Origin: Thermoanaerobaculia bacterium
GTDB taxonomy: Bacteria; Acidobacteriota; Thermoanaerobaculia; Multivoradales; UBA5704
Direction: 5' to 3'
Length of the DNA: 64,000 bases
NCBI GenBank assembly: GCA_036402955.1
Contig: DASWRX010000128.1
Location: 21,810 to 85,809 of the forward strand
The notes beneath the pieces were generated by a model, which searched no databases, was not told the origin of the DNA, and was given only the letters and a program-made list of their open reading frames with translations. The position numbers and the translations under genes are program-made. Each line of letters begins with the position of its first letter. The first letter of the stretch is position 1. Below are positions 1 to 64,000 of this stretch, piece by piece.

Positions 1-1229
1 AGGCGCGAGAGGCGGGCGCAGATCTCGTCGGGCGGCAGGCCGTCCTCGATCGGGCCGGTGGAGAGGGCCTGGAGGGAGACGGTCAGCAGCGAGGCCGCCA
101 TCCCCTTGCCGGCCACGTCGGCGATCATCAGCACGCACTCGCTGCCGCCGCGCCGGGTGACCACCTCGTAGTAGTCCCCGGAGACGCCGCGCGACGGGAT
201 GTTGCCGCCGTAGAGCTCCCAGCCGGAGACCTCCGGCAGGCGGTCGGGGAGGAGGGCCACCTGGATGCGCCGCGCCAGCGCCAGCTCCTCCTGGAGCCGC
301 CGCCGCTCGGCCGCCTCCATGGCCAGCGCCAGGTTGCGCAGGTGGAGGGCGGCCACCGCGGCGAGCGAGACCAGAAGCTCCAGGTCCTCCTCCGAGAACT
401 GGCGGACCCCCGCCCGGGATTCGAGGACGATCATGCCGAGCGTCCCCTCCGGATCGAGGAGGGGGGCGGCGATCAGGCTGCGGATCCCGGAGAGGAGCAT
501 GCTTTGGGCGGCGGAGAAGCGCTCGTCCGACTGGACGTCGAAGACGATGGCCGCCATCCCCTTCTCGGCCACCTCGCGCAGCAGGCTGCGGGAGAAGACG
601 AGCTCCTCGGGGCTCCCCAGGGTGGAGCGGTTGGCGGCGGCCCGATAGCCGCCGTCCGGCTCTCTGAGCAGGATGGCACCGCGGTCGGGCCGCAGGTGGT
701 CGAAGGCGCGCACCAGGATCAGCTCCAGCAACTCGTCGAGGGTGAGCGAGCGGCCGAGCGCCTGATGCACCTCGTTGAGCAGCTTGAGCCGGCCGGCGTA
801 GCGCCGGAGATCCGCCGCGCCGGCGGCGGCCGGTGCGCTCTGGCGGTCGAGCATCTCTGAGGCACGGCGGAAGACGGTGCCGTCCAGGAACTCGTCCGCG
901 GGCTCCGGGGCCCGGGCCGGAGCGGGCGTCTCCAGGTGGATCTGGATCACGCTGTTGGAGATCTTGACCGCGTCTCCCGGCCGCACCGCCGTCGCTCCAT
1001 CGATCGTCCGCCCGTTGACCAGCGTGCCGTTGCGGGACCCGAGATCCTCGACGAAGAGGCCGGTTCCCTGCCGGAAGAACCGCGAGTGCCGGCGCGACAG
1101 AAAGGGATCGGCGAGCGTCAGGTCCGCGTCGAGGGCACGGCCGACCACCAGCGAGCCGGCGCGCAGGGAATGGTCGAACGGAGCGCCTTCGGCGGGGATG
1201 ACGTGGAGGCGAATGGGCGGGGAATCCAC
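1..1229 (-). CDS. FHA-GAF-PP2C (SpoIIE-type) Ser/Thr phosphatase, 3' end outside window
   Basis: Absent from the ORF track because there is no stop in the window. My reverse-strand translation starts at GTG 1229 (GGAGG 8 nt upstream). It gives VDSPPIRLHVIPAEGAPFDHSLRAGSLVVGRALDADLTLADPFLSRRHSRFFRQGTGLFVEDLGSRNGTLVNG (FHA). A GAF-like block follows (LNEVHQALGRSLTLDELLELIL...LLDPEGTLGMIVLES). Then comes the start of a PP2C/SpoIIE domain (ARRIQVALLP...SGDYYEV...IADVAGKGMAASL). Confidence 0.8.
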   Translation of the reverse strand, partial: MDSPPIRLHVIPAEGAPFDHSLRAGSLVVGRALDADLTLADPFLSRRHSRFFRQGTGLFVEDLGSRNGTLVNGRTIDGATAVRPGDAVKISNSVIQIHLETPAPARAPEPADEFLDGTVFRRASEMLDRQSAPAAAGAADLRRYAGRLKLLNEVHQALGRSLTLDELLELILVRAFDHLRPDRGAILLREPDGGYRAAANRSTLGSPEELVFSRSLLREVAEKGMAAIVFDVQSDERFSAAQSMLLSGIRSLIAAPLLDPEGTLGMIVLESRAGVRQFSEEDLELLVSLAAVAALHLRNLALAMEAAERRRLQEELALARRIQVALLPDRLPEVSGWELYGGNIPSRGVSGDYYEVVTRRGGSECVLMIADVAGKGMAASLLTVSLQALSTGPIEDGLPPDEICARLSR

Positions 1230-1364
1230 GGCGGAAACCTCCTGGAGGACGGCGCCGAGAGTATCATCCTCTCCCTCGTGGCCGAACCGGAATCCCTCTT
1301 CACCGCCGTCTCGAACCTGGCCGCGCGCGCGATCGCCCGGCTGCCGGAAGCGCACGCGCGCGCG

Positions 1365-2516
1365 ATGAAGACCGATCTGCTGATCCTCAAGGAGCTGCTG
1401 ATGGACGCCAGGCCGCCGAAGCTGATGATCCTGGGCCGCCGCGGGGCCGGCAAGTCGTCGCTGATCAACGCGATCTTCGGCGAGCCGATGGCGGCCGTCG
1501 GCTCCGTCCTCTCCGAGACCGGGCGCCCCACCTGGTACTCCTACGCCGGTCCCCGGGGAGAGATGAAGATCCTCGACACCCGGGGCCTCGGCGATCTCAC
1601 GCGGCCCGAGGCGGCCAACTTCCAGGACGCTCTGGAAGAGATCCGTTCCGTTCTCGTCGACGAGTGGCCGGACGCCATCCTCTTCCTCTGCAAGGCCAAG
1701 GACGTCGACTCCCACATCGCCCAGGACCTCGCCAACGTCGAGGCGGTGCGGGCCTTCATCGCCGCCCGGCACCGCTACCAGGCCCCCGTCGTGGCGGTGG
1801 TCACCCAGGTGGACGAGCTGGATCCCAAGCGCGTCGAGCCCCCCTACGAGAACGCGACCAAGCGGCGCAACATCGAGACCGCGGTGCGGGCCCTCCAGGA
1901 GGCGCTGACCGAGCGCGGGATCGCGCTGGCGCGGGTCATCCCCGTCTCCACCTATGCCGAATACGAGGAAGGGCCCGGTGGGGTCCGGCGGGTCTACGAC
2001 AACTACTGGAACCTCGCGGGGCTGGTCGACTACCTGGTCGAGGTGCTGCCGCGCAGCGCGCAGATCCAGATGGCCCGCCTCGCCCAGCTCCGCGCCGTGC
2101 AGCGGAAGCTGGCGCGGAAGATGACGGCCGCCGCGGCCGCGGTGGCCGGCGGCGTCGCCGCGACGCCCATCCCCGTCGCCGACATCCTCCCCATCACCGC
2201 GCTGCAGATCGGGCTGATCACCGGCATCGCCTACGTCTCCGGCAGGGAGATGTCGAAGCGAACGGCCCGCGAGTTCCTGGCGGCGCTCGGCGCCAACGTG
2301 GGAGCGGCGTTCGCCCTGCGGGAAGGGGCGCGGGCGCTCGGCAAGCTCGTCTTTCCGGGCGTCGGCTCCGCCGTCTCGGCGGGCGTCGCCGTCGCCGGCA
2401 CCTGGGGGCTCGGCGAGGCGGCGATCGCCTACTTCATCGAGAAGCGGCCGATCGAGGAGGCGAAGGAGCGGTTCCGGCGCAAGAAAAAGGAAAAAGAGAA
2501 AGAGGCGGCCTCCTGA
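1365..2516 (+). CDS. GTP-binding protein with C-terminal DUF697-like membrane-associated domain
   Basis: In-frame part of ORF 936..2516. P-loop GRRGAGKSSLINAIFG, DTRGLGD, TQVDE. The C-terminal Gly/Ala-rich hydrophobic segment (AAAAAVAGGVAATPIPVADILPITALQIGLITGIAY) is typical of DUF697. ATG 1365 was chosen; in-frame GTG 1278 is an alternative start. The upstream part of the track ORF is antisense to the FHA gene. Confidence 0.75.
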   Translation: MKTDLLILKELLMDARPPKLMILGRRGAGKSSLINAIFGEPMAAVGSVLSETGRPTWYSYAGPRGEMKILDTRGLGDLTRPEAANFQDALEEIRSVLVDEWPDAILFLCKAKDVDSHIAQDLANVEAVRAFIAARHRYQAPVVAVVTQVDELDPKRVEPPYENATKRRNIETAVRALQEALTERGIALARVIPVSTYAEYEEGPGGVRRVYDNYWNLAGLVDYLVEVLPRSAQIQMARLAQLRAVQRKLARKMTAAAAAVAGGVAATPIPVADILPITALQIGLITGIAYVSGREMSKRTAREFLAALGANVGAAFALREGARALGKLVFPGVGSAVSAGVAVAGTWGLGEAAIAYFIEKRPIEEAKERFRRKKKEKEKEAAS

Positions 2517-2520
2517 GCCG

Positions 2521-4107
2521 CTATCCCCCCTCGCGGCCGGCGGCCTTGGGGCGCCGTGAGAGGAGGGCCGGGGTGGCGCGGCTTCCGGCCGGAGGCTCGG
2601 CGAGATCCGGGTGCTTGCGCCGGTACTTCCGCTCGTAGCCCTTCAGGGCCCGGTGGAAGGCGGCGAGGATCTTCCGGCCCCGCGGATCGACGGTCGCCGT
2701 CCCGGCGGTAGCGCCGGTCCCCGAGAGCCGGACGCCCAGCGCCTCGATCGAGGCCGCGCCGCGCCAGTGCTCGCGCCGCAGCCATTCGCGCACCACGGGA
2801 GAGTCGAGGAGCGGCTCGAGGTCCTCTTCCCGGCCCGTCCAGCCCGCCTCCGCGATCACCTCCGCGGGGAGGTTGATCAGGCCCTTCTCCAGGTCCTCGT
2901 CGAAGTCGCGCACCGGCGAGCACCAGGAGAGGGCGTCGATCAGCTCCGGCGCGTCGCCGGCCCGCAGCCGGGTGCCGGCGAGCTGGAAGGCGAGGTCGAG
3001 TGAGAGGAAGAAGGTCTTCCGGTGGTGCTCGGCGAGGGCGAGGGCGGTCATCGTGCGGCGGGCGTCCATCCGCCGGCGGTCCTCGATCAGCACCTCGAGC
3101 AGATCCGCCATCTCGCGCTTCGCCTCCTTCCCCAACTCGGTCGAAAGGAATGCCGCGAGTTGCTCCGCGACCTGCTCCGAGGGGATTCCCCCGGCGAGGG
3201 CCCGGAGGATGGCCCGGACGTGCGCCTCGGGCTCGACCGGCGACGGGCGGTCGCCGTCGAGCACATCGTCGGCGTGCTGGGCCAGGCAGTAGGCGGCGCG
3301 CAACGCCCGGGTCTGGCGCCAGCGGGGGAGCGAGGCGCGGAAGAGAGCGGAGAAGACGCGCAGGTAGCGGGCGCGCCGCCGCGCCAGTTGCCAGAACTCG
3401 CGCAGGCAGAGCGCCTCGATGCGCAGACCGTCCAGGTACCGTTCGTCGGAGGCCCGGCGCTGCACGGAGGCCACGCCGGCCAGGCCGAGGACCAGACCGC
3501 CCACGAGATCGAGGAGCTGGTGCTCGTGGATCAGCATCGCGGAGGCGAAGACCGCGGCGAGCCACAGGGCGAACAGTGTCCGCCCCAGCCAGCCGCACCG
3601 CCGCCCGAAGACGACCGCCGCGGTCACCGCGAAGGCGATATGGAGCGAGGGGAACTTGTTGTAATCGAGGTTGAGCCGGTCCGCCAGATGGAAGACGGTG
3701 CCGAAGAAGCCGTCGGCCACCCGCTCCGGGTAGGCCTGCGCCAGCGGCACGCTCAAGAAGAAGACGCCGGCGACCAGCGTCTCGGCCGTGAGGGTGAGGA
3801 CGAACGGCGTGAACGTGCGCCACGTTCGCAGGATGAACGGCGTCAGCAGCAGCAGCAGCGGCACGGTCAGATAGACCAGCGTCCAGGAGGGGATGAACGG
3901 CAGCCGCATCTCCCAGGGGAAGTAGAAGTCCGCATGGGGACGGCGGAGCTTCGCGAGCAGGCTCGCGCCGCCGTAGACCGAGTAGAAGATCTTGAAGAAG
4001 AGATACGACAGGGGAATGGTGAGCCGGAAGCTCGCCGCGCCCGGCCAGGCGAAAAAGGGGTCTCTGGCCTGAGGGCTACGCATCTCCATGCTCCACAGGG
4101 GCAGCAT
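2521..4107 (-). CDS. Fusion protein: PAP2-like membrane phosphatase domain + squalene/phytoene synthase-like domain
   Basis: ORF 2521..4107 (528 aa). The N-terminal half is polytopic membrane with PAP2_C-like motifs (FPSLHIAF ... MLIHEHQLLDLVGG). The C-terminal half has SQS/PSY-type Asp-rich motifs (AAYCLAQHADDVLDGD and SPVRDFDEDLEKGLINLP). The start could also be M7 or M9. Confidence 0.7.
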   Translation of the reverse strand: MLPLWSMEMRSPQARDPFFAWPGAASFRLTIPLSYLFFKIFYSVYGGASLLAKLRRPHADFYFPWEMRLPFIPSWTLVYLTVPLLLLLTPFILRTWRTFTPFVLTLTAETLVAGVFFLSVPLAQAYPERVADGFFGTVFHLADRLNLDYNKFPSLHIAFAVTAAVVFGRRCGWLGRTLFALWLAAVFASAMLIHEHQLLDLVGGLVLGLAGVASVQRRASDERYLDGLRIEALCLREFWQLARRRARYLRVFSALFRASLPRWRQTRALRAAYCLAQHADDVLDGDRPSPVEPEAHVRAILRALAGGIPSEQVAEQLAAFLSTELGKEAKREMADLLEVLIEDRRRMDARRTMTALALAEHHRKTFFLSLDLAFQLAGTRLRAGDAPELIDALSWCSPVRDFDEDLEKGLINLPAEVIAEAGWTGREEDLEPLLDSPVVREWLRREHWRGAASIEALGVRLSGTGATAGTATVDPRGRKILAAFHRALKGYERKYRRKHPDLAEPPAGSRATPALLSRRPKAAGREGG

Positions 4108-4355
4108 ACCGGAGGGCGGTTCCGCTGAGGTTGAACGCCGTGTAAAAGGTGGACCGGGCCATCGGGTTGAGTTCCAGCGCTGGAGGATTGATCCGTGCTT
4201 CCCGGAAGAACAGGACCGCCCGCCGAATCCTTCCCGCCGCCTGTTTCACCGTGCCGTTCAAGCCTCTCCATTGTAGATCGGCGCGGCCGCGTTCCGGTTC
4301 CCGGCTCAACCCGGGGGAGGGCGATCGAATCTGCCTTCCCCCGGCTCCGGGCACC

Positions 4356-5417
4356 TCAGGCGGGCACGGCTTCGATCACGCTCACTGGCGAGGGGGTGGG
4401 CACGATGCGCGAAAGCTTGAGGCCCGCGGCTTCCAGCAGCCTTCGTTGCTCGGCCTCCGTCCGCTCCTGGCCGCCCTCGGCCACCAGCATGGTGATATCG
4501 AACATCTTCGCGGGCGAGGGATCGTTGCCCGGCTGCACCACCATCTCGACGATCAGGACCCGGCCGTCCCTTGGCATCACCTGGCGGCAGTTCCTGAGGA
4601 TGGTGGCGGCGCGCTCCTCGCTCCAGTCGTGAATGATGTTCTTCAGCACGTAGGTATCGCCCCCGGCCGCCACCGACTCGAAGAAGTCTCCGGCCACGAA
4701 ATCGCACCGCTCAGCGAGCCCCGCCGCGCCGATCACGCCGCGGGCCACCTCGATCACCGGAGGGATGTCGAACAGCGTGCCGGTCAGGTGCGGATAGGCC
4801 CCGAGGATGGCGGTCGTGAAGGTGCCGTTGCCGCAGCCCACGTCCACGATCTTCCGCGCCGCCGAGAAGTCGTACGCCGCCAACACGGCGGCCGAGACCT
4901 GGGCCGTGAGGTTGGTCATCGCCTCGTAGAAGACGGCGCCCTTGTCCGGGTGGTGCTGGAAGTATTCGAAGGAGCCCATGCCGTGAGCGTTGGGGAAGGC
5001 GCCGAGGCCGGTCCTGACGCTATAGAGGATGTCGCTCCACATCCGCAGATGCCAGTCCTCGCCGCAGACCGTGGCCCAGGCGCGCACCGAGCCGGGAACG
5101 TCGCTGCGCAGCGGTTCCGCCAGTGGCGTCAGGTCGAAACGTCCGCCCTCGATCTCGCGGAAGATGCCGAGCCCGGCGAGGGCGCGGAGCACCCGGTAGA
5201 GGGCGCCCGGATTCGCGCCGACGGCCGCGGCCAGCTCTTCGCTGCTCTTCGGTCCCACCACCAGGAGATCGGCGATGCCGAGCTTGGCCGCGGCGTGGAT
5301 GAGCTGGGTGACTTTGATGCCGTCCATCATCTGCAGCAGCACTGCGGCCGGGGGCATCGCGTCCGGCGGGTGCACGGCGCTGTCGGGGGTCGTGTGAGCC
5401 AGGGTGTCGGCGGTCAT
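4356..5417 (-). CDS. SAM-dependent O-methyltransferase (family 2, with dimerisation/winged-helix N-domain)
   Basis: ORF 4356..5636 trimmed to ATG 5417 (MTADTLAHT..., AGGAGG about 10 nt upstream). SAM motif I VDVGCGNGTFT. Typical C-terminal HDWSEE and LIVEMV motifs of plant/bacterial-type OMTs. Confidence 0.85.
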   Translation of the reverse strand: MTADTLAHTTPDSAVHPPDAMPPAAVLLQMMDGIKVTQLIHAAAKLGIADLLVVGPKSSEELAAAVGANPGALYRVLRALAGLGIFREIEGGRFDLTPLAEPLRSDVPGSVRAWATVCGEDWHLRMWSDILYSVRTGLGAFPNAHGMGSFEYFQHHPDKGAVFYEAMTNLTAQVSAAVLAAYDFSAARKIVDVGCGNGTFTTAILGAYPHLTGTLFDIPPVIEVARGVIGAAGLAERCDFVAGDFFESVAAGGDTYVLKNIIHDWSEERAATILRNCRQVMPRDGRVLIVEMVVQPGNDPSPAKMFDITMLVAEGGQERTEAEQRRLLEAAGLKLSRIVPTPSPVSVIEAVPA

Positions 5418-5473
5418 CTCGGGTTTCCTCCTGGTAAAAAAATGAGAGCGATCGCGTTTCGGATTCGGCTGCG

Positions 5474-6853
5474 TCAGGCCCGTTCCGGGATCATCCAGAT
5501 CCCGTCCTCGGAGCGCAGCGAGGTCCCCGCCCGCGGCACGACAGGGCGTCCGGGGGTGAGGCGAGGCCGGTAGCGCTGCGCCACCATGGCCAGAATGAGC
5601 TGCATCTCGAGCATGGCGAGGTGCCGCCCGATGCACATCCGCTGGCCCGTGCCAAAGGGGAAGTAGGCGTTGCGGGGCCGGTCGGCGGCGCGCTCCGGCG
5701 CGAAGCGCTCCGGGCGGAACGCTGCGGGCTCCTCCCAGTAGGCCGGATTCCGGTGCGTGGCATACGGGCAGAGCAGGACCAGAGCGCCCGCCGGAACGCG
5801 ATGGCCGCCGATCTCGTCGTCGCCGTGGGCCGTGCGGGTATAGAACCAGAAGGGCGGGAAGAGGCGCATCGTCTCCTCTGCCACCTGCGCCGTATAGGTG
5901 AGGCGGGGAAGGTCCTCGAAGGTCGGCGTCCGGCCGCCGGTCACCGCGGCCACCTCCTCCCGCATCCGGGCGTCGACGTCCGGGTGCTGGTCGAGCAGGT
6001 ACCAGGCCCAGGTCAGGGCGTCGGCCGTGGCCTCATAGCCGCCGAAGAGGGTGGTCATCACCTCGTCCCGGATCTCGAGGTCGCTCATCCCCCGGCCCGC
6101 CTCGTCGCGCGCCGAGAGCAGCATGGCGAGCAGGTCGTCCGGGTCCTGGCCGCTCTCCCGTCGCTCGCGCAGGGTGCGGTAGGTCATGGCCTCCAGCGTG
6201 GCCACCGCCTCCCGGCACCCCTGCCGGCCCTTCAGGGGGGCCCATTCCGGCAGGAAGAAGGTGAACATCCGGAGCGTCATGTGGTGCAGGGCGGTGTTGA
6301 AGGCGCGCGCCATCTCGGTGAGCTGGCCGTCGGTGATGCTGAGGCTGAACATGGTCTTGGTGATGATCCGCAGGGTGAGGGACATCATCTCCTTGCCCAT
6401 GTTGATCGGCCGGCCGGCGAGGCTGGCCGCCTCCCAGCCGGCGAGCCGCTGCTCGACCACGTCTGCCATCAGGGGGACCAGCGAGGCGACCCGGCGGTGG
6501 GCGAACGCCGGCTGCATGAGGTGCCGCTGGTGCCGCCAGCTCTCCCCCTCGTTGAGCACCAGCCCCTTGCCGAACAGGAACCGCGCGCGAGCGAAGAGCT
6601 TGCCCTTCCAGTAGTTCTCGTGGTTGTCCACCAGGACGTGATGGATGTGGTCGGGGAGGGTGACCAGGTAGATCGAGGCGAACCCCAGGTTCAGGCGGAC
6701 CAGGTCGTTGAACTCGAGCATCGCCGCGGTGCAGAACCCGGCCGGATCGCGCACCAGCTTCGGCAGCACGCCGACCAGCGGATAGCCCTTCGGCCCGGGA
6801 GGGCGGGTGCCCGCATGCCGTTTCGATGCAACCCCATTGACGTCCGTGGTCAT
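5474..6853 (-). CDS. Cytochrome P450
   Basis: 459 aa. Heme-thiolate loop FPFGTGQRMCIGRHLA, ExxR (EETMR), N-terminal PPGPKGYPLVG proline-rich hinge. Lies 57 nt upstream of the O-methyltransferase on the same strand. Confidence 0.9.
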   Translation of the reverse strand: MTTDVNGVASKRHAGTRPPGPKGYPLVGVLPKLVRDPAGFCTAAMLEFNDLVRLNLGFASIYLVTLPDHIHHVLVDNHENYWKGKLFARARFLFGKGLVLNEGESWRHQRHLMQPAFAHRRVASLVPLMADVVEQRLAGWEAASLAGRPINMGKEMMSLTLRIITKTMFSLSITDGQLTEMARAFNTALHHMTLRMFTFFLPEWAPLKGRQGCREAVATLEAMTYRTLRERRESGQDPDDLLAMLLSARDEAGRGMSDLEIRDEVMTTLFGGYEATADALTWAWYLLDQHPDVDARMREEVAAVTGGRTPTFEDLPRLTYTAQVAEETMRLFPPFWFYTRTAHGDDEIGGHRVPAGALVLLCPYATHRNPAYWEEPAAFRPERFAPERAADRPRNAYFPFGTGQRMCIGRHLAMLEMQLILAMVAQRYRPRLTPGRPVVPRAGTSLRSEDGIWMIPERA

Positions 6854-6980
6854 TCGACCCTCCTGGAGACGTGTCGCGAAGAATTGGAGACAACGGGATG
6901 ACGCGGGAAGGGACAGCCGGACGGCGGCCCGGCCCCGGGCCTGCCGGCCCGGGGCTTCTCACGGTCGATGCCGCGGCGGT

Positions 6981-7415
6981 CTATGCGGCGGCGGCGGTGA
7001 GCTGGCGGCGGCGCTGCGCGAACCACTCCCGCGCCTCCGCCTCCGAATCCACGAAGATCACCGGATTGCTCTCGGGACCCCGGCGGAACAGGTTGGCGGC
7101 GGTCAGCAGTAGCTTGGCGAGAACGCGGGCCCGCAACGGCGCGTGGAGCAGGACCGTCCCCCGCGCGGGGAGGAGCTTGACCGCCTCCGAGGCTTCCTTG
7201 CGGACGGCGGGGGGCAGGTCTTCCAGCTCCGAGAGATCGACCAGATAGAAGAAGTAGTCGAGAGCCTTCGCGTACTCGAAGTTGGACTGGTTGATCATCC
7301 GGCACTCTTCGAGCGTGCACCGGCCCCGGAACTTCAGATAGACGATGTCGGGAAGCTCGAAGGCGGTGAACTGCTGGCCACACTCGGTGCTCTTGAAGAA
7401 CTTGGGGTTCGACAT
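6981..7415 (-). CDS. STAS/SpoIIAA-like domain protein (paralog 1)
   Basis: 144 aa. ATG 7415 with GGGAGGAG upstream. Clearly homologous along its length to the product of 7544..7948 (e.g. FELPDIVYLKFRG / FEAPDILFMKLVG; FYLVDLSELEDLPPAVRKEASEAVKLLP / FYLIDLSELDNLGPQVRKEASEVVKLLP). The STAS-like assignment rests on overall pattern only. Confidence 0.7.
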   Translation of the reverse strand: MSNPKFFKSTECGQQFTAFELPDIVYLKFRGRCTLEECRMINQSNFEYAKALDYFFYLVDLSELEDLPPAVRKEASEAVKLLPARGTVLLHAPLRARVLAKLLLTAANLFRRGPESNPVIFVDSEAEAREWFAQRRRQLTAAAA

Positions 7416-7442
7416 CTCTTCTCCTCCCGAAGGGGCGGCGAT

Positions 7443-7467
7443 CCGGCCGCGCGGCCCGCGCGGCCGG
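7443..7467 (-). other. Perfect 12-bp GC stem hairpin (1-nt centre) in the predicted 5' leader of 6981..7415
   Basis: ccggccgcgcgg-c-ccgcgcggccgg; the arms are exact reverse complements. It lies between the predicted promoter (7502..7530) and the RBS/ATG at 7415. No T-tract follows on either strand. Confidence 0.5.
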
Positions 7468-7501
7468 GGGGTGGATGAAAAGCGACCTCGAAATTTCCCC
7501 G

Positions 7502-7530
7502 ATTATAAACAAAGAAATTAAATTCCGCAA
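7502..7530 (-). promoter_or_regulatory. Sigma70-type promoter candidate (TTGCGG-17 nt-TATAAT) for the STAS-like gene 6981..7415
   Basis: Reverse strand reads TTGCGGaatttaatttctttgttTATAAT inside the only AT-rich island of this region (7490..7540). The -10 is at 7507..7502 and the -35 at 7530..7525. Confidence 0.5.
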
Positions 7531-7543
7531 ATCACAAAGCCGG

Positions 7544-7948
7544 CTATGTCTGTTCGCGGCGCCTGTTGATCCAGACCCGCGCGTCCCCCTCGTTGTCGAG
7601 GAACTCCACGGGGTTGAAGTTCTTGCCGCCCCGGAACATGCTGGCCGCGGTCAGCATGAGCTTGGCGAGGACCTTGGCTTTCAGCGGCGCTCCATAGATG
7701 GCCGTTCCCCGCAGGGGGAGGAGCTTGACGACTTCCGAAGCCTCCTTGCGGACCTGCGGCCCGAGGTTGTCCAGCTCCGAGAGATCGATCAGGTAGAAGA
7801 GCTGCTGGGTGCCCTGGCCGAAGTCGAGATGGGCCTGGTTGATCACCTTGACCTCCTCGTAAGAGACATCTCCCACCAGCTTCATGAAAAGGATGTCAGG
7901 TGCTTCGAACCCCGTGACGTGCTTGCCAATCTGAAGGACCTCGTTCAT
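7544..7948 (-). CDS. STAS/SpoIIAA-like domain protein (paralog 2)
   Basis: ORF 7544..8188 trimmed to ATG 7948 (MNEVLQIGKH..., GGAG 6 nt upstream). ATG 7960 (MEKRMNEV) is an alternative. Paralog of 6981..7415. Confidence 0.7.
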   Translation of the reverse strand: MNEVLQIGKHVTGFEAPDILFMKLVGDVSYEEVKVINQAHLDFGQGTQQLFYLIDLSELDNLGPQVRKEASEVVKLLPLRGTAIYGAPLKAKVLAKLMLTAASMFRGGKNFNPVEFLDNEGDARVWINRRREQT

Positions 7949-8208
7949 GCGTTTCTCCATAGGACGGGTTGCGAGAGGACACCTTACCCCCTCCGGAGGA
8001 AGGCGGTCTTCCATTCGGGCGAACCTCTTCTGGATCCGAAAGCTGGAGGGATGATAGCCCCTGGCAAGCTGATTCGCAAGGGTTGGTCCGGCCGAGGGTG
8101 TTACGGCGTGAAGGAACTCCCCATAAGATCCGTATCGTGAACCCGAAAGTTCGCCGTCCCCGAGCAGGGCGGCGCAAGGCGGGCGCAAGTTGCGCTATAC
8201 TTACGCCC

Positions 8209-9261
8209 ATGACGGAGACGGCGCTCAAGGGTCGCGGGGCGATGGGGAATCCCAAGAACCGGTTCGAGACGCTCGAGGTCGAGCGGGACGAGGAGGTCCT
8301 GGGGCCGGAGCGGGTCGAGACGGAGCTGCTGCGCGACACGTCGCGGTCGGTGATCGCCTACAACGACAGTCCGGACGTCGGGTTCGACGCCTCGGTGAAT
8401 CCGTACCGCGGCTGCGAGCACGGGTGCGTCTACTGCTACGCCCGCCCGTTCCACGAGTATCTGGGCTTCTCGGCCGGGCTCGATTTCGAGAGCCGCATCC
8501 TGGTGAAGCAGGACGCCCCCGAGCTGCTGCGCAAGGAGCTCTCCTCGCCGAAATGGAAGCCGCAGACGCTGGCGATGAGTGGCGTCACCGACTGCTATCA
8601 GCCCGCCGAGCGCCGGCTCGGGATCACCCGTCGGTGCCTGGAGGTGCTGGCCGAGTTCCGCAACCCGGTCGGCGTCATCACCAAGAACGAGCTGGTGACG
8701 CGGGACATCGACATCCTCCAGGAGCTGGCCACGCACCAGGCGGCCGTCGTCATGCTCTCGATCACCACGCTCGACGCCGAGGTCGCCCGCAGGATGGAGC
8801 CGCGGGCCTCCCACCCCCGCGACCGGCTGCAGGCGATCGAGCGGCTGGCCGCCGCGGGCATCCCGGTCGGCGTGATGGTGGCGCCGGTGGTTCCCGCCAT
8901 CACCGATCACGAGATGCCGAAGATCCTCGAGGCCGCCGCCGCCGCCGGGGCGCGCACGGCCGGCTACGTGGTGATGCGCCTGCCCGGAGCGGTGGCCGGC
9001 CTCTTCGAGAGCTGGCTCGCGGAGCACTTCCCGGACCGCAAGGAGAAGGTCCTGAACCGCGTGCGGGATCTGCGCGGCGGGCAGCTCTACGATCCGCGCT
9101 TCGGCAACCGCATGCGCGGCGAAGGCCTCTTCGCCGACCAGATCCGCGCCACCTTCCAGACCTTCAAGCGCAGATACGGGCTGGACCAGCCCTTCCCCGA
9201 GCTCTCCACCGCGGCGTTCCGGGTGCCCGGAAAGGCGGAGCAGCTCGGGTTGTTCGGGTAA
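8209..9261 (+). CDS. Radical SAM protein (PA0069-like family)
   Basis: ORF 7969..9261 trimmed to ATG 8209 (MTETALKGRGAMGNPKNRFE...). CxxxCxxC cluster motif CEHGCVYCYA. The conserved N-terminal GRGA..NP.NRF is typical of this family. Confidence 0.85.
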   Translation: MTETALKGRGAMGNPKNRFETLEVERDEEVLGPERVETELLRDTSRSVIAYNDSPDVGFDASVNPYRGCEHGCVYCYARPFHEYLGFSAGLDFESRILVKQDAPELLRKELSSPKWKPQTLAMSGVTDCYQPAERRLGITRRCLEVLAEFRNPVGVITKNELVTRDIDILQELATHQAAVVMLSITTLDAEVARRMEPRASHPRDRLQAIERLAAAGIPVGVMVAPVVPAITDHEMPKILEAAAAAGARTAGYVVMRLPGAVAGLFESWLAEHFPDRKEKVLNRVRDLRGGQLYDPRFGNRMRGEGLFADQIRATFQTFKRRYGLDQPFPELSTAAFRVPGKAEQLGLFG

Positions 9262-9270
9262 ATCGTCCGG

Positions 9271-9741
9271 CTACGTCTTGAAGCCGATGCGGGCGTGGGA
9301 GCCGTCGCAGAACGGCTTCTCGGTGGATTCGCCGCAGCGGCAGAGCACCCTCCTCCGTACGGGGAGGGGCCGGCCGTCGGCCTCGTGGAGCTCGAAGGCG
9401 CCCTGGAAGACCAGCGGGCCGTCCTGGCAGCAGACCACGTGCAGCGCCGGGCCTTCGCCGGGCGCCGCCTCGCCGCCATTTCCGGGGCGGACGCCGCAGT
9501 CGTGGAAGCCGGCCGCCGCGTGCGAGCCGTCGCAGAACGGCTTGTCGCGCGAGGCGCCGCAACGGCAGAGGGAGGCGCGGGTGGCGACCAGGAGCAGGGT
9601 GCCGTCCGGAGAGGCGATCTCGATCCGGCCCCGCAGCTCCAGCGGACCGTCGGCGGTGAGCGTCACGGCGTTCTCCGCCGCCGGCTCCTCGATGGGGCCG
9701 CCGGGCGCCGCCTCCTGGTAGTGATGGACCCTCTCTTCCAT
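9271..9741 (-). CDS. CDGSH iron-sulfur domain protein (two CDGSH motifs)
   Basis: 156 aa. CRCGASRDKPFCDGSH and CRCGESTEKPFCDGSH. GGAGGAG precedes ATG 9741. Confidence 0.9.
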   Translation of the reverse strand: MEERVHHYQEAAPGGPIEEPAAENAVTLTADGPLELRGRIEIASPDGTLLLVATRASLCRCGASRDKPFCDGSHAAAGFHDCGVRPGNGGEAAPGEGPALHVVCCQDGPLVFQGAFELHEADGRPLPVRRRVLCRCGESTEKPFCDGSHARIGFKT

Positions 9742-9933
9742 GTCTCCTCCGCAGACTGCCGGCCACTATAGATGTGCCTGGCAGGGGAGGTTGCGGGACC
9801 CACGAGGCTGAGATAGGCCGCCCCTTCGCGGCAGTACCCCTTTCGAAAGCGATTCAGCGACAGCGGATCTCCGCCACTGGATGACGGAATTCCGCTACGA
9901 GCGCCCTCTATGGAGGGTAGAAGGGGGACATTC

Positions 9934-11349
9934 ATGGATTCCAAGAGGACGGTCTTCTCCACGGCGGGGTTCCTGGGGGTCGCGGGAACCGGGATGCTCG
10001 CCGTGGTCCTCGGCCTCCTGGGTCTCGCGCCGATGGATCTGGCGCAGGCCCAGCCCGGCCGGGGGATTCCCGAGCCCACGATCGGTCCGGACGTTCCGAA
10101 GGAGGTCGAGATCGCCGGCGAGCCTCCCATCGCCTTCTTTGACGACTTCTCCTGGCGCAGCTTCGTGGCCCTCAACTGGCCCGCGGACGTCTCCCGGGAC
10201 CAGCGGGGAGTGCCCGACCGGAGCCGGAAGATCGGCGACGTCTCGGTCCCCACCGTCTGGGACACCTGGAAAGCCGACTTCGAGCTGTTCCAGCCCAAGG
10301 GCGCGCCGCCCTCGGAGTGGGCCTCCTATCAGGCGGTGAATCCCTGCGAGACGGAGGGCTGGCCGCTGCCGGTCGACAACCATCCGAAGATCCTGGCGCA
10401 GTTCTCCAAGCTCGGCGGCCTGAACCAGGCGGGCTTCGGCGTCGACGGGCCGGCCCTGGTCTCGCAGAACCGCGCGTACGTCCGCTACGAGGTGCGGATC
10501 AACCGCCTCGAGCACGACTTCATCCGCGACAGGAAGCTCTACCTGGCGGCGAACCTGCCCAAGCAGGGCGATCCGCCCCTCGCGTTCACCAGCAACTCGA
10601 TCGAGGTCAAGGGCGCCTGGCGCGAGGTCCACGGCGACGAGATGGCATCGATGGGCGGCCGCTATTACATCGTCAAGGCGCGGGTGATGAACCCGGTCAA
10701 GGGGGTCTGCGAGGACAAGAGCATGGCTCTCGTGGGGTTCCACATCGTCCAGAAGACGCCGCAATTTCCCCAGTGGGTCTGGTCGACCTTCGAGCAGGAG
10801 GACAACGTCCCCGAGGCCGGAGGGGCTCTCGGCCATCCGTTCTCCCTCAACGACGGCGATCCCGGCCGGCAGAAGATGATCCCGGAGAAGGCGCCGAAGC
10901 CTCTCGGCCCGGACAACCCGCCGCAGGAGAACCCCGCCGCCATGCAGGTCGTCCGCCTCAACCCGATCGCGGGCTCGACCCAGGAGACCAACGCCAGGTA
11001 CCAGGCGGCCCTGAAGGGCACGGTCTGGGCGCACTACAGGCTGGTCATGACCCAGTGGCCGACCGATACGACCAAGCCGGACGGCGTTCCGTTCCCGCGG
11101 CCGGGGACGCCCAATCCGCCGACCAATACGGCGAACACGGCCATGGAAACCTATTTCCAGCAGACTTCGCAGAGCTGCATGAAGTGTCACGACCTGGCGC
11201 GCAGGAAAGGGCTCGACTTCGTCTGGTTCGTCCCCCTGCGCGCCTACACCCCGGAGGGTCCGAGGCTGCACGCCGCCAGGGCGAAAACCCCGCGGGATCA
11301 GGCGCTGGACGATCTCCGGAAATTCATCGCGGCCGGTGAAAAGCACTAA
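9934..11349 (+). CDS. Secreted/anchored hypothetical protein with a single C-terminal CxxCH (heme c-type) motif
   Basis: ORF 9910..11349; start moved to ATG 9934 (GGGGGA 6 nt upstream). N-terminal hydrophobic segment FSTAGFLGVAGTGMLAVVLGLLGLAP. SCMKCHD near the C-terminus. Family not recognised. Confidence 0.7.
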   Translation: MDSKRTVFSTAGFLGVAGTGMLAVVLGLLGLAPMDLAQAQPGRGIPEPTIGPDVPKEVEIAGEPPIAFFDDFSWRSFVALNWPADVSRDQRGVPDRSRKIGDVSVPTVWDTWKADFELFQPKGAPPSEWASYQAVNPCETEGWPLPVDNHPKILAQFSKLGGLNQAGFGVDGPALVSQNRAYVRYEVRINRLEHDFIRDRKLYLAANLPKQGDPPLAFTSNSIEVKGAWREVHGDEMASMGGRYYIVKARVMNPVKGVCEDKSMALVGFHIVQKTPQFPQWVWSTFEQEDNVPEAGGALGHPFSLNDGDPGRQKMIPEKAPKPLGPDNPPQENPAAMQVVRLNPIAGSTQETNARYQAALKGTVWAHYRLVMTQWPTDTTKPDGVPFPRPGTPNPPTNTANTAMETYFQQTSQSCMKCHDLARRKGLDFVWFVPLRAYTPEGPRLHAARAKTPRDQALDDLRKFIAAGEKH

Positions 11350-11375
11350 TCCCAACGACGAAAGGAAAATCGATC

Positions 11376-11710
11376 ATGGCAACCACCAGCTTCACGCAAG
11401 TCAAGACGATCCTCGACACCGCGATGGACGCATGGACGGCCAAGCACGGGCGCAAACCCGATCTCTCGGTGCACGGCGACGACAGCTTCGGATGGAACAC
11501 CAGGCAGCAGCTCGCCAGCTCCGACGCCTTCGGCAACGTGCTGATCGATCCCTCGCTGGTCGGCAACGGCAAGGGCAACGAGACCAACCTGGCGGTGCCC
11601 TGCGCGAGGGCGTGCCGGGGTTCCCGAGAATGCCGATAGGCGGCCCCTACATCCCCGAGGACCAGATCGCCTACATCGTGAAGTGGATCGACGAGTCCAT
11701 GCCGGACTGA
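11376..11710 (+). pseudogene. Small gene interrupted by an apparent -1 frameshift (or sequence error)
   Basis: Frame of ORF 11376..11639 (MATTSFTQVKTILDTAMDAW...GNGKGNETNLAV) runs into a junk tail PCARACRGSRECR*. The tail of ORF 11336..11710 in the -1 frame reads ALREGVPGFPRMPIGGPYIPEDQIAYIVKWIDESMPD, which looks like genuine protein. The switch point is about 11592..11600 (ggcggtgccc). Confidence 0.6.
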
Positions 11711-11759
11711 GCCCCGCCCCCCGCGAGCCCCGGCCGCCCGCGAGGGGCCGGGGCTCGCC

Positions 11760-14285
11760 TCAGACCCGCCGCCGCACGCGGAACGCCGCCACCGCCTGCG
11801 GCTTCTCCCCCTTGGGCAGCGCCTCGGCCATGCGCCGGATGGCCTTCTTCCAGCTCGCCTGGCTCGTCCACTTCTTGGCCTCGATCGGCTCGGTCTGCAG
11901 CGGCTCCGAGGTGAGGCGCCGGGCGAGGTCGGGGCGCGGCTGGCCCTTGGCGTCCACGGCGACGGCGCGCCAGTCCGCGGCGTTTCCCGCCTCCCTGAAG
12001 ACGGCCAGCAGGCCGAACGTCTCCTCCTCGCCGGCGATCTGGAACAGCGTCACCTGGCCGCGGGGGCCCTCCTCGAGCTCGACCAGGATGCCCTCGACCA
12101 GCGGATGGCCGGAGGAGAAGAAGTCCAGCGTCTCCTCGTCCACCGCCCGCTCGCGGCTGAAGGTGCCGAGGAAGCTGCTGCCCAGCGGCACGCCGGGGAA
12201 GTGCTCCACCAGCGCCTCGTAGCCGTACTCGATCCGCCAGGTCCGCTCGCCGCTCTGCTCGTCCACCTCGAAGCCGAAACGGGAGGCGGCGCGCACCACC
12301 ACACTCTCGTTGAGGGCGTCGAGATCGAGCGGCACGCGGGAGAGGATCTCGGCGGTCATCTCCGGCCGGAACGGATCGCGGTGCAACTCGTGATAGGCGG
12401 CCCGCTGCACCCGGCCGTGCGCCTCCCGGGCCTCGCGCAGGGCCGCCTCGAACGCCGGATGGTCCGCGGTGTCCGCAGCGGCGGTCTCGACCGCCCGCGC
12501 CACGTGGCGCAGCTCCCGCTCCAGCCCGCCCAGCGGCTCGGTGAACAGGCCGATCGCCTCGTAGAGATCGGCGACCGCGCGGCCGAAGCCGGACGGGGGA
12601 CGGAAATAGAGGATCTCCGTGGGGATCGTCCGGCCGATGCGGTCCAGCCTCCCGATCCGCTGCTCGACCACGCCCGGGCTCCACGGCAGGTCGAAGAGGA
12701 CCAGCCGGCGGCAGAACTGGAAGTTCCGGCCCTCGCCGCCCGCTTCGGTGGAGATCAGGATCGACGGTCCCTCGGGTAGCCGGAACTGCGCCACCTCGAT
12801 GTCCCGCCGCTCCGGCGAGAGATCCTCGTGGAAGACGCCGGTGCGCCGGCCCTGCCGCTCGATCGCCCCCTTGAGGAGATCGAGGGTCTCGCGGTGGGCC
12901 ACGAAGACCAGCGTCTTCTCCTCCGCGCCCACCCAGCGGCCGGCCTGCTCGACGAGCCAGCGCGCCCGCGGATCGTCGTCCAGGGCCTGGCGGGCCAGCG
13001 CCGCCGTCTCCTCGTCGTCGCGGTCCAGCACGGAGAGCAGGGCGGCGGGGGAGGCGAGGGCGCGGAACACCCGGTCCGCCTTGCGCCGCCGGGCCAGCGG
13101 GCTCTCCGCCGGACGGGCGCGCAGATGGCTCACCAGCCGGTCGAGCACCGTCCAGCCCGCCGCGCCGCCGGGGATCTCGACCGGCGCGGGAACGCGGGGC
13201 GGCAACCCGCCGATGTCCGCCCGCCGCGTCGCGCTGGTGCAGGGCGGCAGCGGCTCGCGCCTGGCGAGGCGCTCGTCGAAGGATTCCTCCTCCGGAAACT
13301 CCTCGGGCCGCAGGAGCTGGAGCAGGCGGAAGAAGCCGTGGGCGTCGTCCTCCAGCGGCGTCGCGGTGAGCAGGAGCGTGTGCCGGCCCAAGGCCGCGAT
13401 GGGGGCGACGGCCCGGTACGCCTCGTTGCCGGGGTGCCCCTTGGGCCGCTGGAGATGGTGCGCCTCGTCGACCACCAGGAGATCGATCCCCGCCTCGACG
13501 GCCTGTGCGGTCAGCCGCCGGCGCTTGACCAGGGTGTCCAGGCCCACGATCGCCTTGCGGTGGACGTCGAAGGGATTGAACCCCTCGCCGTGATCCTTCG
13601 CCACGTCGTCCAGCCGCTTCTCGTCGAGCAGCACGAAGGCCTGGTGATACTTCCGCCACAGCTCGCCGAGCCACTGGATGGTGAGCGTCTCGGGAGCCAC
13701 CACCAGCGTGCTCCCGGCGCGGCCGGTGTGGAGCAGGCGGTTCAGGATCAGGCAGGCCTCGACGGTCTTGCCGAGCCCCACCTCGTCGGCCAGCAGCCAG
13801 CGCACGGGATCGCTGTGGCAGGCGCGCTCGGCGGCATAGAGCTGGTGGGGGAAGATCTGGATGCGCCCGCCGAGGAAGGAGCCGAGGCCGCCGGCCTGGC
13901 GGATGCGCTGCAGCTTCAGGCCGTCGAGACGATTGGCGAAGTCCTCGAAGCCGTCCACCTGGCCGCGCGCCAGCCGCTCCGTGGGCGCCACCTCGGCCGG
14001 ACGGGGCCAGAGGTCGTCGAGATCCACCTCGCGGCCGTCCGCGAGCACGCACCGGCCGTCCGCGCACGCCTCCACGATCACGATCTCCCCCGACGGCTCC
14101 AGGCGGGCCCGCCCTCCCGGCGCGATCGCGAGCGGCACCAGGGCGTCCGTGCCCGCCGCGAAGCTCAACGCCTGTCCCGCCTCCGGAAACTCCACCCGCA
14201 GGCTCCGGCCCTGCACCGCCACGACGCGGCCGGTGCCGAGCTCGGAATGAAAACGATGGGTGACGCGGTCGCCTGCCTTCCACAT
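11760..14285 (-). CDS. SNF2-family helicase, RapA/HepA-like (RNA polymerase-associated ATPase)
   Basis: ORF 11760..14615 trimmed to ATG 14285 (MWKAGDRVTHRF...). Helicase motifs DEVGLGKT, VVDEAHHL, LLLTATPLEDD, LISTEAGGEGRNFQ, QRIGRLDRIGR. N-terminal SH3/Tudor-like repeats as in RapA. Confidence 0.85.
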   Translation of the reverse strand: MWKAGDRVTHRFHSELGTGRVVAVQGRSLRVEFPEAGQALSFAAGTDALVPLAIAPGGRARLEPSGEIVIVEACADGRCVLADGREVDLDDLWPRPAEVAPTERLARGQVDGFEDFANRLDGLKLQRIRQAGGLGSFLGGRIQIFPHQLYAAERACHSDPVRWLLADEVGLGKTVEACLILNRLLHTGRAGSTLVVAPETLTIQWLGELWRKYHQAFVLLDEKRLDDVAKDHGEGFNPFDVHRKAIVGLDTLVKRRRLTAQAVEAGIDLLVVDEAHHLQRPKGHPGNEAYRAVAPIAALGRHTLLLTATPLEDDAHGFFRLLQLLRPEEFPEEESFDERLARREPLPPCTSATRRADIGGLPPRVPAPVEIPGGAAGWTVLDRLVSHLRARPAESPLARRRKADRVFRALASPAALLSVLDRDDEETAALARQALDDDPRARWLVEQAGRWVGAEEKTLVFVAHRETLDLLKGAIERQGRRTGVFHEDLSPERRDIEVAQFRLPEGPSILISTEAGGEGRNFQFCRRLVLFDLPWSPGVVEQRIGRLDRIGRTIPTEILYFRPPSGFGRAVADLYEAIGLFTEPLGGLERELRHVARAVETAAADTADHPAFEAALREAREAHGRVQRAAYHELHRDPFRPEMTAEILSRVPLDLDALNESVVVRAASRFGFEVDEQSGERTWRIEYGYEALVEHFPGVPLGSSFLGTFSRERAVDEETLDFFSSGHPLVEGILVELEEGPRGQVTLFQIAGEEETFGLLAVFREAGNAADWRAVAVDAKGQPRPDLARRLTSEPLQTEPIEAKKWTSQASWKKAIRRMAEALPKGEKPQAVAAFRVRRRV

Positions 14286-14356
14286 GGGAGGGGGATTGTA
14301 CGCTCTGGAACCGCGGGAGAGAAGGGAATATACTTGGACATACACTTGGAGGGTCG

Positions 14357-14596
14357 ATGGGACAAGTGACGCTCTACCTCGACAGTGAGACGGAAGAGAA
14401 GATGAGGATGGCGGCGAAGGCCTCAGGCGTCTCCCAGAGCCGCTGGGTGGCCGAGCTGATCCGGGAGAAGACCGCGACGGAGTGGCCCGCCTCGATCGTG
14501 CAACTGGCGGGGGCCTGGGCCGAGGACGACTTCCCGTCCCTCGACCAGATCCGGAAGGGTATTCCGCCGGACCTTCCCCGCGAGCGCTTCGACTGA
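14357..14596 (+). CDS. vapB: Type II antitoxin, ribbon-helix-helix (VapB-like)
   Basis: 79 aa. MGQVTLYLDSETEEKMRMAAKASGVSQSRWVAELI is a CopG/RHH-type N-terminus. GGAGGG precedes the ATG. The stop overlaps the PIN gene start (TGATG). Confidence 0.8.
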   Translation: MGQVTLYLDSETEEKMRMAAKASGVSQSRWVAELIREKTATEWPASIVQLAGAWAEDDFPSLDQIRKGIPPDLPRERFD

Positions 14597-14988
14597 TGTA
14601 CGTCCTCGATTCCAACTGCCTGATCTACTTCTTCAAGCGGCAGGGGAGGGTCGCCGAGAGCCTTTTGGAGGTCCCGCCCCAGGAGATCGCCATCCCCGCG
14701 GTGGCGCTTTATGAGTTGGAGACGGGAGTGGCCAAGTCCCGGTTTCCGGAGAGAAACGGCGCGCAGTTGGACGAGCTGGTCTCCCGGATCACCGTGCTCC
14801 CCTTCGGCCGCGCGGAAGCCAAGGCCGCGGCCCGGATTCGCGCCAACCTGGAACGCCAAGGGCTGCCGATCGGTCCGATCGACACCCTGATCGCGGGCAC
14901 CGCCCTGAGCCATGGCGCCATCCTCGTCACCCACAATACGGGTGAGTTTGGGCGGGTTCAGGGACTCTCCGTCGTGGACTGGTTCTAG
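14596..14988 (+). CDS. vapC: PIN-domain toxin (VapC-like)
   Basis: ORF 14482..14988 trimmed to ATG 14596 (MYVLDSNCLIYFFK...). PIN acidic residues (D5, E in LYELE, D in PIDTLIAG, THN). 1-nt overlap with vapB. Confidence 0.85.
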   Translation: MYVLDSNCLIYFFKRQGRVAESLLEVPPQEIAIPAVALYELETGVAKSRFPERNGAQLDELVSRITVLPFGRAEAKAAARIRANLERQGLPIGPIDTLIAGTALSHGAILVTHNTGEFGRVQGLSVVDWF

Positions 14989-15004
14989 GCGTCTCTCCGC
15001 AGTC

Positions 15005-15047
15005 TACGAAAGTCATCGTTGACACTACGACGATCTTCGTATATCGT
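15005..15047 (+). promoter_or_regulatory. Promoter candidate (TTGACA-17-TATCGT) embedded in an imperfect palindrome; likely BlaI-type operator
   Basis: TTGACA at 15019..15024, TATCGT at 15042..15047. Flanking imperfect inverted repeat TACGAAAGTCATCGT / ACGACGATCTTCGTA centred on the -35. The predicted TSS falls at or next to ATG 15055, and no SD precedes that ATG, so the transcript may be leaderless. Confidence 0.4.
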
Positions 15048-15054
15048 TCCCTTC

Positions 15055-15438
15055 ATGGCTGACCTGCCCCGTCCCACCGATGCCGAGCTGGCCATCCTCC
15101 GCGTGCTGTGGCGCCGCGGTCCGAGCACCGTCAAGGACGTCCACGAGGAGCTCGCCCGGAGTCTTCCGACCGGGTACACGACGACCCTGAAACAGCTTCA
15201 GATCATGGCGGAGAAGGGTCTGGTCACGCGCGACGAATCCCAGCGGGCGCACCTCTACGCGACCCGCCTGCCCGAGGAGCAGACCCAGACGCAGCTCGTG
15301 CGGGATCTGCTCGATCGGGCTTTCGAGGGCTCGGCCACGCGGCTGGTGATGCGCGCCCTCTCCTCGCGGCCGGCGGCGCCGGAGGAGCTGGCGGAGATCC
15401 GTCAACTGTTGGACCAGCTCGAAGGAGAGACGAAATGA
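15055..15438 (+). CDS. BlaI/MecI/CopY-family transcriptional repressor
   Basis: ORF 15019..15438 trimmed to ATG 15055 (MADLPRPTDAELAILRVLWRRGPSTVKDVHEEL...). Winged-helix penicillinase-repressor pattern. ATGA overlap with the downstream M56 gene. Confidence 0.85.
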   Translation: MADLPRPTDAELAILRVLWRRGPSTVKDVHEELARSLPTGYTTTLKQLQIMAEKGLVTRDESQRAHLYATRLPEEQTQTQLVRDLLDRAFEGSATRLVMRALSSRPAAPEELAEIRQLLDQLEGETK

Positions 15439-17012
15439 GCGGTATCGAGACGATCGGGACGAGCCCGGCGGCTGCGGCCGTGGCCCGCGCCCTGGTTCAC
15501 TTCCTCTGGCAGGGAGCGCTGGTGGGCGTGGTGACGGCTGGAATCCTGGTTTTCCTGGAGAAGGGGAAGGCCTCGACCCGGTACGCGGTGGCGGCCGGAG
15601 CGCTTTTCCTGATGGCGGCGTTGCCGATCGCGACCGCCTCCCGGCTCGAGATCCGCGCGGCCGGTCCGGCGGTGGCGGCGCCGGTCTCCGCGTCGGTTCC
15701 GATGGCTCCCGATCCCCTGGCGGGGACCCCCGCCGCGGACGCGGCAGGCCCGTTCACGGAGGCGCGGACGCTCGGCGTCTCCCTGCTGCCCCGGGTCTTC
15801 GCCCTCTGGCTCGCGGGAGTCGCGGCCCTCTCCCTCTATCACCTGGGCGGCTGGAGCCGGGTGCGGCGCCTGCCGCGCCAGGAGCGTCCGGCGGGGGAGG
15901 AATTGCAGGCCCTGGCGCGCACGCTCGGCCGCCGGCTGGGGATCGCCCGCGCCGTGGCTCTTCTCGAATCCGCGGCGGTCTCCGTGCCGATGGTCGTGGG
16001 CTGGCTGCGGCCCGTGGTGCTGGTCCCGGCGAGCGCCCTGGCCGGTCTCTCGCCGCGCCAGCTCGAGGCGATCCTCGCCCATGAGCTGGCCCACGTGCGA
16101 CGGCACGATTATCTGATCAACCTGCTGCAGACCGTGGTGGAGACCCTGCTCTTCTACCATCCCGCGGTCTGGTGGGTGTCGGCCCAGGTCCGGCGTGAGC
16201 GGGAGAACTGCTGCGACGACCTGGCGGTGGCCGTCTGCGGCGACCGGCTGGGTTACGCCCGGGCCCTGGCGGATCTCGAAGGCCTGCGCGCTCCCGCGTC
16301 GTCCCTGATCCTCGCCGCCTCCGGCGGCTCGCTGGTGGAGCGCATCCGCCGGCTGATCGGCGCCCCGGTCCACCAGCCCCGCCGCTCGTGGCTGGCCGGC
16401 GTCCTCGCTCTTTCCCTGCTGCCGCTGGCGGGCCTCCAGATCTCCCATGCCGCCATAGGGTCGGAACATTCGTCCGCGCAGTGGGAGCGGCCTGCCAAGG
16501 GAACGTGGTCGGCGGAGCGCCGCGGCGACCAGGTCCAGCTCCAGACCGCCATGCGCTGGAACGGCGGCCGGAGCAGTTGGAACAATTCGTTCTCTCTCCC
16601 GGCGAATCAGCTCGTCGGCCTGACCGCCGGTCCGGAGGTCCGCTTCGAGCTGCGCCGCGACGCGGGGACGTTCCGCTTCGAGGGCCGTTTCGACGGGGCC
16701 GGAGACGGATCGCAGGGCACCGGCTTCTTCACCTTCGCGGGCAATCCCGCCTACGCGAGCCAGATGGCGAGCCTCGGCTACACGGTCCCGGAAGACCGCC
16801 TCATGGAGCTCGCCCTTCACGACGTCTCGCTCGCCTTCGTCCGCGGCCTGCGGGACCTCGGCTACGCCAACCTTCCAATGGACAAGCTGGTGGAGTTCCG
16901 GATTCATCGCATCGACGGCGAGTTCGTCCGCAAGGCTGCGGCCGAAGGCCACCGGAACCTCTCGCCGGAGCAACTGGTCGAGCTGCGGATCCGGGGCCGG
17001 CTGGACCGATGA
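15435..17012 (+). CDS. BlaR1/M56-family membrane metalloprotease sensor with unrecognised C-terminal domain
   Basis: In-frame part of ORF 15108..17012 from ATG 15435 (MSGIETIG...). Several TM segments. HELAHVRRHD (HExxH) followed by YHPAVWW, typical of peptidase M56. The C-terminal about 180 aa are not a penicillin-binding domain. Confidence 0.8.
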   Translation: MSGIETIGTSPAAAAVARALVHFLWQGALVGVVTAGILVFLEKGKASTRYAVAAGALFLMAALPIATASRLEIRAAGPAVAAPVSASVPMAPDPLAGTPAADAAGPFTEARTLGVSLLPRVFALWLAGVAALSLYHLGGWSRVRRLPRQERPAGEELQALARTLGRRLGIARAVALLESAAVSVPMVVGWLRPVVLVPASALAGLSPRQLEAILAHELAHVRRHDYLINLLQTVVETLLFYHPAVWWVSAQVRRERENCCDDLAVAVCGDRLGYARALADLEGLRAPASSLILAASGGSLVERIRRLIGAPVHQPRRSWLAGVLALSLLPLAGLQISHAAIGSEHSSAQWERPAKGTWSAERRGDQVQLQTAMRWNGGRSSWNNSFSLPANQLVGLTAGPEVRFELRRDAGTFRFEGRFDGAGDGSQGTGFFTFAGNPAYASQMASLGYTVPEDRLMELALHDVSLAFVRGLRDLGYANLPMDKLVEFRIHRIDGEFVRKAAAEGHRNLSPEQLVELRIRGRLDR

Positions 17013-17066
17013 CCGCTGAAACATTCCCTCCCGCGCCGGCGTAGATCGGCCGGGAGGGAATGACCC

Positions 17067-17891
17067 ATGAACATCCGAAAGCAGATCGCCGCGGCGGGGC
17101 TCGTCCTGCTGGCCGCCCTGCCGCTCGCCGCTCAAGCCGCCCCGGCCACGCCCGAGGCCAGGGCGTCCATCCTCGTCCTGGGGACCATCCACTTCGGAGG
17201 CTCCACCTCCGACGTGTTCTCCCCATCCGTGCCGGACGTCCTCTCGGAGAAGCGGCAGCGTGAGGTCGTCGAGCTGGTGGCCGCCCTGAAGCGCTACCAG
17301 CCGACCAAGATCGCCATCGAGAGCACCCCGGAGAGGATCGGCAAGATCAACGGCGAATATCAGGCCTATCTCAAGGGGGAGTACCAGCTCAAGGCGGACG
17401 AGATCGATCAGATCGCTTATCGCCTCGCCAAGGAGCTCGGCCAGCCGCGGCTCTACGGGGTGGACGCCAAGCTCGACATGGATTTCGACGGGGTCATGGC
17501 CTCGGCGGCGAAGAACGGGCAGCAGGCGATGATGGACAAGGCCATGGAGGGCGGCAAGGCCGCGGTGGCGGAGATCGGCCAGCGCCTCCAGCCGAGCACC
17601 CTGGAGCAGTTCTTCCGCTGGTTCAACTCGCCCGAGATGCTGATGGCCAACCATCGTTTCTACCTCTACGTCGCCCAGGTCGGCTCGGCGGCCGATCCCA
17701 AAGGGGCCGACGTGCTGGCCGGCTGGTACAAGCGGAACCTGCTGATCTACGGCAACCTGGTCCGCCTGATCGACTCGCCCCAGGAGCGCATCCTGCTGCT
17801 CATCGGCCAGGGGCACGCGAAGCTCCTCAGCGAGTACATCGCCGAGTCGCCCAACCTGCGGCTCGAAGAGCCGGCGAAATATCTGCCCTAA
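17067..17891 (+). CDS. Secreted DUF5694-like (TraB/GumN-like) protein
   Basis: 274 aa. Signal peptide MNIRKQIAAAGLVLLAALPLAAQA. LVLGTIHF near the N-terminus and LIGQGH near the C-terminus, as in the DUF5694/TraB-like fold. Confidence 0.65.
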   Translation: MNIRKQIAAAGLVLLAALPLAAQAAPATPEARASILVLGTIHFGGSTSDVFSPSVPDVLSEKRQREVVELVAALKRYQPTKIAIESTPERIGKINGEYQAYLKGEYQLKADEIDQIAYRLAKELGQPRLYGVDAKLDMDFDGVMASAAKNGQQAMMDKAMEGGKAAVAEIGQRLQPSTLEQFFRWFNSPEMLMANHRFYLYVAQVGSAADPKGADVLAGWYKRNLLIYGNLVRLIDSPQERILLLIGQGHAKLLSEYIAESPNLRLEEPAKYLP

Positions 17892-17966
17892 AACGGGACG
17901 TCCGCCGGGGGGAACATTCCCCCACGGATTTGACCCCTCTCCCCGCTTTCGGGAGAGAATCCCCCC

Positions 17967-18416
17967 ATGAAAGACCAGCCGTTCCCCTTCTACGCGACCC
18001 AGATGACCGTGCGCCTGACGACTCCGGAAACGGGGGGAGGGTACGCCCTCATGGAGATGCGCCATCCCCCGGGAGTCGGACCCGCCCTGCACGTTCATCC
18101 GCGGTCCGCGGAGTCCTTCTACGTCCTGGACGGACGGTACAAGTTCTTCCGGGACGAGGAGACCGTCGAGGCAAGTCCCGGCATGGCGGTGACGATCCCC
18201 GCCGGCGTGCCCCACCGCTACGTCTCCGGTCCGGACGGCGGCCGCATCCTGGTGATGACGCCGCCGGGCCTCGAAGAATACTTCTGGACCGTCTCCAAGC
18301 TCCTCCAGAAGGGTCCCGTGTCCATGGACGAGGAGTTCGCCATCGCGGCCCGGCTCGGCCAGGAGTTTCTGGATGGGCATGGGCACTGGGGCGGGCACGC
18401 GGCGCCGATTTCGTAG
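17967..18416 (+). CDS. Cupin domain protein
   Basis: 149 aa. Cupin motifs PALHVHPRSAESFYVLDG and IPAGVPHRY. Confidence 0.8.
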   Translation: MKDQPFPFYATQMTVRLTTPETGGGYALMEMRHPPGVGPALHVHPRSAESFYVLDGRYKFFRDEETVEASPGMAVTIPAGVPHRYVSGPDGGRILVMTPPGLEEYFWTVSKLLQKGPVSMDEEFAIAARLGQEFLDGHGHWGGHAAPIS

Positions 18417-18434
18417 GATTCGCAGGAGACATCC

Positions 18435-18510
18435 ATGAAAGCCGTCGGACTCTATAAATACCTGCCCACGACGACCCAGAGAGCCTGATCGACGTCGCGG
18501 CATCGAGTGA
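18435..18510 (+). pseudogene. Remnant of the 5' end of a zinc-type/quinone oxidoreductase (MDR family) gene
   Basis: AGGAG 6 nt upstream of ATG 18435. Encodes MKAVGLYKYLPTTTQRA*. A one-frame shift after about codon 14 gives PESLIDVAASS. Together these resemble the usual MDR N-terminus MKAxGxxxxLP..PESLIDV. The remainder of such a gene is absent. Confidence 0.45.
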
Positions 18511-18616
18511 CGGGTCAACCGATCCCGGTTTGCTCCGGACAGCGCACTTCTAAGGGTGGAGCCCTGCTCCGCCGCGTTTCATGGGGGAGCGCGGCCTCCA
18601 GAGAGGAGACTCGACG

Positions 18617-18832
18617 ATGAGAAAGCTCGATCTCATTCGCGCCTGGAAAGATCCGGTCTACCGCTCCAGTCTGTCCGCCGAGGAGCGGGCGCAGCTCCCC
18701 GGCCATCCGTCGGGGATCATCGAGATCACGGACGAGCACCTCCAGGTGACCTCAGGCGGGACCACGACGGCTCCGATGTGCACGATCTACACGTACAATC
18801 ACTTCCGGTATTGCTGCCCGACGACCGCGTAG
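18617..18832 (+). CDS. lanA: Class II lanthipeptide precursor 1 (lichenicidin/mersacidin-type leader)
   Basis: ORF 18581..18832 trimmed to ATG 18617 (GAGGAG upstream). Leader MRKLDLIRAWKDPVYRSSLSAEERAQLPGHPSGIIEITDEHLQVTSGG ends in a double-Gly site. Core TTTAPMCTIYTYNHFRYCCPTTA (7 Thr, 3 Cys). Confidence 0.85.
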   Translation: MRKLDLIRAWKDPVYRSSLSAEERAQLPGHPSGIIEITDEHLQVTSGGTTTAPMCTIYTYNHFRYCCPTTA

Positions 18833-18859
18833 GCCGCAGCTCACCCGAGGAGTAGCGAC

Positions 18860-19063
18860 ATGAACAAGACCGACGTCATCCGCGCCTGGAAAGACCCCCT
18901 CTACCGCGCCCGTCTGAGCCGGGAGGAGGCTTCCGGACTGCCGACGCACCCGTCCGGCGTCATCGATCTGGAGGAGAAGCAGCTCCAGTGGGCGGCGGGC
19001 GGGGTCCGGACCACGTACAGGACCTGCACGGTGTATACGAGCCGAGTCGGCTGCTGCCCGTAG
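18860..19063 (+). CDS. lanA: Class II lanthipeptide precursor 2
   Basis: 67 aa, GAGGAG upstream. Leader MNKTDVIRAWKDPLYRARLSREEASGLPTHPSGVIDLEEKQLQWAAGG. Core VRTTYRTCTVYTSRVGCCP (5 Thr, 1 Ser, 3 Cys). Leader and core scaffold are paralogous to precursor 1. Confidence 0.85.
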   Translation: MNKTDVIRAWKDPLYRARLSREEASGLPTHPSGVIDLEEKQLQWAAGGVRTTYRTCTVYTSRVGCCP

Positions 19064-19068
19064 GCACG

Positions 19069-22000
19069 GTGGCCGATCCCGTTTCCGCCTGGCGTGCGCT
19101 CGCTCTCGCCGAGCGGGCGCACGCGCCGCGCCCCGAGGGCACGGCCAAATCCGACGAGCTCGCCCGTTTCCGCCTCGGGCAGTGGCGGGATCTCTCCCCG
19201 TTCCGGTCGGGGGATGCGCTCGCCCGCCGGCTGGCGGACGAGGGGCTCGATGAATCAACCTTCGAGCGGCTGCTGGCCGAACCCGCGGAGGCGGTGGGGG
19301 AGCGTCTGCCCCAGCCTCCCCAATGGTTTTCCGAGCTGACGGCGGCCCCCGCCGGGTCGCCGCCGGAGGCGGAGCCGCTGCCCCTGCCGCCGGCTCTGCG
19401 AGACGATCCGGGGGCCGGCTTTCTCGAGCTGATCCGGCCCTGGATCGAGAGAGCGCGCGCGCGGCTTCGCGAAGGGATCGGGACGATCTGCCGCGAGCGG
19501 AAGCCGCCGTTCACCGCGGAGGAGGCGGAGCGGCTGCTGAGCGAGCCGTTCGCCTTCCAGCTTCTGCCGCTCCTGTCGCGGACGCTGGTGCTGGAGCTGA
19601 ACGTGGCCCGGCTCCAGGAGCTGCTGGCCGGCGACACGGCGGAGGAGCGCTTCGCCTCCTTCGTCGACCGGCTGCGCAAGCCGGAGGTCGCCGCGGCGAT
19701 CCTCGACGAGTATCCGGCCCTCGCCCGCCTGGCGATCGAGGAGCTGGATGCCTGGGTGGTGGTCTCGCTCGAGCTGCTGGGCCGGTTGGCGGCGGACTGG
19801 CCGGAGCTGGTGGCGACCTTCTTCGGCGGCCGGAATCCCGGCCCTCTGAAGGCGCTCGGCGGCGGCGCCGGCGACCGCCACCGCGGCGGCCGGGCGGTGC
19901 GCATCCTGGAGTTCGCTTCCGGCGCCAGGCTCGCCTACAAGCCGCGCTCCATGGCCGTCGACGCGCACTTCCAGGAGCTCCTCGCCTGGATCGAGACGAA
20001 GGACCGCGGGCTCTCCTTCCGCCGGCTGAGGGTGCTCGACCGTCGGGACTATGGCTGGATGGAGTACGCCGAGCCCAAGGGGTGCGCCTGCGAGGAGGAG
20101 GTGGCGATCTACCACCGGCGCCTTGGCGGTCTGCTCGCCCTGCTCTACGCCCTCGAAGCCACGGATTGCCATTACGAGAACCTCATCGCGGCCGGCGGGC
20201 ATCCCGTCGTGGTCGATCTCGAATCGCTGTTCCATCCCCGCTGGGAGGTCGAGGGCCCACCGATGCCGGACGAGCGGCTGGCGGGCGAGGCGCTGGCGGA
20301 GTCGGTGTTGCGGATCGGGCTGCTTCCCTTCCAGGTCGGCGAGGGGGTGGACGCGGTGGATCTGAGCGGCGTCGCGTCGGTCGCCGGCCAGCCCACGCCG
20401 CAGCCGGTGATGCAGTGGCGGGGGATCGGCACCGACGAGATGCGGGTCGTGCGCGAGCGGGTGGCGATGGAAGGGGGGAGCAACCGCCCGTCTCTCGACG
20501 GCCGGGAGATCGAGGCCGCGGAGTTCACGAACGAAATGGCGGACGGGTTCTCCCGCGTCTACCGCCTGCTGGTCCGGCATCGGGCGGAGCTGCTCGCCTT
20601 TCTGGACCGCTTCGCGGACGATCCCGTGCGGGCGGTGCTGCGGCCGACCCGGGTCTATGGCCTGCTGCTCTCCGAGAGCTTCCATCCCGACGTGCTGCGG
20701 GACGCTCTCGACCGCGATCTCCTCTTCGACCGTCTCTGGGTGGGGATCGACGAGCAGCCGGTGCTGGCGCGGGCGATCCCCGCCGAGCATCGCGACCTGC
20801 GCGCCGGGGACATCCCGGCCTTCCAGGCCCGCCCCTCCTCCGTCGACGCCTGGACGAGCCGGGGAGAGCGCCTGCCCGGGTTCTTCCTGGAGCCCGCGAT
20901 CGTCACCGCACGCCGGCGCATCGAGCGTATGGGCGAGGACGATCTGCGGCGGCAGCTCGCGCTGCTCCGCCTCTCCCTCGGCACCCAGCTCCTCAACCGC
21001 GACGACGTGGGCTGGACCGGCTACGCCGAGACCGACCCGGGCCTGCCGCTCGGGCCGGACGGGCGGCGCGAGCGCATGATCGAGGCCGCTCGGAAGGTGG
21101 GGGAGTGGTTCGAATCCATGGCGCTGCGCGACGGCCGGTACGCCACCTGGATCGGCCTCGACTACCGCAACCAGTACTGGTCGCTGGTGCCGATGCCGGA
21201 GGATCTCTACGCCGGTCTCCCGGGGGTGGCCCTCTTCCTGGGCTATCTCGGTGCGATGACCGGTCGAAAACCCCATAGAAAGCCTGGTGATGACGGTGGG
21301 AAGCGCTTCACGGCTCTCGCCCGGGCGGCGCTGGAGAGCCTGCTCGCCCGCCATCCTACCGTTCCGGATGGAAAAAATGGGAAGGATGGCGGCGACGACT
21401 CCCGCCTCTCCATCGGCGCCTTCACCGGCTGGGGCGGCCTCCTCTACACCGTGGCCCATCTCGGATCGCTCTGGCGGGACCCGGCGCTCTTCGCGGCGGG
21501 GGAGCGGATGGCCGAGCGCATCCTTCCCCGGATCGACGGCGATGAGGAGATCGACGTGGTCGGCGGCTCGGCGGGAGCCATCTTCGGCCTGCTCGCCCTG
21601 CACCGCGCGTCCGGCTCGCGCCGGGCGCTGGAGGTGGCGGTCCGCTGTGGCGAGCATCTGCTGGCTCGCTCGCACGCCGCGGGCGCCGGGCTGGCATGGC
21701 TGACCCATCTCGCGTCCGAGCGGCCGCAGATCGGCTTCTCCCACGGCAACGCCGGCATCGGCGCGGCCCTGGCGGCGCTGGGCGCGGCGTCGGGAGAGGC
21801 CCGTTTCCTGGCGGCGGGCCTCGCGGCCTTCGACTGGGAGCGGGAGGCGTTCTGGCCCACGGTGCGCGGCTGGCTGGCCGGCGAGGGGGGGCAGCCGCCG
21901 CCCGAGAGCGCGGTGGCGATCGCCTGGTGCTACGGCGCTCCGGGCGTCGCCATGGCCCGGATGATCGCCCTTCCCCACGTCCGCGACCGGGAGGTGCGGC

Positions 22001-22350
22001 AGGCCCTGACGGAGGAGGTGAGGGAGGCGATCTCGATGACGTACGCCCGCGGCTTCGGCGAGAACCACTGCCTCTGTCACGGCGATCTCGGGAACTTCGA
22101 CTTCCTGCTCCAGGCGCGGTTGGAGCTGAAGAATCCGAACCTGGACGTCCTTTCCGCCTGGCACATCCAGAAGACCCTCGCCAGCATCGAGCGGGACGGC
22201 TGGCTCTGCGGCACGCGGGGAGGCGTCGAGTCGCCGGCGCTGATGAACGGCTTCGCGGGCATCGGCTACGGGTTGCTACGCCTCGCCGAGCGCCGGCGGG
22301 TGCCCTCCGTGCTCGCCCTCCAGCCCCCGGTCAGACGCCGATCCTTCTGA
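19069..22350 (+). CDS. lanM: Class II lanthipeptide synthetase LanM (dehydratase + LanC-like cyclase)
   Basis: ORF 18988..22350 trimmed to in-frame GTG 19069, just after the lanA2 stop. N-terminal SAWRALALAER. Kinase-like dehydratase motif ATDCHYENLIAAGGHPVVVDLESLF. C-terminal cyclase Zn-ligand motifs AWCYGAPG and CLCHGDLGN. The start codon is uncertain (no clear SD). Confidence 0.9.
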   Translation: MADPVSAWRALALAERAHAPRPEGTAKSDELARFRLGQWRDLSPFRSGDALARRLADEGLDESTFERLLAEPAEAVGERLPQPPQWFSELTAAPAGSPPEAEPLPLPPALRDDPGAGFLELIRPWIERARARLREGIGTICRERKPPFTAEEAERLLSEPFAFQLLPLLSRTLVLELNVARLQELLAGDTAEERFASFVDRLRKPEVAAAILDEYPALARLAIEELDAWVVVSLELLGRLAADWPELVATFFGGRNPGPLKALGGGAGDRHRGGRAVRILEFASGARLAYKPRSMAVDAHFQELLAWIETKDRGLSFRRLRVLDRRDYGWMEYAEPKGCACEEEVAIYHRRLGGLLALLYALEATDCHYENLIAAGGHPVVVDLESLFHPRWEVEGPPMPDERLAGEALAESVLRIGLLPFQVGEGVDAVDLSGVASVAGQPTPQPVMQWRGIGTDEMRVVRERVAMEGGSNRPSLDGREIEAAEFTNEMADGFSRVYRLLVRHRAELLAFLDRFADDPVRAVLRPTRVYGLLLSESFHPDVLRDALDRDLLFDRLWVGIDEQPVLARAIPAEHRDLRAGDIPAFQARPSSVDAWTSRGERLPGFFLEPAIVTARRRIERMGEDDLRRQLALLRLSLGTQLLNRDDVGWTGYAETDPGLPLGPDGRRERMIEAARKVGEWFESMALRDGRYATWIGLDYRNQYWSLVPMPEDLYAGLPGVALFLGYLGAMTGRKPHRKPGDDGGKRFTALARAALESLLARHPTVPDGKNGKDGGDDSRLSIGAFTGWGGLLYTVAHLGSLWRDPALFAAGERMAERILPRIDGDEEIDVVGGSAGAIFGLLALHRASGSRRALEVAVRCGEHLLARSHAAGAGLAWLTHLASERPQIGFSHGNAGIGAALAALGAASGEARFLAAGLAAFDWEREAFWPTVRGWLAGEGGQPPPESAVAIAWCYGAPGVAMARMIALPHVRDREVRQALTEEVREAISMTYARGFGENHCLCHGDLGNFDFLLQARLELKNPNLDVLSAWHIQKTLASIERDGWLCGTRGGVESPALMNGFAGIGYGLLRLAERRRVPSVLALQPPVRRRSF

Positions 22351-22409
22351 CAGCCCCGGATCCGGCGGTATACTCCCCCGCGTCTGATTTCATCCTACGG
22401 AGACCCTTC

Positions 22410-23474
22410 ATGAACAAGCCGGCAGCTCTCATCAGTCTCGTCGCGGGCCTCGCGCTCGCTCCCTCCCTCCCCGCGCACGGCGCGGCAACCGCCAAGGCCA
22501 CGGCCCCGGCGAAAGGCGGCGGCTACCACGTCGCCAAGGAGATCGCGATCGGTGGCGAGGGAGGATGGGACTACCTGGCCGCGGACTCCGCGACGCGGCG
22601 GCTCTACGTCTCGCACTCGAACAAGGTGGAGGTGGTCGACCTCGACAGCGGCAAGAAGGTGGGGGAGATCCTGAACCTTTCGGGGGTCCACGGCATCGCC
22701 GTGGCGAGCGACCTCAACCGCGGCTTCATCAGCAACGGCAAGAGCTCGACGGTGACCATTTTCGATCTCAAGACGCTCGGCACCGTGGGCGAGGTCAAGT
22801 CCACGGGCGAGAACCCGGACGCCATCCTCTACGATCCCTACTCCCACCAGGTCTTCGCCTTCAACGGCCGGTCGGGTGACGCGACGGTGATCGACGGCAA
22901 GACGGGCAAGGTCGCGGGCACGATCAAGCTCGGCGGCAAGCCGGAGTTCGCCACCACCGACCTCGCCGGCAAGGTCTTCGTCAACATCGAGGACAAGAGC
23001 GAGGTCGTGGAGCTCGGCGCCAAGGACCTGGCGGTCAAGGCGCGCTGGCCGCTGGCGCCCTGCGAATCGCCGTCCGGCATGGCGATCGACCGTAAGCATC
23101 ACCGGCTGCTGATCGGCTGCGAGAACAAGATGGCGGCCGTGATGAGCACCGACAACGGCAAGGTGGTCACCACCGTCCCGATCGGCCAGGGGGTGGACGC
23201 CAACGGCTTCGATCCCGGCACGGGTCTCGGCTTCAGCTCGAACGGCGAGGGCACGCTGACCGTCATCCGCGAGGAGACGCCCGACCGCTTCACGGTGGTC
23301 GAGAACGCCCCCACGCGCAAGGGCGCGCGCACCATGGCGCTCGACGAGAAGACGCACAGCGTCTATCTCTCCAGCGCCCAGTACGGCCCGGCGCCCGCTC
23401 CCACCAAGGAGCAGCCGCGCCCGCGGCCGACCGTGCTGCCGAACACCTTCACGATCCTCGTCGTCAGCCAGTAG
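22410..23474 (+). CDS. Secreted YncE/YVTN-type beta-propeller repeat protein
   Basis: In-frame part of ORF 21696..23474 from ATG 22410 (MNKPAALISLVAGLALAPSLPAHG signal). Repeated blade pattern (GGWDYLAADSATRRLYVSH, GVHGIAVASDLNRGFISN, NPDAILYDPYSHQVFAFN, and others). Confidence 0.8.
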   Translation: MNKPAALISLVAGLALAPSLPAHGAATAKATAPAKGGGYHVAKEIAIGGEGGWDYLAADSATRRLYVSHSNKVEVVDLDSGKKVGEILNLSGVHGIAVASDLNRGFISNGKSSTVTIFDLKTLGTVGEVKSTGENPDAILYDPYSHQVFAFNGRSGDATVIDGKTGKVAGTIKLGGKPEFATTDLAGKVFVNIEDKSEVVELGAKDLAVKARWPLAPCESPSGMAIDRKHHRLLIGCENKMAAVMSTDNGKVVTTVPIGQGVDANGFDPGTGLGFSSNGEGTLTVIREETPDRFTVVENAPTRKGARTMALDEKTHSVYLSSAQYGPAPAPTKEQPRPRPTVLPNTFTILVVSQ

Positions 23475-23504
23475 GGGAACCGGGGGCGCCCTTTGGGGGC
23501 GCCT

Positions 23505-24821
23505 CTATCCCTGCGGTCCCCGGATCAGCTTCCCGTACTTGAGCGGCTGGCCGGTCTCCCAGGGGCGGTACTGGTTGCAGAAGTCGATGCGCTCGCCGAG
23601 CGGCGGGTGATCGGAGCGCCAGAGCTTGTAGAGCAGGCCGGGCCGGGGCACGCTCAGGTTCTCCTGCTGGAGCTTGGCGAAGGCCGTACCGCAGTCGTGG
23701 TTGTCCCGCGTGATCTCCAGGCCGAAGCGGTCCGCCTCGTGCTCGACGTGGCGGCCGACCGCCAGGATCACCGGCGACAGCGCCAGCGAGACCATGGCGA
23801 ACAGCAGCATCACGAGCGGCACCGAGGCCACGTCCGACAGCTCGTGGAAGCCGAACCGGTCGCCGAAGCGCTCGATCAGCCCGCCCGCCGTCAGTTGGAT
23901 CACCCACAGCCCGAAGAGGATGAGGGCGGAGCCCAGGGCGACGAGCTGGTAGGTGTGGCCGAGCACATAGTGCCCCATTTCGTGGCCCATCACGAAGAGC
24001 ACCTCCGGCTCGTCGAGCTTGGCCAGGATGGTGTCCCAGAGCACGATCCGCTTGGTGCCCCCGAGGCCCGTGACGTAGGCGTTGACCGTCTTGGTATCGA
24101 CGCTCTTGTTGACCTCGTAGACGCGGCTCCCCTCGATGCCCGCGCGGTCGGCGAGAGCGAGGATCCGCGTCTCCAGCGTCTTGTTCTTCATCGGCCCGAA
24201 ATCGTTGAACAGCGGCTCCACCCAGATCGGCGTGACGAAGAGGATGAACACCAGCAGGGGGATCGAGGCGAGCCCCGTATAGAGCCACCAGCGCCGGGGG
24301 CTCTTGTGCAGCAGCAGGTAGGGGAACCAGAGCGTGAGCGCGAGGAAGACGCAGGCGATCAGCAGCCCCTTGATCTCGTCGCCCCACCACTTGGCCGCCG
24401 TCTGGCTCGACAGGCCGTAGGCGTGCTGGCGCACGAACCCCGCGTACCAGCCGAGCGGCAGGTCGAGGACGAAGGTGACCGCGGCAAAGAAGACGGCGTA
24501 GACGGCGACCGTCCCCAGCCAGTTGCGGCCGATCCGGCGGGCCGCGTCGCGCAGGCGGGCCGAGAGCCCCGTGAACAGCAGGAGGGCCGGCACCAGCAGG
24601 CCCCAGAGCGTGTCGATCCCCCACAGCACGTTGCCGGAGCGGTAGTAGCGCAGCGCCTTCTCGCTCGGCGCCGCCACCGCGACCGGCGCGCCCGAGGGGG
24701 CCGCCGGAGCGGAGGCGGCCGGTGCCGCAGCAGGGGCCGCCGGAGCGGATTGCGCCGAGGCGAAAGGAGCGAGGCCGCAGGCCAGCGCGAGGGTCAGAAC
24801 GGCGGGAACGGCGATGCGCAT
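23505..24821 (-). CDS. M48-family (Ste24/HtpX-like) membrane zinc metallopeptidase
   Basis: 438 aa. Signal/anchor, multiple TM segments, VMGHEMGHYVLGH (HExxH) and a downstream E in HEADRFG. Confidence 0.85.
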   Translation of the reverse strand: MRIAVPAVLTLALACGLAPFASAQSAPAAPAAAPAASAPAAPSGAPVAVAAPSEKALRYYRSGNVLWGIDTLWGLLVPALLLFTGLSARLRDAARRIGRNWLGTVAVYAVFFAAVTFVLDLPLGWYAGFVRQHAYGLSSQTAAKWWGDEIKGLLIACVFLALTLWFPYLLLHKSPRRWWLYTGLASIPLLVFILFVTPIWVEPLFNDFGPMKNKTLETRILALADRAGIEGSRVYEVNKSVDTKTVNAYVTGLGGTKRIVLWDTILAKLDEPEVLFVMGHEMGHYVLGHTYQLVALGSALILFGLWVIQLTAGGLIERFGDRFGFHELSDVASVPLVMLLFAMVSLALSPVILAVGRHVEHEADRFGLEITRDNHDCGTAFAKLQQENLSVPRPGLLYKLWRSDHPPLGERIDFCNQYRPWETGQPLKYGKLIRGPQG

Positions 24822-24890
24822 CAGGTCTCTCCCTGTCAGGTCGATAGGGAGAGTACGTCGGGAAGGGGGTGAAGTTGCCGGCGAGGACCG

Positions 24891-25112
24891 TCAGGTCGCG
24901 TAGACGAAGACGGTCCCCTTCGACCGCGCCTTGCGCCGCAGCAGCGCGTCGAGATGGATCGTCGTCTCCTCGATCAGCACGGCCTGCCCGCACTCCGGGC
25001 AGACCTCCGCCGGCACGTCATGGACGACGATCGTCCGCTCGCGGTAGATGACCGAATGGCTGATCGCCCGCGGCTCGTGCTCTCCGGTGCAGTCTGGGGT
25101 CTGGCATTTCAT
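24891..25112 (-). CDS. YgiT-type zinc-finger protein (MqsA N-domain-like)
   Basis: 73 aa. CxxC...CxxC (CQTPDC ... CPECG). GGAGG upstream of ATG 25112. Confidence 0.7.
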   Translation of the reverse strand: MKCQTPDCTGEHEPRAISHSVIYRERTIVVHDVPAEVCPECGQAVLIEETTIHLDALLRRKARSKGTVFVYAT

Positions 25113-25177
25113 GGCAAGTCCTCCTCTGGTTCCGTCTTCAGAGAACCCGCGCTCGGGGCGCGCTCATTCCCAGTCTC

Positions 25178-26845
25178 TCAAGTCCCTGTTGCTGCCGCCC
25201 TTTCCAAAATCACCCCGAAGTCCGTGCCCGCGGGCAGCGTTCCGAAGGCCCGGCCGCCGTCTCCGGCCAGGCGGCTGGCGCAGAAGGCGTCGGCGACGTC
25301 CGCGGGGGCGTGGCGCACGAGCAGCGAGGCCTGGAGGGCCAGGGCCAGCCGCTCCACCAGGCGGCGGGCCCGCGCCTCCAGGTCCTCGGGCCTTTCGAGA
25401 TGGGACTGGAGCTCGTTGACGTAGATGTCCAGCCGGTGGTCGGACCCTTGAGCCTCGCGGATCTCGGCGAGCAGCGCCCGCAGCGACTCGGGGGTCTTCT
25501 GGATCGCCCGCAGCACGTCGAGGCACTGGACGTTCCCCGATCCTTCCCAGATCGAGTTGAGCGGCGCCTCGCGGTACAGCCGCGCCAGGCCCCACTCCTC
25601 CACGTAGCCATTGCCTCCCAGGCACTCCAGCGCCTCGGCGGCGTGGACCGGCGCGCGCTTGCAGGTCCAGTATTTGAGGACGGCCGTCGCCAGCCGCCGG
25701 AACGGGGTCTCCTCAGCATCATAGGCACGGGCGAGCCGCATCATGGCCGTCGTGGCGGCCTCGGATTCCAGGGCGAGATCGGCGAGCACGTTGCGCATCA
25801 GCGGCTGGTCGAGCAGGCGCTTGCCGAACGTCCGGCGGTGCGTGGCGTGGTGGATCGCCCGCGCTGTTCCCCAGCGCATGCCGGCGGCGGCGCCGATCAC
25901 GCAGTCGAGCCGCGTGTGGTTCACCATCTCCAGGATGGTCTGCACGCCCCGCCCCTCCTCTCCCACCAGGCGCGCCCAGGCGGCGCGGAATTCCACCTCG
26001 CTGGAGGCGTTCGAGCGGTTGCCGAGCTTGTCCTTGAGCCGCTGGAGGTGGAAGCGGTTGCGCTCGCCGTCCGGCGTGAAGCGGGGGAGAAGGAAGCAGG
26101 AGAGTCCCCCCGCAGCCTGGGCCAGCACGAGAAAGGCGTCGCACATCGGCGCCGAGCAGAACCACTTGTGGCCGGTGATCTCGTACCCGGCGCCCGGCCC
26201 TCCGGCGCCAACCGGCCACGCCGCCGTGGTGTTGGCCCGCACGTCCGAGCCCCCCTGCTTCTCGGTCATCGCCATGCCGCAGAGGGCGCCCGCCTTTTCG
26301 GTGGCCGGCACGAGCCGCGGATCGTAGACCGTGGAGGTGACGCGCGGCTCCCATTCCGCCGCGATCTCCGGCTGGAGGCGCAGGGCGGGCACCACCGAAT
26401 AGGTCATCGAGAGCGGGCATCCCACGCCGGCCTCCACCTGGGCGAGCGCCATGAACTGCGCCGCCCGCGCCACGTGGAGTCCATTGCGGGGGTCCCGCGG
26501 CTCGCGCCAGGGCAGGGCGTGGAGCCCGTGCTCCACCCCGAGCGCCATCAGCGCGTGCCACGCGGGGTGGAACTCCACCTCGTCGATCCGGTTGCCGTTG
26601 CGGTCGTGGGTGTGCAGCACAGGCGGATGCTCGTTCGCCTGAGCTCCCCAGAGAATCGTCTCCCGCCGCCCCGCGATCTCCCCGAAATCCCTTGCCCGCT
26701 CCTCGGCCCACCCCGCGCCCTCGCGCCGCAGCGCCTCGGTCAGCACCCGGTCGGAGGTGAAGAGGTTCACGTCCTCGAACGGCGGCGGCTGGTTGAAGAC
26801 GGTGTGGGTGGCGCGATTTCCGGGCAGGGTGGTCGGCTCAGGCAT
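25178..26845 (-). CDS. aidB: AidB-like acyl-CoA dehydrogenase family protein
   Basis: 555 aa. Collinear with E. coli AidB as I remember it: HTVFNQPPP, VEFHPAWHALM, GMAMTEKQGGSDV, LKDKLGNRSNASSEVEF, NSIWEGSGNV. Confidence 0.9.
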   Translation of the reverse strand: MPEPTTLPGNRATHTVFNQPPPFEDVNLFTSDRVLTEALRREGAGWAEERARDFGEIAGRRETILWGAQANEHPPVLHTHDRNGNRIDEVEFHPAWHALMALGVEHGLHALPWREPRDPRNGLHVARAAQFMALAQVEAGVGCPLSMTYSVVPALRLQPEIAAEWEPRVTSTVYDPRLVPATEKAGALCGMAMTEKQGGSDVRANTTAAWPVGAGGPGAGYEITGHKWFCSAPMCDAFLVLAQAAGGLSCFLLPRFTPDGERNRFHLQRLKDKLGNRSNASSEVEFRAAWARLVGEEGRGVQTILEMVNHTRLDCVIGAAAGMRWGTARAIHHATHRRTFGKRLLDQPLMRNVLADLALESEAATTAMMRLARAYDAEETPFRRLATAVLKYWTCKRAPVHAAEALECLGGNGYVEEWGLARLYREAPLNSIWEGSGNVQCLDVLRAIQKTPESLRALLAEIREAQGSDHRLDIYVNELQSHLERPEDLEARARRLVERLALALQASLLVRHAPADVADAFCASRLAGDGGRAFGTLPAGTDFGVILERAAATGT

Positions 26846-26936
26846 GATGGATAAGGATACGCCGTTGGGATGAGGCCGCAGGTCACGGACGCTTCGACCA
26901 GCGATAGGATCAACCCCGGCTTACAGGAGATCCTCG

Positions 26937-27998
26937 ATGGCGATTCGGGAAGGCGCTTGGGACTGCCCGGTCTGCGGGCGCGAACGAAACCGCGGACCCG
27001 AGAAGTTCTGCGGCGGCTGCGGCTCGCCCCGCGGTCCCGAGGTCGAGTTCTACCTGCCGGAGGACGCTCCCGAGGTCACCGACGCCGAGGCCGTGAAGCG
27101 GGCGGGCGCAGGGCCGGACTGGATCTGCCCCTACTGCCAGGCGGACAACGCGGACGCCAACGCTTTCTGCTCCGGTTGCGGCGCTCCCCGCGACGGCGCG
27201 AAGACGCGCCAGGTCACCGAGCAGAGATTCGACGCCGCCCCGCAGCCGGTAGCCGCTCCGCAGCCGCTGAAAGACGGCGGCTCGCGCCTCCAGGAGGGGC
27301 TCGGCCTCGGCTGCCTCGGCCTGATCGCCCTGGTGGCCCTCGTCGCGTTCCTCGGCCGCGCCAAGCCCACGACGCTCACGGTCACCGGCTTTCACTGGAT
27401 GCGGACGATCGCGGTGGAGCAACTCCGTCCGGTCGAGGAGCAGGCCTGGGAGGGCGAGGTCCCGAGCGGAGCCCGCGTTCTCGGGAGCAGCCGGGAGGTC
27501 CATCACGTCGATCACATCCAGATCGGCAGCGAGACGCGGACCCGCGACATCACCGAGCGGGTGCAGACCGGCTCGCAACGGGTCAAGGTCGGCACCCGCA
27601 ACCGCGGCAACGGCTATTTCGAGGACATCTACGAGGACCGGCCCACTTACGAGAACCGTACGCGCCAGGAGACCTATCAGCAGCCGGTCTACCGCGATCA
27701 GCCCGTCTACCGGCAGCGCATCCGCTACGAGATCGAGAAGTGGATGCCCGACCGGGTGGCCCAGGCCGAAGGGAGGGCCCATGCGGCCGCCTGGCCCGAT
27801 CCCCAACTCGGGTCCCAGGAGCGGGGCGGCAAGCGCACCGAAGCCTACGAGATCCTCTTCCGGACCGCCGAGGGAAGGCCCATCACCTACAAGGTGCTGA
27901 ACGAACAGGTCTGGAGCAGCTTCGAATTGGGACGGAGCTACAAGGGAAAGGTCTACGACAGTGGGGAGGTGGCGGAGGTGGCGAAGGGCGGCAGCTAG
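26937..27998 (+). CDS. Membrane protein with two N-terminal zinc-ribbon motifs; function unknown
   Basis: 353 aa, AGGAG upstream. CPVCG..CGGCG and CPYCQ..CSGCG. One TM segment (LGLGCLGLIALVALVAFL). The C-terminal domain is unrecognised. Confidence 0.7.
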   Translation: MAIREGAWDCPVCGRERNRGPEKFCGGCGSPRGPEVEFYLPEDAPEVTDAEAVKRAGAGPDWICPYCQADNADANAFCSGCGAPRDGAKTRQVTEQRFDAAPQPVAAPQPLKDGGSRLQEGLGLGCLGLIALVALVAFLGRAKPTTLTVTGFHWMRTIAVEQLRPVEEQAWEGEVPSGARVLGSSREVHHVDHIQIGSETRTRDITERVQTGSQRVKVGTRNRGNGYFEDIYEDRPTYENRTRQETYQQPVYRDQPVYRQRIRYEIEKWMPDRVAQAEGRAHAAAWPDPQLGSQERGGKRTEAYEILFRTAEGRPITYKVLNEQVWSSFELGRSYKGKVYDSGEVAEVAKGGS

Positions 27999-28028
27999 AT
28001 CGCGAGGACCGCGATGTCGCGCCCGGGC

Positions 28029-31000
28029 CTACGCCGCCGCCTCCTCCTCGATCTCCCGCCCCCGTTTCGGGAACATCTTCCGCACCAGCCCGCCCATCTT
28101 CTCCTTGCCCCGCAGGTCGTCGAAGAGCGAGTAGAAGACCGGCGTCGCCAGCAGGGTCAGCAGCAGTGAGAGGCTCTGGCCGCCGATGACCACCACGGCG
28201 ATCGCCCGCCGCTCCTCGGCTCCCGGGCCGGTGCCGACGGCCAGCGGGAGCATGCCGGCGACCAGCGCCAGCGTCGTCATCAGGATCGGCCGCAGCCGGT
28301 CGCGGTTGCCCTGGAGGATGGCCGCCAGGCGGTCCATCCCCTGCGCCCGCAGATTGTTCATGTGATCGATCTGCAGGATGGCATTCTTCTTCACCACGCC
28401 GAACAGCACCAGGATGCCCAGTGCTGAGTAGAGGTTGAGCGTGTTCCCCGTGGCCCACAGCGACAGCAGGGCGAACGGCACCGCCAGCGGCAGCGACAGC
28501 AGGATGGTCAGCGGATGGACCACGCTCTCGAACTGCGAGGCGAGGATCATGTACATGAAGATGATCGACAGCATCAGCGCCCAGACGAACTCGCGGTAGG
28601 TGCGCGCCAGCTCCTTGCCGCGCCCGCTGACGGCGGTCGAGTAGGTGGGCGGCAGGTTCATCTCCCTGACCGCCTGCTGCAACGCCTCCAGCCGGTCCGC
28701 CAGCGCGTAGCCGGGAGCCACGCCGGCGCGCAGGCTCACCTGCCGCTGGCGGTCCAGGCGGTCGACGCGCGAGGCCGTGGTCTCCTCCCTGACGCTGACG
28801 AAGTTGCCGAGCTGGTAGAGCTTGCCTCCCCGGCCCGGCACGTAGAGGCCGAGGATCGAGCCGCGGTCGTTGCGCGTCCCCTCGGTCAGCCGGAGCTGCA
28901 CGTCGTAGTCGTCGTTGATCTGCGGGTCGTGGAAGCGGGAGACTTGGCTGTCCCCGCCCACCATCAGGTTCAGCGCGTCGGCCACGTTGGACATGTCGAC
29001 GCCGAGGGCGGCGGCGCGGTCGCGGTCCACCTGGATGCGCAGCTCCGGACGGTCGAGCTTGAGCGTGGTGTCGGCGTCGATGATGCCGCCCAGCTCCTTG
29101 GACTTCAGGCGCAGTTGCTCGGCGTAGGTGGCGAGCGCCTGGAGGTCCGGGCCGCGCAGGGCGAAGTCGATGTCCCAGTTGCCGCCGCCGATGTTGAAGG
29201 AGGGGAGGTTGTGGACGCCGCAGCGCAGGTCCCGGTACTTGGCGAGCCGCGCGCGGACCTGCGTCATCACCTCTTCCTGGCTGTAGTTGTCGCGGAAGGC
29301 CGCACCGGGATCGAGGCGGATCAGGCCGCCGAGGAAGCGGCCGACCGAGAACTTGCGTTCCGCGCTCGGCACCATGCGCACGAACACGTAGCCCTGGTTG
29401 ACGCCGCCCAGGAAGCCGCCGCCGGCCGTCGCCAGCACGCTGCGGATGCCGTGGACCTGGTGCAGCTCGGCCTCGATGGCGCGCATCGCCTCGTCGATGC
29501 CGGCGAGGCTCATCCCCTCGGGGCCCTTGACGTTGATCTCGAACTCCGACTCGTCGACGTTGCTCGGGATGTATTCCACCTTCACCAGCTTGAACAGCGG
29601 CAGCGAGGCGAGCATGACGCCGAGACAGATCAGCGCCGCCACGCGCCGGTGGGCCAGGGTGAGCCGCAGCAGCCGCTCGTAGCCATGATCGAGCCGGGCG
29701 TAGAAGCCTTGCCGCGAGCGGGCCGTTCCATCAGCCTCCCCGCCGTGGCCGGACGAGGCGTCCTCGGCGCGCAGCATGCGGGCGCTCATCATCGGCGTCA
29801 GCGTGAAGGAAACCAGCAGGGAGACCAGCACCGCCGCCGCCGCCGTCAGGCCGAACTGGTAGAGGAAGCGGCCGGAGATGCTCGACATGAAGGAGACGGG
29901 CACGAAGATGACCACCAGCGACAGCGTGGTGGCGAGCACCGCGAGGCCGATCTCGCGGGTGGCCTCCTTCGCCGCCTGGAACGAGCTCATCTTCTTCTCC
30001 TCGATGAAGCGGAAGATGTTCTCGAGCACCACGATGGCGTCGTCAATCACCACGCCCACCATCAGCACCAGCGCCAGCATGGTGACGCTGGTGAGGGTGA
30101 AATTGAGCGCCTTCATCATGCCGAAGGTGGCGATCACCGAGGTGGGGATCGCCACCGCCGCGATCACCGTCGAGCGCCAGCTTCGCATGAAGGCGAACAC
30201 CACCAGCGAGGCGAAGATGCTGCCCAGGATCAGGTGCAGGTTGATCTCGTGCAGCGCGGCGTAGATGTAGGTCGACTGGTCGCGGATCACCCGCAGCTTC
30301 AAGTCCGGCGGGAGCTGGGCCTGGAGGCGGGCGAGCGCCTCCTTGGCGCCGTTGATCACCTCGACGGTGTTGGCGCCCGACTGCCGCAGCACGTCCAGGC
30401 TGACGGTCGGCACGCCGTCCAGCCGGGCGATCGAGCGCTGCTCCTTGGTGCCGTCCTCGGACGATCCCAGGTCGCGCACGCGCACCGGCTGGCCGTTGAT
30501 CGTGGCCACCACCAGATCGTTGAACTCCTCCGAATTCTGGAACCGGCCCATGGTGCGCAGCGTCTGCTCGCGCGCGCCGGAGGTGACGTTGCCGCCCGGC
30601 GCCTCGGCGTTCTGCCGCACCAGCGCCTCGCGCACCGCCGTGATCGGGATGCCGTAGGCGGTCAGCCGGCCGGGATCGATCCAGACGTTGATCGCCCGCT
30701 GGAGGCCCCCCACGAGCTGCACGTCGCCGACTCCGGCGGAGCGCTCGAGCTGGATCTTGACCACCTTGTCGGCGTACTCGGTCAGCTCGCGCAACGAGCG
30801 GTTGCCCGACAGCGCGATCGACATCACCGGCTCGCTGTCGTTGTTGAACTTGGAGACCACCGGCGGCAGCACGTCGAGCGGCAGGTTGCGGGTGACCCCG
30901 GCGATGCGGTCGCGGATGTCCTGCGCGGCGGCCTCGATGTCGCGGTTGAGATTGAAGGTGGCGATGACGAAGGAGGTGTTGCCCGAGGAGATCGAGCGCA

Positions 31001-31241
31001 GCTCCTCGATGCCGTCCACGGTGTTGACCGCCTCCTCGATCTTCTGCGAGATCTCGGCCTCGGTCTCCTCGGTGGAGGAGCCCGGCAGCGTCGTGCGCAC
31101 GGAGACGGTGGGGAGATCGACGGAGGGGAAGCGGTCCACCCCCAGCCGGCCGTAGCTGGCGGCGCCCACCACCACCAGGGCGAGCACGATCATGGCCGCG
31201 AACACCGGCCGGCGGATGCAGATGTCGGCGAGCTTCTGCAT
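28029..31241 (-). CDS. RND efflux transporter permease (HAE-type, AcrB-like)
   Basis: 1070 aa. MQKLADICIRRPVFAAM N-terminus. TM4 motif VVIDDAIVVLENI is of the multidrug/HAE type rather than the HME metal type. Confidence 0.9.
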   Translation of the reverse strand: MQKLADICIRRPVFAAMIVLALVVVGAASYGRLGVDRFPSVDLPTVSVRTTLPGSSTEETEAEISQKIEEAVNTVDGIEELRSISSGNTSFVIATFNLNRDIEAAAQDIRDRIAGVTRNLPLDVLPPVVSKFNNDSEPVMSIALSGNRSLRELTEYADKVVKIQLERSAGVGDVQLVGGLQRAINVWIDPGRLTAYGIPITAVREALVRQNAEAPGGNVTSGAREQTLRTMGRFQNSEEFNDLVVATINGQPVRVRDLGSSEDGTKEQRSIARLDGVPTVSLDVLRQSGANTVEVINGAKEALARLQAQLPPDLKLRVIRDQSTYIYAALHEINLHLILGSIFASLVVFAFMRSWRSTVIAAVAIPTSVIATFGMMKALNFTLTSVTMLALVLMVGVVIDDAIVVLENIFRFIEEKKMSSFQAAKEATREIGLAVLATTLSLVVIFVPVSFMSSISGRFLYQFGLTAAAAVLVSLLVSFTLTPMMSARMLRAEDASSGHGGEADGTARSRQGFYARLDHGYERLLRLTLAHRRVAALICLGVMLASLPLFKLVKVEYIPSNVDESEFEINVKGPEGMSLAGIDEAMRAIEAELHQVHGIRSVLATAGGGFLGGVNQGYVFVRMVPSAERKFSVGRFLGGLIRLDPGAAFRDNYSQEEVMTQVRARLAKYRDLRCGVHNLPSFNIGGGNWDIDFALRGPDLQALATYAEQLRLKSKELGGIIDADTTLKLDRPELRIQVDRDRAAALGVDMSNVADALNLMVGGDSQVSRFHDPQINDDYDVQLRLTEGTRNDRGSILGLYVPGRGGKLYQLGNFVSVREETTASRVDRLDRQRQVSLRAGVAPGYALADRLEALQQAVREMNLPPTYSTAVSGRGKELARTYREFVWALMLSIIFMYMILASQFESVVHPLTILLSLPLAVPFALLSLWATGNTLNLYSALGILVLFGVVKKNAILQIDHMNNLRAQGMDRLAAILQGNRDRLRPILMTTLALVAGMLPLAVGTGPGAEERRAIAVVVIGGQSLSLLLTLLATPVFYSLFDDLRGKEKMGGLVRKMFPKRGREIEEEAAA

Positions 31242-31271
31242 GCGATTCCTGATCCTTACAGCGGCGGTCCC

Positions 31272-32492
31272 TTACAAGGCCACCCGGACGGGCTCGCCGG
31301 TGACGAGGTTGCCGGGCTGGACCACCACGGATTCGCCGGCCTTGACGCCGTCCACGATCTCCACCCGGTCGCCCGCGTGGCGGCCGGTCCGCACCTTCCT
31401 CTCGACCGCCTTGCCGTCCCGGACGCCGATCACCTTCTCGATGCCGGCGAAGGTGACGATCGACGAGGCGGGCACCAGCACGGCCGCGTCGCCGGCCTGG
31501 ACCACGATCGCGGCGCGCGCGAAGGCGCCCGGCCGCAGGCCGCCGTCGGCGTTCGGGACCTCGGCCTCCACCATCAGCGTGCGGTTGTCCTCGCTGATCG
31601 AGGGGCTGATGCGGGCGACGCGCCCGGCGTGCTTCCCGGGCTCTCCCTCGACGGTGAGGTCGACCGGCTGGCCGATGCGGATGCCGGCCGCCTCGCGTTC
31701 CGGCACGGCGAGCCGCAGCCGCAGCGGCCGCACCCGCACCAGGAACGCCACCGGCGCGCCGGCCGCCACGTAGTCGCCGGCGTTCACCAGCCGCTCGCGG
31801 ACGGCGCCGTCGAACGGGGCGGTGAGCACGGAGTCGGCGAGCTGCTGCTGGGCGATGGCGAGCTCGCTGCGGCGCTGCGACAACAGGGCCTGGCGGGTGC
31901 GGGCCGTCTCGATCGCCTCCTGATACCGCCCCTCCGCCACGCCGAGATTGGCGTCGGCGGTGTCGAGGTCCGACTTGGGGATGAGCTGCTCCTGGAACAG
32001 CCGGGCCATGCGCTCGCGGGTGAGCTGGGTCTGCTTCAGGGTCGCGGCGGCCTGCTTGACCACGGCGGTCTGCTCGGGATTCACGGCGTCGTCCGTCCCG
32101 GTGGGAGAGAGGCCGAGCTGGGTCCGTGCCTGTTGCAGGGCGGTCTCGGCCTGGCGGACCTTCAGCTCGAAGTCGATGGCGACGAGCCGCGCGATCACCT
32201 GGCCGCTGCGCACGGGCGAGCCGATGTCGACCAGCAGCCGCTCCAGCCGGCCGGCGGCCTTGAAGCCGAGCTGGGTCTGCTGATCGGCGGCGAGCGTTCC
32301 CGAGACCTCGACGGTGCGCGCCAGCCGGCCCTCCTCGGCTTTGGCGAGGCGCACCTCGCGGGCGGGTCCGGCGGCCTTGCCGGCCTTGTCCGCGCCCTTG
32401 GCTCCGGCTGAAGCGGGATCCCCTCCGCATCCCGCGAGCAGAGCCGACAGGGCAAGGGTCGGCACCATATAATTCAAGAACTTCATCAACAT
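31272..32492 (-). CDS. RND efflux periplasmic adaptor (membrane fusion protein), lipoprotein
   Basis: ORF 31272..32687 trimmed to ATG 32492 (MLMKFLNYMVPTLALSALLAGCGG lipobox). Coiled-coil hairpin and beta-barrel segments typical of MFPs. 30 nt upstream of the RND gene. Confidence 0.85.
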   Translation of the reverse strand: MLMKFLNYMVPTLALSALLAGCGGDPASAGAKGADKAGKAAGPAREVRLAKAEEGRLARTVEVSGTLAADQQTQLGFKAAGRLERLLVDIGSPVRSGQVIARLVAIDFELKVRQAETALQQARTQLGLSPTGTDDAVNPEQTAVVKQAAATLKQTQLTRERMARLFQEQLIPKSDLDTADANLGVAEGRYQEAIETARTRQALLSQRRSELAIAQQQLADSVLTAPFDGAVRERLVNAGDYVAAGAPVAFLVRVRPLRLRLAVPEREAAGIRIGQPVDLTVEGEPGKHAGRVARISPSISEDNRTLMVEAEVPNADGGLRPGAFARAAIVVQAGDAAVLVPASSIVTFAGIEKVIGVRDGKAVERKVRTGRHAGDRVEIVDGVKAGESVVVQPGNLVTGEPVRVAL

Positions 32493-32623
32493 GGGATCTC
32501 CCCGGGAGTCCTCTGCGAGAGCAGAGAGACGAAATACGTGCTCCCACCACAAAAGTTGCGGCTCGCCCCGGGTATTCCCAAGGGCGGCCGCCAGGCGGGA
32601 AGATGAGCTGCCTGATCTCAGTG

Positions 32624-33013
32624 TTAGACGCAGTGATACCAGCAGGTGCAACCATCGTTGGTGGCGACGCAGGCAATGATGTGGCATCGACCCTGCGTCG
32701 CCGAGCCGGGGCGCTGCTTGACGAGCCGTTGCAGATCCTTCTGCTCCGCCGGGGAGAGGATCTCTTCAGGAGAAGGCATGTGCATGATTCGCCTGAACTC
32801 TTCATCGTTCAGGATCGTGATGCGTCTCTTGCTCTTTTCCTCTCCGGCCCCGGCGGCCGGTTTCGCAGAGTCTTCGCTCACGGCCGGCCGGGCGTCAGAG
32901 ATCGCCGGCCAGCCCGGAACGGGCAGCGCGAACGACGAGAGGACGAAGAGAGCGCTGACGAAGGTGGTCCTGCGGAGAACGGTGCTCCAGCCCTGATTCC
33001 AGTTTTCGAACAT
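32624..33013 (-). CDS. Small secreted protein with Cys/His-rich C-terminal tail
   Basis: 129 aa. AGGAG upstream of ATG 33013. Signal-like N-terminus (TTFVSALFVLSSFALPVPGWPAISDA). The last 21 residues are RCHIIACVATNDGCTCWYHCV (5 Cys, 2 His). Family not recognised. Confidence 0.65.
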   Translation of the reverse strand: MFENWNQGWSTVLRRTTFVSALFVLSSFALPVPGWPAISDARPAVSEDSAKPAAGAGEEKSKRRITILNDEEFRRIMHMPSPEEILSPAEQKDLQRLVKQRPGSATQGRCHIIACVATNDGCTCWYHCV

Positions 33014-33099
33014 GACTTCTCCTTTTCTCTGCGGGTGGTAGATCGTTTCGAGCGCCGCGCAGAATCGCGCGGCTTCGTGATCTGGACAGGCTCTCTTAG

Positions 33100-33115
33100 A
33101 GCAGGCTGGATGCCA
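33100..33115 (-). promoter_or_regulatory. Sigma54 (-24/-12) promoter candidate upstream of 32624..33013
   Basis: Reverse strand reads TGGCATccagcCTGCT, i.e. GG-N10-GC spacing matching TGGCAC-N5-TTGCW. It lies about 87 nt upstream of ATG 33013 and about 100 nt downstream of two palindromes. Confidence 0.55.
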
Positions 33116-33203
33116 GCCCGGCCGGATCCCGAGGATCGACGGTCAACTGCAAGCAAGAGAATGGTTTAGGACGAAATGCCGGAACACCGTGGAAGGCCGG
33201 GAC

Positions 33204-33217
33204 TGTCCGATCGGACA
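33204..33217. promoter_or_regulatory. Perfect 14-bp palindrome TGTCCGATCGGACA (candidate enhancer-binding-protein site)
   Basis: Read directly from the sequence. Centre-to-centre distance to the next palindrome is 22 bp. Confidence 0.5.
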
Positions 33218-33225
33218 AGAACCTA

Positions 33226-33239
33226 TATCCGATCGGATA
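33226..33239. promoter_or_regulatory. Perfect 14-bp palindrome TATCCGATCGGATA (candidate enhancer-binding-protein site)
   Basis: Read directly from the sequence. Abuts the stop codon of the sigma54 activator gene. A near-identical copy lies at 35162..35175. Confidence 0.5.
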
Positions 33240-33242
33240 GCC

Positions 33243-35132
33243 TCAACCCTTCAGCTCGAAATTTCGGATCAACCGGTGCAGGTAGGTGGAGTTGAGATCG
33301 AGGAGCTCCGCCGCCCGGGTGACGTTGCCGCCGGCCTGATCGATCGCGTCGAGGATCAGCCGCTGTTTGAAGGCATTCACCGTAGCGTGATACTTGCCGA
33401 CCGGACCGCCTCCCGACTCGGTGGGGGCAGACGTTTCGAGCACGGTCTCCGGCAGGTCCTCGGGGCGGATCAGCTCCCCCTCGCCGAGCACGACCGCCCT
33501 TTCGATCGCGTTGGCGAGCTCGCGGACGTTGCCCGGCCAGCCGTAGCGGAGGAGGCAGGCGCGTGCCTGGGGGGTGAAGCCCGCGACGCGGCGGCCGAGC
33601 TTGCGGCTGAACAGGGCCGCGAAGTGGCCGGCGAGGAGAGGGACGTCCTCCCGGCGCTCGCGCAGGGAGGGCAGCGTCACCGCGATGACGTTCAGGCGAT
33701 AATAGAGATCTTCCCGGAACGTCCCTTCGCGGATTCCTTTTTCCAGATCTCGGTTGGTGGCGGCGATCAGCCGCACGTCCGCCTTGATCGGCCGCGTGGC
33801 GCCGACCCGCTCGAACTCGCGCTCCTGGAGGACGCGCAGCAGCCGGGCCTGGAGGGCCGGCGGAATCTCTCCCACCTCGTCGAGAAACAGCGTGCCCCCC
33901 TGGGCCGCCTCGATCCTGCCGATCTTTCGTTCGACCGCTCCCGTGAATGCCCCTCGCTCGTGGCCGAAGAGCTCGCTCTGCAGCAGCGTCTCGGAGAGCG
34001 TGGCGCAGTTGACCGCCACGAACGGCTTGCCGGCGCGGGGGCTGCCGCGATGGAGCGCGCGCGCCGCCACCTCCTTGCCGGTGCCGCTCTCGCCGCGCAG
34101 CAGGACGGTCGAGTCGGTGGCGGCGACGCGGGAGAGGAGGCGCTGGACCTCCCGCATCCGCTGGCTCTCGCCCACCATGCCGGCGTCCAGGGCGCCCTCG
34201 ATCCGCTGGCTCTCCTCTTCCAGCGCCTCCAGGTGGCGGACGCCGGCGAGCGCCGCCGCGGCGATGCCGGCCGCGGCCGTGATCAGCTCCAGGTGCCGCT
34301 CGTCGAAGCGGGTTCCCGTGTCGCGGGTATCCAGGTAGAGGACGCCGAGCGTTCCCTCGCGGCCGGTCAGCGGCGCGGCGAGGAGCGACTGGAGACGGGC
34401 CGCCTGCACGCTCTCGACGCCCTCCCAACCGCCGCTCTGCAGCACGTCGTTCGCGAGCACGGCGGAGCGCTCGGCCACCACGCGCTCGATCAGGGTGCGG
34501 GAAATGGGGAAAGGCTCGGTCTTGCCCTGGCGGTCCAGCGCGGAGACGGAGACGAACGCGCCCGTCGGATCGAGCAGGAGCAGGGCGGCCCGCTCTGCGG
34601 GAACGGTCTCCAGCGCCAGCTCGAGCAGGCGGCGGGCGAGCGGCGCGGTGGCGCGGAGCTCGTGGAGAGCGCTGGCGATCCGCAGCAGCGCCTGGAGATC
34701 CCGGGCGACCCGCGCGTCCGGCGGCAGGGCCGCGAAAGCGGCTTCAGGATGGAGCGCCTCTACCGTGAGGTGGACCGTGCTCTCCGCGACCCACCTCCGA
34801 TCGCCGAGCAGAACCGATTCCGGCTCGGGCTCCGGCTCTTCGGCGCGGCTCTGAAACAGGAACAGCGAGCCGCCGATGGTGACCAGGTCGCCATGCTCCA
34901 GGGCTCTCTCGACGATCGGCACGCCGTTGACGAACGTGCCGTGCCGGCTCTCCAGGTCCCGCAACAGGAACCGTCCATCCCTCGCTTCGAGCGTGCAGTG
35001 GTGGCGGGAGACCCCGAGGTCGCGCAGGTGGACGGCGTTGCCATGGTCGCGGCCGACGGAGAGTGTCTCCGCGGTCAGCGGCAGAGTCTGGCCCGCCAGG
35101 AGGCCGGAGATGGCGATCAGGGCTGGAGTCAT
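33243..35132 (-). CDS. Sigma54-dependent transcriptional activator with FHA and GAF sensory domains
   Basis: 629 aa. FHA ([47 protein letters not shown]). GAF-like middle region. AAA+ domain ([38 protein letters not shown]). C-terminal Fis-type HTH ([25 protein letters not shown]). Confidence 0.9.
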
Positions 35133-35161
35133 GAGATTCTCTACGTGTCTGGATACAAGTC

Positions 35162-35175
35162 TATCGGATCGGATA
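35162..35175. promoter_or_regulatory. Third copy of the palindrome family: TATCGGATCGGATA
   Basis: One mismatch from TATCCGATCGGATA; the flanking GCC is also shared. Lies 30 nt upstream of the activator start (35132) and about 90 nt upstream of a TGGCAC on the + strand. Confidence 0.45.
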
Positions 35176-35263
35176 GCCCTCCGCGGCAGGGCTGCGGTCG
35201 TGATTCGGAAAGAACCCCTTTGTAATCAACGGAATCCGCCGGGGGTCGGTCCGTCTCCACGGT

Positions 35264-35280
35264 TGGCACCCGATGTGATA
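35264..35280 (+). promoter_or_regulatory. Weak sigma54 promoter candidate for 35320..35736
   Basis: TGGCACccgatGTGATa. The -24 element is perfect, but the -12 position reads GA instead of the conserved GC. Confidence 0.3.
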
Positions 35281-35319
35281 CTCCCCGGGGACATCGGATC
35301 GAATGGAAAGGAGACCGCA

Positions 35320-35736
35320 ATGAAAACGCACAATCTCAATGTGACGGTCGATGCAGCGAAATCCCTGGTGACGGTGTCGGATCCAAAGCGTCACATCGAC
35401 AGCGGAGACCAGGTGATCTGGAAGATCTCCGAGACTCCCTCGCTCTCCGGGGGAACGCTGGATCTGAATCTGTGCGGGACCGTGACCTCTACGACGCTGA
35501 GCGGAGCTCCCACGCTCACGCGTACCATCTCCCGGCCAGGTAGCAAAAAAGGCGATGTACTGCCCTACAGCTTCGTTCTCACGGAAGGTGGGGTCACGAA
35601 AAACCTCACCCTTGTGGCTCCGAGCCCCACGGATCCAAATCTCGTGCTCGACACCAGCGGCCCGCCCATCGGCGGCTGCCCGCGTGAGCCTAAAGATCCT
35701 TCCGGACGAGGCGTCGAAACTCGGGATTGTCCTTGA
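35320..35736 (+). CDS. Hypothetical protein (138 aa, no signal peptide, beta-rich)
   Basis: In-frame part of ORF 34876..35736 from ATG 35320 (GGAAAGGAG upstream). MKTHNLNVTVDAAKSLVTVSDPKRHIDSGDQVIWKI... The 3' end overlaps the convergent kinase gene by about 47 nt. Confidence 0.55.
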   Translation: MKTHNLNVTVDAAKSLVTVSDPKRHIDSGDQVIWKISETPSLSGGTLDLNLCGTVTSTTLSGAPTLTRTISRPGSKKGDVLPYSFVLTEGGVTKNLTLVAPSPTDPNLVLDTSGPPIGGCPREPKDPSGRGVETRDCP

Positions 35737-38347
35737 GAGCGGCAAAACCGGGGAGACTGAACCAGCGCGGTTGCAGGCCTTTTTCGCGAGCTTTCCGGAC
35801 GTTGGCCAGGGCGGAAGCCTGGTTCCCGACGAGGGCATATACCAAGGCCGCGGACTGCAGGAGATAGGGGTTGTCCGGGCCTTGGCGGAGCGCCTCTCGC
35901 ATGATCTCGACAGCCTCCCGGTTTTGCCCCAGGTGAGCCAGGCACTGTGCCTGGCTCATGCTGTCGTCGGGGCTCAGGCCGCCCGGAGGACGGTTTCTCT
36001 CCAGTTGTTTCAGCGCCTTGCGGTAATGCGCCTCGGCCTCTACCCCGCGGCCAAGGGCGAGCTCGGCGTCTGCCATATTCAGGGTGGCGCTCACGTGATC
36101 GGGATCGAAGGACAGGGCTTGGCGGAATGCGGCGATCGCGTCCTCATATTGCTCCAGGAAGATCCGGATCGCGCCCAGGTTGGTGAAGTAGACGCGTTGC
36201 GGCGCGCGGGCGATGAGGTCCAGAAAGATCTGTTCGGCCCGTTTCAGGTCGCCGAAGAGCAGCTCGATCCTGGCGAGCTGCTCGAGAGCCCAGATGTTGC
36301 CCGGGGAGCTCGCCAGGACCGTCTCCAGATGATGGCGGGCCTCTTCGGTGTGCCCGTTGCGGGCTTCGAGGTCGGCGAGTTGGGCCAAGTAAAGCCAGGA
36401 AGGGACCTGGCCGGTCAGCGATCTCATGTCGGCGATGGCCTCTTCGCTCCGGCCCTCATGATCCGCGAGGCTGGCCCGCAGGGCGAGGAGCTGCGGATCG
36501 CCGGGTAGTAGGTTTTCGAGCTGGGCCAGGGTGGCGGCCGCCACTCTCCCCTCGCCGCCGGCCAGCTCGATCCTGAACTGGCTCATCAGCGGGCGAGGAT
36601 CTTCGGGAGCGAGCTTCCGGGATTCACGGACGAGGGTCAGGGCCCGGTTGCGGTAAGAGATCTCTTTTTTGGAATAGAAGAGATTCAAGGCGACGTCGGC
36701 GGCGAGGAGGCGGGCCTGCAGGAAGTGGGGAGAGCGCCCGACAATCGTTTCCAGCCGCTCCAACTCGGGCTGAGGCGGCGTCTGTCCCGAATCGATGCGC
36801 TGCTTGATCTCCAGGAAGTCGGCGAAATCCTCGTTGCGGACGTCGAGCGCGAGCGTGCCCGGCCGTGGCCGGAAGGCGGAGAAGCCCCGGCGTAGGTGGA
36901 TGCCTACCGCGTCCGCGAGGAGATAGAGATCCTGCGCCGCGAGCGGCGCGTCGAACGTGTCGCTCCACAGGACCTGGCCGTCGGCCCCGTGAATGCGGCG
37001 CAGCGTGATCCTTCCCAGGTTGCCCGCGGTCTCCAGGGTCGCGATGAGCACCTCGTCCGCCGCCGCGACCCGCGCCATCTCCATCGCTGATCTGGGTGAT
37101 CCGAGGAGTTGCGAAGGATCGACCGGCACTATGCCCTGGAGCGAGCCCAGGGCGCTCAGGCTCGCGGTCAGGACTCCCGAGGCCGCGAGCCGGAGCTTTT
37201 CGTCGCCGCCGCTCACCTCGGGCCGTGGCACGACCACGCGCAGGGGTGCCATGGCGGCGGCCGCCGCGGGACGCTGGCCAGCCTGGAAGGGCCGGCCGAT
37301 CAGGACGCCGAGGGTGGCCAGGATCGCCACCGCCAGGACGGCGAGGGCCGCCGTCCTCATCCCGCGCCGGCGGAGGACCGACATTCCCATCGTCGACTCG
37401 GGCGTTCCGGCCGCTCGCGGCAGGGCTTGGGTCGGGGCCTGCGCGGTGGCGAGGAAGCCCGTCGGGAGATCGCTGACGGTCTCTTCCGAGGACGGGTCGG
37501 GAGCCCGGCCCGCGATGACGTCGAGCTCCCGCACGACCTCGGCCGCGCTCTGCGGCCGGTCGCCGGGAGCCTTGGCGAGCAGCCGCTCGACCAGGTCGCC
37601 GAGCCGCGGGGGGACGTCCGGCCGCAGCGCGTCGGGGCGCGGCGGATGCTCGGAGGTCACCCGCTTCAGGATTTCCAGGGGATGGCCTCCCCGGAACGGG
37701 GATCGCCCGGTCAGCATCTCGTAGAGCAGGATTCCCAGCGAGAAGAGGTCCGATCGCTCGTCCGTCTCGCCGCCGTTCGCCTGCTCGGGAGACATCATGT
37801 GGAAGGTGCCGAGCAGCACGCCGTGCTGGGTGAGGAGGATGTCGTCGGTCGCGCGGGTCCGCATCTGGGCGAGACCGAAGTCGAGGATCTTGGCGTGCCC
37901 GGAGGGGGTGACGATGACGTTCTCGGCCTTGAGGTCGCGGTGGACGATCCCGGCGGCGTGAGCGGCGGCGAGCCCGTCCGCGATTTCGCGGGCCAGGCGG
38001 ATGGCCAGAGGCGGGTCCAGGGGGCCGCCCGCCAGGCTCGCGGTCAGCGTGCGGCCCTGGACGTACTCCAGGACGATGCAGTCTCCGGCGGCATCCTCGA
38101 TCAGGTCGTAGATCTGCACGATGGCGGGATGGCTGAGGCCGGCGACCGCCCGGGCCTCGCGCAGCAACCGCTGGCGCAGAGAGGAATCGAGCCCGTGATC
38201 GCGCCGGATCCGCTTGATCGCCACCTGCCGCTTCAGCCGGTCGTCCTGCGCCAGGAAGACCTCGCCCATGCCGCCGCGGCCGAGGATCTTCACGAGCCGG
38301 TAAGGGCCGATGCGCTCGTCTTTGAGGGGTTCTTCGGAACCTGCCAA
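35690..38347 (-). CDS. Ser/Thr protein kinase with TM segment and C-terminal TPR repeats
   Basis: 885 aa, TTG start at 38347 (GGGAGA upstream). GRGGMGEVFLA, VAIK, HRDLKAENVIV, DFGLA, SPEQ. One TM segment (AALAVLAVAILATLGVLIG). Multiple TPR-like repeats at the C-terminus. Confidence 0.9.
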   Translation of the reverse strand: MAGSEEPLKDERIGPYRLVKILGRGGMGEVFLAQDDRLKRQVAIKRIRRDHGLDSSLRQRLLREARAVAGLSHPAIVQIYDLIEDAAGDCIVLEYVQGRTLTASLAGGPLDPPLAIRLAREIADGLAAAHAAGIVHRDLKAENVIVTPSGHAKILDFGLAQMRTRATDDILLTQHGVLLGTFHMMSPEQANGGETDERSDLFSLGILLYEMLTGRSPFRGGHPLEILKRVTSEHPPRPDALRPDVPPRLGDLVERLLAKAPGDRPQSAAEVVRELDVIAGRAPDPSSEETVSDLPTGFLATAQAPTQALPRAAGTPESTMGMSVLRRRGMRTAALAVLAVAILATLGVLIGRPFQAGQRPAAAAAMAPLRVVVPRPEVSGGDEKLRLAASGVLTASLSALGSLQGIVPVDPSQLLGSPRSAMEMARVAAADEVLIATLETAGNLGRITLRRIHGADGQVLWSDTFDAPLAAQDLYLLADAVGIHLRRGFSAFRPRPGTLALDVRNEDFADFLEIKQRIDSGQTPPQPELERLETIVGRSPHFLQARLLAADVALNLFYSKKEISYRNRALTLVRESRKLAPEDPRPLMSQFRIELAGGEGRVAAATLAQLENLLPGDPQLLALRASLADHEGRSEEAIADMRSLTGQVPSWLYLAQLADLEARNGHTEEARHHLETVLASSPGNIWALEQLARIELLFGDLKRAEQIFLDLIARAPQRVYFTNLGAIRIFLEQYEDAIAAFRQALSFDPDHVSATLNMADAELALGRGVEAEAHYRKALKQLERNRPPGGLSPDDSMSQAQCLAHLGQNREAVEIMREALRQGPDNPYLLQSAALVYALVGNQASALANVRKAREKGLQPRWFSLPGFAALKDNPEFRRLVRKDL

Positions 38348-38492
38348 GGAACCATCTCCCAGGAATCAACTCCACCAGAATCGGCGCCACTGGAAAAGGA
38401 AGCTTTCAATATTGTACCTAATATTGTACCTGAAGAAGGGGGAAGCCGTCCGCCCCGGCCGGGCGGCACGGAAGGGCTGCCACTCTTGAGGC

Positions 38493-39710
38493 TTACGGCT
38501 TGATCGAGTAGGGCTGCAGGGCCGCCGCCGCCGCCCGGATGCCGTTCTCGAAGTCGGCGAGGTGGTAGATGGCCTCGGCGTTCTGGGCGGTCGAGCAGGA
38601 CTGGGCGCAGTCGCGGAGGGAGCTGTAGGCCTTCTTCAGGGCGCCGGCCGCCGCGGGGTCCGGCGAGGCGAGGGCGGTGCGATCGGCGAGCAGGGCCGAG
38701 GTGGCGTTCAGCAACTCCTGGCAGGCCGGCTGGATCTCCTCGTTCGTCCCCCCCTTGCGCACGCTCAGGTAGCCGGCGAGGGCGGTCCGCACCGGCGCGA
38801 TCCGGGCCGTGTAGGTGGCGTACCAGGTCTGCATCGTCTGCTGCATGCGCTCCGGCGACAGGCTGGACCGCGGATCGCCGTTGAACGAGGAGGCCAGCTT
38901 CTGCCGCGCCATGGCTTTCTCCCCCTCCTCGCGCTCCCGGTAGCGGTTGACGGCGGCCTCGTGCTCGGCCTGCTGCCGCGCCTGGAAATCCTGGGTGGCC
39001 TGCCACTCCTGGCGCTCGCGGGCGTACTGCTCGGGCGACATCTTGGCGATGGCGCCGCTCGCGTCGCTCGCGTGGCTCGGCGCGTTGGCGCGGGCCGCCG
39101 CCAGCAGGGGATCGTACTTGCGGCGGGCGAACTGGATCTCGGTGTCCTGGGGCGTGTAGAGCGCCGCCAGCTTGGCCTTGGCGTCCTCGTAATTGCGGAC
39201 GTTGTACTGAACGCCGTCGTCGAAATTCGAGACCGAGTACTGCGTGGTGCGGATCCGCTGGCAGACCTGGTCCTGGGAGCGGACCAGCGCCTGGAACGCC
39301 TGGGCGACTTCCTGCGAGTTTTCCTCCTGCACCTTGGGCATCAGGCCGCGGATCAGCTCGCTGGCCCGGTCCACCGCCGCCAGATCCGCCGCCGCGGTCT
39401 CGTCGATGTACCGCTGGAGCACGGCGTGAGGATCGGCCTCCGGGACCGCCGGCGGCCGCTCCGAGGGGTACTTGTACCGCGCCTCGTACGCCGCGTCCCG
39501 CGCGCGTTTCTGCTCCTGCTCGGCGCTCTTGAGCTGCGCGCCAGCCGCTTTGGCGATGCGGGCGCAGAGCGCCTCGTTGTCCTGGATCAGCGTAAAGACC
39601 TCCGGCGTTTCCGTGCCGGCGGGGGCCGAAGCCTGCCGCCCGCAGCCGAGAGCGGCTCCGAGGACGGCTGTGGTTCCGAGCAGGGTCAAGGCGCAGCGGC
39701 TCAGCTTCAT
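38493..39710 (-). CDS. Lipoprotein of unknown function (paralog A)
   Basis: 405 aa. GGAGG upstream. Lipobox LGAALGCG. Helical and charged. Collinear homology with 42683..43918 (e.g. TLIQDNEALCARIAKA / TLIQENEERCAKIAKA; MSPEQYARERQEWQA / MSPEEYAQQRREWNA; C-terminal LQPYSIKP / LQPYALKP). Confidence 0.75.
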   Translation of the reverse strand: MKLSRCALTLLGTTAVLGAALGCGRQASAPAGTETPEVFTLIQDNEALCARIAKAAGAQLKSAEQEQKRARDAAYEARYKYPSERPPAVPEADPHAVLQRYIDETAAADLAAVDRASELIRGLMPKVQEENSQEVAQAFQALVRSQDQVCQRIRTTQYSVSNFDDGVQYNVRNYEDAKAKLAALYTPQDTEIQFARRKYDPLLAAARANAPSHASDASGAIAKMSPEQYARERQEWQATQDFQARQQAEHEAAVNRYREREEGEKAMARQKLASSFNGDPRSSLSPERMQQTMQTWYATYTARIAPVRTALAGYLSVRKGGTNEEIQPACQELLNATSALLADRTALASPDPAAAGALKKAYSSLRDCAQSCSTAQNAEAIYHLADFENGIRAAAAALQPYSIKP

Positions 39711-39872
39711 CGTTCAACCTCCTGGTAGAGCGGGGGCTCGCCGGTCCCCCCAGGGATCGTTTCCTGCCATCTGAAATGGACTTGGTCTTACAACCATATA
39801 ATGATGTCCGTTCCCTGAGAAGCATTTCGGCCGTGACCTGGAGGCGGGCCGGCCCGTGGAGATCCTGCGCCC

Positions 39873-42584
39873 ATGAATCGATCCGCCCTCCGTCCAACGA
39901 TCTTCGCCGCCATCCTTCTCTTCGCCGCGCTGGCCGTGCCGGCGCCCGCTCCCGCCGCTCCCGCCGCTCCAAAAGGGCCGCAGCGGCTGAGCGACGCCGA
40001 GCGCCAGGCCGTCGCGTTCGCCGCCGAATACCTGGACAAGGGGCCCGCCGCCTGGTGGGACCACCTGTCGAGCGGCTCTCCCCTGCGGCGGCTCGGGCGG
40101 GAGGCCGCCCTGGCCGAGATCGAGGTGCGGGCCGGCTCGCCGGCCGGAGCGGAGTGGGAGCTGGAGGCCGCGCCGGAGGAGATCTCCCGCCAGGGCGCCG
40201 TCTTCACGGTCGGCTTCCCCTCGGGCATCGACGACACCCTGGTGCTCGGCCTGGTGCAGGAGGGGGGAGCCTGGAAGATCGACTCCCTGCGGGTCTCCGC
40301 CGAGCCCGTGGCGGCGAAGGCCGCCGGGGAGGAGACCGCGTCCTCCGCCCCCACTGAATCCGCTCCGGTGGCGCCGTCCAGGCTGGCCGCGATCCTCGCG
40401 ACCGTCCCCGTCTGGCTGCTCGCCGTGGTGGGAGTGGCCGGCGTCCTGCTCCTCATCGCCGCGTGGTCCGAGCGGAGCCGGCTGGCGCCGGCGATCATCC
40501 TCGGGCTTGCCGGCAGCGTCATCGCGGCGAGCGCGCTGGCCGCCGCCATCCTCCCCCGCGTGCTCGCGACGGGAGGGGGAGCCAGCGCCGTGGCCGCCAG
40601 TGGAGCGATGGCGGAGCTGCGCCCGCTGCTGGCGCTCCGCCGGGCCCTCACCCAGCCGGACGGCAGCGTGCCGGCCGCGGCGCCGCCGGAGACGCGGCAG
40701 GCCGGCGTCCCCGGCCAGGTCGCCCAGCTCTGGTGGGCTCAGAACCGCCTCGGTCTGATGGATTTTCAGGGCGTCGACGCGACGCTGAAGGGCTTCCCCT
40801 CGCCGGGCCGGTTCCCGCTCGCCGAGCTGCTGCGGGCCCGCGCCGCCTTCCTCCGCCTGGAGGAGGTGCCCACGGCGCTCGCCTACCAGCGGTCGGCCGC
40901 CGTCGGCGTGGCCCACGAGGGACTGCTGGCGGAGTCCGCCCAGGCCTTTCTCCTGCTGGGTTTCGAGAACCACGCCAAGGAGTACCTGAGCCAGCTCGAG
41001 CAGCTCGGGGCGCGCCAGGCCGCGGCCTGGTACACCATGGCGCAGGTGCGCATCTCCGACGACAAGCTCCTCGACGCGGTCGAGCTCTTCCGCGTCGGCT
41101 GGCGCCTGCAGCCGGTCCCGCGCTCCGAGATCTTCGAGCAGCCGCTGCTCGCCGCCCTGCTCGAGGACCTCCAGATCCGCAAGCTCGTCCGCCTCGGCGT
41201 CACGGAAGAGCCGGAGGCCCCCTGCTTGGGAGTCTCCCGGCGGGCCCTGCCGCTGCCCGCCGGCTTCGAGGCGCGCGTGCTCGGCGAGACGCTGCGGCTC
41301 TCCCGCGGCGAGGCGGAGCTGCGGGTACCCGGCGGCTGCGACCTCGCGCCGGCGGGCACGGCGAGCGACCGCGCCGGCGCCTGGAGCGACGAGCGGGCGG
41401 CGAAGCTGCTGGCGCGCCTGCCCACCCTGCTCAAGGCGGCGCGCACGCCGGGCTCCCTCGCCCAGCCCTCGCTGCGCAAGCGGACCGAGGACACCGCCGA
41501 GGCCCTGGCGGAGAACCGCCGCTGGGCGGACCTGGTGACCCTCACCGAGAGCCTCGCCGGCGATCCCTCCAGCCTGCCGCCCGAGCTGGTGCGGCTGCGC
41601 GCCGAGGCGCTGCGCCGCGGCGGCCGCGAGGGCGAGGCGCGCGACCTGCTGATCCGGCTGGCGATGGGGAACACGGCCCAGCGGCGGAGCGATCCTGGAA
41701 CCCTCTACCAGCTCTCCAACCTGCTCGCGCGGCAGGGGAGCTTCGACGCCGCCATCAAGCTCGTCGCCAAGGCCGACTCGCAGCTCCCGTACCAGAGCGG
41801 CGGCGACCGCCTGCGCCAGCTCCAGATGGAGAAGCGCCTGGCGGCCTCCTCCAGCAGCTTCCGCAGCCCGCACTTCGACATCCGCTATCCCCCGGCGCGG
41901 GGGGAGAAGTTCGCCGAGGAGGCGGCCCGCATCCTGGAGGCCGAGCGCGTGCGCCTCCAGGCCTGGATCCCCGTCGCCTCGTCGCGCGTCGTCGAGGTCC
42001 ACCTGCTCCCCTTCGAGGACTTCCGGATGGGCTACTCCCCCGGCATGGACGTGCTCGGGCTCTACGACGGCAAGGTCAGCGTGCCGCTCGGCGACGTCCG
42101 CAGGTTCAATCCCTTCGTGGTCTCCATCCTGACCCACGAGCTCGCCCACGCGCTGATCACCGAGAAGACGGGCGACCAGGCGCCGCGCTGGTTCCAGGAA
42201 GGGCTGGCGCAGCACGTCGAGATGGTGGACGACGGCGTCAATCCCATCGGCGGCTATCGCGACAAGGACAACCTCCTGGCCCTCCCGCTCGTCGAGCGCG
42301 CCATCAGCAGCTTCTCGCCGGCCCTGGTCGCCATCGGCTACGACGAGTCCTGCTGGACCCTCCATTACGTCGAGCGCCGCTACGGCCGCGCCGGCATCCA
42401 CCGCATGCTCGAGGCCTACCGCGACGGCAAGACCACGGACCAGGCGATCGCGTCCCTCGGCGTCAGCCCCGCCCAGTTCGACCAGGACGTCTGGAAATGG
42501 GCCATGAACGAGGCCGGGAACCTGTGGGCGGTGGACGTGGTGCGCTACGACGACAAGAAGATCACCTCGATCACCACGGACTGA
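39873..42584 (+). CDS. Secreted MA-clan zinc metallopeptidase-like protein with long helical-repeat region
   Basis: 903 aa. Signal peptide. Internal TM-like stretch (AAILATVPVWLLAVVGVAGVLLLIAAW). TPR-like middle region. C-terminal HELAHALITE ... WFQEGLAQHVE (HExxH plus downstream E). Confidence 0.75.
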   Translation: MNRSALRPTIFAAILLFAALAVPAPAPAAPAAPKGPQRLSDAERQAVAFAAEYLDKGPAAWWDHLSSGSPLRRLGREAALAEIEVRAGSPAGAEWELEAAPEEISRQGAVFTVGFPSGIDDTLVLGLVQEGGAWKIDSLRVSAEPVAAKAAGEETASSAPTESAPVAPSRLAAILATVPVWLLAVVGVAGVLLLIAAWSERSRLAPAIILGLAGSVIAASALAAAILPRVLATGGGASAVAASGAMAELRPLLALRRALTQPDGSVPAAAPPETRQAGVPGQVAQLWWAQNRLGLMDFQGVDATLKGFPSPGRFPLAELLRARAAFLRLEEVPTALAYQRSAAVGVAHEGLLAESAQAFLLLGFENHAKEYLSQLEQLGARQAAAWYTMAQVRISDDKLLDAVELFRVGWRLQPVPRSEIFEQPLLAALLEDLQIRKLVRLGVTEEPEAPCLGVSRRALPLPAGFEARVLGETLRLSRGEAELRVPGGCDLAPAGTASDRAGAWSDERAAKLLARLPTLLKAARTPGSLAQPSLRKRTEDTAEALAENRRWADLVTLTESLAGDPSSLPPELVRLRAEALRRGGREGEARDLLIRLAMGNTAQRRSDPGTLYQLSNLLARQGSFDAAIKLVAKADSQLPYQSGGDRLRQLQMEKRLAASSSSFRSPHFDIRYPPARGEKFAEEAARILEAERVRLQAWIPVASSRVVEVHLLPFEDFRMGYSPGMDVLGLYDGKVSVPLGDVRRFNPFVVSILTHELAHALITEKTGDQAPRWFQEGLAQHVEMVDDGVNPIGGYRDKDNLLALPLVERAISSFSPALVAIGYDESCWTLHYVERRYGRAGIHRMLEAYRDGKTTDQAIASLGVSPAQFDQDVWKWAMNEAGNLWAVDVVRYDDKKITSITTD

Positions 42585-42606
42585 CCTGGCGATCGAAATG
42601 ACCGGC

Positions 42607-42671
42607 CTCCGTAGGGTGCGCTGCGCGCACCAGGAGCGGCGGTGATGGTGCGCGCAGCGCACCCTACGGAG
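42607..42671. terminator. 25-bp perfect inverted repeat (15-nt loop) between convergent genes; REP-like or bidirectional terminator
   Basis: CTCCGTAGGGTGCGCTGCGCGCACC-aggagcggcggtgat-GGTGCGCGCAGCGCACCCTACGGAG; the arms were verified base by base. No U-tract. Confidence 0.6.
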
Positions 42672-42682
42672 TTGACAGACCC

Positions 42683-43918
42683 CTACGGCTTGAGCGCGTA
42701 GGGTTGCAGCGTCATCGAGGCGTTCTGGATCGCCCGCTCGAAGCTGCCGAGGCGGAAGTTGGACTCGGCGGTGAGGCCGGCCGAGCAGGCCCTGGCGAGC
42801 TCCTGGAGCTCGCCGTAGGCCGCCTTCAGGGCCCGCTCCGCCGCCTCGTCCGGAGCGTCGAGAGCGGTGGGATCGTCCAGCAGGGCCGTGGTGGCGCTCA
42901 GCAGCTCGCGGCAGACCGGCTGGGTCTCCTGCATCGGATCGTTCCGGGCGCTCAGGTACCTGGAGAGCGCCTGCCGCACGGCAGCGGCCTTGCCCGCATA
43001 GACGGCGTGCCAGGCCCGCATCTTCGGTTGCAGCGCCTCCGGCGTCGACTTCTCCTTGGAGGGCGCGACGCTCAGCCGCGGCAGCGGCGCCGCGCCGTCC
43101 GCGCCGCGCGCCCGCCAGCGGCTGACGGCGTTCTCGTGCTGCGCCTGCTCGCTCGCCTGGTTCTCCTGGACGGCGTTCCATTCCCGCCGCTGCTGCGCGT
43201 ACTCCTCGGGGGACATCGCGGCGATGCGGTTGACCGGCGTGCCCTGCGCGGCGGCGCGGGCCTCGGAGAGGAACGGCTCGTACTTGTGGCGGGCGAACTG
43301 GGCGTCGACGGCGGAGAGGGTGAAGACGGCGGCGAGCCCGGTCTGGGCGCTCTCGTAGCCCTTCAACGCGGAGTCGACCTTCTGCCGGAGCTCCGTCGCC
43401 GACTCGGTGGCCGTCCGGGAGCTGCGGCAGACCTCCTGCTGGGCCAGGAGGAGGTCCCGCACCGCCTTGGCCGTCGCCGGCGGCGCCTCCTCGTCGACCT
43501 TCGGCGCCAGCGCGGCGAGCAGCTCGCCGGCCCGGTCCACCACGGCGAGCTCCGCCGCCTGTCCCTGCAGATAGTCCTCGAGCTTCTTGCGGGCCGGCGG
43601 CGGCTCGGGCGCGGGCGTGGGGCTCTCCGCGGTATCCGAGGACAGCGGCGGCTCCGTGTGGGCCATCACGCGGGCCAGCCGCAACCGTTCCGCCGCGGCG
43701 GCCGCGGCGGCCGCCGCCTCGCGCGCCCGCTTCTCCTCGGCCTCGGCGCCGCGGAACGTCTCGGTCCCCGCCTTCGCGATCTTCGCGCAGCGCTCCTCGT
43801 TCTCCTGGATCAACGTGACGGCCTCCGGCGTGACCGTCAGTCCCACCGCCTTCTGCTGTCTATGGCCGCAGGCCGTCAGGACAAGTCCGAGCGCGAGCAG
43901 GCTCCAATGCCTCTTCAT
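42683..43918 (-). CDS. Lipoprotein of unknown function (paralog B)
   Basis: 411 aa. GGGAGG upstream. Lipobox LVLTACG. Paralog of 38493..39710. Confidence 0.75.
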   Translation of the reverse strand: MKRHWSLLALGLVLTACGHRQQKAVGLTVTPEAVTLIQENEERCAKIAKAGTETFRGAEAEEKRAREAAAAAAAAAERLRLARVMAHTEPPLSSDTAESPTPAPEPPPARKKLEDYLQGQAAELAVVDRAGELLAALAPKVDEEAPPATAKAVRDLLLAQQEVCRSSRTATESATELRQKVDSALKGYESAQTGLAAVFTLSAVDAQFARHKYEPFLSEARAAAQGTPVNRIAAMSPEEYAQQRREWNAVQENQASEQAQHENAVSRWRARGADGAAPLPRLSVAPSKEKSTPEALQPKMRAWHAVYAGKAAAVRQALSRYLSARNDPMQETQPVCRELLSATTALLDDPTALDAPDEAAERALKAAYGELQELARACSAGLTAESNFRLGSFERAIQNASMTLQPYALKP

Positions 43919-44098
43919 CCGTTCCTCCCGATCCTGGACGCGATGCGTTAACCATACAGGATTGGCGGATTCTTCTGAAGTATTTCAAGTCGCGAGCCCG
44001 GTCGATCAGAAATCCTGAACCTTAAACTGAAAGAGATGCTGGTTCACACGCCCTCGAAACGGGATATAGATAAGAGTGGACTTACAGGAGGTGACGCG

Positions 44099-44725
44099 AT
44101 GCGGATCGGAATCATCGGAGCGGGGAGTGTGGGGGGGACGCTGGGGCGGGGCTGGGCGCGGGCGGGGCACGCGGTGACGTTCGGGGTCCGGGATACGGGG
44201 GACCCGAAGGCGGTGAAGCTGGGCGAGGAGACGGGCGCCAGGATCGCCTCCGTGGCCGACGCGGCCTCCGGCGCCGAGGTGGTGGTGTTCGCGACCCCGT
44301 GGGAGGCCACGCAGGACGCCGTGCGGAACGCCGGCGACCTGGCGGGCAAGATCGTCTTCGACTGCACGAACCCGCTCGCGCCGCAGCTCTCCGGGCTGAC
44401 CCACGGCTTCGAGACCTCGGGCGGCGAGCAGGTCGCCTCCTGGGCGCCGGGGGCCCGCGTGGTCAAGATCTTCAACACGATCGGCGCCAACAACATGGCC
44501 GATCCGGACTTCCACGGCGTCGCGGCGAGCATGTTCTACTGTGGCGACGACGCGGACGCCAAAGCCGCCGGCGCCCGGCTCGCGGCGGACCTCGGCTTCG
44601 ATCCGGTGGACGCCGGCGCCCTCGATCAGGCCCGCCTGCTCGAGCCGCTGGCTCTGCTGTGGATCCGTCTGGCCTACGTGCAGAAGATGGGGCGCGACAT
44701 CGGATTCAAGCTGATGAAGCGGTGA
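44099..44725 (+). CDS. NADPH-dependent F420 reductase-like / NAD(P)-binding oxidoreductase
   Basis: ORF 44036..44725 trimmed to ATG 44099 (AGGAGG upstream). MRIGIIGAGSVGGTLG Rossmann motif. Overall NpdG-like pattern (ATPW, FDCTNP, KIFNT). Confidence 0.8.
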   Translation: MRIGIIGAGSVGGTLGRGWARAGHAVTFGVRDTGDPKAVKLGEETGARIASVADAASGAEVVVFATPWEATQDAVRNAGDLAGKIVFDCTNPLAPQLSGLTHGFETSGGEQVASWAPGARVVKIFNTIGANNMADPDFHGVAASMFYCGDDADAKAAGARLAADLGFDPVDAGALDQARLLEPLALLWIRLAYVQKMGRDIGFKLMKR

Positions 44726-44781
44726 TCCCCGGCGGGCTCCGTCGAGCCGGTATAATCCCGGGGACCCAAGGGAGGCCCGCC

Positions 44782-45456
44782 ATGAACGTCCAGGAGACGC
44801 TCGACACGCTGAAATCGCTCGGCACGGAGCAGAACCGCAAGATCTACCGCCGGCATGGCGCGGGCGAGGACGTCTACGGCGTCAGCTTCGCCCATCTGAA
44901 GGATCTGAAGAAGAAGATCAAGACCGACCACGAGCTGGCCGTGGCGCTGTGGGCTTCGGGCAACCACGACGCCCGCATGCTGGCGGCGATGATCGCGGAC
45001 CCGAAGCGCCTCGACGCGAAGACGCTCGACGCCTGGGCGGAGGGGCTGCGGAACTACGTGGAGACCGACGCCCTCGGCGACATCGCGTCGCGGACGCCGC
45101 ACGCCCGCGAGACCATGGCCCGCTGGATCGCCGCCGACGGCGAGTGGACCGGCGCCGCCGGCTGGCGCATCCTGGCGAGCGTCGCGATGCACGGAGAAGA
45201 TCTGCCGGACGAGTACTTCGAAAGGTTTCTCGCGACGATCGAGAGCGACCTCCACGGCAGCCCGAACCGCATCCGCCACGGGATGAACAACGCGCTGATC
45301 GCGATCGGCATCCGCAACCCCGCGCTGGAGCGGAAGGCCCTCGCCGCCGCCGCCCGCATCGGCAAGGTCAACGTCGACCACGGCGAGACCGGCTGCAAGA
45401 CGCCGGACGCGGCGGGGTACATCCGGAAGACGCTGGAAAGGAAGAAGAAGGGCTAA
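44782..45456 (+). CDS. DNA alkylation repair protein (AlkD-like HEAT-repeat family)
   Basis: In-frame part of ORF 44299..45456 from ATG 44782 (GGGAGG upstream). MNVQETLDTLKSLGTEQNRKIYRRHGA...LWASGNHDARMLA is typical of this family. Confidence 0.8.
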   Translation: MNVQETLDTLKSLGTEQNRKIYRRHGAGEDVYGVSFAHLKDLKKKIKTDHELAVALWASGNHDARMLAAMIADPKRLDAKTLDAWAEGLRNYVETDALGDIASRTPHARETMARWIAADGEWTGAAGWRILASVAMHGEDLPDEYFERFLATIESDLHGSPNRIRHGMNNALIAIGIRNPALERKALAAAARIGKVNVDHGETGCKTPDAAGYIRKTLERKKKG

Positions 45457-46103
45457 GAGAAGATCTCGTCGATCGCCGGCTCGAAGCCGGGCAGGACCTC
45501 GGAGCGGGCGCGCTCGCCGGGTCCGAATTTCCCCAGGAGCTCATAGGCGCCGTTCCGCAGAACGAAGACCTCGATCGTGCGCGCCTTGGGATCGGCGACC
45601 CAGTATTCACGGACCCCGGCCTCCGCGTAGAGCTGGAACTTTTCACGGCGGTCGGTGAGCCAGTTGGAAGGGGAGAGGACCTCGAGGACCAGGTCCGGTG
45701 CTCCCTCCACGAAGCTCTCGCGAATGATCGCGGTCTTCTCCCGTGAAATGAAGACCACGTCCGGCTGCACCGGGCTCGCCAGGTCGCCGGGGAGAAGGAC
45801 GTCCAGAGGGGCCAGTCCGACCACGCCGAGCTTATGCTCTTGCAGGTAGAGCTTGAGGAGAAACCCGAAGTTCAGAACAGCCTGCTGATGCCCCCAGTTG
45901 GGCGCCGGCGTCATATGGAGCACCCCTCTCATCACCTCATAACGCCAGCCGTCATCCGGAAGGCGGCTGTAGTCTTCAAAGGTCCACTCGCCCTGGGCCG
46001 GGAGGGGCTCGAAGGCGGAGACTTTGGCAAGGGCCCTGGAAGCCATGACGTGGACCATCGTAGGGTGGTGGGGGAGGGGTGTCAATTCCCGCTCAATTGC
46101 CAT
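45453..46103 (-). CDS. Uma2-family (DUF820) putative endonuclease
   Basis: 216 aa. WTFEDY, PDVVFI, APDLVLEVLSPSN, K..LYAEAGVREYWVAD are characteristic of Uma2. The start may be an internal Met. Confidence 0.8.
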   Translation of the reverse strand: MAIERELTPLPHHPTMVHVMASRALAKVSAFEPLPAQGEWTFEDYSRLPDDGWRYEVMRGVLHMTPAPNWGHQQAVLNFGFLLKLYLQEHKLGVVGLAPLDVLLPGDLASPVQPDVVFISREKTAIIRESFVEGAPDLVLEVLSPSNWLTDRREKFQLYAEAGVREYWVADPKARTIEVFVLRNGAYELLGKFGPGERARSEVLPGFEPAIDEIFS

Positions 46104-46172
46104 CCGGCAGCGCTGTCAGGCCCGAAGCGCCTCGGGGAGGACGAACCCCCTAACCTGGCTTGAGAAAAGGAA

Positions 46173-46201
46173 TTGGCGAATTCCGTCCTTACCTGTACAA
46201 T
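46173..46201 (+). promoter_or_regulatory. Sigma70-type promoter candidate (TTGGCG-17-TACAAT) upstream of the REC-HD-GYP operon
   Basis: Read in the lower-GC intergenic region 46104..46362. It would give a leader of about 155 nt. Confidence 0.35.
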
Positions 46202-46362
46202 CTACAACGTTGTCGCTGTTTAAGCTGTTGCATTAGGAAGTTACCGAGGGGAGGGCCTCTCTCAATCAGCCCTTCTCCTCCCCGGCCGAGCTGGAGAGGT
46301 TCTCTCCTCATTGATTTGAGGAGGGAATCGGGCTTGCCGTCGGGGCCCCGGCCCGTTGTCGT

Positions 46363-47463
46363 ATGAAAGAACGCGTTGTAATCGTCGACGACGAGCCCGC
46401 CATCCGGGCTCTCCTGACGTCCTACCTCTCCGGTCTCCCTCTGGATTGCCGGTCCGCGAGGGATGCCGCCGAGGCGCTGGCGCTCGCCGCGGAGGAGCCC
46501 CGGCCGTCGCTGGTGCTGTCGGACATCGAGATGCCCGGCGTTTCCGGCGTCGAGCTGCTCGAGAGGCTCAAGGAGCTCGACGAGACCATCCAGGTGGTGA
46601 TGGTCACCGGCGTCCAGCAGATGGCGACCGTCCGCCAGTGCGTGCGCGCCGGGGCCTACGACTACATCACCAAGCCCTTCGAGGCCGACGACCTGCTGGC
46701 CACCGTCGAGCGGGCGGTCGAGCGGGCGCGACTCATCCGCGAGAACGACGACTACCGCCGGAACCTGGAGCGGATGGTCAAGGAGCAGACGCTCGAGATC
46801 CGCCAGACCCGCGACATCGCCCTGCTGACTCTCGCCCGCCTCGCCGAATCGCGCGACCACGAGACCGGCCGGCACCTGGAGCGGATGGCCGAGTACAGCC
46901 GTCTCCTCGCCCAGGCGGCGAGCCGCGAGCCCTCGGCGGAGCTGGCGAAGATCACCAGCGAGTTCGTGGAGCACCTCTACAAGTCGAGCCCCCTGCACGA
47001 CATCGGCAAGGTGGGCATCCCGGACGCCATCCTGCGCAAGCCCGGACCGCTGGCGCCCGAGGAGATGTCGGTGATGCGCCGCCACCCCGAGATCGGCGGC
47101 GACACGCTACGCAACGTCATCGAGCGCTATGACGGCCACCGCTTCCTGCGCATGGGTATGGAAATTGCTTACTGCCATCACGAACATTGGGACGGCTCAG
47201 GATACCCGCGCGGGCTTGCAGGACCCCACATCCCGCTCGCCGCTCGCATCGTGGCTCTCGCGGACGCCTACGACACGATCACCAGCAGCCGTCCCTACAA
47301 GTCTGCTTTCGACCATGAAGAGGCGGTCCGCAGGATCGCCAGGGACCGCGGAACGCATTTCGATCCGGTGCTGGTGGACGTCTTTCTCCGCTGCCACCGG
47401 GAGTTCGCCGAGATTCACGGACGGCTTGCCGACCAGGCGCATGGGAATCCGGGCGATGTCTGA
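46363..47463 (+). CDS. Response regulator with HD-GYP phosphodiesterase domain
   Basis: 366 aa. REC (VVIVDDEP, LVLSDIEMPG, KPF). HD-GYP (HDIGKVGIPD, HHEHWDGSGYPRGL). Confidence 0.9.
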   Translation: MKERVVIVDDEPAIRALLTSYLSGLPLDCRSARDAAEALALAAEEPRPSLVLSDIEMPGVSGVELLERLKELDETIQVVMVTGVQQMATVRQCVRAGAYDYITKPFEADDLLATVERAVERARLIRENDDYRRNLERMVKEQTLEIRQTRDIALLTLARLAESRDHETGRHLERMAEYSRLLAQAASREPSAELAKITSEFVEHLYKSSPLHDIGKVGIPDAILRKPGPLAPEEMSVMRRHPEIGGDTLRNVIERYDGHRFLRMGMEIAYCHHEHWDGSGYPRGLAGPHIPLAARIVALADAYDTITSSRPYKSAFDHEEAVRRIARDRGTHFDPVLVDVFLRCHREFAEIHGRLADQAHGNPGDV

Positions 47464-47487
47464 CGCCGACGGAGAAGGGGACAGGGG

Positions 47488-50400
47488 ATGATCGCAGAGG
47501 ATCCGATCCGGGAGCCGCGGCTTCTGGAGAAACCCGTTTCGTGGCAGGCCGGCCGATCGAACGAGGAGCGCCGGTCTCCCCGGCGCCGCACGCTGGCCAC
47601 CGTCCGCATCCTGGAGGGGCCGGAGCTCGGCCATGGGCTGGTCGCGACCGATCTGTCGGCCGACGGCGCCTTCCTCCGCTCGCCGGCCGCCCTGGCGCCG
47701 GACGTCCGTCTCCGTCTCGCGCTCGAGATCCCCACCGATCCCAAGCCCATCGTGGTGACCGCCCGCGCCGTGCGCTCCTCGCCCGCGGGGGTCGGCCTGC
47801 GTTTCGAGGAGGTCTCGGCGCGCGACCGTGCCCGGCTGCGCGCCCACGCCGGCTTCTACGAGATGGACGAGGCGATCGTCCGCGTCCAGCGGGCGCTGGG
47901 CGACCTCGTCCCGGGCAACCTGCTGCCGCTCGGCGAGCCGTCCGAGATCCGGACGGTCCTCGAGAGCCTGGTGGCGCGGGCGCTGCCGGTGACCGCCATC
48001 CGGCCCGGCCGCGGCTTCGAGCCGGTGGCCTGCCGCGCGGCGGCCTACGAGCCCGACGGCCCGCACGGCGCCTCGCTGCGGCTCGATCTGCCGTCGTCTT
48101 CCCGCACTTCCGCGCGTTCCCGCGTCGTCTATCTGGCCTTCTCCGATCCGCCGCTCCTCTATGCCCTGGAGGGGATCGTGATCGCGGACGAGCGGGCCGG
48201 CACCAGGGCCGGTACCAGGGTCATGGTCCCCGAGCGCATCTACCTGACCGAGCGGCGGAGCGAGCGGCGGGCGAGCCTGCGGGCGGCCTTCTGCGAGCTC
48301 GCCGCGCCCCACCTTCCGGCAGGCCGTCTGCGGCTGCCGGTGATGGATCTCGGGGAGGGCGGCGCCTCGGTCCGCCTCGAGGCCGCCGCCGCGCTGGTGC
48401 CGGGCGCGCGCCTGCCGGCCTTCACGCTGGAGGCGGAGGGGGCCCGGCGGGAGATCGCCGGCGCCACGGTGCGCTATCTGTCGGCGCTCGACGACGGCGG
48501 CGTGCGCGCCGGCCTCCGCTTCGACGAGGGGGACGCCGAGCGCGACAGCTTCCGCGAGCTCAAGCACCACGCCGTGAGCGGCGGCTTCGCGGCGCGGCTC
48601 TCGCGCACCGTCTCGCTGCTCGGCGGCAAGGTGGCGGCGTTCGTGCGCCGGCCCCGCCGCACCGAGGACGGGGGCGTCGAGGTGGTGCGCTACAAGAACC
48701 GCCGCGGCGATACCGTGGCGGCGATCGTGGACGCCAACTTCGACACCTCGGACCCCGCCGTGCGGCCCGACGTGGCGGTGGTGATCGCGCCGGCGATCCT
48801 CAAGCGCAAGGAGGTCTTCAGCCTCCTCGCCCGCACCATCCTGGACGACCTCGACCGCGACGGCCGCAAGGCCGTGGTGCTGCGCTTCGACGCCACCCAC
48901 ATCGCGGGGGAGAGCGCCATGGACGCGCGGCTGGTGGCCGAGGGCCGCCCCTATTACAACTGGACCTTCGGCCACCTGGGGGACGACGCCACGGCGTCGC
49001 TGCGCTATCTCCAGCGCCGGTTCCGCCCCGTCAAGCGGACGCTGGTGAGCGTGTCGCTCTCGGCCATCCCGGCCCGCAAGACGATCCTCGAGTGCGCGGC
49101 GGAAGCGCCGGTCGACCTCTGGATCGCCCCCTTCGGCTGCCCGGACGCCCAGGACGTGCTGCGCAACTATCTGGCCGGGCTGGACCTGTTCGACGTCTAC
49201 CGTCGGGGGGAGGGGCCGGAGACGATCCTGATCCACGGCCGGCCGATCCGCGGCAGCTCGCTCTACGGCCACGCCATGGAAGCGGGTCTCGCCTTCCTGG
49301 AGGACGCCCGGAAGGACCTCGCGCGCATCGCCGCGCCGGTCGTCTGGATCCTCGGCACCTACGACTGCTGGGTGACCCGCTCGCGGGTGCGGGCGATGCT
49401 CGACGCGCCGGGCGGCGGCGTGCGCGAGGTCTTCGAGTGCGCCACCGGTCACGTGCTGAAGAGCGGCGGCGAGGCGATCGAGCTGTTCAAACTGGTCTCC
49501 GAGTCGATCTCCAAGCACCTGTTCGGCGCCGACCGGCCGGCGCGCGAGCCCAACCTGGCGCGCTTCGCCCGCCAGAGCGAGGCCGAATGGGGCCGCGTGC
49601 GGCGCCAGGAGCTGGAGGACGCCGAGGGGTTCTGGAAGGAGCACCTGTTCGGCGCGCCGGGCGACGACGTCGGCTACGACGTCTTCCTGGAGCACCCCGA
49701 GTATCCCCGGTTCCTCGCCCGCCAGGTGGAGCTGCTCGATCCGCGGCCGGGCGAGCATCTCGCCGACTTCGGCTGCGGCACCGGCAACCTCCTGCTCGCC
49801 ATGCTCGATGCCTACGGCGGCGACGGCGAGCGCGGCGCTCCGGCCTCGCTCACCTTCCTGGACCTGGTGCCGGAAGGGGTCGAGCGGACGCGGGAGAAGG
49901 TCCTCGCCGCCTGCGCCGGGCGCGGCCTGCCGGCGCCCGAGCTGCGCGGTGTCGTGGCCGACCTCGAGGTGTCGCGCTTCGCGGCGATCGCCGACTTCCT
50001 GGAGGGGCGGCTGTGGGGCGTTGAGGGCCTGGTCCACCGGGTCGAGGGGCTGCCTTTCGCCACCGCCCACAAGCTCGCCGCCGCCTACGGCCGGGAGCTG
50101 CACGCCATCCTGCGGGGAGAGCCGGCGGAGCCCGGACGGGTGCGCGAGCTCTGCCCGGCGCTCGACGACCGCGAGGTGGAGATCGCGCTGGAGATCGGCC
50201 GCGCCGCCCGCTTCCTGCTCGGCCGCACGCTGCCGGACGACCTGCGGCCCGGGGTCTCAGCGCCCGCCGACGCCGGCGCCCGCACGGCCCGTCACCTGCG
50301 CCTGCGCCACCTCCACTTCGGCGACTCGACGCCGCGGTTGCAGCTCGACCTGCCGGACGGCTGCTTCGACCGCATCGGCTCGTCGCTGGTGCTGCCCTAT

Positions 50401-50760
50401 CTCTACGATCCGCTGGCCAGCCTGCGCGAGATGCGCCGCCTGCTGCGGCCCGGCGGCACGCTGGTGATCTCCTCGATCCGCCCGAACTTCGACCCCTCGA
50501 AGCTCTACACCGAGGGGGCCGACATCCTCGCCCGCCAGGCCGAGGCGGGGGACACGGGGGCGGCCCGCAAGCTGGAGGCGCTGCGCCACTTCGCCAATTC
50601 GATCAGCCGGCTGATCGAGCTGGAGGAGGACGGCCGCTTCCGCTTCCTCGACGCCGCGGCCCTCGAGGCCCTCCTCGGCGAGGCGGGGTTCTCGCGCGTC
50701 CATTGCTTCCAGGCGCTGGGATCGCCACCCACGGCGGTCGTGGCGCGGGCGGAACGCTAA
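47488..50760 (+). CDS. Multidomain protein: two PilZ domains, central unassigned region, C-terminal class I SAM methyltransferase
   Basis: 1090 aa. PilZ 1: RRSPRRR ... DLSADGAF. PilZ 2: RRSERR ... DLGEGGASV. Methyltransferase motif I LADFGCGTGNLL and post-I/II LRPGGTLVISS. The central about 350 aa has a vaguely alpha/beta-hydrolase feel only. Confidence 0.8.
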   Translation: MIAEDPIREPRLLEKPVSWQAGRSNEERRSPRRRTLATVRILEGPELGHGLVATDLSADGAFLRSPAALAPDVRLRLALEIPTDPKPIVVTARAVRSSPAGVGLRFEEVSARDRARLRAHAGFYEMDEAIVRVQRALGDLVPGNLLPLGEPSEIRTVLESLVARALPVTAIRPGRGFEPVACRAAAYEPDGPHGASLRLDLPSSSRTSARSRVVYLAFSDPPLLYALEGIVIADERAGTRAGTRVMVPERIYLTERRSERRASLRAAFCELAAPHLPAGRLRLPVMDLGEGGASVRLEAAAALVPGARLPAFTLEAEGARREIAGATVRYLSALDDGGVRAGLRFDEGDAERDSFRELKHHAVSGGFAARLSRTVSLLGGKVAAFVRRPRRTEDGGVEVVRYKNRRGDTVAAIVDANFDTSDPAVRPDVAVVIAPAILKRKEVFSLLARTILDDLDRDGRKAVVLRFDATHIAGESAMDARLVAEGRPYYNWTFGHLGDDATASLRYLQRRFRPVKRTLVSVSLSAIPARKTILECAAEAPVDLWIAPFGCPDAQDVLRNYLAGLDLFDVYRRGEGPETILIHGRPIRGSSLYGHAMEAGLAFLEDARKDLARIAAPVVWILGTYDCWVTRSRVRAMLDAPGGGVREVFECATGHVLKSGGEAIELFKLVSESISKHLFGADRPAREPNLARFARQSEAEWGRVRRQELEDAEGFWKEHLFGAPGDDVGYDVFLEHPEYPRFLARQVELLDPRPGEHLADFGCGTGNLLLAMLDAYGGDGERGAPASLTFLDLVPEGVERTREKVLAACAGRGLPAPELRGVVADLEVSRFAAIADFLEGRLWGVEGLVHRVEGLPFATAHKLAAAYGRELHAILRGEPAEPGRVRELCPALDDREVEIALEIGRAARFLLGRTLPDDLRPGVSAPADAGARTARHLRLRHLHFGDSTPRLQLDLPDGCFDRIGSSLVLPYLYDPLASLREMRRLLRPGGTLVISSIRPNFDPSKLYTEGADILARQAEAGDTGAARKLEALRHFANSISRLIELEEDGRFRFLDAAALEALLGEAGFSRVHCFQALGSPPTAVVARAER

Positions 50761-50761
50761 C

Positions 50762-53371
50762 GTGTCGAGCTCGCCCCGGCTCCCCGGTTTCGAGGAGGCG
50801 TTCCGCGCCGAGAACCGGCGGCTGTTCGTGGAGCGGGCCCGCTTCCTGCTCTGGGCGGCGCTGGTGCTGTTCCCCACCTTCTGGCTGCTCGACCTCGCGG
50901 TGGCGCCCGCGCGGGCGATGGTTTTCCTCGGCATCCGCGCCGCCGTCGCCGCCGTCTACCTCGCCGCGCTCGCCGCCGTCTACTCCCGTTTCGCCGAGCG
51001 GCTGGCGCAGCCGTTCGTCATGGTCGGGACCCTCGCCTCCGCGGCCGGCATCGCCGTGATGTCGTCCCTGCTCGGCGGCTTCACCAGCAACTACTTCGCC
51101 GGCAACATCATCGTCATCTTCGCCATCGGCGTCTTCCTGCCCTGGCGGCCGCTGGCGGCGGCGGTCCTGTGCGCGCTGATCGTGGCCACGGACCTCGGCG
51201 TCAACCTGGCGGCCCACGGCCCGTCGCGGGCGATGATCGGGCCGCTCTTCTTCCTCGCCGGCTCCAGCGTCTTCACCTGCCTCGCCACCGTGTCGAGCCG
51301 GCGGACGCAGCGGCGGGACCTCTCGCTGCGGCTGCGCCTGGAGAAGGCCAACGAGGACCTCAAGGAGCTCGACGAGACCAAGACCCGCTTCTTCGCCAAC
51401 GTCAGCCACGAGCTGCGCACCCCGCTGACGCTCCTGCTGGGACCGCTCGAGACCCTGCTCGGCGAAGAGGAGGATGGGGAGCGCCGGGTGCTGCTGGAAT
51501 CGATGGAGACCAACGCCCGGCGCCTGCTGCGGCAGGTCAACGCCCTGCTCGACGGCGCCAAGCTCGAGTCCGGCCGGCTGCGCCTGGAGCCCGAGCCGGG
51601 GAATGTGGGCGCGTTCCTCGCCGAGCTGGTGGAGGCGGCGCGGCCGCTCGCCGAGCGGCGGGGGCTGCGCCTGGAGACCGAGCGGCTGGAGGAGGTCCCC
51701 GACTCGGTCTTCGATCCGCACAAGGTGGAGATCATCGCCGCCAACCTGCTCTCCAACGCCCTCAAGTTCACCCCGCGGGGCGGCCGGGTGATCGTGCGCG
51801 CGGGCGGTGGCTCCGGCCCTCAGACGGACGAGGTGTCCTTCGAGGTCGAGGACGACGGTCCGGGGGTCCCCGCGGACGAGCTCGAGCGGATCTTCGACCG
51901 CTTCCACCAGGTGGACGGCTCGTCGTCGCGCGAGCACGGCGGCACCGGCCTCGGGCTCGCGCTGGCCCGCGAGCTGGCGCGTCTCCACGGCGGCAACGTC
52001 CTGGTGCGCAGCCGGCTGGAGGCGGGGTCCACCTTCCGCGTCGAGCTGCCGCGCGATCCCGGCGTGGCGGTGGTCGATCGCCGCCGCCGGCCGCGCCGCC
52101 GCGAGGACCAGCTCGTGCAGGTCCGCGCCGACGCCCAGGCCGCCCGCGAGTACGCCCTGCGCTCGATGCGCGAGACCCTCCTCGCCGACGTCGATCTGCC
52201 GCGCCTGGGGAGCGAGACGCCGCGGCCGCAGCCGCCCGACGAAGCTCCCCGCCTGCTGCTGGTCGAGGACAACGCCGACCTGCGGAGCTTCCTCGCCGCC
52301 CGCCTCGCCCGCCGCTACCGGGTGGAGACCGCCGCGGACGGCGCCGCCGGCTTCGAGGCGGCGCAGCGCTACCGGCCCGACCTGGTGGTCACCGACGTGA
52401 TGATGGCCGGCGTCGACGGCCTGGAGCTCTGCCGGCGGCTGAAGGCCGATCCCGCCTTCGTGGCCACGCCGGTGATCCTGCTGACCGCCCGCGCGGGCAC
52501 CGACGCGGTGGCCGAGGGGCTCGACGCCGGGGCCGACGACTACGTGGTCAAACCCTTCGCTCTGCGCGAGCTGGAGGCCCGCATCGCCGCCCATCTGCGG
52601 GCGCGCGAGATCGAGCGCCAGCTCCACGAGCGGGAGAGCCGCCTGGCGGCCATCGGCCAGATGACCAGCGCCGTGGTCCACGACCTGCGCAACCCGCTGA
52701 CCCTGGTCAAGGGATATGCCGACCTCGCCCATGCCCTGGCCGTGCGCGGCGGCGATGCCGCCACCATCGCCCGCGAGCTGGAGACCGTGCGCAGCGAGTC
52801 CGACCGGCTGCGGAGGATGATCGAGGAGATCCTCGACTTCGCCCGCGGCGGCTCGCCCCGGCTGGCCCTCGAGACGGTGCCCGCCCGCGGCTTCCTCGAC
52901 GAGGTGCTGCAGCCCCTCGCCGCCGACCTCCGCGAGCGGGACTTCGAGGTGTGGATCGATCTGCGGCTGGACGCCGCCCTCCAGATCTCCCTCGACCGCG
53001 ACCGCATCCAGCGCGTCCTCGAGAACCTGCTCTCCAACGCCCGCGAGGCGCTCGCCACCTGGACGGTGGCGAAGCGGGTCTGGGTCCGCGCCCGGGTGGA
53101 GGAGGGGAGGCTCGCCGTGCGCGTGGCCGACTCCGGCCCGGGCATCCCGGAAGATGCCGTGGAACACCTCTTCGAGCCCTTCGCCACCACCGGCAAGAAA
53201 CAGGGCACGGGCCTCGGCTTGGTGACCGTGCGCAACCTCGTCAAGACCCACGGCGGCGAGGTGCGCGTCGAGACCAAGGCGCCGGAAGGAGGCGCCGCCT
53301 TCACGGTCCTCCTCCCTCTCCTCCCCGCGTCCGCCCTCCCCGTCCCGGTGCGGACGGGGAGAGTGGCGTAG
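50762..53371 (+). CDS. Hybrid sensor kinase: multi-TM input, HisKA-HATPase, REC, second HisKA-HATPase
   Basis: 869 aa, GTG start 1 nt after the previous stop. H-box 1 FFANVSHELRTPL with GTGLGLALAREL. REC LLLVEDNADL...VVTDVMMAGVDG...KPF. H-box 2 TSAVVHDLRNPL with GTGLGLVTVRNL. Confidence 0.9.
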   Translation: MSSSPRLPGFEEAFRAENRRLFVERARFLLWAALVLFPTFWLLDLAVAPARAMVFLGIRAAVAAVYLAALAAVYSRFAERLAQPFVMVGTLASAAGIAVMSSLLGGFTSNYFAGNIIVIFAIGVFLPWRPLAAAVLCALIVATDLGVNLAAHGPSRAMIGPLFFLAGSSVFTCLATVSSRRTQRRDLSLRLRLEKANEDLKELDETKTRFFANVSHELRTPLTLLLGPLETLLGEEEDGERRVLLESMETNARRLLRQVNALLDGAKLESGRLRLEPEPGNVGAFLAELVEAARPLAERRGLRLETERLEEVPDSVFDPHKVEIIAANLLSNALKFTPRGGRVIVRAGGGSGPQTDEVSFEVEDDGPGVPADELERIFDRFHQVDGSSSREHGGTGLGLALARELARLHGGNVLVRSRLEAGSTFRVELPRDPGVAVVDRRRRPRRREDQLVQVRADAQAAREYALRSMRETLLADVDLPRLGSETPRPQPPDEAPRLLLVEDNADLRSFLAARLARRYRVETAADGAAGFEAAQRYRPDLVVTDVMMAGVDGLELCRRLKADPAFVATPVILLTARAGTDAVAEGLDAGADDYVVKPFALRELEARIAAHLRAREIERQLHERESRLAAIGQMTSAVVHDLRNPLTLVKGYADLAHALAVRGGDAATIARELETVRSESDRLRRMIEEILDFARGGSPRLALETVPARGFLDEVLQPLAADLRERDFEVWIDLRLDAALQISLDRDRIQRVLENLLSNAREALATWTVAKRVWVRARVEEGRLAVRVADSGPGIPEDAVEHLFEPFATTGKKQGTGLGLVTVRNLVKTHGGEVRVETKAPEGGAAFTVLLPLLPASALPVPVRTGRVA
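53336..53361. repeat. Hairpin repeat copy 1 (CTCCCCGTCC-cggtgc-GGACGGGGAG)
   Basis: Lies inside the last codons of the kinase gene (…PVPVRTGRVA*). The same 26-nt core recurs at 53667..53692, and about 40 nt including the flanks are similar. Confidence 0.7.
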
Positions 53372-53382
53372 GGTCGTGGCGG

Positions 53383-53595
53383 CTAAGGTGGGCGGTGCTC
53401 GAGGCCGTGCGGCGCGGGGACGAACTCGGTTCTGTGGGCGTCACGCCAGAGAGAGCGCCAGGTCTTTCCGCTCACCCAGATCGCTGCATAGCTCAACAGC
53501 GCCACCACCGCAGCGGCGACCAGCCAGCGCGAGCGCTTCCGGCCCGTTGCCTGATGTCTCTGAACAGGGTGCTTCCAATGATGGCTCTTCGGCAC
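53383..53595 (-). CDS. Possible small membrane protein (70 aa)
   Basis: Track ORF with a GTG start. One clear TM segment (WLVAAAVVALLSYAAIWV) after a basic N-terminus. Sits in a lower-GC patch between two hairpin repeats. The SD (AGGAG) is 12 nt away, and an alternative ATG lies in another frame. No homology recognised. Confidence 0.3.
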   Translation of the reverse strand: MPKSHHWKHPVQRHQATGRKRSRWLVAAAVVALLSYAAIWVSGKTWRSLWRDAHRTEFVPAPHGLEHRPP

Positions 53596-53666
53596 GCCAA
53601 CATTTTACTCCTGAAGATCATCCCAGGGCTCAAGCTCCTCCTGCTCCCTCTCGTCCAAGCGCCCGC

Positions 53667-53692
53667 CTCCCCGTCCCGGTGCGGACGGGGAG
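53667..53692. repeat. Hairpin repeat copy 2; probable terminator for the convergent gene 53710..54705
   Basis: Identical 26-nt core. The stem is extendable (cgcctcccc.../...ggggagggcg). Confidence 0.7.
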
Positions 53693-53709
53693 GGCGGCAT
53701 AGACCTACC

Positions 53710-54705
53710 TCAGCTTCCCCAGTGCAGGGTGACGCCGGGCTGCACGGGTCCCGGCTCCCAAGCGATCAGCGGATGGAAGATCTTGGCGCCGCTGTCCGGA
53801 CCCGGGATATCCGAGATCAGGACGAGAGCGCTGCTGCCCGGCCTGCCGTTCGCGACCAGAGTGATCGTATTCGGTCCGGGCTTCATCGAGGAACCGACGT
53901 CGATCGTGCGGACGTTTTTGTCGCGCAGCCAGCGGGTGGCAGCCGGCTTATCGTTGACGAGGACCTGGACCTTGCGGAGCCCGGGTGTTCCGTTCTGGAG
54001 AGTGATGAAGTGCTCGCCAGCGGGAATCTCGGAGAAAGAATCCTCAGCACGATTGCCGCTCTTTGAGACCTGTAGCTCGGTGAGCACCGGATCGGCTACG
54101 ATGCAGCCGAATGCACAGGCCTGCAATACCACGCGGCCCGGCGCGTTCGGGTCGATCCTTGTTGCCGTGACGGTCGCGAAAGTTGTCCCTGGAGCGAGCA
54201 CCGGGATGTCCACGGCAGCATTTACGGCGAGAACGACACTGATACTCGACAAACCTCGGCCGCTCAGATCCGTCACGGCGATCTCGATCTGTGCGGGTGG
54301 CCCCGGTAGGAATTTATCGAGCTCCACCCGGGGTTTGGGGACGCACGTCGCAGTGCCCTTGTCGCAGTCCTCACGCTCTTTTATACAGCAACAGGTGGCC
54401 GCTGCGTCAGGGCCGGGACAGCATTCCATCTTGGTGGGGCAGCATTTCGTTACGCCGAGACCTCCCGTACCGCAGCAGGGGCTCGTAATCGGGCACCAGC
54501 ATCCCTCGGAGCACATTACGCCAGGGCCGCTCTGAACGCACTTGCCGGTCTTGTCCATCCCACAACCCTTCACCTGGGCATGGAGCTTCGGCAGGAACCG
54601 GTTCACTACGGCCGTCGCCAGCAGGGCGCCGAAAATCCTGAAGACCTGTCTCCGTGGTATCTTGGCGCCTATCGTTCTCGTCAAGTCGTCAAGAAGCTCG
54701 CTCAT
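53710..54705 (-). CDS. Tat-signal secreted protein with extremely Cys-rich N-domain and beta-sandwich-like C-region
   Basis: 331 aa. Twin-arginine-like signal IPRRQVFRIFGALLATAVV...LHA-Q. About 19 Cys within about 80 residues (GCGMDKTGKCVQSGPGVMCSEGCWCPITSPCCGTGGLGVTKCCPTKMECCPGPDAAATCCCIKEREDCDKGTATC). Confidence 0.75.
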   Translation of the reverse strand: MSELLDDLTRTIGAKIPRRQVFRIFGALLATAVVNRFLPKLHAQVKGCGMDKTGKCVQSGPGVMCSEGCWCPITSPCCGTGGLGVTKCCPTKMECCPGPDAAATCCCIKEREDCDKGTATCVPKPRVELDKFLPGPPAQIEIAVTDLSGRGLSSISVVLAVNAAVDIPVLAPGTTFATVTATRIDPNAPGRVVLQACAFGCIVADPVLTELQVSKSGNRAEDSFSEIPAGEHFITLQNGTPGLRKVQVLVNDKPAATRWLRDKNVRTIDVGSSMKPGPNTITLVANGRPGSSALVLISDIPGPDSGAKIFHPLIAWEPGPVQPGVTLHWGS

Positions 54706-55798
54706 CGCGTACTCCTTTCCAGAAGTCCGACTTCCTGGCTACCAGCGCGAGGATTTCTTCAATGCCTCTTGCGACGCCGTCTGTAATCATGCCGTTCTCA
54801 TCGATCAGGAATCCCGCCGGAGTTGCAAAGATCCCGTACTGGCGCGATATCTCCCATTTCCTCTGCACGGCAACCGGGAATTCCAGCCGGTGCTCCTCCG
54901 CCTTGCGGCGATTCTCCGCCGGATCGCCGCGACCGATCACGACCACCGCCAAGCCATTGTCGCGGTGCTTTTCGTGCAGTTGAATCAGGCTGGGCGTCAA
55001 CTGCTCGCACGGGCCGCAGTGAGGATCGCTGAAGACGAGGAGCACCTTGCGGCCCCGATACTGATCCAGCGATATCATGCCGCCATCAAGGCTCGGCAAG
55101 GTGAAGACTGGCGCGGGGGTCCCCGGCTTGAGGCCGTTGCGCTCGATCCTGCTCTCGCTGAGTGGAAGCCTCTTCAGAGCGGCCTTCGGCGCGGCCTCCC
55201 GGGCGAGATCCAGGACCTGATCGGAGCCGATCGCCAAGCGATGGGCGATCCTGCCGTCCTCGTCGATCAGGTAGGCCACGGGAGTGCCGCGATCGTGGAA
55301 AGCCTCGATTGACGTACCGGACTTCTGCAAGAGAATCGGCGATTTCAGCCCGTGCTCCTCTGCGGCTGCCCTCTCCGCCTCGGCCGTCCCTGCGCTGAGG
55401 AGCAGCAGGCTTACGCCCGCCCTGGCGAGGCCGGGCTCGAGTGATATGAGGTCGGGTGCGATGCGATCGCAATATCCGCACCGCGCGCTCCAGCTCACCA
55501 GCAGCACCTTGCGCCCGCGAAAGTCTTTCCAGGAGACCGGCCTGCCGTCGAGGTCGGGAAGCTCGAAATCCGGCAGGAGGGTCCCCACCGGCAGCCCGGA
55601 GGAGGTGCGGGCCTGCAATCTGATCGATTCGCGATCGATCGACTGGAACGGATCGATCCCGAGCTGACGTTCCACCTGATCGAGGCGCAGGAGCAAGCGC
55701 CCCTGCTGCTTGACGAGTTGATAGAGCACCGCGGTCAGGCCGATCGAAAAGATTCCGAGGAAGGCCATGGCCGTCACGAGCACTGTCGCCTTTTCCAT
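54689..55798 (-). CDS. Membrane-anchored protein with two thioredoxin-like (TlpA/redoxin) domains
   Basis: ORF 54689..55984 trimmed to ATG 55798 (MEKATVLVTAMAFLGIFSIGLTAVLYQLV anchor, AAGGAGA upstream). CxxC motifs WSARCGYCDR and SDPHCGPCEQ. 17-nt overlap with the downstream Cys-rich gene. Confidence 0.85.
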   Translation of the reverse strand: MEKATVLVTAMAFLGIFSIGLTAVLYQLVKQQGRLLLRLDQVERQLGIDPFQSIDRESIRLQARTSSGLPVGTLLPDFELPDLDGRPVSWKDFRGRKVLLVSWSARCGYCDRIAPDLISLEPGLARAGVSLLLLSAGTAEAERAAAEEHGLKSPILLQKSGTSIEAFHDRGTPVAYLIDEDGRIAHRLAIGSDQVLDLAREAAPKAALKRLPLSESRIERNGLKPGTPAPVFTLPSLDGGMISLDQYRGRKVLLVFSDPHCGPCEQLTPSLIQLHEKHRDNGLAVVVIGRGDPAENRRKAEEHRLEFPVAVQRKWEISRQYGIFATPAGFLIDENGMITDGVARGIEEILALVARKSDFWKGVRDERAS

Positions 55799-56217
55799 GC
55801 TGTCTCCTTTCCGAAGTTGTACCCGTTGAAGAACCCATGCAGGCTCGTTGGACGCAACTCGGACGGGAGGGCCGGCGGCGGACCGCGCGCCCCGGACGGG
55901 AGGAGGACCATGCGTCACCTCGGAGAGGCTTTCGGCAGCCGGGCTGTCTCGCGGCAGGGGAGATCCGGGGCTTTGCGTCGCCACCTCGCGGTGGCTTTAC
56001 CGTTTCGAACGCCAGCCCTCATGCTCGGAGGACGTCGATCCGATGTCAAGCTTATCCTCTGCTGCGCATAGTGACAGATGGGCGCATGGGGAAGTCACGT
56101 TCCCCGGAGCGCGCGGGTGCCGTGACCAACCGCCTCCTTCGCAGGATCAGACGCCTGGTTTCCGGGAAGAGGTCCGAGTGTGTCTAAGCTGGCAGGAGCA
56201 CTTACGGGAGGATCGCG

Positions 56218-57999
56218 ATGAGACGGATCTGGACAAGGATTTCGATCGGCGTGGGGTTGGCGCTGCTGGCTTTCGCGGCCGGGGCGCAGCAGGTCACGCT
56301 GCCGCTCGACAAGTTCGAGGAGCTGCGGGCGCGGGCCAATCCGGCGGCGGGCACGCCGGACGCGCCGCCGGCGCCGTACGCGCTGGAGCTCGCCGAGTAC
56401 GCGGTGAAGGTGGGGCCGGAGAGCGCCCGCGTGGTCCAGACGCTCCGTCTGACCCTCTACGACGACCGGTGGCAGACCGTGCCGCTGGGCGAGGCGGGCT
56501 CGTTCATCGGCGCCGACTTCAAGGGCTCGGAAGGGCGGGTGGAGGTCTCCGGCGAGCCCGGCAAGGGGCTGGAGCTGCACGTGCGGGGCCGCGGCCGGCG
56601 CGAGGTGAGCCTCGAATCCGCCGTGCCGGTGAGCCAGGACGAGAAGGCCACCCGGCCGACCTGGCGCTTCGGCCTGCGCTTCCCGGCGGCGGCCGTGGTG
56701 CGCGGCCGCATCGAGGCGGCGGCCGCCGTGGAGGAGCTCGATCCCGAGGGCTCCGGGCTGGTCCGTCCCATCGCGGGCGGCGGCTGGACGTTCGTGGCCC
56801 TGCCCGGCACCGAGGTCCGCTGGACGCTCTCCGGCAAGGCGGTCGTGCCCCGGCGGGCCCAGCTCCCGCTCCGCTTCGAGGCGACCTCGGCCACGGCTTC
56901 CACCCTGTCGCGCACCCGTCTTCAGGTGCTCGGCTGGATCGAGGTCCGGGTGGCCCAGGGCCGCCTCGAGACGCTGCGGGTGCCGGTCCCGGCCGGCCTG
57001 GAGGTGGCCGACGTCCACGGCCCCGTGGCGGGCTGGAAGGTCGACAAGGGGACGCTCGTCGTCACCCCCCTCGCCGCGGTGGAGGACACGCTGGCGGTCG
57101 AGGTCGTGCTGACCGGCGACCCGAAAGACCGCTTCACGACGCCGCTGCTGATCCCCGAGGGGAGCGCCCGCACGGTCCTGCTGGCCAAGGCGGCGCTCAA
57201 GGGGGATGGGATCCTGTCGCTGACCGACGCCGGCGCGGCGCGGCCGCCCGAGGAGCGCGAGGCGGCGCGCCTGCCCGACTCCCTGAAGGCGATCGACGGC
57301 CGCCTTTTCGCCGTGTCGGACCCGGCCCGGGCGCCGCGCTGGGAGGCTTCCTGGGCGGAGCGGACCGAGGTGCTGGCCGCCCAGGTGGACCGCCTGCTGG
57401 TGGACGTCGCGATGGGGGAGGCGGGGAAGGCCTCCTACCAGCTCTGGGCCGAGGTGCGGAACCGCGGCGCGCAGCAGCTCACGCTCACCCTGCCGGCCGG
57501 CTTCGAGCTGGCCGTGGGGCATCGCGACGGCGTCGCCGTGGTTCCCGGCGTCACCGGCGGCTCGCTCTCCATCCCGCTGCTGACTCAGGAAGCCGCGCAG
57601 GTGGTCCACCTGGAGGGAGTCGTGCCGCTGCCGCTGCCGAAGGGGGACGGTCATTTCGCCGTTCCCCTGCCGGCCCTGTCGGCGCCCGTGGCAAGGGTGG
57701 AGGTGCGGCTGGTCGTGCCGGGCGGCCGCTCCTACGAGCTGGCGGAGAAAGCGCGGGCCGGACTGGTCTCTCCTCCGCCCGGAACGGTGGCGCGTCGGGC
57801 CGTCTCCGGGCTCGGTGTCCAGGCCAACATCCAGATCAACGCCGGCCAGGCGTTCACTTTGGAGGCGAACGCTCCGGCCCTCTACCACCTCCCGCCCGGC
57901 TTCGAGTGCGTCCAGGCTGCCTGGAGCGCCCTCTCGGCCACCCCGCCACCGCTCGGCGTCCGCGTCGACAAGGAAAAGGAGAAGCGCGAATGGTTCTGA
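56218..57999 (+). CDS. Secreted hypothetical protein, distant paralog of the next two genes
   Basis: 593 aa. GGGAGG upstream. Signal peptide MRRIWTRISIGVGLALLAFAAGAQQ. Shares the N-terminal TLPL(D/K)..., and the C-terminal ...PP.(I/L)GV.V.K.K(E)K..WF pattern with the next two proteins. Confidence 0.75.
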   Translation: MRRIWTRISIGVGLALLAFAAGAQQVTLPLDKFEELRARANPAAGTPDAPPAPYALELAEYAVKVGPESARVVQTLRLTLYDDRWQTVPLGEAGSFIGADFKGSEGRVEVSGEPGKGLELHVRGRGRREVSLESAVPVSQDEKATRPTWRFGLRFPAAAVVRGRIEAAAAVEELDPEGSGLVRPIAGGGWTFVALPGTEVRWTLSGKAVVPRRAQLPLRFEATSATASTLSRTRLQVLGWIEVRVAQGRLETLRVPVPAGLEVADVHGPVAGWKVDKGTLVVTPLAAVEDTLAVEVVLTGDPKDRFTTPLLIPEGSARTVLLAKAALKGDGILSLTDAGAARPPEEREAARLPDSLKAIDGRLFAVSDPARAPRWEASWAERTEVLAAQVDRLLVDVAMGEAGKASYQLWAEVRNRGAQQLTLTLPAGFELAVGHRDGVAVVPGVTGGSLSIPLLTQEAAQVVHLEGVVPLPLPKGDGHFAVPLPALSAPVARVEVRLVVPGGRSYELAEKARAGLVSPPPGTVARRAVSGLGVQANIQINAGQAFTLEANAPALYHLPPGFECVQAAWSALSATPPPLGVRVDKEKEKREWF

Positions 58000-60404
58000 A
58001 AGCCGGAAGCCTGCTCGCGACGGCCCTCCTGCTGGCGCTGGTCTTTCCCCGGAGCGGGTCCGCGGAGGCGCCGCGCTCGGAGATCACCCTCCCTCTCAAG
58101 GATTATCTCGGCCTGGTCGAGAAGGGGGAGGCGGCGGAGAAGGAACGGCTGCGCCGGGAAGCCTCCCGCGAGGCGCCGGTGGCCGAGGTCACGTCCCAGC
58201 GCGTGCGGGTCTCGCTGGGCGAGGCGGACGTGGCCGAGGTCACGGCCGACTACGAGGTGCTCGTCCAGGGCCAGCCCAAGGGGCCGGTGGTCCTGCCGGT
58301 GACCGGAGTGCCGCGGAAGGCGGAGGTGCGGACGCCCGGATGTCCCGACGCCGCCCTGAGCGCCGGCGCGAAGGCCGGGGAGTGGCTGCTGGTCGCTCCC
58401 ACCCCGGGCCGCTACGCCGTCGAGATCTCGGGGCCGCTGCCGCTGTCCGGCGGGGGGTTGAGCCGCATCGCCCTGGCGCCGGCCGCGGCGCCGGTCTCGC
58501 TGACCGAGGTCGAATTGCCGGCCGATCTCTCCTGGAGCGCTCCGGGAACGGTGGTAGTCGAGGACCGCGTCGAGGGAGCGCGGCGCACGGTGCGGCTGAC
58601 CTCCCGGCGCGGGCAGGCGCAGATCGTGGAGGTGCGGTGCAAGGTGAATGACGGCGACGCCGAGAAGCTGCTGGCCCAGAGCCTGGTGCTGACCCTGGTG
58701 CAGCTCCGGCCGGACGGCCCGCGGCGGCACGACGTGGTGATCTACGAGGTCTCCCGCGGCGGCCTGGGCAGCTTCACGGTCGACCTGCCGCCCGGCCTCG
58801 CCGTCGAGACCGTGGGCACCGACGAAGGGGAGGTGGCGCCGGCGATCGAGTCCCGGCGGCTGACCGTGCAGCGCCGCCAGCAGCTCCGCGGCGTCGGCTA
58901 CCTGGTGCTCACCTCGACGCCCGCTCCCGGCACCGAGCTGGCCCTGGATCCCGTGGTGCCCGAAGGGCTTCCGAGCGCACCCCAGGCCCGCTACGTGGCC
59001 CTCGCCTCGTCCATCTCGGCGGACGCGCGGCCGCTGCCCGAGAAGGCCTGGACGCGGATCGATCTCGATGACCTGCCGCCGACCCTCCGCGAGGCGCTCG
59101 GCGGCGTGGATCTCGCGGCGGCCTGGCGGCTGGCCGGAGCGGCCACGGGCCTGCGGATGGCGGTCTCGCCGCTGCCCGCGGCGCCGAGCCTGCCGGTGGT
59201 GGCGAGCCTGCGGCAGACCACGACGCTGATCACCCTCGACGGCACGCTGCTGCACCGCGACCGCATCACCCTGCGGCCGGGAGCGATCGGTGCCGCGCTC
59301 GACCTGACGCTGCCCGCCGGGGCCACCCTCTGGTCGGCCAAGGTGGACGACGTGCCGGTGCGGCCGCTGGAGCGGGGGGGCGGCAAGATCTCGGTGCCGC
59401 TCGGCTTCGACACCGGCAGGGACGCGGTGGTGGAGATCATCTCCGTGCAGGAGAAGGCCATCCCTACCGGCCGCTCCGAGCTGGCGCTCGACGTGCCCCG
59501 CGTCGCCGTGCCCGTGCAGGAGCACCGCTGGCGCCTGCTGCTGCCGGACGGCGCCCAGTACCGGTTCCGCGCCGGCGACCTGCGGCCCGCGGTTTCGAGG
59601 CCCCAGGGCTGGCGAGGCTCCGGCAGGATCGTGGAGGTGGAGCGGCGGATCTCCACCGGCGCCACCGTGAGCCAGACCGAGCTGGAGAAGGTCCCGACGG
59701 CCCGAGATCCCTGGGCCGTCCTCCAGAGCACGCCCGGCGTTCTCACCGACCGGATCAACGTCGGCGGCAACGAGTCGGGCCAGCAGTCGCAGTACGTCAA
59801 CACGCGGGGGATCGTGCGCGGCCGGGCCGCCGACGACCAGGGGAACCCGCTGCCCGGGGTGACCGTCACCCTGCAGGCCGGGAGCCTGCCGCCAATGGTC
59901 CAGGTGACCAACGCCCAGGGGCTGTTCCTCTTTTCCGCCCTGGTGCCGGGGGAGTACCGGATCCGGGCGGAGCTCGAGGGGTTCTCCACGGCGGAGCTCA
60001 CGATCAGCGACCTGCGGGAACGCCAGACCCGCACCCTCGACGTCCGGCTGTCCGCGGCCGTCGAGGACGTCATCACGGTGACGGCCGAGGCCCCGATGCT
60101 CGACGAGCGCAGCCTCAGCCGCACCCAGAGCTTCAAATCCGAAGACGATGCCGGGAAGAGGGGCGGTGGCCGGCGGCCGGCGGCGGCGCCCGCCGCCAAG
60201 GCGCCAGCCTATTACGATTTCGACGCCTTCGAGGAGGAGGCGGTGGATCTCAAGAAGGGCCTGGTCGGAGGGATCAAGCCGCTGCCGATCGCCATCCCCG
60301 AGACCGGCAAGGTGCTGCTGCTGTCGGGGGTCCTCCCCCCGGAGAAGATCGGCGTCGAGCTGGAAGTGAAGGGCGGCAAGGAGAAGAGAGGATGGTTCCG
60401 ATGA
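57990..60404 (+). CDS. Secreted hypothetical protein (tandem copy A) carrying an inserted TonB-receptor-like plug fragment plus CarboxypepD_reg-like domain
   Basis: In-frame part of the 1518-aa track ORF from ATG 57990 (10-nt overlap with the previous stop). Signal MVLKAGSLLATALLLALVFPRSGSA. Insert contains ARDPWAVLQSTPGVLTDRINVGGNESGQQSQY and GNPLPGVTVTLQ...PGEYRIRAELEGF...VITVTAEAPMLDERS. Confidence 0.8.
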   Translation: MVLKAGSLLATALLLALVFPRSGSAEAPRSEITLPLKDYLGLVEKGEAAEKERLRREASREAPVAEVTSQRVRVSLGEADVAEVTADYEVLVQGQPKGPVVLPVTGVPRKAEVRTPGCPDAALSAGAKAGEWLLVAPTPGRYAVEISGPLPLSGGGLSRIALAPAAAPVSLTEVELPADLSWSAPGTVVVEDRVEGARRTVRLTSRRGQAQIVEVRCKVNDGDAEKLLAQSLVLTLVQLRPDGPRRHDVVIYEVSRGGLGSFTVDLPPGLAVETVGTDEGEVAPAIESRRLTVQRRQQLRGVGYLVLTSTPAPGTELALDPVVPEGLPSAPQARYVALASSISADARPLPEKAWTRIDLDDLPPTLREALGGVDLAAAWRLAGAATGLRMAVSPLPAAPSLPVVASLRQTTTLITLDGTLLHRDRITLRPGAIGAALDLTLPAGATLWSAKVDDVPVRPLERGGGKISVPLGFDTGRDAVVEIISVQEKAIPTGRSELALDVPRVAVPVQEHRWRLLLPDGAQYRFRAGDLRPAVSRPQGWRGSGRIVEVERRISTGATVSQTELEKVPTARDPWAVLQSTPGVLTDRINVGGNESGQQSQYVNTRGIVRGRAADDQGNPLPGVTVTLQAGSLPPMVQVTNAQGLFLFSALVPGEYRIRAELEGFSTAELTISDLRERQTRTLDVRLSAAVEDVITVTAEAPMLDERSLSRTQSFKSEDDAGKRGGGRRPAAAPAAKAPAYYDFDAFEEEAVDLKKGLVGGIKPLPIAIPETGKVLLLSGVLPPEKIGVELEVKGGKEKRGWFR
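58062..59594 (+). repeat. Tandem duplication, copy A (about 1.53 kb)
   Basis: Aligns base for base with 60482..62026 (offset 2420-2432 nt, two small in-frame indels). By eye well over 90% of encoded residues are identical. Confidence 0.85.
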
Positions 60405-62347
60405 GCCCGAGAACCCAAATCCGGTCGGCGATCCTTCTGCTGGTCCTCGCGGCGGCGCCGGCGGCTTCCTTCGGAGAGGCCGCGGAGGCGCCGCGTCCCG
60501 GGGAGGTCTCCCTTCCCGTCAAGGAGTACCTCAACCTCGTCGAGCAGGGGGAGGCCGCGGAGAAGGAGCGGCTGCGGCGGGAATCCTCCCGCGAGGCGCC
60601 GGTCGCCGAGGTCACCTCCCAGCGCGTGCGGGTCTCGCTGGGCGACGGGGACGTGGCCGAGGTCACGGCCGACTACGAGGTCCTGGTGCAAGGGCATCCC
60701 AAGGGACCGGTGGTCCTGCCGGTGACCGGCGTCCCCCGCAAGGCCGACATCCGGACGCCGGGATGCCCCGACGCCGCCCTGAGCGACGGCGCCAAGCCGG
60801 GGGAGTGGCTGCTGGTCGCTCCCACGCCGGGCCGGTACGCCGTCGAGATCTCGGGACCGGTATCGATGCCTGGCGGAGGGTTGAGCCGCCTCGCCCTGGC
60901 TCCGGCGGCGGCCCCGGTCTCGCTGACCGAGGTCGAATTGCCGGCCGATCTCTCCTGGAGCGCTCCGGGCACCGTGGTGGTCGAGGACCGCGTCGAGGGG
61001 AAGCGGCGCACCGTGCGGCTGACCTCCCGGCGGGGCGAGGCGCAGACGATCGAGGTGCGGCGCAGGGTGGACGGCGGCGACGCCGAGAAGCTGCTGGCCC
61101 AGAGCCTGGTGCTGACCCTGGTGCAGCTCCGGCCGGACGGCCCGCGGCGGCACGACGTGGTGATCTACGAGGTCTCCCGCGGCGGTCTCGGCAGCTTCAC
61201 GGTCGACCTGCCGCCCGGCCTCGCCGTCGAGACCGTGGGGACCGACGAAGGGGAGGTCGTGCCGGTGATCGAGTCCCGGCGGCTGACCGTGCAGCGCCGC
61301 CAGCAGCTCCGCGGCGTCGGCTACCTGGTGCTCAGCTCGACGCCCGCTCCCGGCGCCGAGCTGGCCCTTGATCCCGTGGTGCCCGAGGGGCTTCCGGGCA
61401 CGCCCCAGGCGCGCTACGTGGCCCTCGCCTCATCCATCTCGGCGGCCGCGCGGCCGCTGCCGGAGAAGGCTTGGTCGCGGATCGATCTCGACGACCTGCC
61501 GCCGAGCCTTCACGAGGCCCTCGGCGGCGTGGACCTCGCGGCGGCCTGGCGGCTGGCCGGAGCGGCCACAGTGGCCACGGGATTGCGGATGGCGGTCTCG
61601 CCGCTGCCCGCGGCGCCGAGCCTGCCGGTGGTGGCGAGCCTGCGGCACACCACGACGCTGATCACCCTCGACGGCACGCTGCTGCACCGCGACCGCATCA
61701 CCCTGCGGCCGGGAGCGATCGGCGCCGCCCTCGACGTGACGCTCGCCCCCTCGGCCACCCTCTGGTCGGCCAAGGTGGACGGCGTGCCGGTGCGGCCGCT
61801 GGAGCGGGGGGGAGGCAAGATCTCCGTGCCGCTCGGCTTCGACGCCGGCAAGGACGCGGTGGTGGAGATCATCTCCGTACAGGAGAAGGCCATCCCCGCC
61901 GGCCGCTCCGAGCTGGCGCTCGACGTCCCGCGTATCGCCGTGCCCGTGCAGGAGCACCGCTGGCGCCTGCTGCTGCCGGACAACGCCAGCTACCGCTTCC
62001 GCGCCGGCGATCTGCGGCCGGCGGTGGAGAGACCGGTGGAGAGACCCGCCTACGTGGCGCCCGTCGCGGCAGGCGCCCAGGCGGTCTGGTCCATCGACGG
62101 GGTGGTCATCACGGACGAGGCGCCAGTCCACGACGAGAGCGCCGCGAGAAACGCGCCGGCGCCCAAGCCCGTGGCGCAGGATTTCGACGCCTTCAAGGAC
62201 GAGGCGAAAAGCCTCCGGCAGGGCCTGGTCGGCGGCATCAAGCCGCTGCCGATCGCCATCCCCGAGACCGGCAAGCTCCTGCTCCTGGCGGGCGTGCTGC
62301 CGCCCGAGACGATCGGCGTCGAGCTGGAGGTGAAGGGGAAGAAGTAG
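60392..62347 (+). CDS. Secreted hypothetical protein (tandem copy B)
   Basis: 651 aa. ATG 60392 overlaps the previous stop by 13 nt (alternative ATG 60401). Signal MVPMSPRTQIRSAILLLVLAAAPAASFG. Near-identical to copy A except for the lack of the about 170-aa insert. Confidence 0.8.
   Translation: MVPMSPRTQIRSAILLLVLAAAPAASFGEAAEAPRPGEVSLPVKEYLNLVEQGEAAEKERLRRESSREAPVAEVTSQRVRVSLGDGDVAEVTADYEVLVQGHPKGPVVLPVTGVPRKADIRTPGCPDAALSDGAKPGEWLLVAPTPGRYAVEISGPVSMPGGGLSRLALAPAAAPVSLTEVELPADLSWSAPGTVVVEDRVEGKRRTVRLTSRRGEAQTIEVRRRVDGGDAEKLLAQSLVLTLVQLRPDGPRRHDVVIYEVSRGGLGSFTVDLPPGLAVETVGTDEGEVVPVIESRRLTVQRRQQLRGVGYLVLSSTPAPGAELALDPVVPEGLPGTPQARYVALASSISAAARPLPEKAWSRIDLDDLPPSLHEALGGVDLAAAWRLAGAATVATGLRMAVSPLPAAPSLPVVASLRHTTTLITLDGTLLHRDRITLRPGAIGAALDVTLAPSATLWSAKVDGVPVRPLERGGGKISVPLGFDAGKDAVVEIISVQEKAIPAGRSELALDVPRIAVPVQEHRWRLLLPDNASYRFRAGDLRPAVERPVERPAYVAPVAAGAQAVWSIDGVVITDEAPVHDESAARNAPAPKPVAQDFDAFKDEAKSLRQGLVGGIKPLPIAIPETGKLLLLAGVLPPETIGVELEVKGKK
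60482..62026 (+). repeat. Tandem duplication, copy B
   Basis: See copy A. A second shorter homologous block covers the 3' ends (about 60205..60390 versus about 62170..62340). Confidence 0.85.
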
Positions 62348-62377
62348 AACGGCTTCATCCCCAACTCCTCCGGCTCC

Positions 62378-63700
62378 TCACTGATTTCTCTGGATGCCCG
62401 GCGGGACGTACGTGTTGCTCGCGACGCTCCCCTCCGGGCCGTAGACACGGAGCATCACGTTGAACCGCCCGTCCGCGACCGGAAGCCAGTTCGCCATGGG
62501 GACTCCCGAAGGGAGCTCCGTGGCGATGTAGATCGAGATCGAGCCGTCGGGCTGGGTCTGCAGCCCCGGCTCGTAGCTGGCCACCTCGTACTTGTTCGCG
62601 GAGTTTTCAATCAGCTCGATCGAATCGGGAGTGTACGCCGTCACGGACCAGAAGCGCTGCGCCTGCGGGATCTGCCCGGCGGAAAACGTGAGGACGTAGC
62701 CCTGCTGGTTGTCGCCGTCGAGCGCGACGCCCGTCGCATCCTTGAAGGCATGGTAGTACGCCGCCGTGCTGTGCCCGTTGCCGTATTGGATGAACTCCGT
62801 GATCGACGCCCGTTCGACGACGTGGTGACCCCATGCGCCGATATTGGTGAACGTGATCCAGTTCGTCGGACCCGTATGCGTGAGATACCGGTCCAGGATC
62901 GACTCATGGGCCGCCCGAGCGCCGGCGCTGAGCTCGGACGGGTTCGCGCCGCCGTCGCCAAAGAGGCCGTTGAAATGGTCCGACAGCGCCTTTACGGCCG
63001 GCGGCATCGCCGGCGTGTTGGACGACGCGACCGCCGTCTGGAGCCCCTTCAAAAACGTGATCGGGGCTTTCGTGATCAAGGTGTCGGCAATCGTCTTGTA
63101 GGGTATGGCGAAAGCGACTTCCGGAAGGATCATCGCCGCGCCTCCGGAGGGATCGCCGACATAGCCGCTGAGCGCTTGCAGCTTCAGCGACGCCCGGAAC
63201 TGTCCGGCTTCCGACGTCTGGTCCTGGCCGCCCGAAGAGAACTTGTCGGCCCGGAAGATCAACACGGAGACGTTGAGCGGCATCGCGACCGCGGTCATCC
63301 CGGCGGGGAGCGTTCCCGTGAACCCGGGCCCGGTGAAGGCATAGGTTCCCGGCGTCGCCTTCGGGATATTCGACTGGATAATGACTCCATAGGGGTCCAG
63401 CGTGAGGATCGAGTATGTGACGGTCGTCGCAGGGATCGTCAGGACCACCGGCTCGGCCGCCAGGTTGAGGAAAGTGCTCGCGTACAGCGTGTCGACGTTG
63501 ATCGCCACCACGATCTGGTACAGGGGCGTAACCTGGTCAGGCCCGACGAGCCGGTTGTGGGTGGCGAACCGCGACTGATTGTACGTGAACCATAGCGGGT
63601 AGAATTGAGCGACGTACGCCACCGTCGTCGAGAAGGCTCCCATCCGCGAGACATTCTCCGCGGTGAGCTGTTGCTCTGGAACGTCCTGTTTTTCATTCAT
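62378..63700 (-). CDS. DUF1254/DUF1214 domain protein
   Basis: 440 aa. Pattern NVDTLYASTFLNL...LTIP (DUF1254) and FWSVTAY...NWLP...F.VMLRVYGP (DUF1214). Confidence 0.8.
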   Translation of the reverse strand: MNEKQDVPEQQLTAENVSRMGAFSTTVAYVAQFYPLWFTYNQSRFATHNRLVGPDQVTPLYQIVVAINVDTLYASTFLNLAAEPVVLTIPATTVTYSILTLDPYGVIIQSNIPKATPGTYAFTGPGFTGTLPAGMTAVAMPLNVSVLIFRADKFSSGGQDQTSEAGQFRASLKLQALSGYVGDPSGGAAMILPEVAFAIPYKTIADTLITKAPITFLKGLQTAVASSNTPAMPPAVKALSDHFNGLFGDGGANPSELSAGARAAHESILDRYLTHTGPTNWITFTNIGAWGHHVVERASITEFIQYGNGHSTAAYYHAFKDATGVALDGDNQQGYVLTFSAGQIPQAQRFWSVTAYTPDSIELIENSANKYEVASYEPGLQTQPDGSISIYIATELPSGVPMANWLPVADGRFNVMLRVYGPEGSVASNTYVPPGIQRNQ

Positions 63701-63735
63701 TGGGAGGTCCTTTCATCCGTTCTTCGACGGGAGGG

Positions 63736-63888
63736 TTAGGCCGCTGTTTCACCGAGCAGGCCTTCGTAAACGAGCAGGTCGCTCTGCGAGAAGCAGCAGA
63801 AGATGACCTCTTGGATCGCCGCGAATTCCAGCGTCGCCGCGCGTAGCGTGGTGATGTCGCCCCGCAGGGCTCGAAGTATGGCTGGCAT
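63736..63888 (-). CDS. Possible small ORF (50 aa), unsupported by homology
   Basis: My translation gives MPAILRALRGDITTLRAATLEFAAIQEVIFCCFSQSDLLVYEGLLGETAA*. It falls below the track length cutoff, has no clear SD, and no family was recognised. Confidence 0.2.
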   Translation of the reverse strand: MPAILRALRGDITTLRAATLEFAAIQEVIFCCFSQSDLLVYEGLLGETAA

Positions 63889-64000
63889 GGCGTGAGCGGC
63901 CTACGTTCCTCGCCGGGTCGCGCCGTTGGCGCTTCGTGGATTCCCGTCCGGCCCCCGCGAGGGCCGGCGTGCCCCTCGCGAATTTTCTTCGCGCCCCCGC

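What the first reader, a model, noticed from the sequence alone, without database searches (positions are those of the whole stretch)
18617..22350. Compact class II lanthipeptide locus: two tandem precursors plus one LanM, with no transporter, protease or immunity genes nearby
Seen directly: two small genes with good SDs encode peptides with paralogous leaders (IRAWKDPxYR...LPxHPSGxI(E/D)...QxxxGG). They have Thr/Cys-rich cores. A roughly 1090-aa protein follows immediately, with the LanM dehydratase motif (DCHYENLIA...VVVDLE) and LanC-type Zn ligands (WCYGAPG, CHG). From memory, the leader type matches the lichenicidin/haloduracin/mersacidin-like class II family. Unusual points: no C39-peptidase ABC transporter (LanT), LanP, LanFEG or regulator within at least 10 kb either side. 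The flanking genes are a cupin and a beta-propeller. The host looks like a GC-rich Gram-negative lineage from which few lanthipeptides have been characterised. The products are probably new chemical entities.
Basis: partly seen in the sequence, partly recalled or inferred. Interest (0 to 1): 0.8.

Follow-up and report, generated by a model that had tools for sequence, protein, structure and literature searches.

The report
Transporter-less lanthipeptide cassette in Thermoanaerobaculia
This is a real but fairly ordinary gene set for making two small ring-containing (lanthionine) peptides in an uncultured soil acidobacterium; its entire clade of relatives keeps the same peptide core yet carries no linked export/cleavage gene.

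Summary
Two small genes (18617-18832, 18860-19063) match the mersacidin/lichenicidin leader model. The next gene (19069-22350, 1093 aa) is a full LanM with all dehydratase and zinc-cyclase residues. No C39 peptidase or ABC ATPase lies anywhere in the 64 kb.

The host is a Thermoanaerobaculia (Acidobacteriota) bacterium. Comparison with 80 related loci adds three points.

- The lanA-lanM cassette is inherited vertically. LanM is 78% identical to its closest relative and the syntenic flanks are 78-89% identical. The small genes are under purifying selection.
- 0 of 31 loci of this LanM clade have a C39 transporter within about 10 kb, against 35 of 50 outgroup loci.
- 39 of 40 clade precursors carry one conserved core module, TT-x3-CT-x2-(T/S)-x4-6-CC. 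Outgroup cores are hypervariable.

The GG site with hydrophobic -4/-7/-12 residues still looks like a C39 substrate, so cleavage and export by an unlinked factor is the likeliest route. This was not shown.

None is conserved across the clade.

Verdict: a new, uncharacterised member of a known kind, of moderate interest.

The parts
18542..18570 (+). Conserved upstream element GCGCAC-N10-GGAGC-N3-GCTCC, a perfect 5-bp inverted repeat. It is a putative promoter-proximal operator or 5'-leader hairpin of the cassette.
   Evidence: It is aligned and invariant 60-80 nt upstream of the first lanA in 9 related subclade-A loci plus the window, although the upstream genes differ. It is absent upstream of lanA in all other loci. 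It occurs once in the 64-kb window. The stem never varies, so RNA structure and protein-binding site cannot be told apart.
18604..18608 (+). Shine-Dalgarno AGGAG for lanA1, 8 nt before the ATG.
   Evidence: Read directly from the sequence.
18617..18832 (+). lanA1 precursor, 71 aa. Leader is 18617-18760 (48 aa, ends ...QVTSGG). Core is 18761-18829, TTTAPMCTIYTYNHFRYCCPTTA (23 aa, 7 Thr, 3 Cys).
   Evidence: TIGR03898 at 69.6 bits, cutoff 23.5. Orthologues of 66-84% identity exist in other metagenomes. dN/dS is 0.23 against L006.
18860..19063 (+). lanA2 precursor, 67 aa. Leader is 18860-19003 (48 aa, ends ...QWAAGG). Core is 19004-19060, VRTTYRTCTVYTSRVGCCP (19 aa, 5 Thr, 1 Ser, 3 Cys).
   Evidence: TIGR03898 at 53.8 bits. 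Orthologues are present in L006, L005, L008 and L057. Core dN/dS is 0.12.
19069..22350 (+). lanM, a class II lanthipeptide synthetase of 1093 aa with a GTG start 5 nt after the lanA2 stop. The dehydratase domain spans about 19711-20829 (aa 215-587). The LanC-like cyclase spans about 21190-22314 (aa 708-1082).
   Evidence: TIGR03897 at 853.6 bits; Pfam DUF4135 plus LANC_like. The best solved relatives are LicM2 6ST5 (1e-113) and CylM 5DZT. Catalytic residues align to CylM K274, D347, H349, N352, D364, E366, R506 and T512. The Zn ligands are C954, C1003 and H1004.

Best explanation
This is a functional minimal class II lanthipeptide cassette (lanA1-lanA2-lanM) of a Thermoanaerobaculia bacterium.

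Proposed mechanism:
1. The two precursors are translated from one transcript. That transcript probably starts downstream of the conserved GCAC...GGAGC-N3-GCTCC element.
2. LanM binds their shared mersacidin/lichenicidin-type leader.
3. The N-terminal kinase-like domain phosphorylates core Thr/Ser and eliminates phosphate, giving dehydrobutyrine or dehydroalanine.
4. The zinc-dependent C-terminal LanC-like domain adds the three core Cys thiols to these, forming up to three (methyl)lanthionine rings per peptide.

The invariant positions of the clade-wide module are T1, T2, C6, T7, T/S10, C17 and C18. These suggest a small N-terminal ring (T1 or T2 to C6) followed by two nested or crossed rings (T7 and T/S10 to the C-terminal CC).

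The leader ends in GG with hydrophobic residues at -4, -7, -12 and -15. Removal, and export across the diderm envelope, is therefore most likely done by a C39-type peptidase/ABC transporter or another protease encoded elsewhere in the genome.

Shown here: gene identities, intact catalytic residues, purifying selection, vertical inheritance, and clade-wide absence of a linked transporter. Inferred: ring pattern, trans-acting cleavage and export, and bioactivity.
For: - Family models for all three genes score above trusted cutoffs.
- Every dehydratase residue known from CylM, plus the CHG-type Zn site and the SHG histidine, is conserved. They are invariant across 12 clade members.
- LicM2 of the lichenicidin system is the closest solved structure.
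- 39 of 40 clade precursors carry the same core module, in 50 copies with 7 invariant positions.
- dN/dS is below 1 in leaders and cores.
- LanM (78%) and the syntenic flanking genes (78-89%) diverge in step with the closest relative L006, so the cassette is old and vertically kept.
- Both window leaders have GG with T/A(-4), L(-7), I/L(-12) and I/V(-15). This is the LahT/ComA recognition pattern described in PMC10885120.
- A related Thermoanaerobaculia LanM, ThaM, is 45% identical over its first 399 aa. It was shown to dehydrate and cyclise a precursor with the same leader type in E. coli (PMC13083261).
Against: - There is no biochemical or expression data for this locus.
- No C39/ABC gene exists in the 64 kb or in any of the other 30 clade loci.
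- The orthologue of the PCAT linked to sister-group clusters was not found on the contigs of the three complete clade genomes, by contig-length match only. The trans-PCAT step is therefore unsupported.
- Several clade precursors have AA or AG instead of G at -2. A C39 domain may not accept that.
- The ring topology is a guess from invariant positions.
Confidence: 0.7

Rival explanations
1. The peptides serve the producer itself, for example as a signal, a structural or developmental peptide, or a protease inhibitor. They are not exported antibiotics. No dedicated transporter or immunity system is then needed, and any export uses general machinery.
For: - 0 of 31 clade loci have a linked PCAT, and none has a conserved immunity-type neighbour.
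- The core is strongly conserved across the clade while outgroup cores are hypervariable. This fits one conserved target.
- Inheritance is vertical at a fixed chromosomal site.
- Many genomes keep two paralogous cassettes.
- The only characterised Thermoanaerobaculia class II peptide was reported as an elastase inhibitor, not an antibiotic (PMC13083261).
- A review-type statement says that lanthipeptides of Acidobacteria, Cyanobacteria and Chloroflexi seldom show antimicrobial activity (PMC10027976).
Against: - This is purely circumstantial.
- The leaders retain the double-glycine-type export and cleavage signature.
- Sister clusters with the same core module do carry a PCAT, and in L085 a MacB/MFP/OEP set as well. 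The ancestral peptide was therefore exported.
- Conserved cores also occur in true antibiotics, such as the lipid II-binding motifs.
Confidence: 0.25
2. LanA1 and LanA2 are the two halves of a synergistic two-component lantibiotic of the lichenicidin, haloduracin, cytolysin or roseocin type. A single LanM modifies both.
For: - Two distinct core types co-occur in most subclade-A loci: the TTA-x2-CT...CCP type and the TT(Y/F)(R/K)TCT...GCC type. These loci are the window, L003, L005, L006, L007, L019 and L046.
- Single-LanM two-peptide systems are known, namely cytolysin, carnolysin, bicereucin and roseocin (PMC10027976).
- The leader belongs to the family that contains lichenicidin.
Against: - The two cores are paralogues built on the same module. 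They are not a globular alpha plus an elongated beta peptide.
- Neither core has the CTxTxEC lipid II motif.
- Related loci carry one precursor (L008, L024), three (L023) or a single precursor with two fused modules (L010-L013, L015, L017, L020, L021, L030).
- There is no immunity gene.
Confidence: 0.15
3. The cassette is a decaying remnant of a once complete cluster. It lost its transporter and no longer yields a mature product.
For: Sister clusters with the same core module have a PCAT immediately after lanM (L048, L084, L085, L087). The transporter-less state is therefore derived.
Against: - All catalytic residues are intact and invariant in 12 clade LanMs.
- The tiny precursor genes are under purifying selection.
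- The cassette is retained in at least 31 loci with 50-78% LanM identity, which implies long-term maintenance.
- A conserved upstream cis element is preserved.
Confidence: 0.05

Closest known systems
ThaA/ThaM/ThaO and TheA/TheM/TheO class II systems of Thermoanaerobaculia (Nature 2026, PMC13083261)
   Same: - Same bacterial class and same leader family: ThaA begins MKKQQVIRAWKDEEY...SGG and is 45% identical to LanA1 over 69 aa.
- ThaM is 45% and TheM 40% identical to this LanM over their first 399 aa.
- The ThaA core CSGICTYGGWPTCFCC shares the S/T-x-x-C-T...CC skeleton.
   Different: - The tha and the clusters encode a GMC oxidoreductase that makes a thiazole from the Cys following GG. The window has no GMC enzyme, and its cores start with Thr or Val, not Cys.
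- The tha cluster has ABC and C39 genes. This locus has none.
- This LanM belongs to a separate clade (50-78% identity within it).
Lichenicidin (LicA1/A2, LicM1/M2, LicT, LicP) and mersacidin systems of Bacillus
   Same: - Precursors hit the same NCBIfam leader model TIGR03898.
- LicM2 (PDB 6ST5) is the closest solved structure to this LanM, at 1e-113.
- The Zn site is CHG-type.
   Different: - Those systems have one LanM per peptide (lichenicidin), a PCAT, a second protease and LanFEG immunity. None of these is here.
- The alpha and mersacidin cores carry the CTxTxEC lipid II motif, which is absent here.
- The hosts are Gram-positive.
Sister-group clusters with the same core module plus PCAT (L085, L087, L048, L084; uncultured bacteria including Eisenbacteria and Limnocylindrales)
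   Same: - Same leader.
- Same core module, for example TTNLACTMYSFRGWGSCCP and TTAMTCTEYTFTGFRRCCPK.
- LanM is 45-53% identical.
   Different: They keep a C39-ABC transporter directly after lanM. L085 also has MacB/FtsX, an MFP and an outer-membrane factor. The window clade has lost all of these from the locus.
Prochlorosin-type systems (ProcM with many unlinked ProcA) of marine cyanobacteria
   Same: It is a Gram-negative host with one LanM acting on more than one precursor. Maturation and export functions are not all encoded next to lanM (my own knowledge of the prochlorosin literature).
   Different: - ProcM has a CCG Zn site and Nif11/NHLP leaders with hypervariable cores.
- Here the site is CHG, the leader is the short mersacidin type and the core is conserved.

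Membership tests
Class II lanthipeptide biosynthetic locus | A bifunctional LanM with an N-terminal dehydratase domain and a C-terminal LanC-like cyclase domain | tested here: met
   TIGR03897 at 853.6 bits (cutoff 304). Pfam DUF4135 covers aa 215-587 and LANC_like covers aa 708-1082.
Class II lanthipeptide biosynthetic locus | Catalytic residues of the kinase-like/elimination site and the Zn-binding Cys-Cys-His site are intact | tested here: met
   K291, D366, H368, N371, D383, E385, R521 and T527 align to CylM K274, D347, H349, N352, D364, E366, R506 and T512. C954, C1003, H1004 and H892 are present. All are invariant in 12 homologues.
Class II lanthipeptide biosynthetic locus | Adjacent precursor gene(s) with a leader and a Ser/Thr/Cys-rich core | tested here: met
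   lanA1 and lanA2 lie directly upstream. Their cores hold 7 and 6 Ser/Thr, and 3 Cys each.
Class II lanthipeptide biosynthetic locus | Core is actually dehydrated and cyclised to (methyl)lanthionine | not testable with these tools
   This needs co-expression and mass spectrometry. Expected masses were computed.
Class II lanthipeptide biosynthetic locus | Linked C39-peptidase ABC transporter (LanT/PCAT). This feature is typical, not obligatory. | tested here: not met
   No C39 or ABC domain is present in the 64 kb by Pfam on the main ORFs or by local HMM on all six-frame ORFs. The count is 0 of 31 clade loci against 35 of 50 outgroup loci.
[quoted passage not shown] | Leader matches the family HMM above the trusted cutoff | tested here: met
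   69.6 and 53.8 bits against a cutoff of 23.5.
Mersacidin-like lipid II binders | Core motif C-T-x-T/S-x-E-C | tested here: not met
   The cores TTTAPMCTIYTYNHFRYCCPTTA and VRTTYRTCTVYTSRVGCCP contain no Glu and no such motif.
Two-component lantibiotics of the lichenicidin/haloduracin type | Two dissimilar peptides (alpha with a lipid II motif, an elongated beta), each with its own LanM | tested here: not met
   There is a single LanM in the 64 kb. The two cores are paralogues built on one module.
Prochlorosin-type promiscuous systems | CCG Zn-ligand motif, Nif11/NHLP leader and hypervariable cores | tested here: not met
   The motif is CLCHG, the leader is TIGR03898-type and the core module is conserved in 39 of 40 precursors.
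Tha/The thiazole-lanthipeptides | A GMC-family oxidoreductase in the cluster and Cys directly after the GG site | tested here: not met
   No GMC domain is found in any scanned ORF of the window. The residues after GG are T and V.

The most novel reading that the evidence does not exclude
A whole clade of Thermoanaerobaculia has kept for a long time a vertically inherited lanA-lanM cassette. It was stripped of transporter, protease and immunity genes and has its own conserved regulatory element. It encodes one conserved tricyclic module, sometimes duplicated in tandem within one precursor. On this reading the lanthipeptide has been domesticated for an endogenous role, such as a signal, an envelope or developmental factor, or a protease inhibitor. 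Alternatively it leaves the cell by a route not yet known for lanthipeptides in diderm bacteria.
Probability: 0.2. Interest if true: 0.65.

Novelty: new member of a known kind. Interest (0 to 1): 0.4.

Why it matters
Lanthipeptides from Acidobacteriota are almost unexplored; one class II and one class III system were characterised in 2026. This locus is a compact, easily synthesised entry point of three genes and about 3.8 kb. It gives access to a core family that is widespread in soil Thermoanaerobaculia: more than 100 LanM cluster representatives share at least 50% identity. No structure or activity is known for that family.

The contrast with sister clusters is a clean natural experiment. 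The sister clusters have the same core module plus a PCAT, while this clade has no linked PCAT. That allows a direct test of how diderm bacteria cleave and export lanthipeptides, and of whether such peptides can have non-antibiotic roles.

For annotation, the locus is standard. Public pipelines already name its homologues LanM and mersacidin/lichenicidin family lantibiotic.

Tried and rejected
1. GG-site erosion as a correlate of transporter loss. GG at the aligned -2/-1 position occurs in only 7 of 40 clade precursors against 55 of 69 outgroup precursors. However, most clade sites are GA or GS, or become so after a one-residue shift, and these are PCAT-compatible. PCAT-linked sister loci show SGL or SGV there. 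I dropped the claim.

2. The RND pump (28029-32687) as a dedicated exporter. It is syntenic in L006, and another RND pump abuts the cassette in L016. The two pumps are only about 30% identical, so they are paralogues. RND pumps are near only 3 of 31 loci. This is not supported.

3. The M48, BlaR1, cupin and beta-propeller genes as cassette members. They are shared only with the nearest relatives as ordinary synteny and are absent from the rest of the clade.

4. A relocated cognate PCAT. I searched with the L084 PCAT. About 45 orthologues have at least 52% identity. None matches the contig lengths of the complete clade genomes. More distant PCATs fall outside the 120 listed hits, so the result is inconclusive.

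5. Sigma-70 promoter and terminator consensus scan of 17.8-23.6 kb. It found nothing upstream of lanA1 and only a promoter-like site at 22347-22374 before the propeller gene.

6. RNA structure in the 5' region. RNAalifold found only the invariant GGAGC/GCTCC hairpin and no informative covariation. Rfam found nothing there.

7. Word-indexed homologue search with LanA1. It returned only 8 hits because the query is short. Precursors were recovered by six-frame regex instead.

8. Literature search for the core strings. It found no relevant paper.

Full report
**1. What is in the sequence**

The window is 69.9% G+C. Two small genes lie on the plus strand at 18617-18832 and 18860-19063. Each is preceded by an AGGAG-type ribosome-binding site. 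They encode peptides of 71 and 67 aa with near-identical 48-aa leaders (M..D.IRAWKDP.YR..LS.EE...LP.HPSG.I......LQ...GG). The cores are short and rich in Thr and Cys: TTTAPMCTIYTYNHFRYCCPTTA and VRTTYRTCTVYTSRVGCCP.

[quoted passage not shown] Pfam has no model for them.

A 1093-aa ORF starts five bases after the lanA2 stop, at GTG 19069, and runs to 22350. An in-frame GTG at 18988 would overlap lanA2. It does not fit the N-termini of homologues or the independent ENA gene call. The protein scores 853.6 bits on TIGR03897 (LanM, cutoff 304). It contains Pfam DUF4135 (aa 215-587) and LANC_like (aa 708-1082).

**2. Is the enzyme intact?**

The closest solved structures are LicM2 of the lichenicidin system (6ST5, E = 1e-113) and CylM (5DZT). 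In the HMMER alignment to CylM the residues map as follows.

| CylM residue | This LanM | Motif here |
|---|---|---|
| K274 | K291 | YKPR |
| D347 / H349 / N352 | D366 / H368 / N371 | TDCHYEN |
| D364 / E366 | D383 / E385 | VVVDLE |
| R506 / T512 | R521 / T527 | VRAVLRPT |

That these CylM residues are the phosphorylation and elimination residues comes from my knowledge of the CylM and LctM literature. The alignment itself is the tool result.

In the cyclase domain the GFSHG histidine (H892), WCYGAPG (C954) and CLCHG (C1003, H1004) are present. This makes it a 'CHG-type' zinc site. All of these positions are invariant in an alignment of 12 clade members with 51-79% identity. The enzyme therefore looks fully competent.

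**3. Host and relatives**

LanM has more than 1,600 homologues in the protein collection. The best ~120 share 49-80% identity. Where they are named, they come from Thermoanaerobaculia, Acidobacteriota or Candidatus Polarisedimenticolia MAGs.

A scan of one genome per species returned 80 loci. Thirty of them, with LanM at least 50% identical, come from Thermoanaerobaculia or unclassified Acidobacteriota. The rest share 41-48% identity and come from Cyanobacteria, Pyrinomonadaceae, Blastocatellia, Acidobacteriaceae, Planctomycetota, Chloroflexota and others.

A neighbour-joining tree on p-distances groups the Thermoanaerobaculia sequences into four subclades:
- A: the window, L003, L005-L009, L019, L023 and L046.
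- B: L010-L018, L020, L021, L028, L030, L047 and L083.
- C: L025, L026 and L063.
- A small L022/L024 branch.

Two non-acidobacterial sequences, L048 (Eisenbacteria) and L084 (Limnocylindrales), branch among these subclades.

Several genomes carry two cassettes from different subclades. Examples are OY970330.1, OY970373.1, JBJMHA, DASUEN, CAVQIV and JAXDKS.

**4. The cassette is old and vertically inherited**

The closest relative is L006, on a 1.98-Mb contig. The window shares with it a radical-SAM gene (83% aa identity), an SNF2 helicase (88%), the cupin (82%), lanA1 (82%), LanM (78%), the beta-propeller (84%), the M48 protease (78%) and the RND pump (89% and 78%), all in the same order. L005, L007, L008 and L019 share parts of this neighbourhood.

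LanM therefore diverges in step with its neighbours. Its codon-position G+C (GC3 = 0.90) matches theirs. Nothing suggests recent transfer.

Nei-Gojobori dN/dS against L006 is 0.23 for lanA1 (leader 0.15, core 0.44). For lanA2 it is 0.66 in the leader and 0.12 in the core. The counts are small, but all values are below 1, as expected for real genes.

**5. No transporter, across the whole clade**

Pfam scans of 37 ORFs across the window found no Peptidase_C39, no ABC_membrane and no significant ABC_tran. The only ABC_tran match was a weak P-loop hit in a GTPase.

I built HMMs of the C39 domain and of the full PCAT from seven outgroup transporters. Pfam had confirmed the C39 + ABC_membrane + ABC_tran architecture of all seven. 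I searched every six-frame ORF of at least 50 aa in all loci with these HMMs.
- A C39 domain was found in 35 of 50 outgroup loci, usually directly downstream of lanM.
- It was found in 0 of 31 clade loci, including the whole 64-kb window. Fisher p = 2.7e-11.
- The loci are phylogenetically related, so this p-value overstates independence.

All-against-all clustering of flanking ORFs found no family other than LanM and LanA shared across the clade. The transporter-less, protease-less, immunity-less state is thus a property of the lineage and not an accident of this contig.

The state is derived. More distant clusters with the same kind of core keep a PCAT right after lanM (L048, L084, L085, L087). 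L085 also has a MacB/FtsX pair, an ABC ATPase, a membrane-fusion protein and an outer-membrane factor. That is a complete diderm export set.

**6. A conserved core module**

All 80 loci use the same leader family, but outgroup cores are hypervariable. In contrast, 39 of the 40 clade precursors contain the module TT-x3-C-T-x-x-(T/S)-x4-6-C(G)C, usually followed by Pro. There are 50 copies in all.

In the 43 copies of the commonest length, seven positions are invariant: T1, T2, C6, T7, T/S10, C17 and C18. The consensus is TTA(P/I)(T/N)CT(E/N)YTF(N/L)N(W/F)R(S/G/A)CC.
- LanA1 fits the module exactly (TTAPMCTIYTYNHFRYCC).
- LanA2 is a version with a shorter loop (TTYRTCTVYTSRVGCC).
- LanA1-type orthologues from other metagenomes conserve even the C-terminal P-x-TT(A/T/V) tail.
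- In subclade B a single precursor carries two modules in tandem, for example ...TTAPNCTNYTFLNWRSCCPPITTAINCTEYTFNSAAGCCPTTA.

Three invariant Cys and four invariant hydroxy residues suggest three thioether rings. I propose T1 or T2 to C6, and T7 and T/S10 to the CC pair. This is inference only.

No paper in the searchable library contains these core strings.

**7. Leader cleavage**

Both window leaders end in GG with T/A at -4, L at -7, I/L at -12 and I/V at -15. This is the pattern recognised by C39 domains such as LahT and ComA (PMC10885120).

Across the clade the aligned site is mostly GA, GS or GG. Four precursors have AG or AA. PCAT-linked sister loci show SGL or SGV at that position. 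I therefore do not read the variation as evidence for or against a C39 enzyme.

A search with the L084 PCAT found about 45 orthologues of at least 52% identity. None matches the contig lengths of the three complete clade genomes. Whether an unlinked PCAT exists therefore remains the main open point.

According to the same review, about one third of more than 20,000 lanthipeptide clusters lack an in-cluster protease. The situation is not exceptional in itself.

**8. Neighbours in the window**

| Coordinates | Strand | Gene |
|---|---|---|
| 14482-14988 | + | PIN-domain gene |
| 15055-15438 | + | BlaI-family repressor |
| 15435-17012 | + | BlaR1/M56 sensor-protease |
| 17067-17891 | + | DUF5694 protein |
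| 17967-18416 | + | Cupin_2 protein |
| 22410-23474 | + | YncE-like beta-propeller with a hydrophobic N-terminal stretch that looks like a signal peptide (by eye), and its own promoter-like site at 22347-22374 |
| 23505-24821 | - | Ste24-like M48 membrane protease |
| 25178-26845 | - | AidB |
| 26937-27998 | + | Zinc-ribbon protein |
| 28029-32687 | - | AcrB/MFP pump |

None of these is conserved with the cassette beyond the nearest relatives. The RND pump that abuts the cassette in L016 is only about 30% identical to the window's pump. I treat all of them as bystanders.

**9. A cassette-specific cis element**

The window and nine other subclade-A loci share a conserved stretch 60-80 nt upstream of the first lanA: GCAC(C/T)(C/T)T...GGAGC-N3/4-GCTCC. 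The genes upstream differ between loci (cupin, DUF5694, FKBP and others). The element occurs once in the window, at 18542-18570. It is absent upstream of lanA in all other loci.

The stem is invariant, so covariation cannot distinguish an RNA hairpin from a dimeric-regulator operator. Rfam has no match there.

**10. Comparison with known systems**

The nearest characterised relatives are ThaA/ThaM/ThaO and TheA/TheM/TheO from Thermoanaerobaculia (PMC13083261).
- The leader type is the same: ThaA is 45% identical to LanA1.
- ThaM and TheM are 45% and 40% identical to this LanM over their first 399 aa.
- ThaM makes two lanthionine rings. A GMC oxidase makes a thiazole from the Cys that follows GG.
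- The modified ThaA fragment inhibits neutrophil elastase at 2.6 uM.
- The tha cluster has C39 and ABC genes.

The window has no GMC enzyme, no Cys after GG and no transporter. It is therefore a different product family made by the same kind of machinery.

It is not a mersacidin-like lipid II binder, because it lacks the CTxTxEC motif. It is not a lichenicidin-type two-component system, because it has one LanM and paralogous cores. It is not prochlorosin-like, because it has a CHG site, a short leader and a conserved core.

**11. Verdict**

The finding is real and correctly interpreted. It is a new, uncharacterised member of a well-known kind. Public pipelines already label its homologues correctly.

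The comparative picture raises it above routine. It shows a conserved tricyclic core module, clade-wide loss of the linked transporter, vertical inheritance and a private upstream element. Together these make a specific, testable question about maturation, export and function of lanthipeptides in diderm Acidobacteriota. Interest is 0.4.

Noticed in passing
window 55931-56011 (-): A c-di-GMP-I riboswitch (Rfam RF01051, 52.5 bits, gathering score 35) lies at the 5' end of a gene with two AhpC/TSA-redoxin domains (54689-55984, minus strand). A PilZ-domain methyltransferase-like protein (47488-50760), a response regulator with an HD_5 (HD-GYP-like) domain (46363-47463) and a hybrid histidine kinase (50762-53371) are nearby. 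This looks like a c-di-GMP signalling neighbourhood.
   Followed up: no
L010-L013, L015, L017, L020, L021, L030 (about 9.1-9.9 kb in each locus; L013 at 3.8-4.1 kb): In a sister subclade (LanM about 57% identical) the single precursor carries two copies of the core module in tandem, joined by PP(I/A). An example is TTAPNCTNYTFLNWRSCCPPITTAINCTEYTFNSAAGCCPTTA. It could give a six-ring bimodular peptide or two peptides from one precursor.
   Followed up: partly
L085 4310-16256: This is a complete diderm version of the cluster. It has two lanA genes with the same core module, lanM, a C39-ABC transporter, two MacB/FtsX permeases, an ABC ATPase, a membrane-fusion protein and an outer-membrane factor in a row.
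   Followed up: partly
window 14357-17012 (+): A small ORF plus a PIN-domain gene looks like a VapBC-type toxin-antitoxin pair. A BlaI-family repressor and a BlaR1/M56 sensor-protease pair follow it directly. BlaI is 86-88% identical in L008 and L019, but the sensor is only 56-67% identical.
   Followed up: no
window 4356-9741: A cytochrome P450 (5474-6853, minus strand), an O-methyltransferase with a dimerisation domain (4356-5636, minus strand), a radical-SAM protein (7969-9261, plus strand) and a double CDGSH iron-sulfur protein (9271-9741, minus strand) lie 9-14 kb upstream. They may form a separate small tailoring or biosynthetic group. The radical-SAM gene is syntenic in L006.
   Followed up: no
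window 23505-24821 (-); L005 4042-5406; L008 12695-14050: A full-length Ste24-like M48 protease (Peptidase_M48_N + M48) lies convergent to the cassette. In L005 and L008 it directly abuts lanM. In L007 and L019 it is about 6 kb away, and it is absent from the other clade loci. It is probably plain synteny, but it is the only protease repeatedly close to subclade-A cassettes.
   Followed up: partly
genomes OY970330.1, OY970373.1, JBJMHA01, DASUEN01, CAVQIV01, JAXDKS01 (loci L015/L055, L021/L025, L005/L016, L030/L046, L019/L083, L007/L063): Many Thermoanaerobaculia genomes carry two paralogous transporter-less lanA-lanM cassettes from different subclades at distant chromosomal sites.
   Followed up: partly
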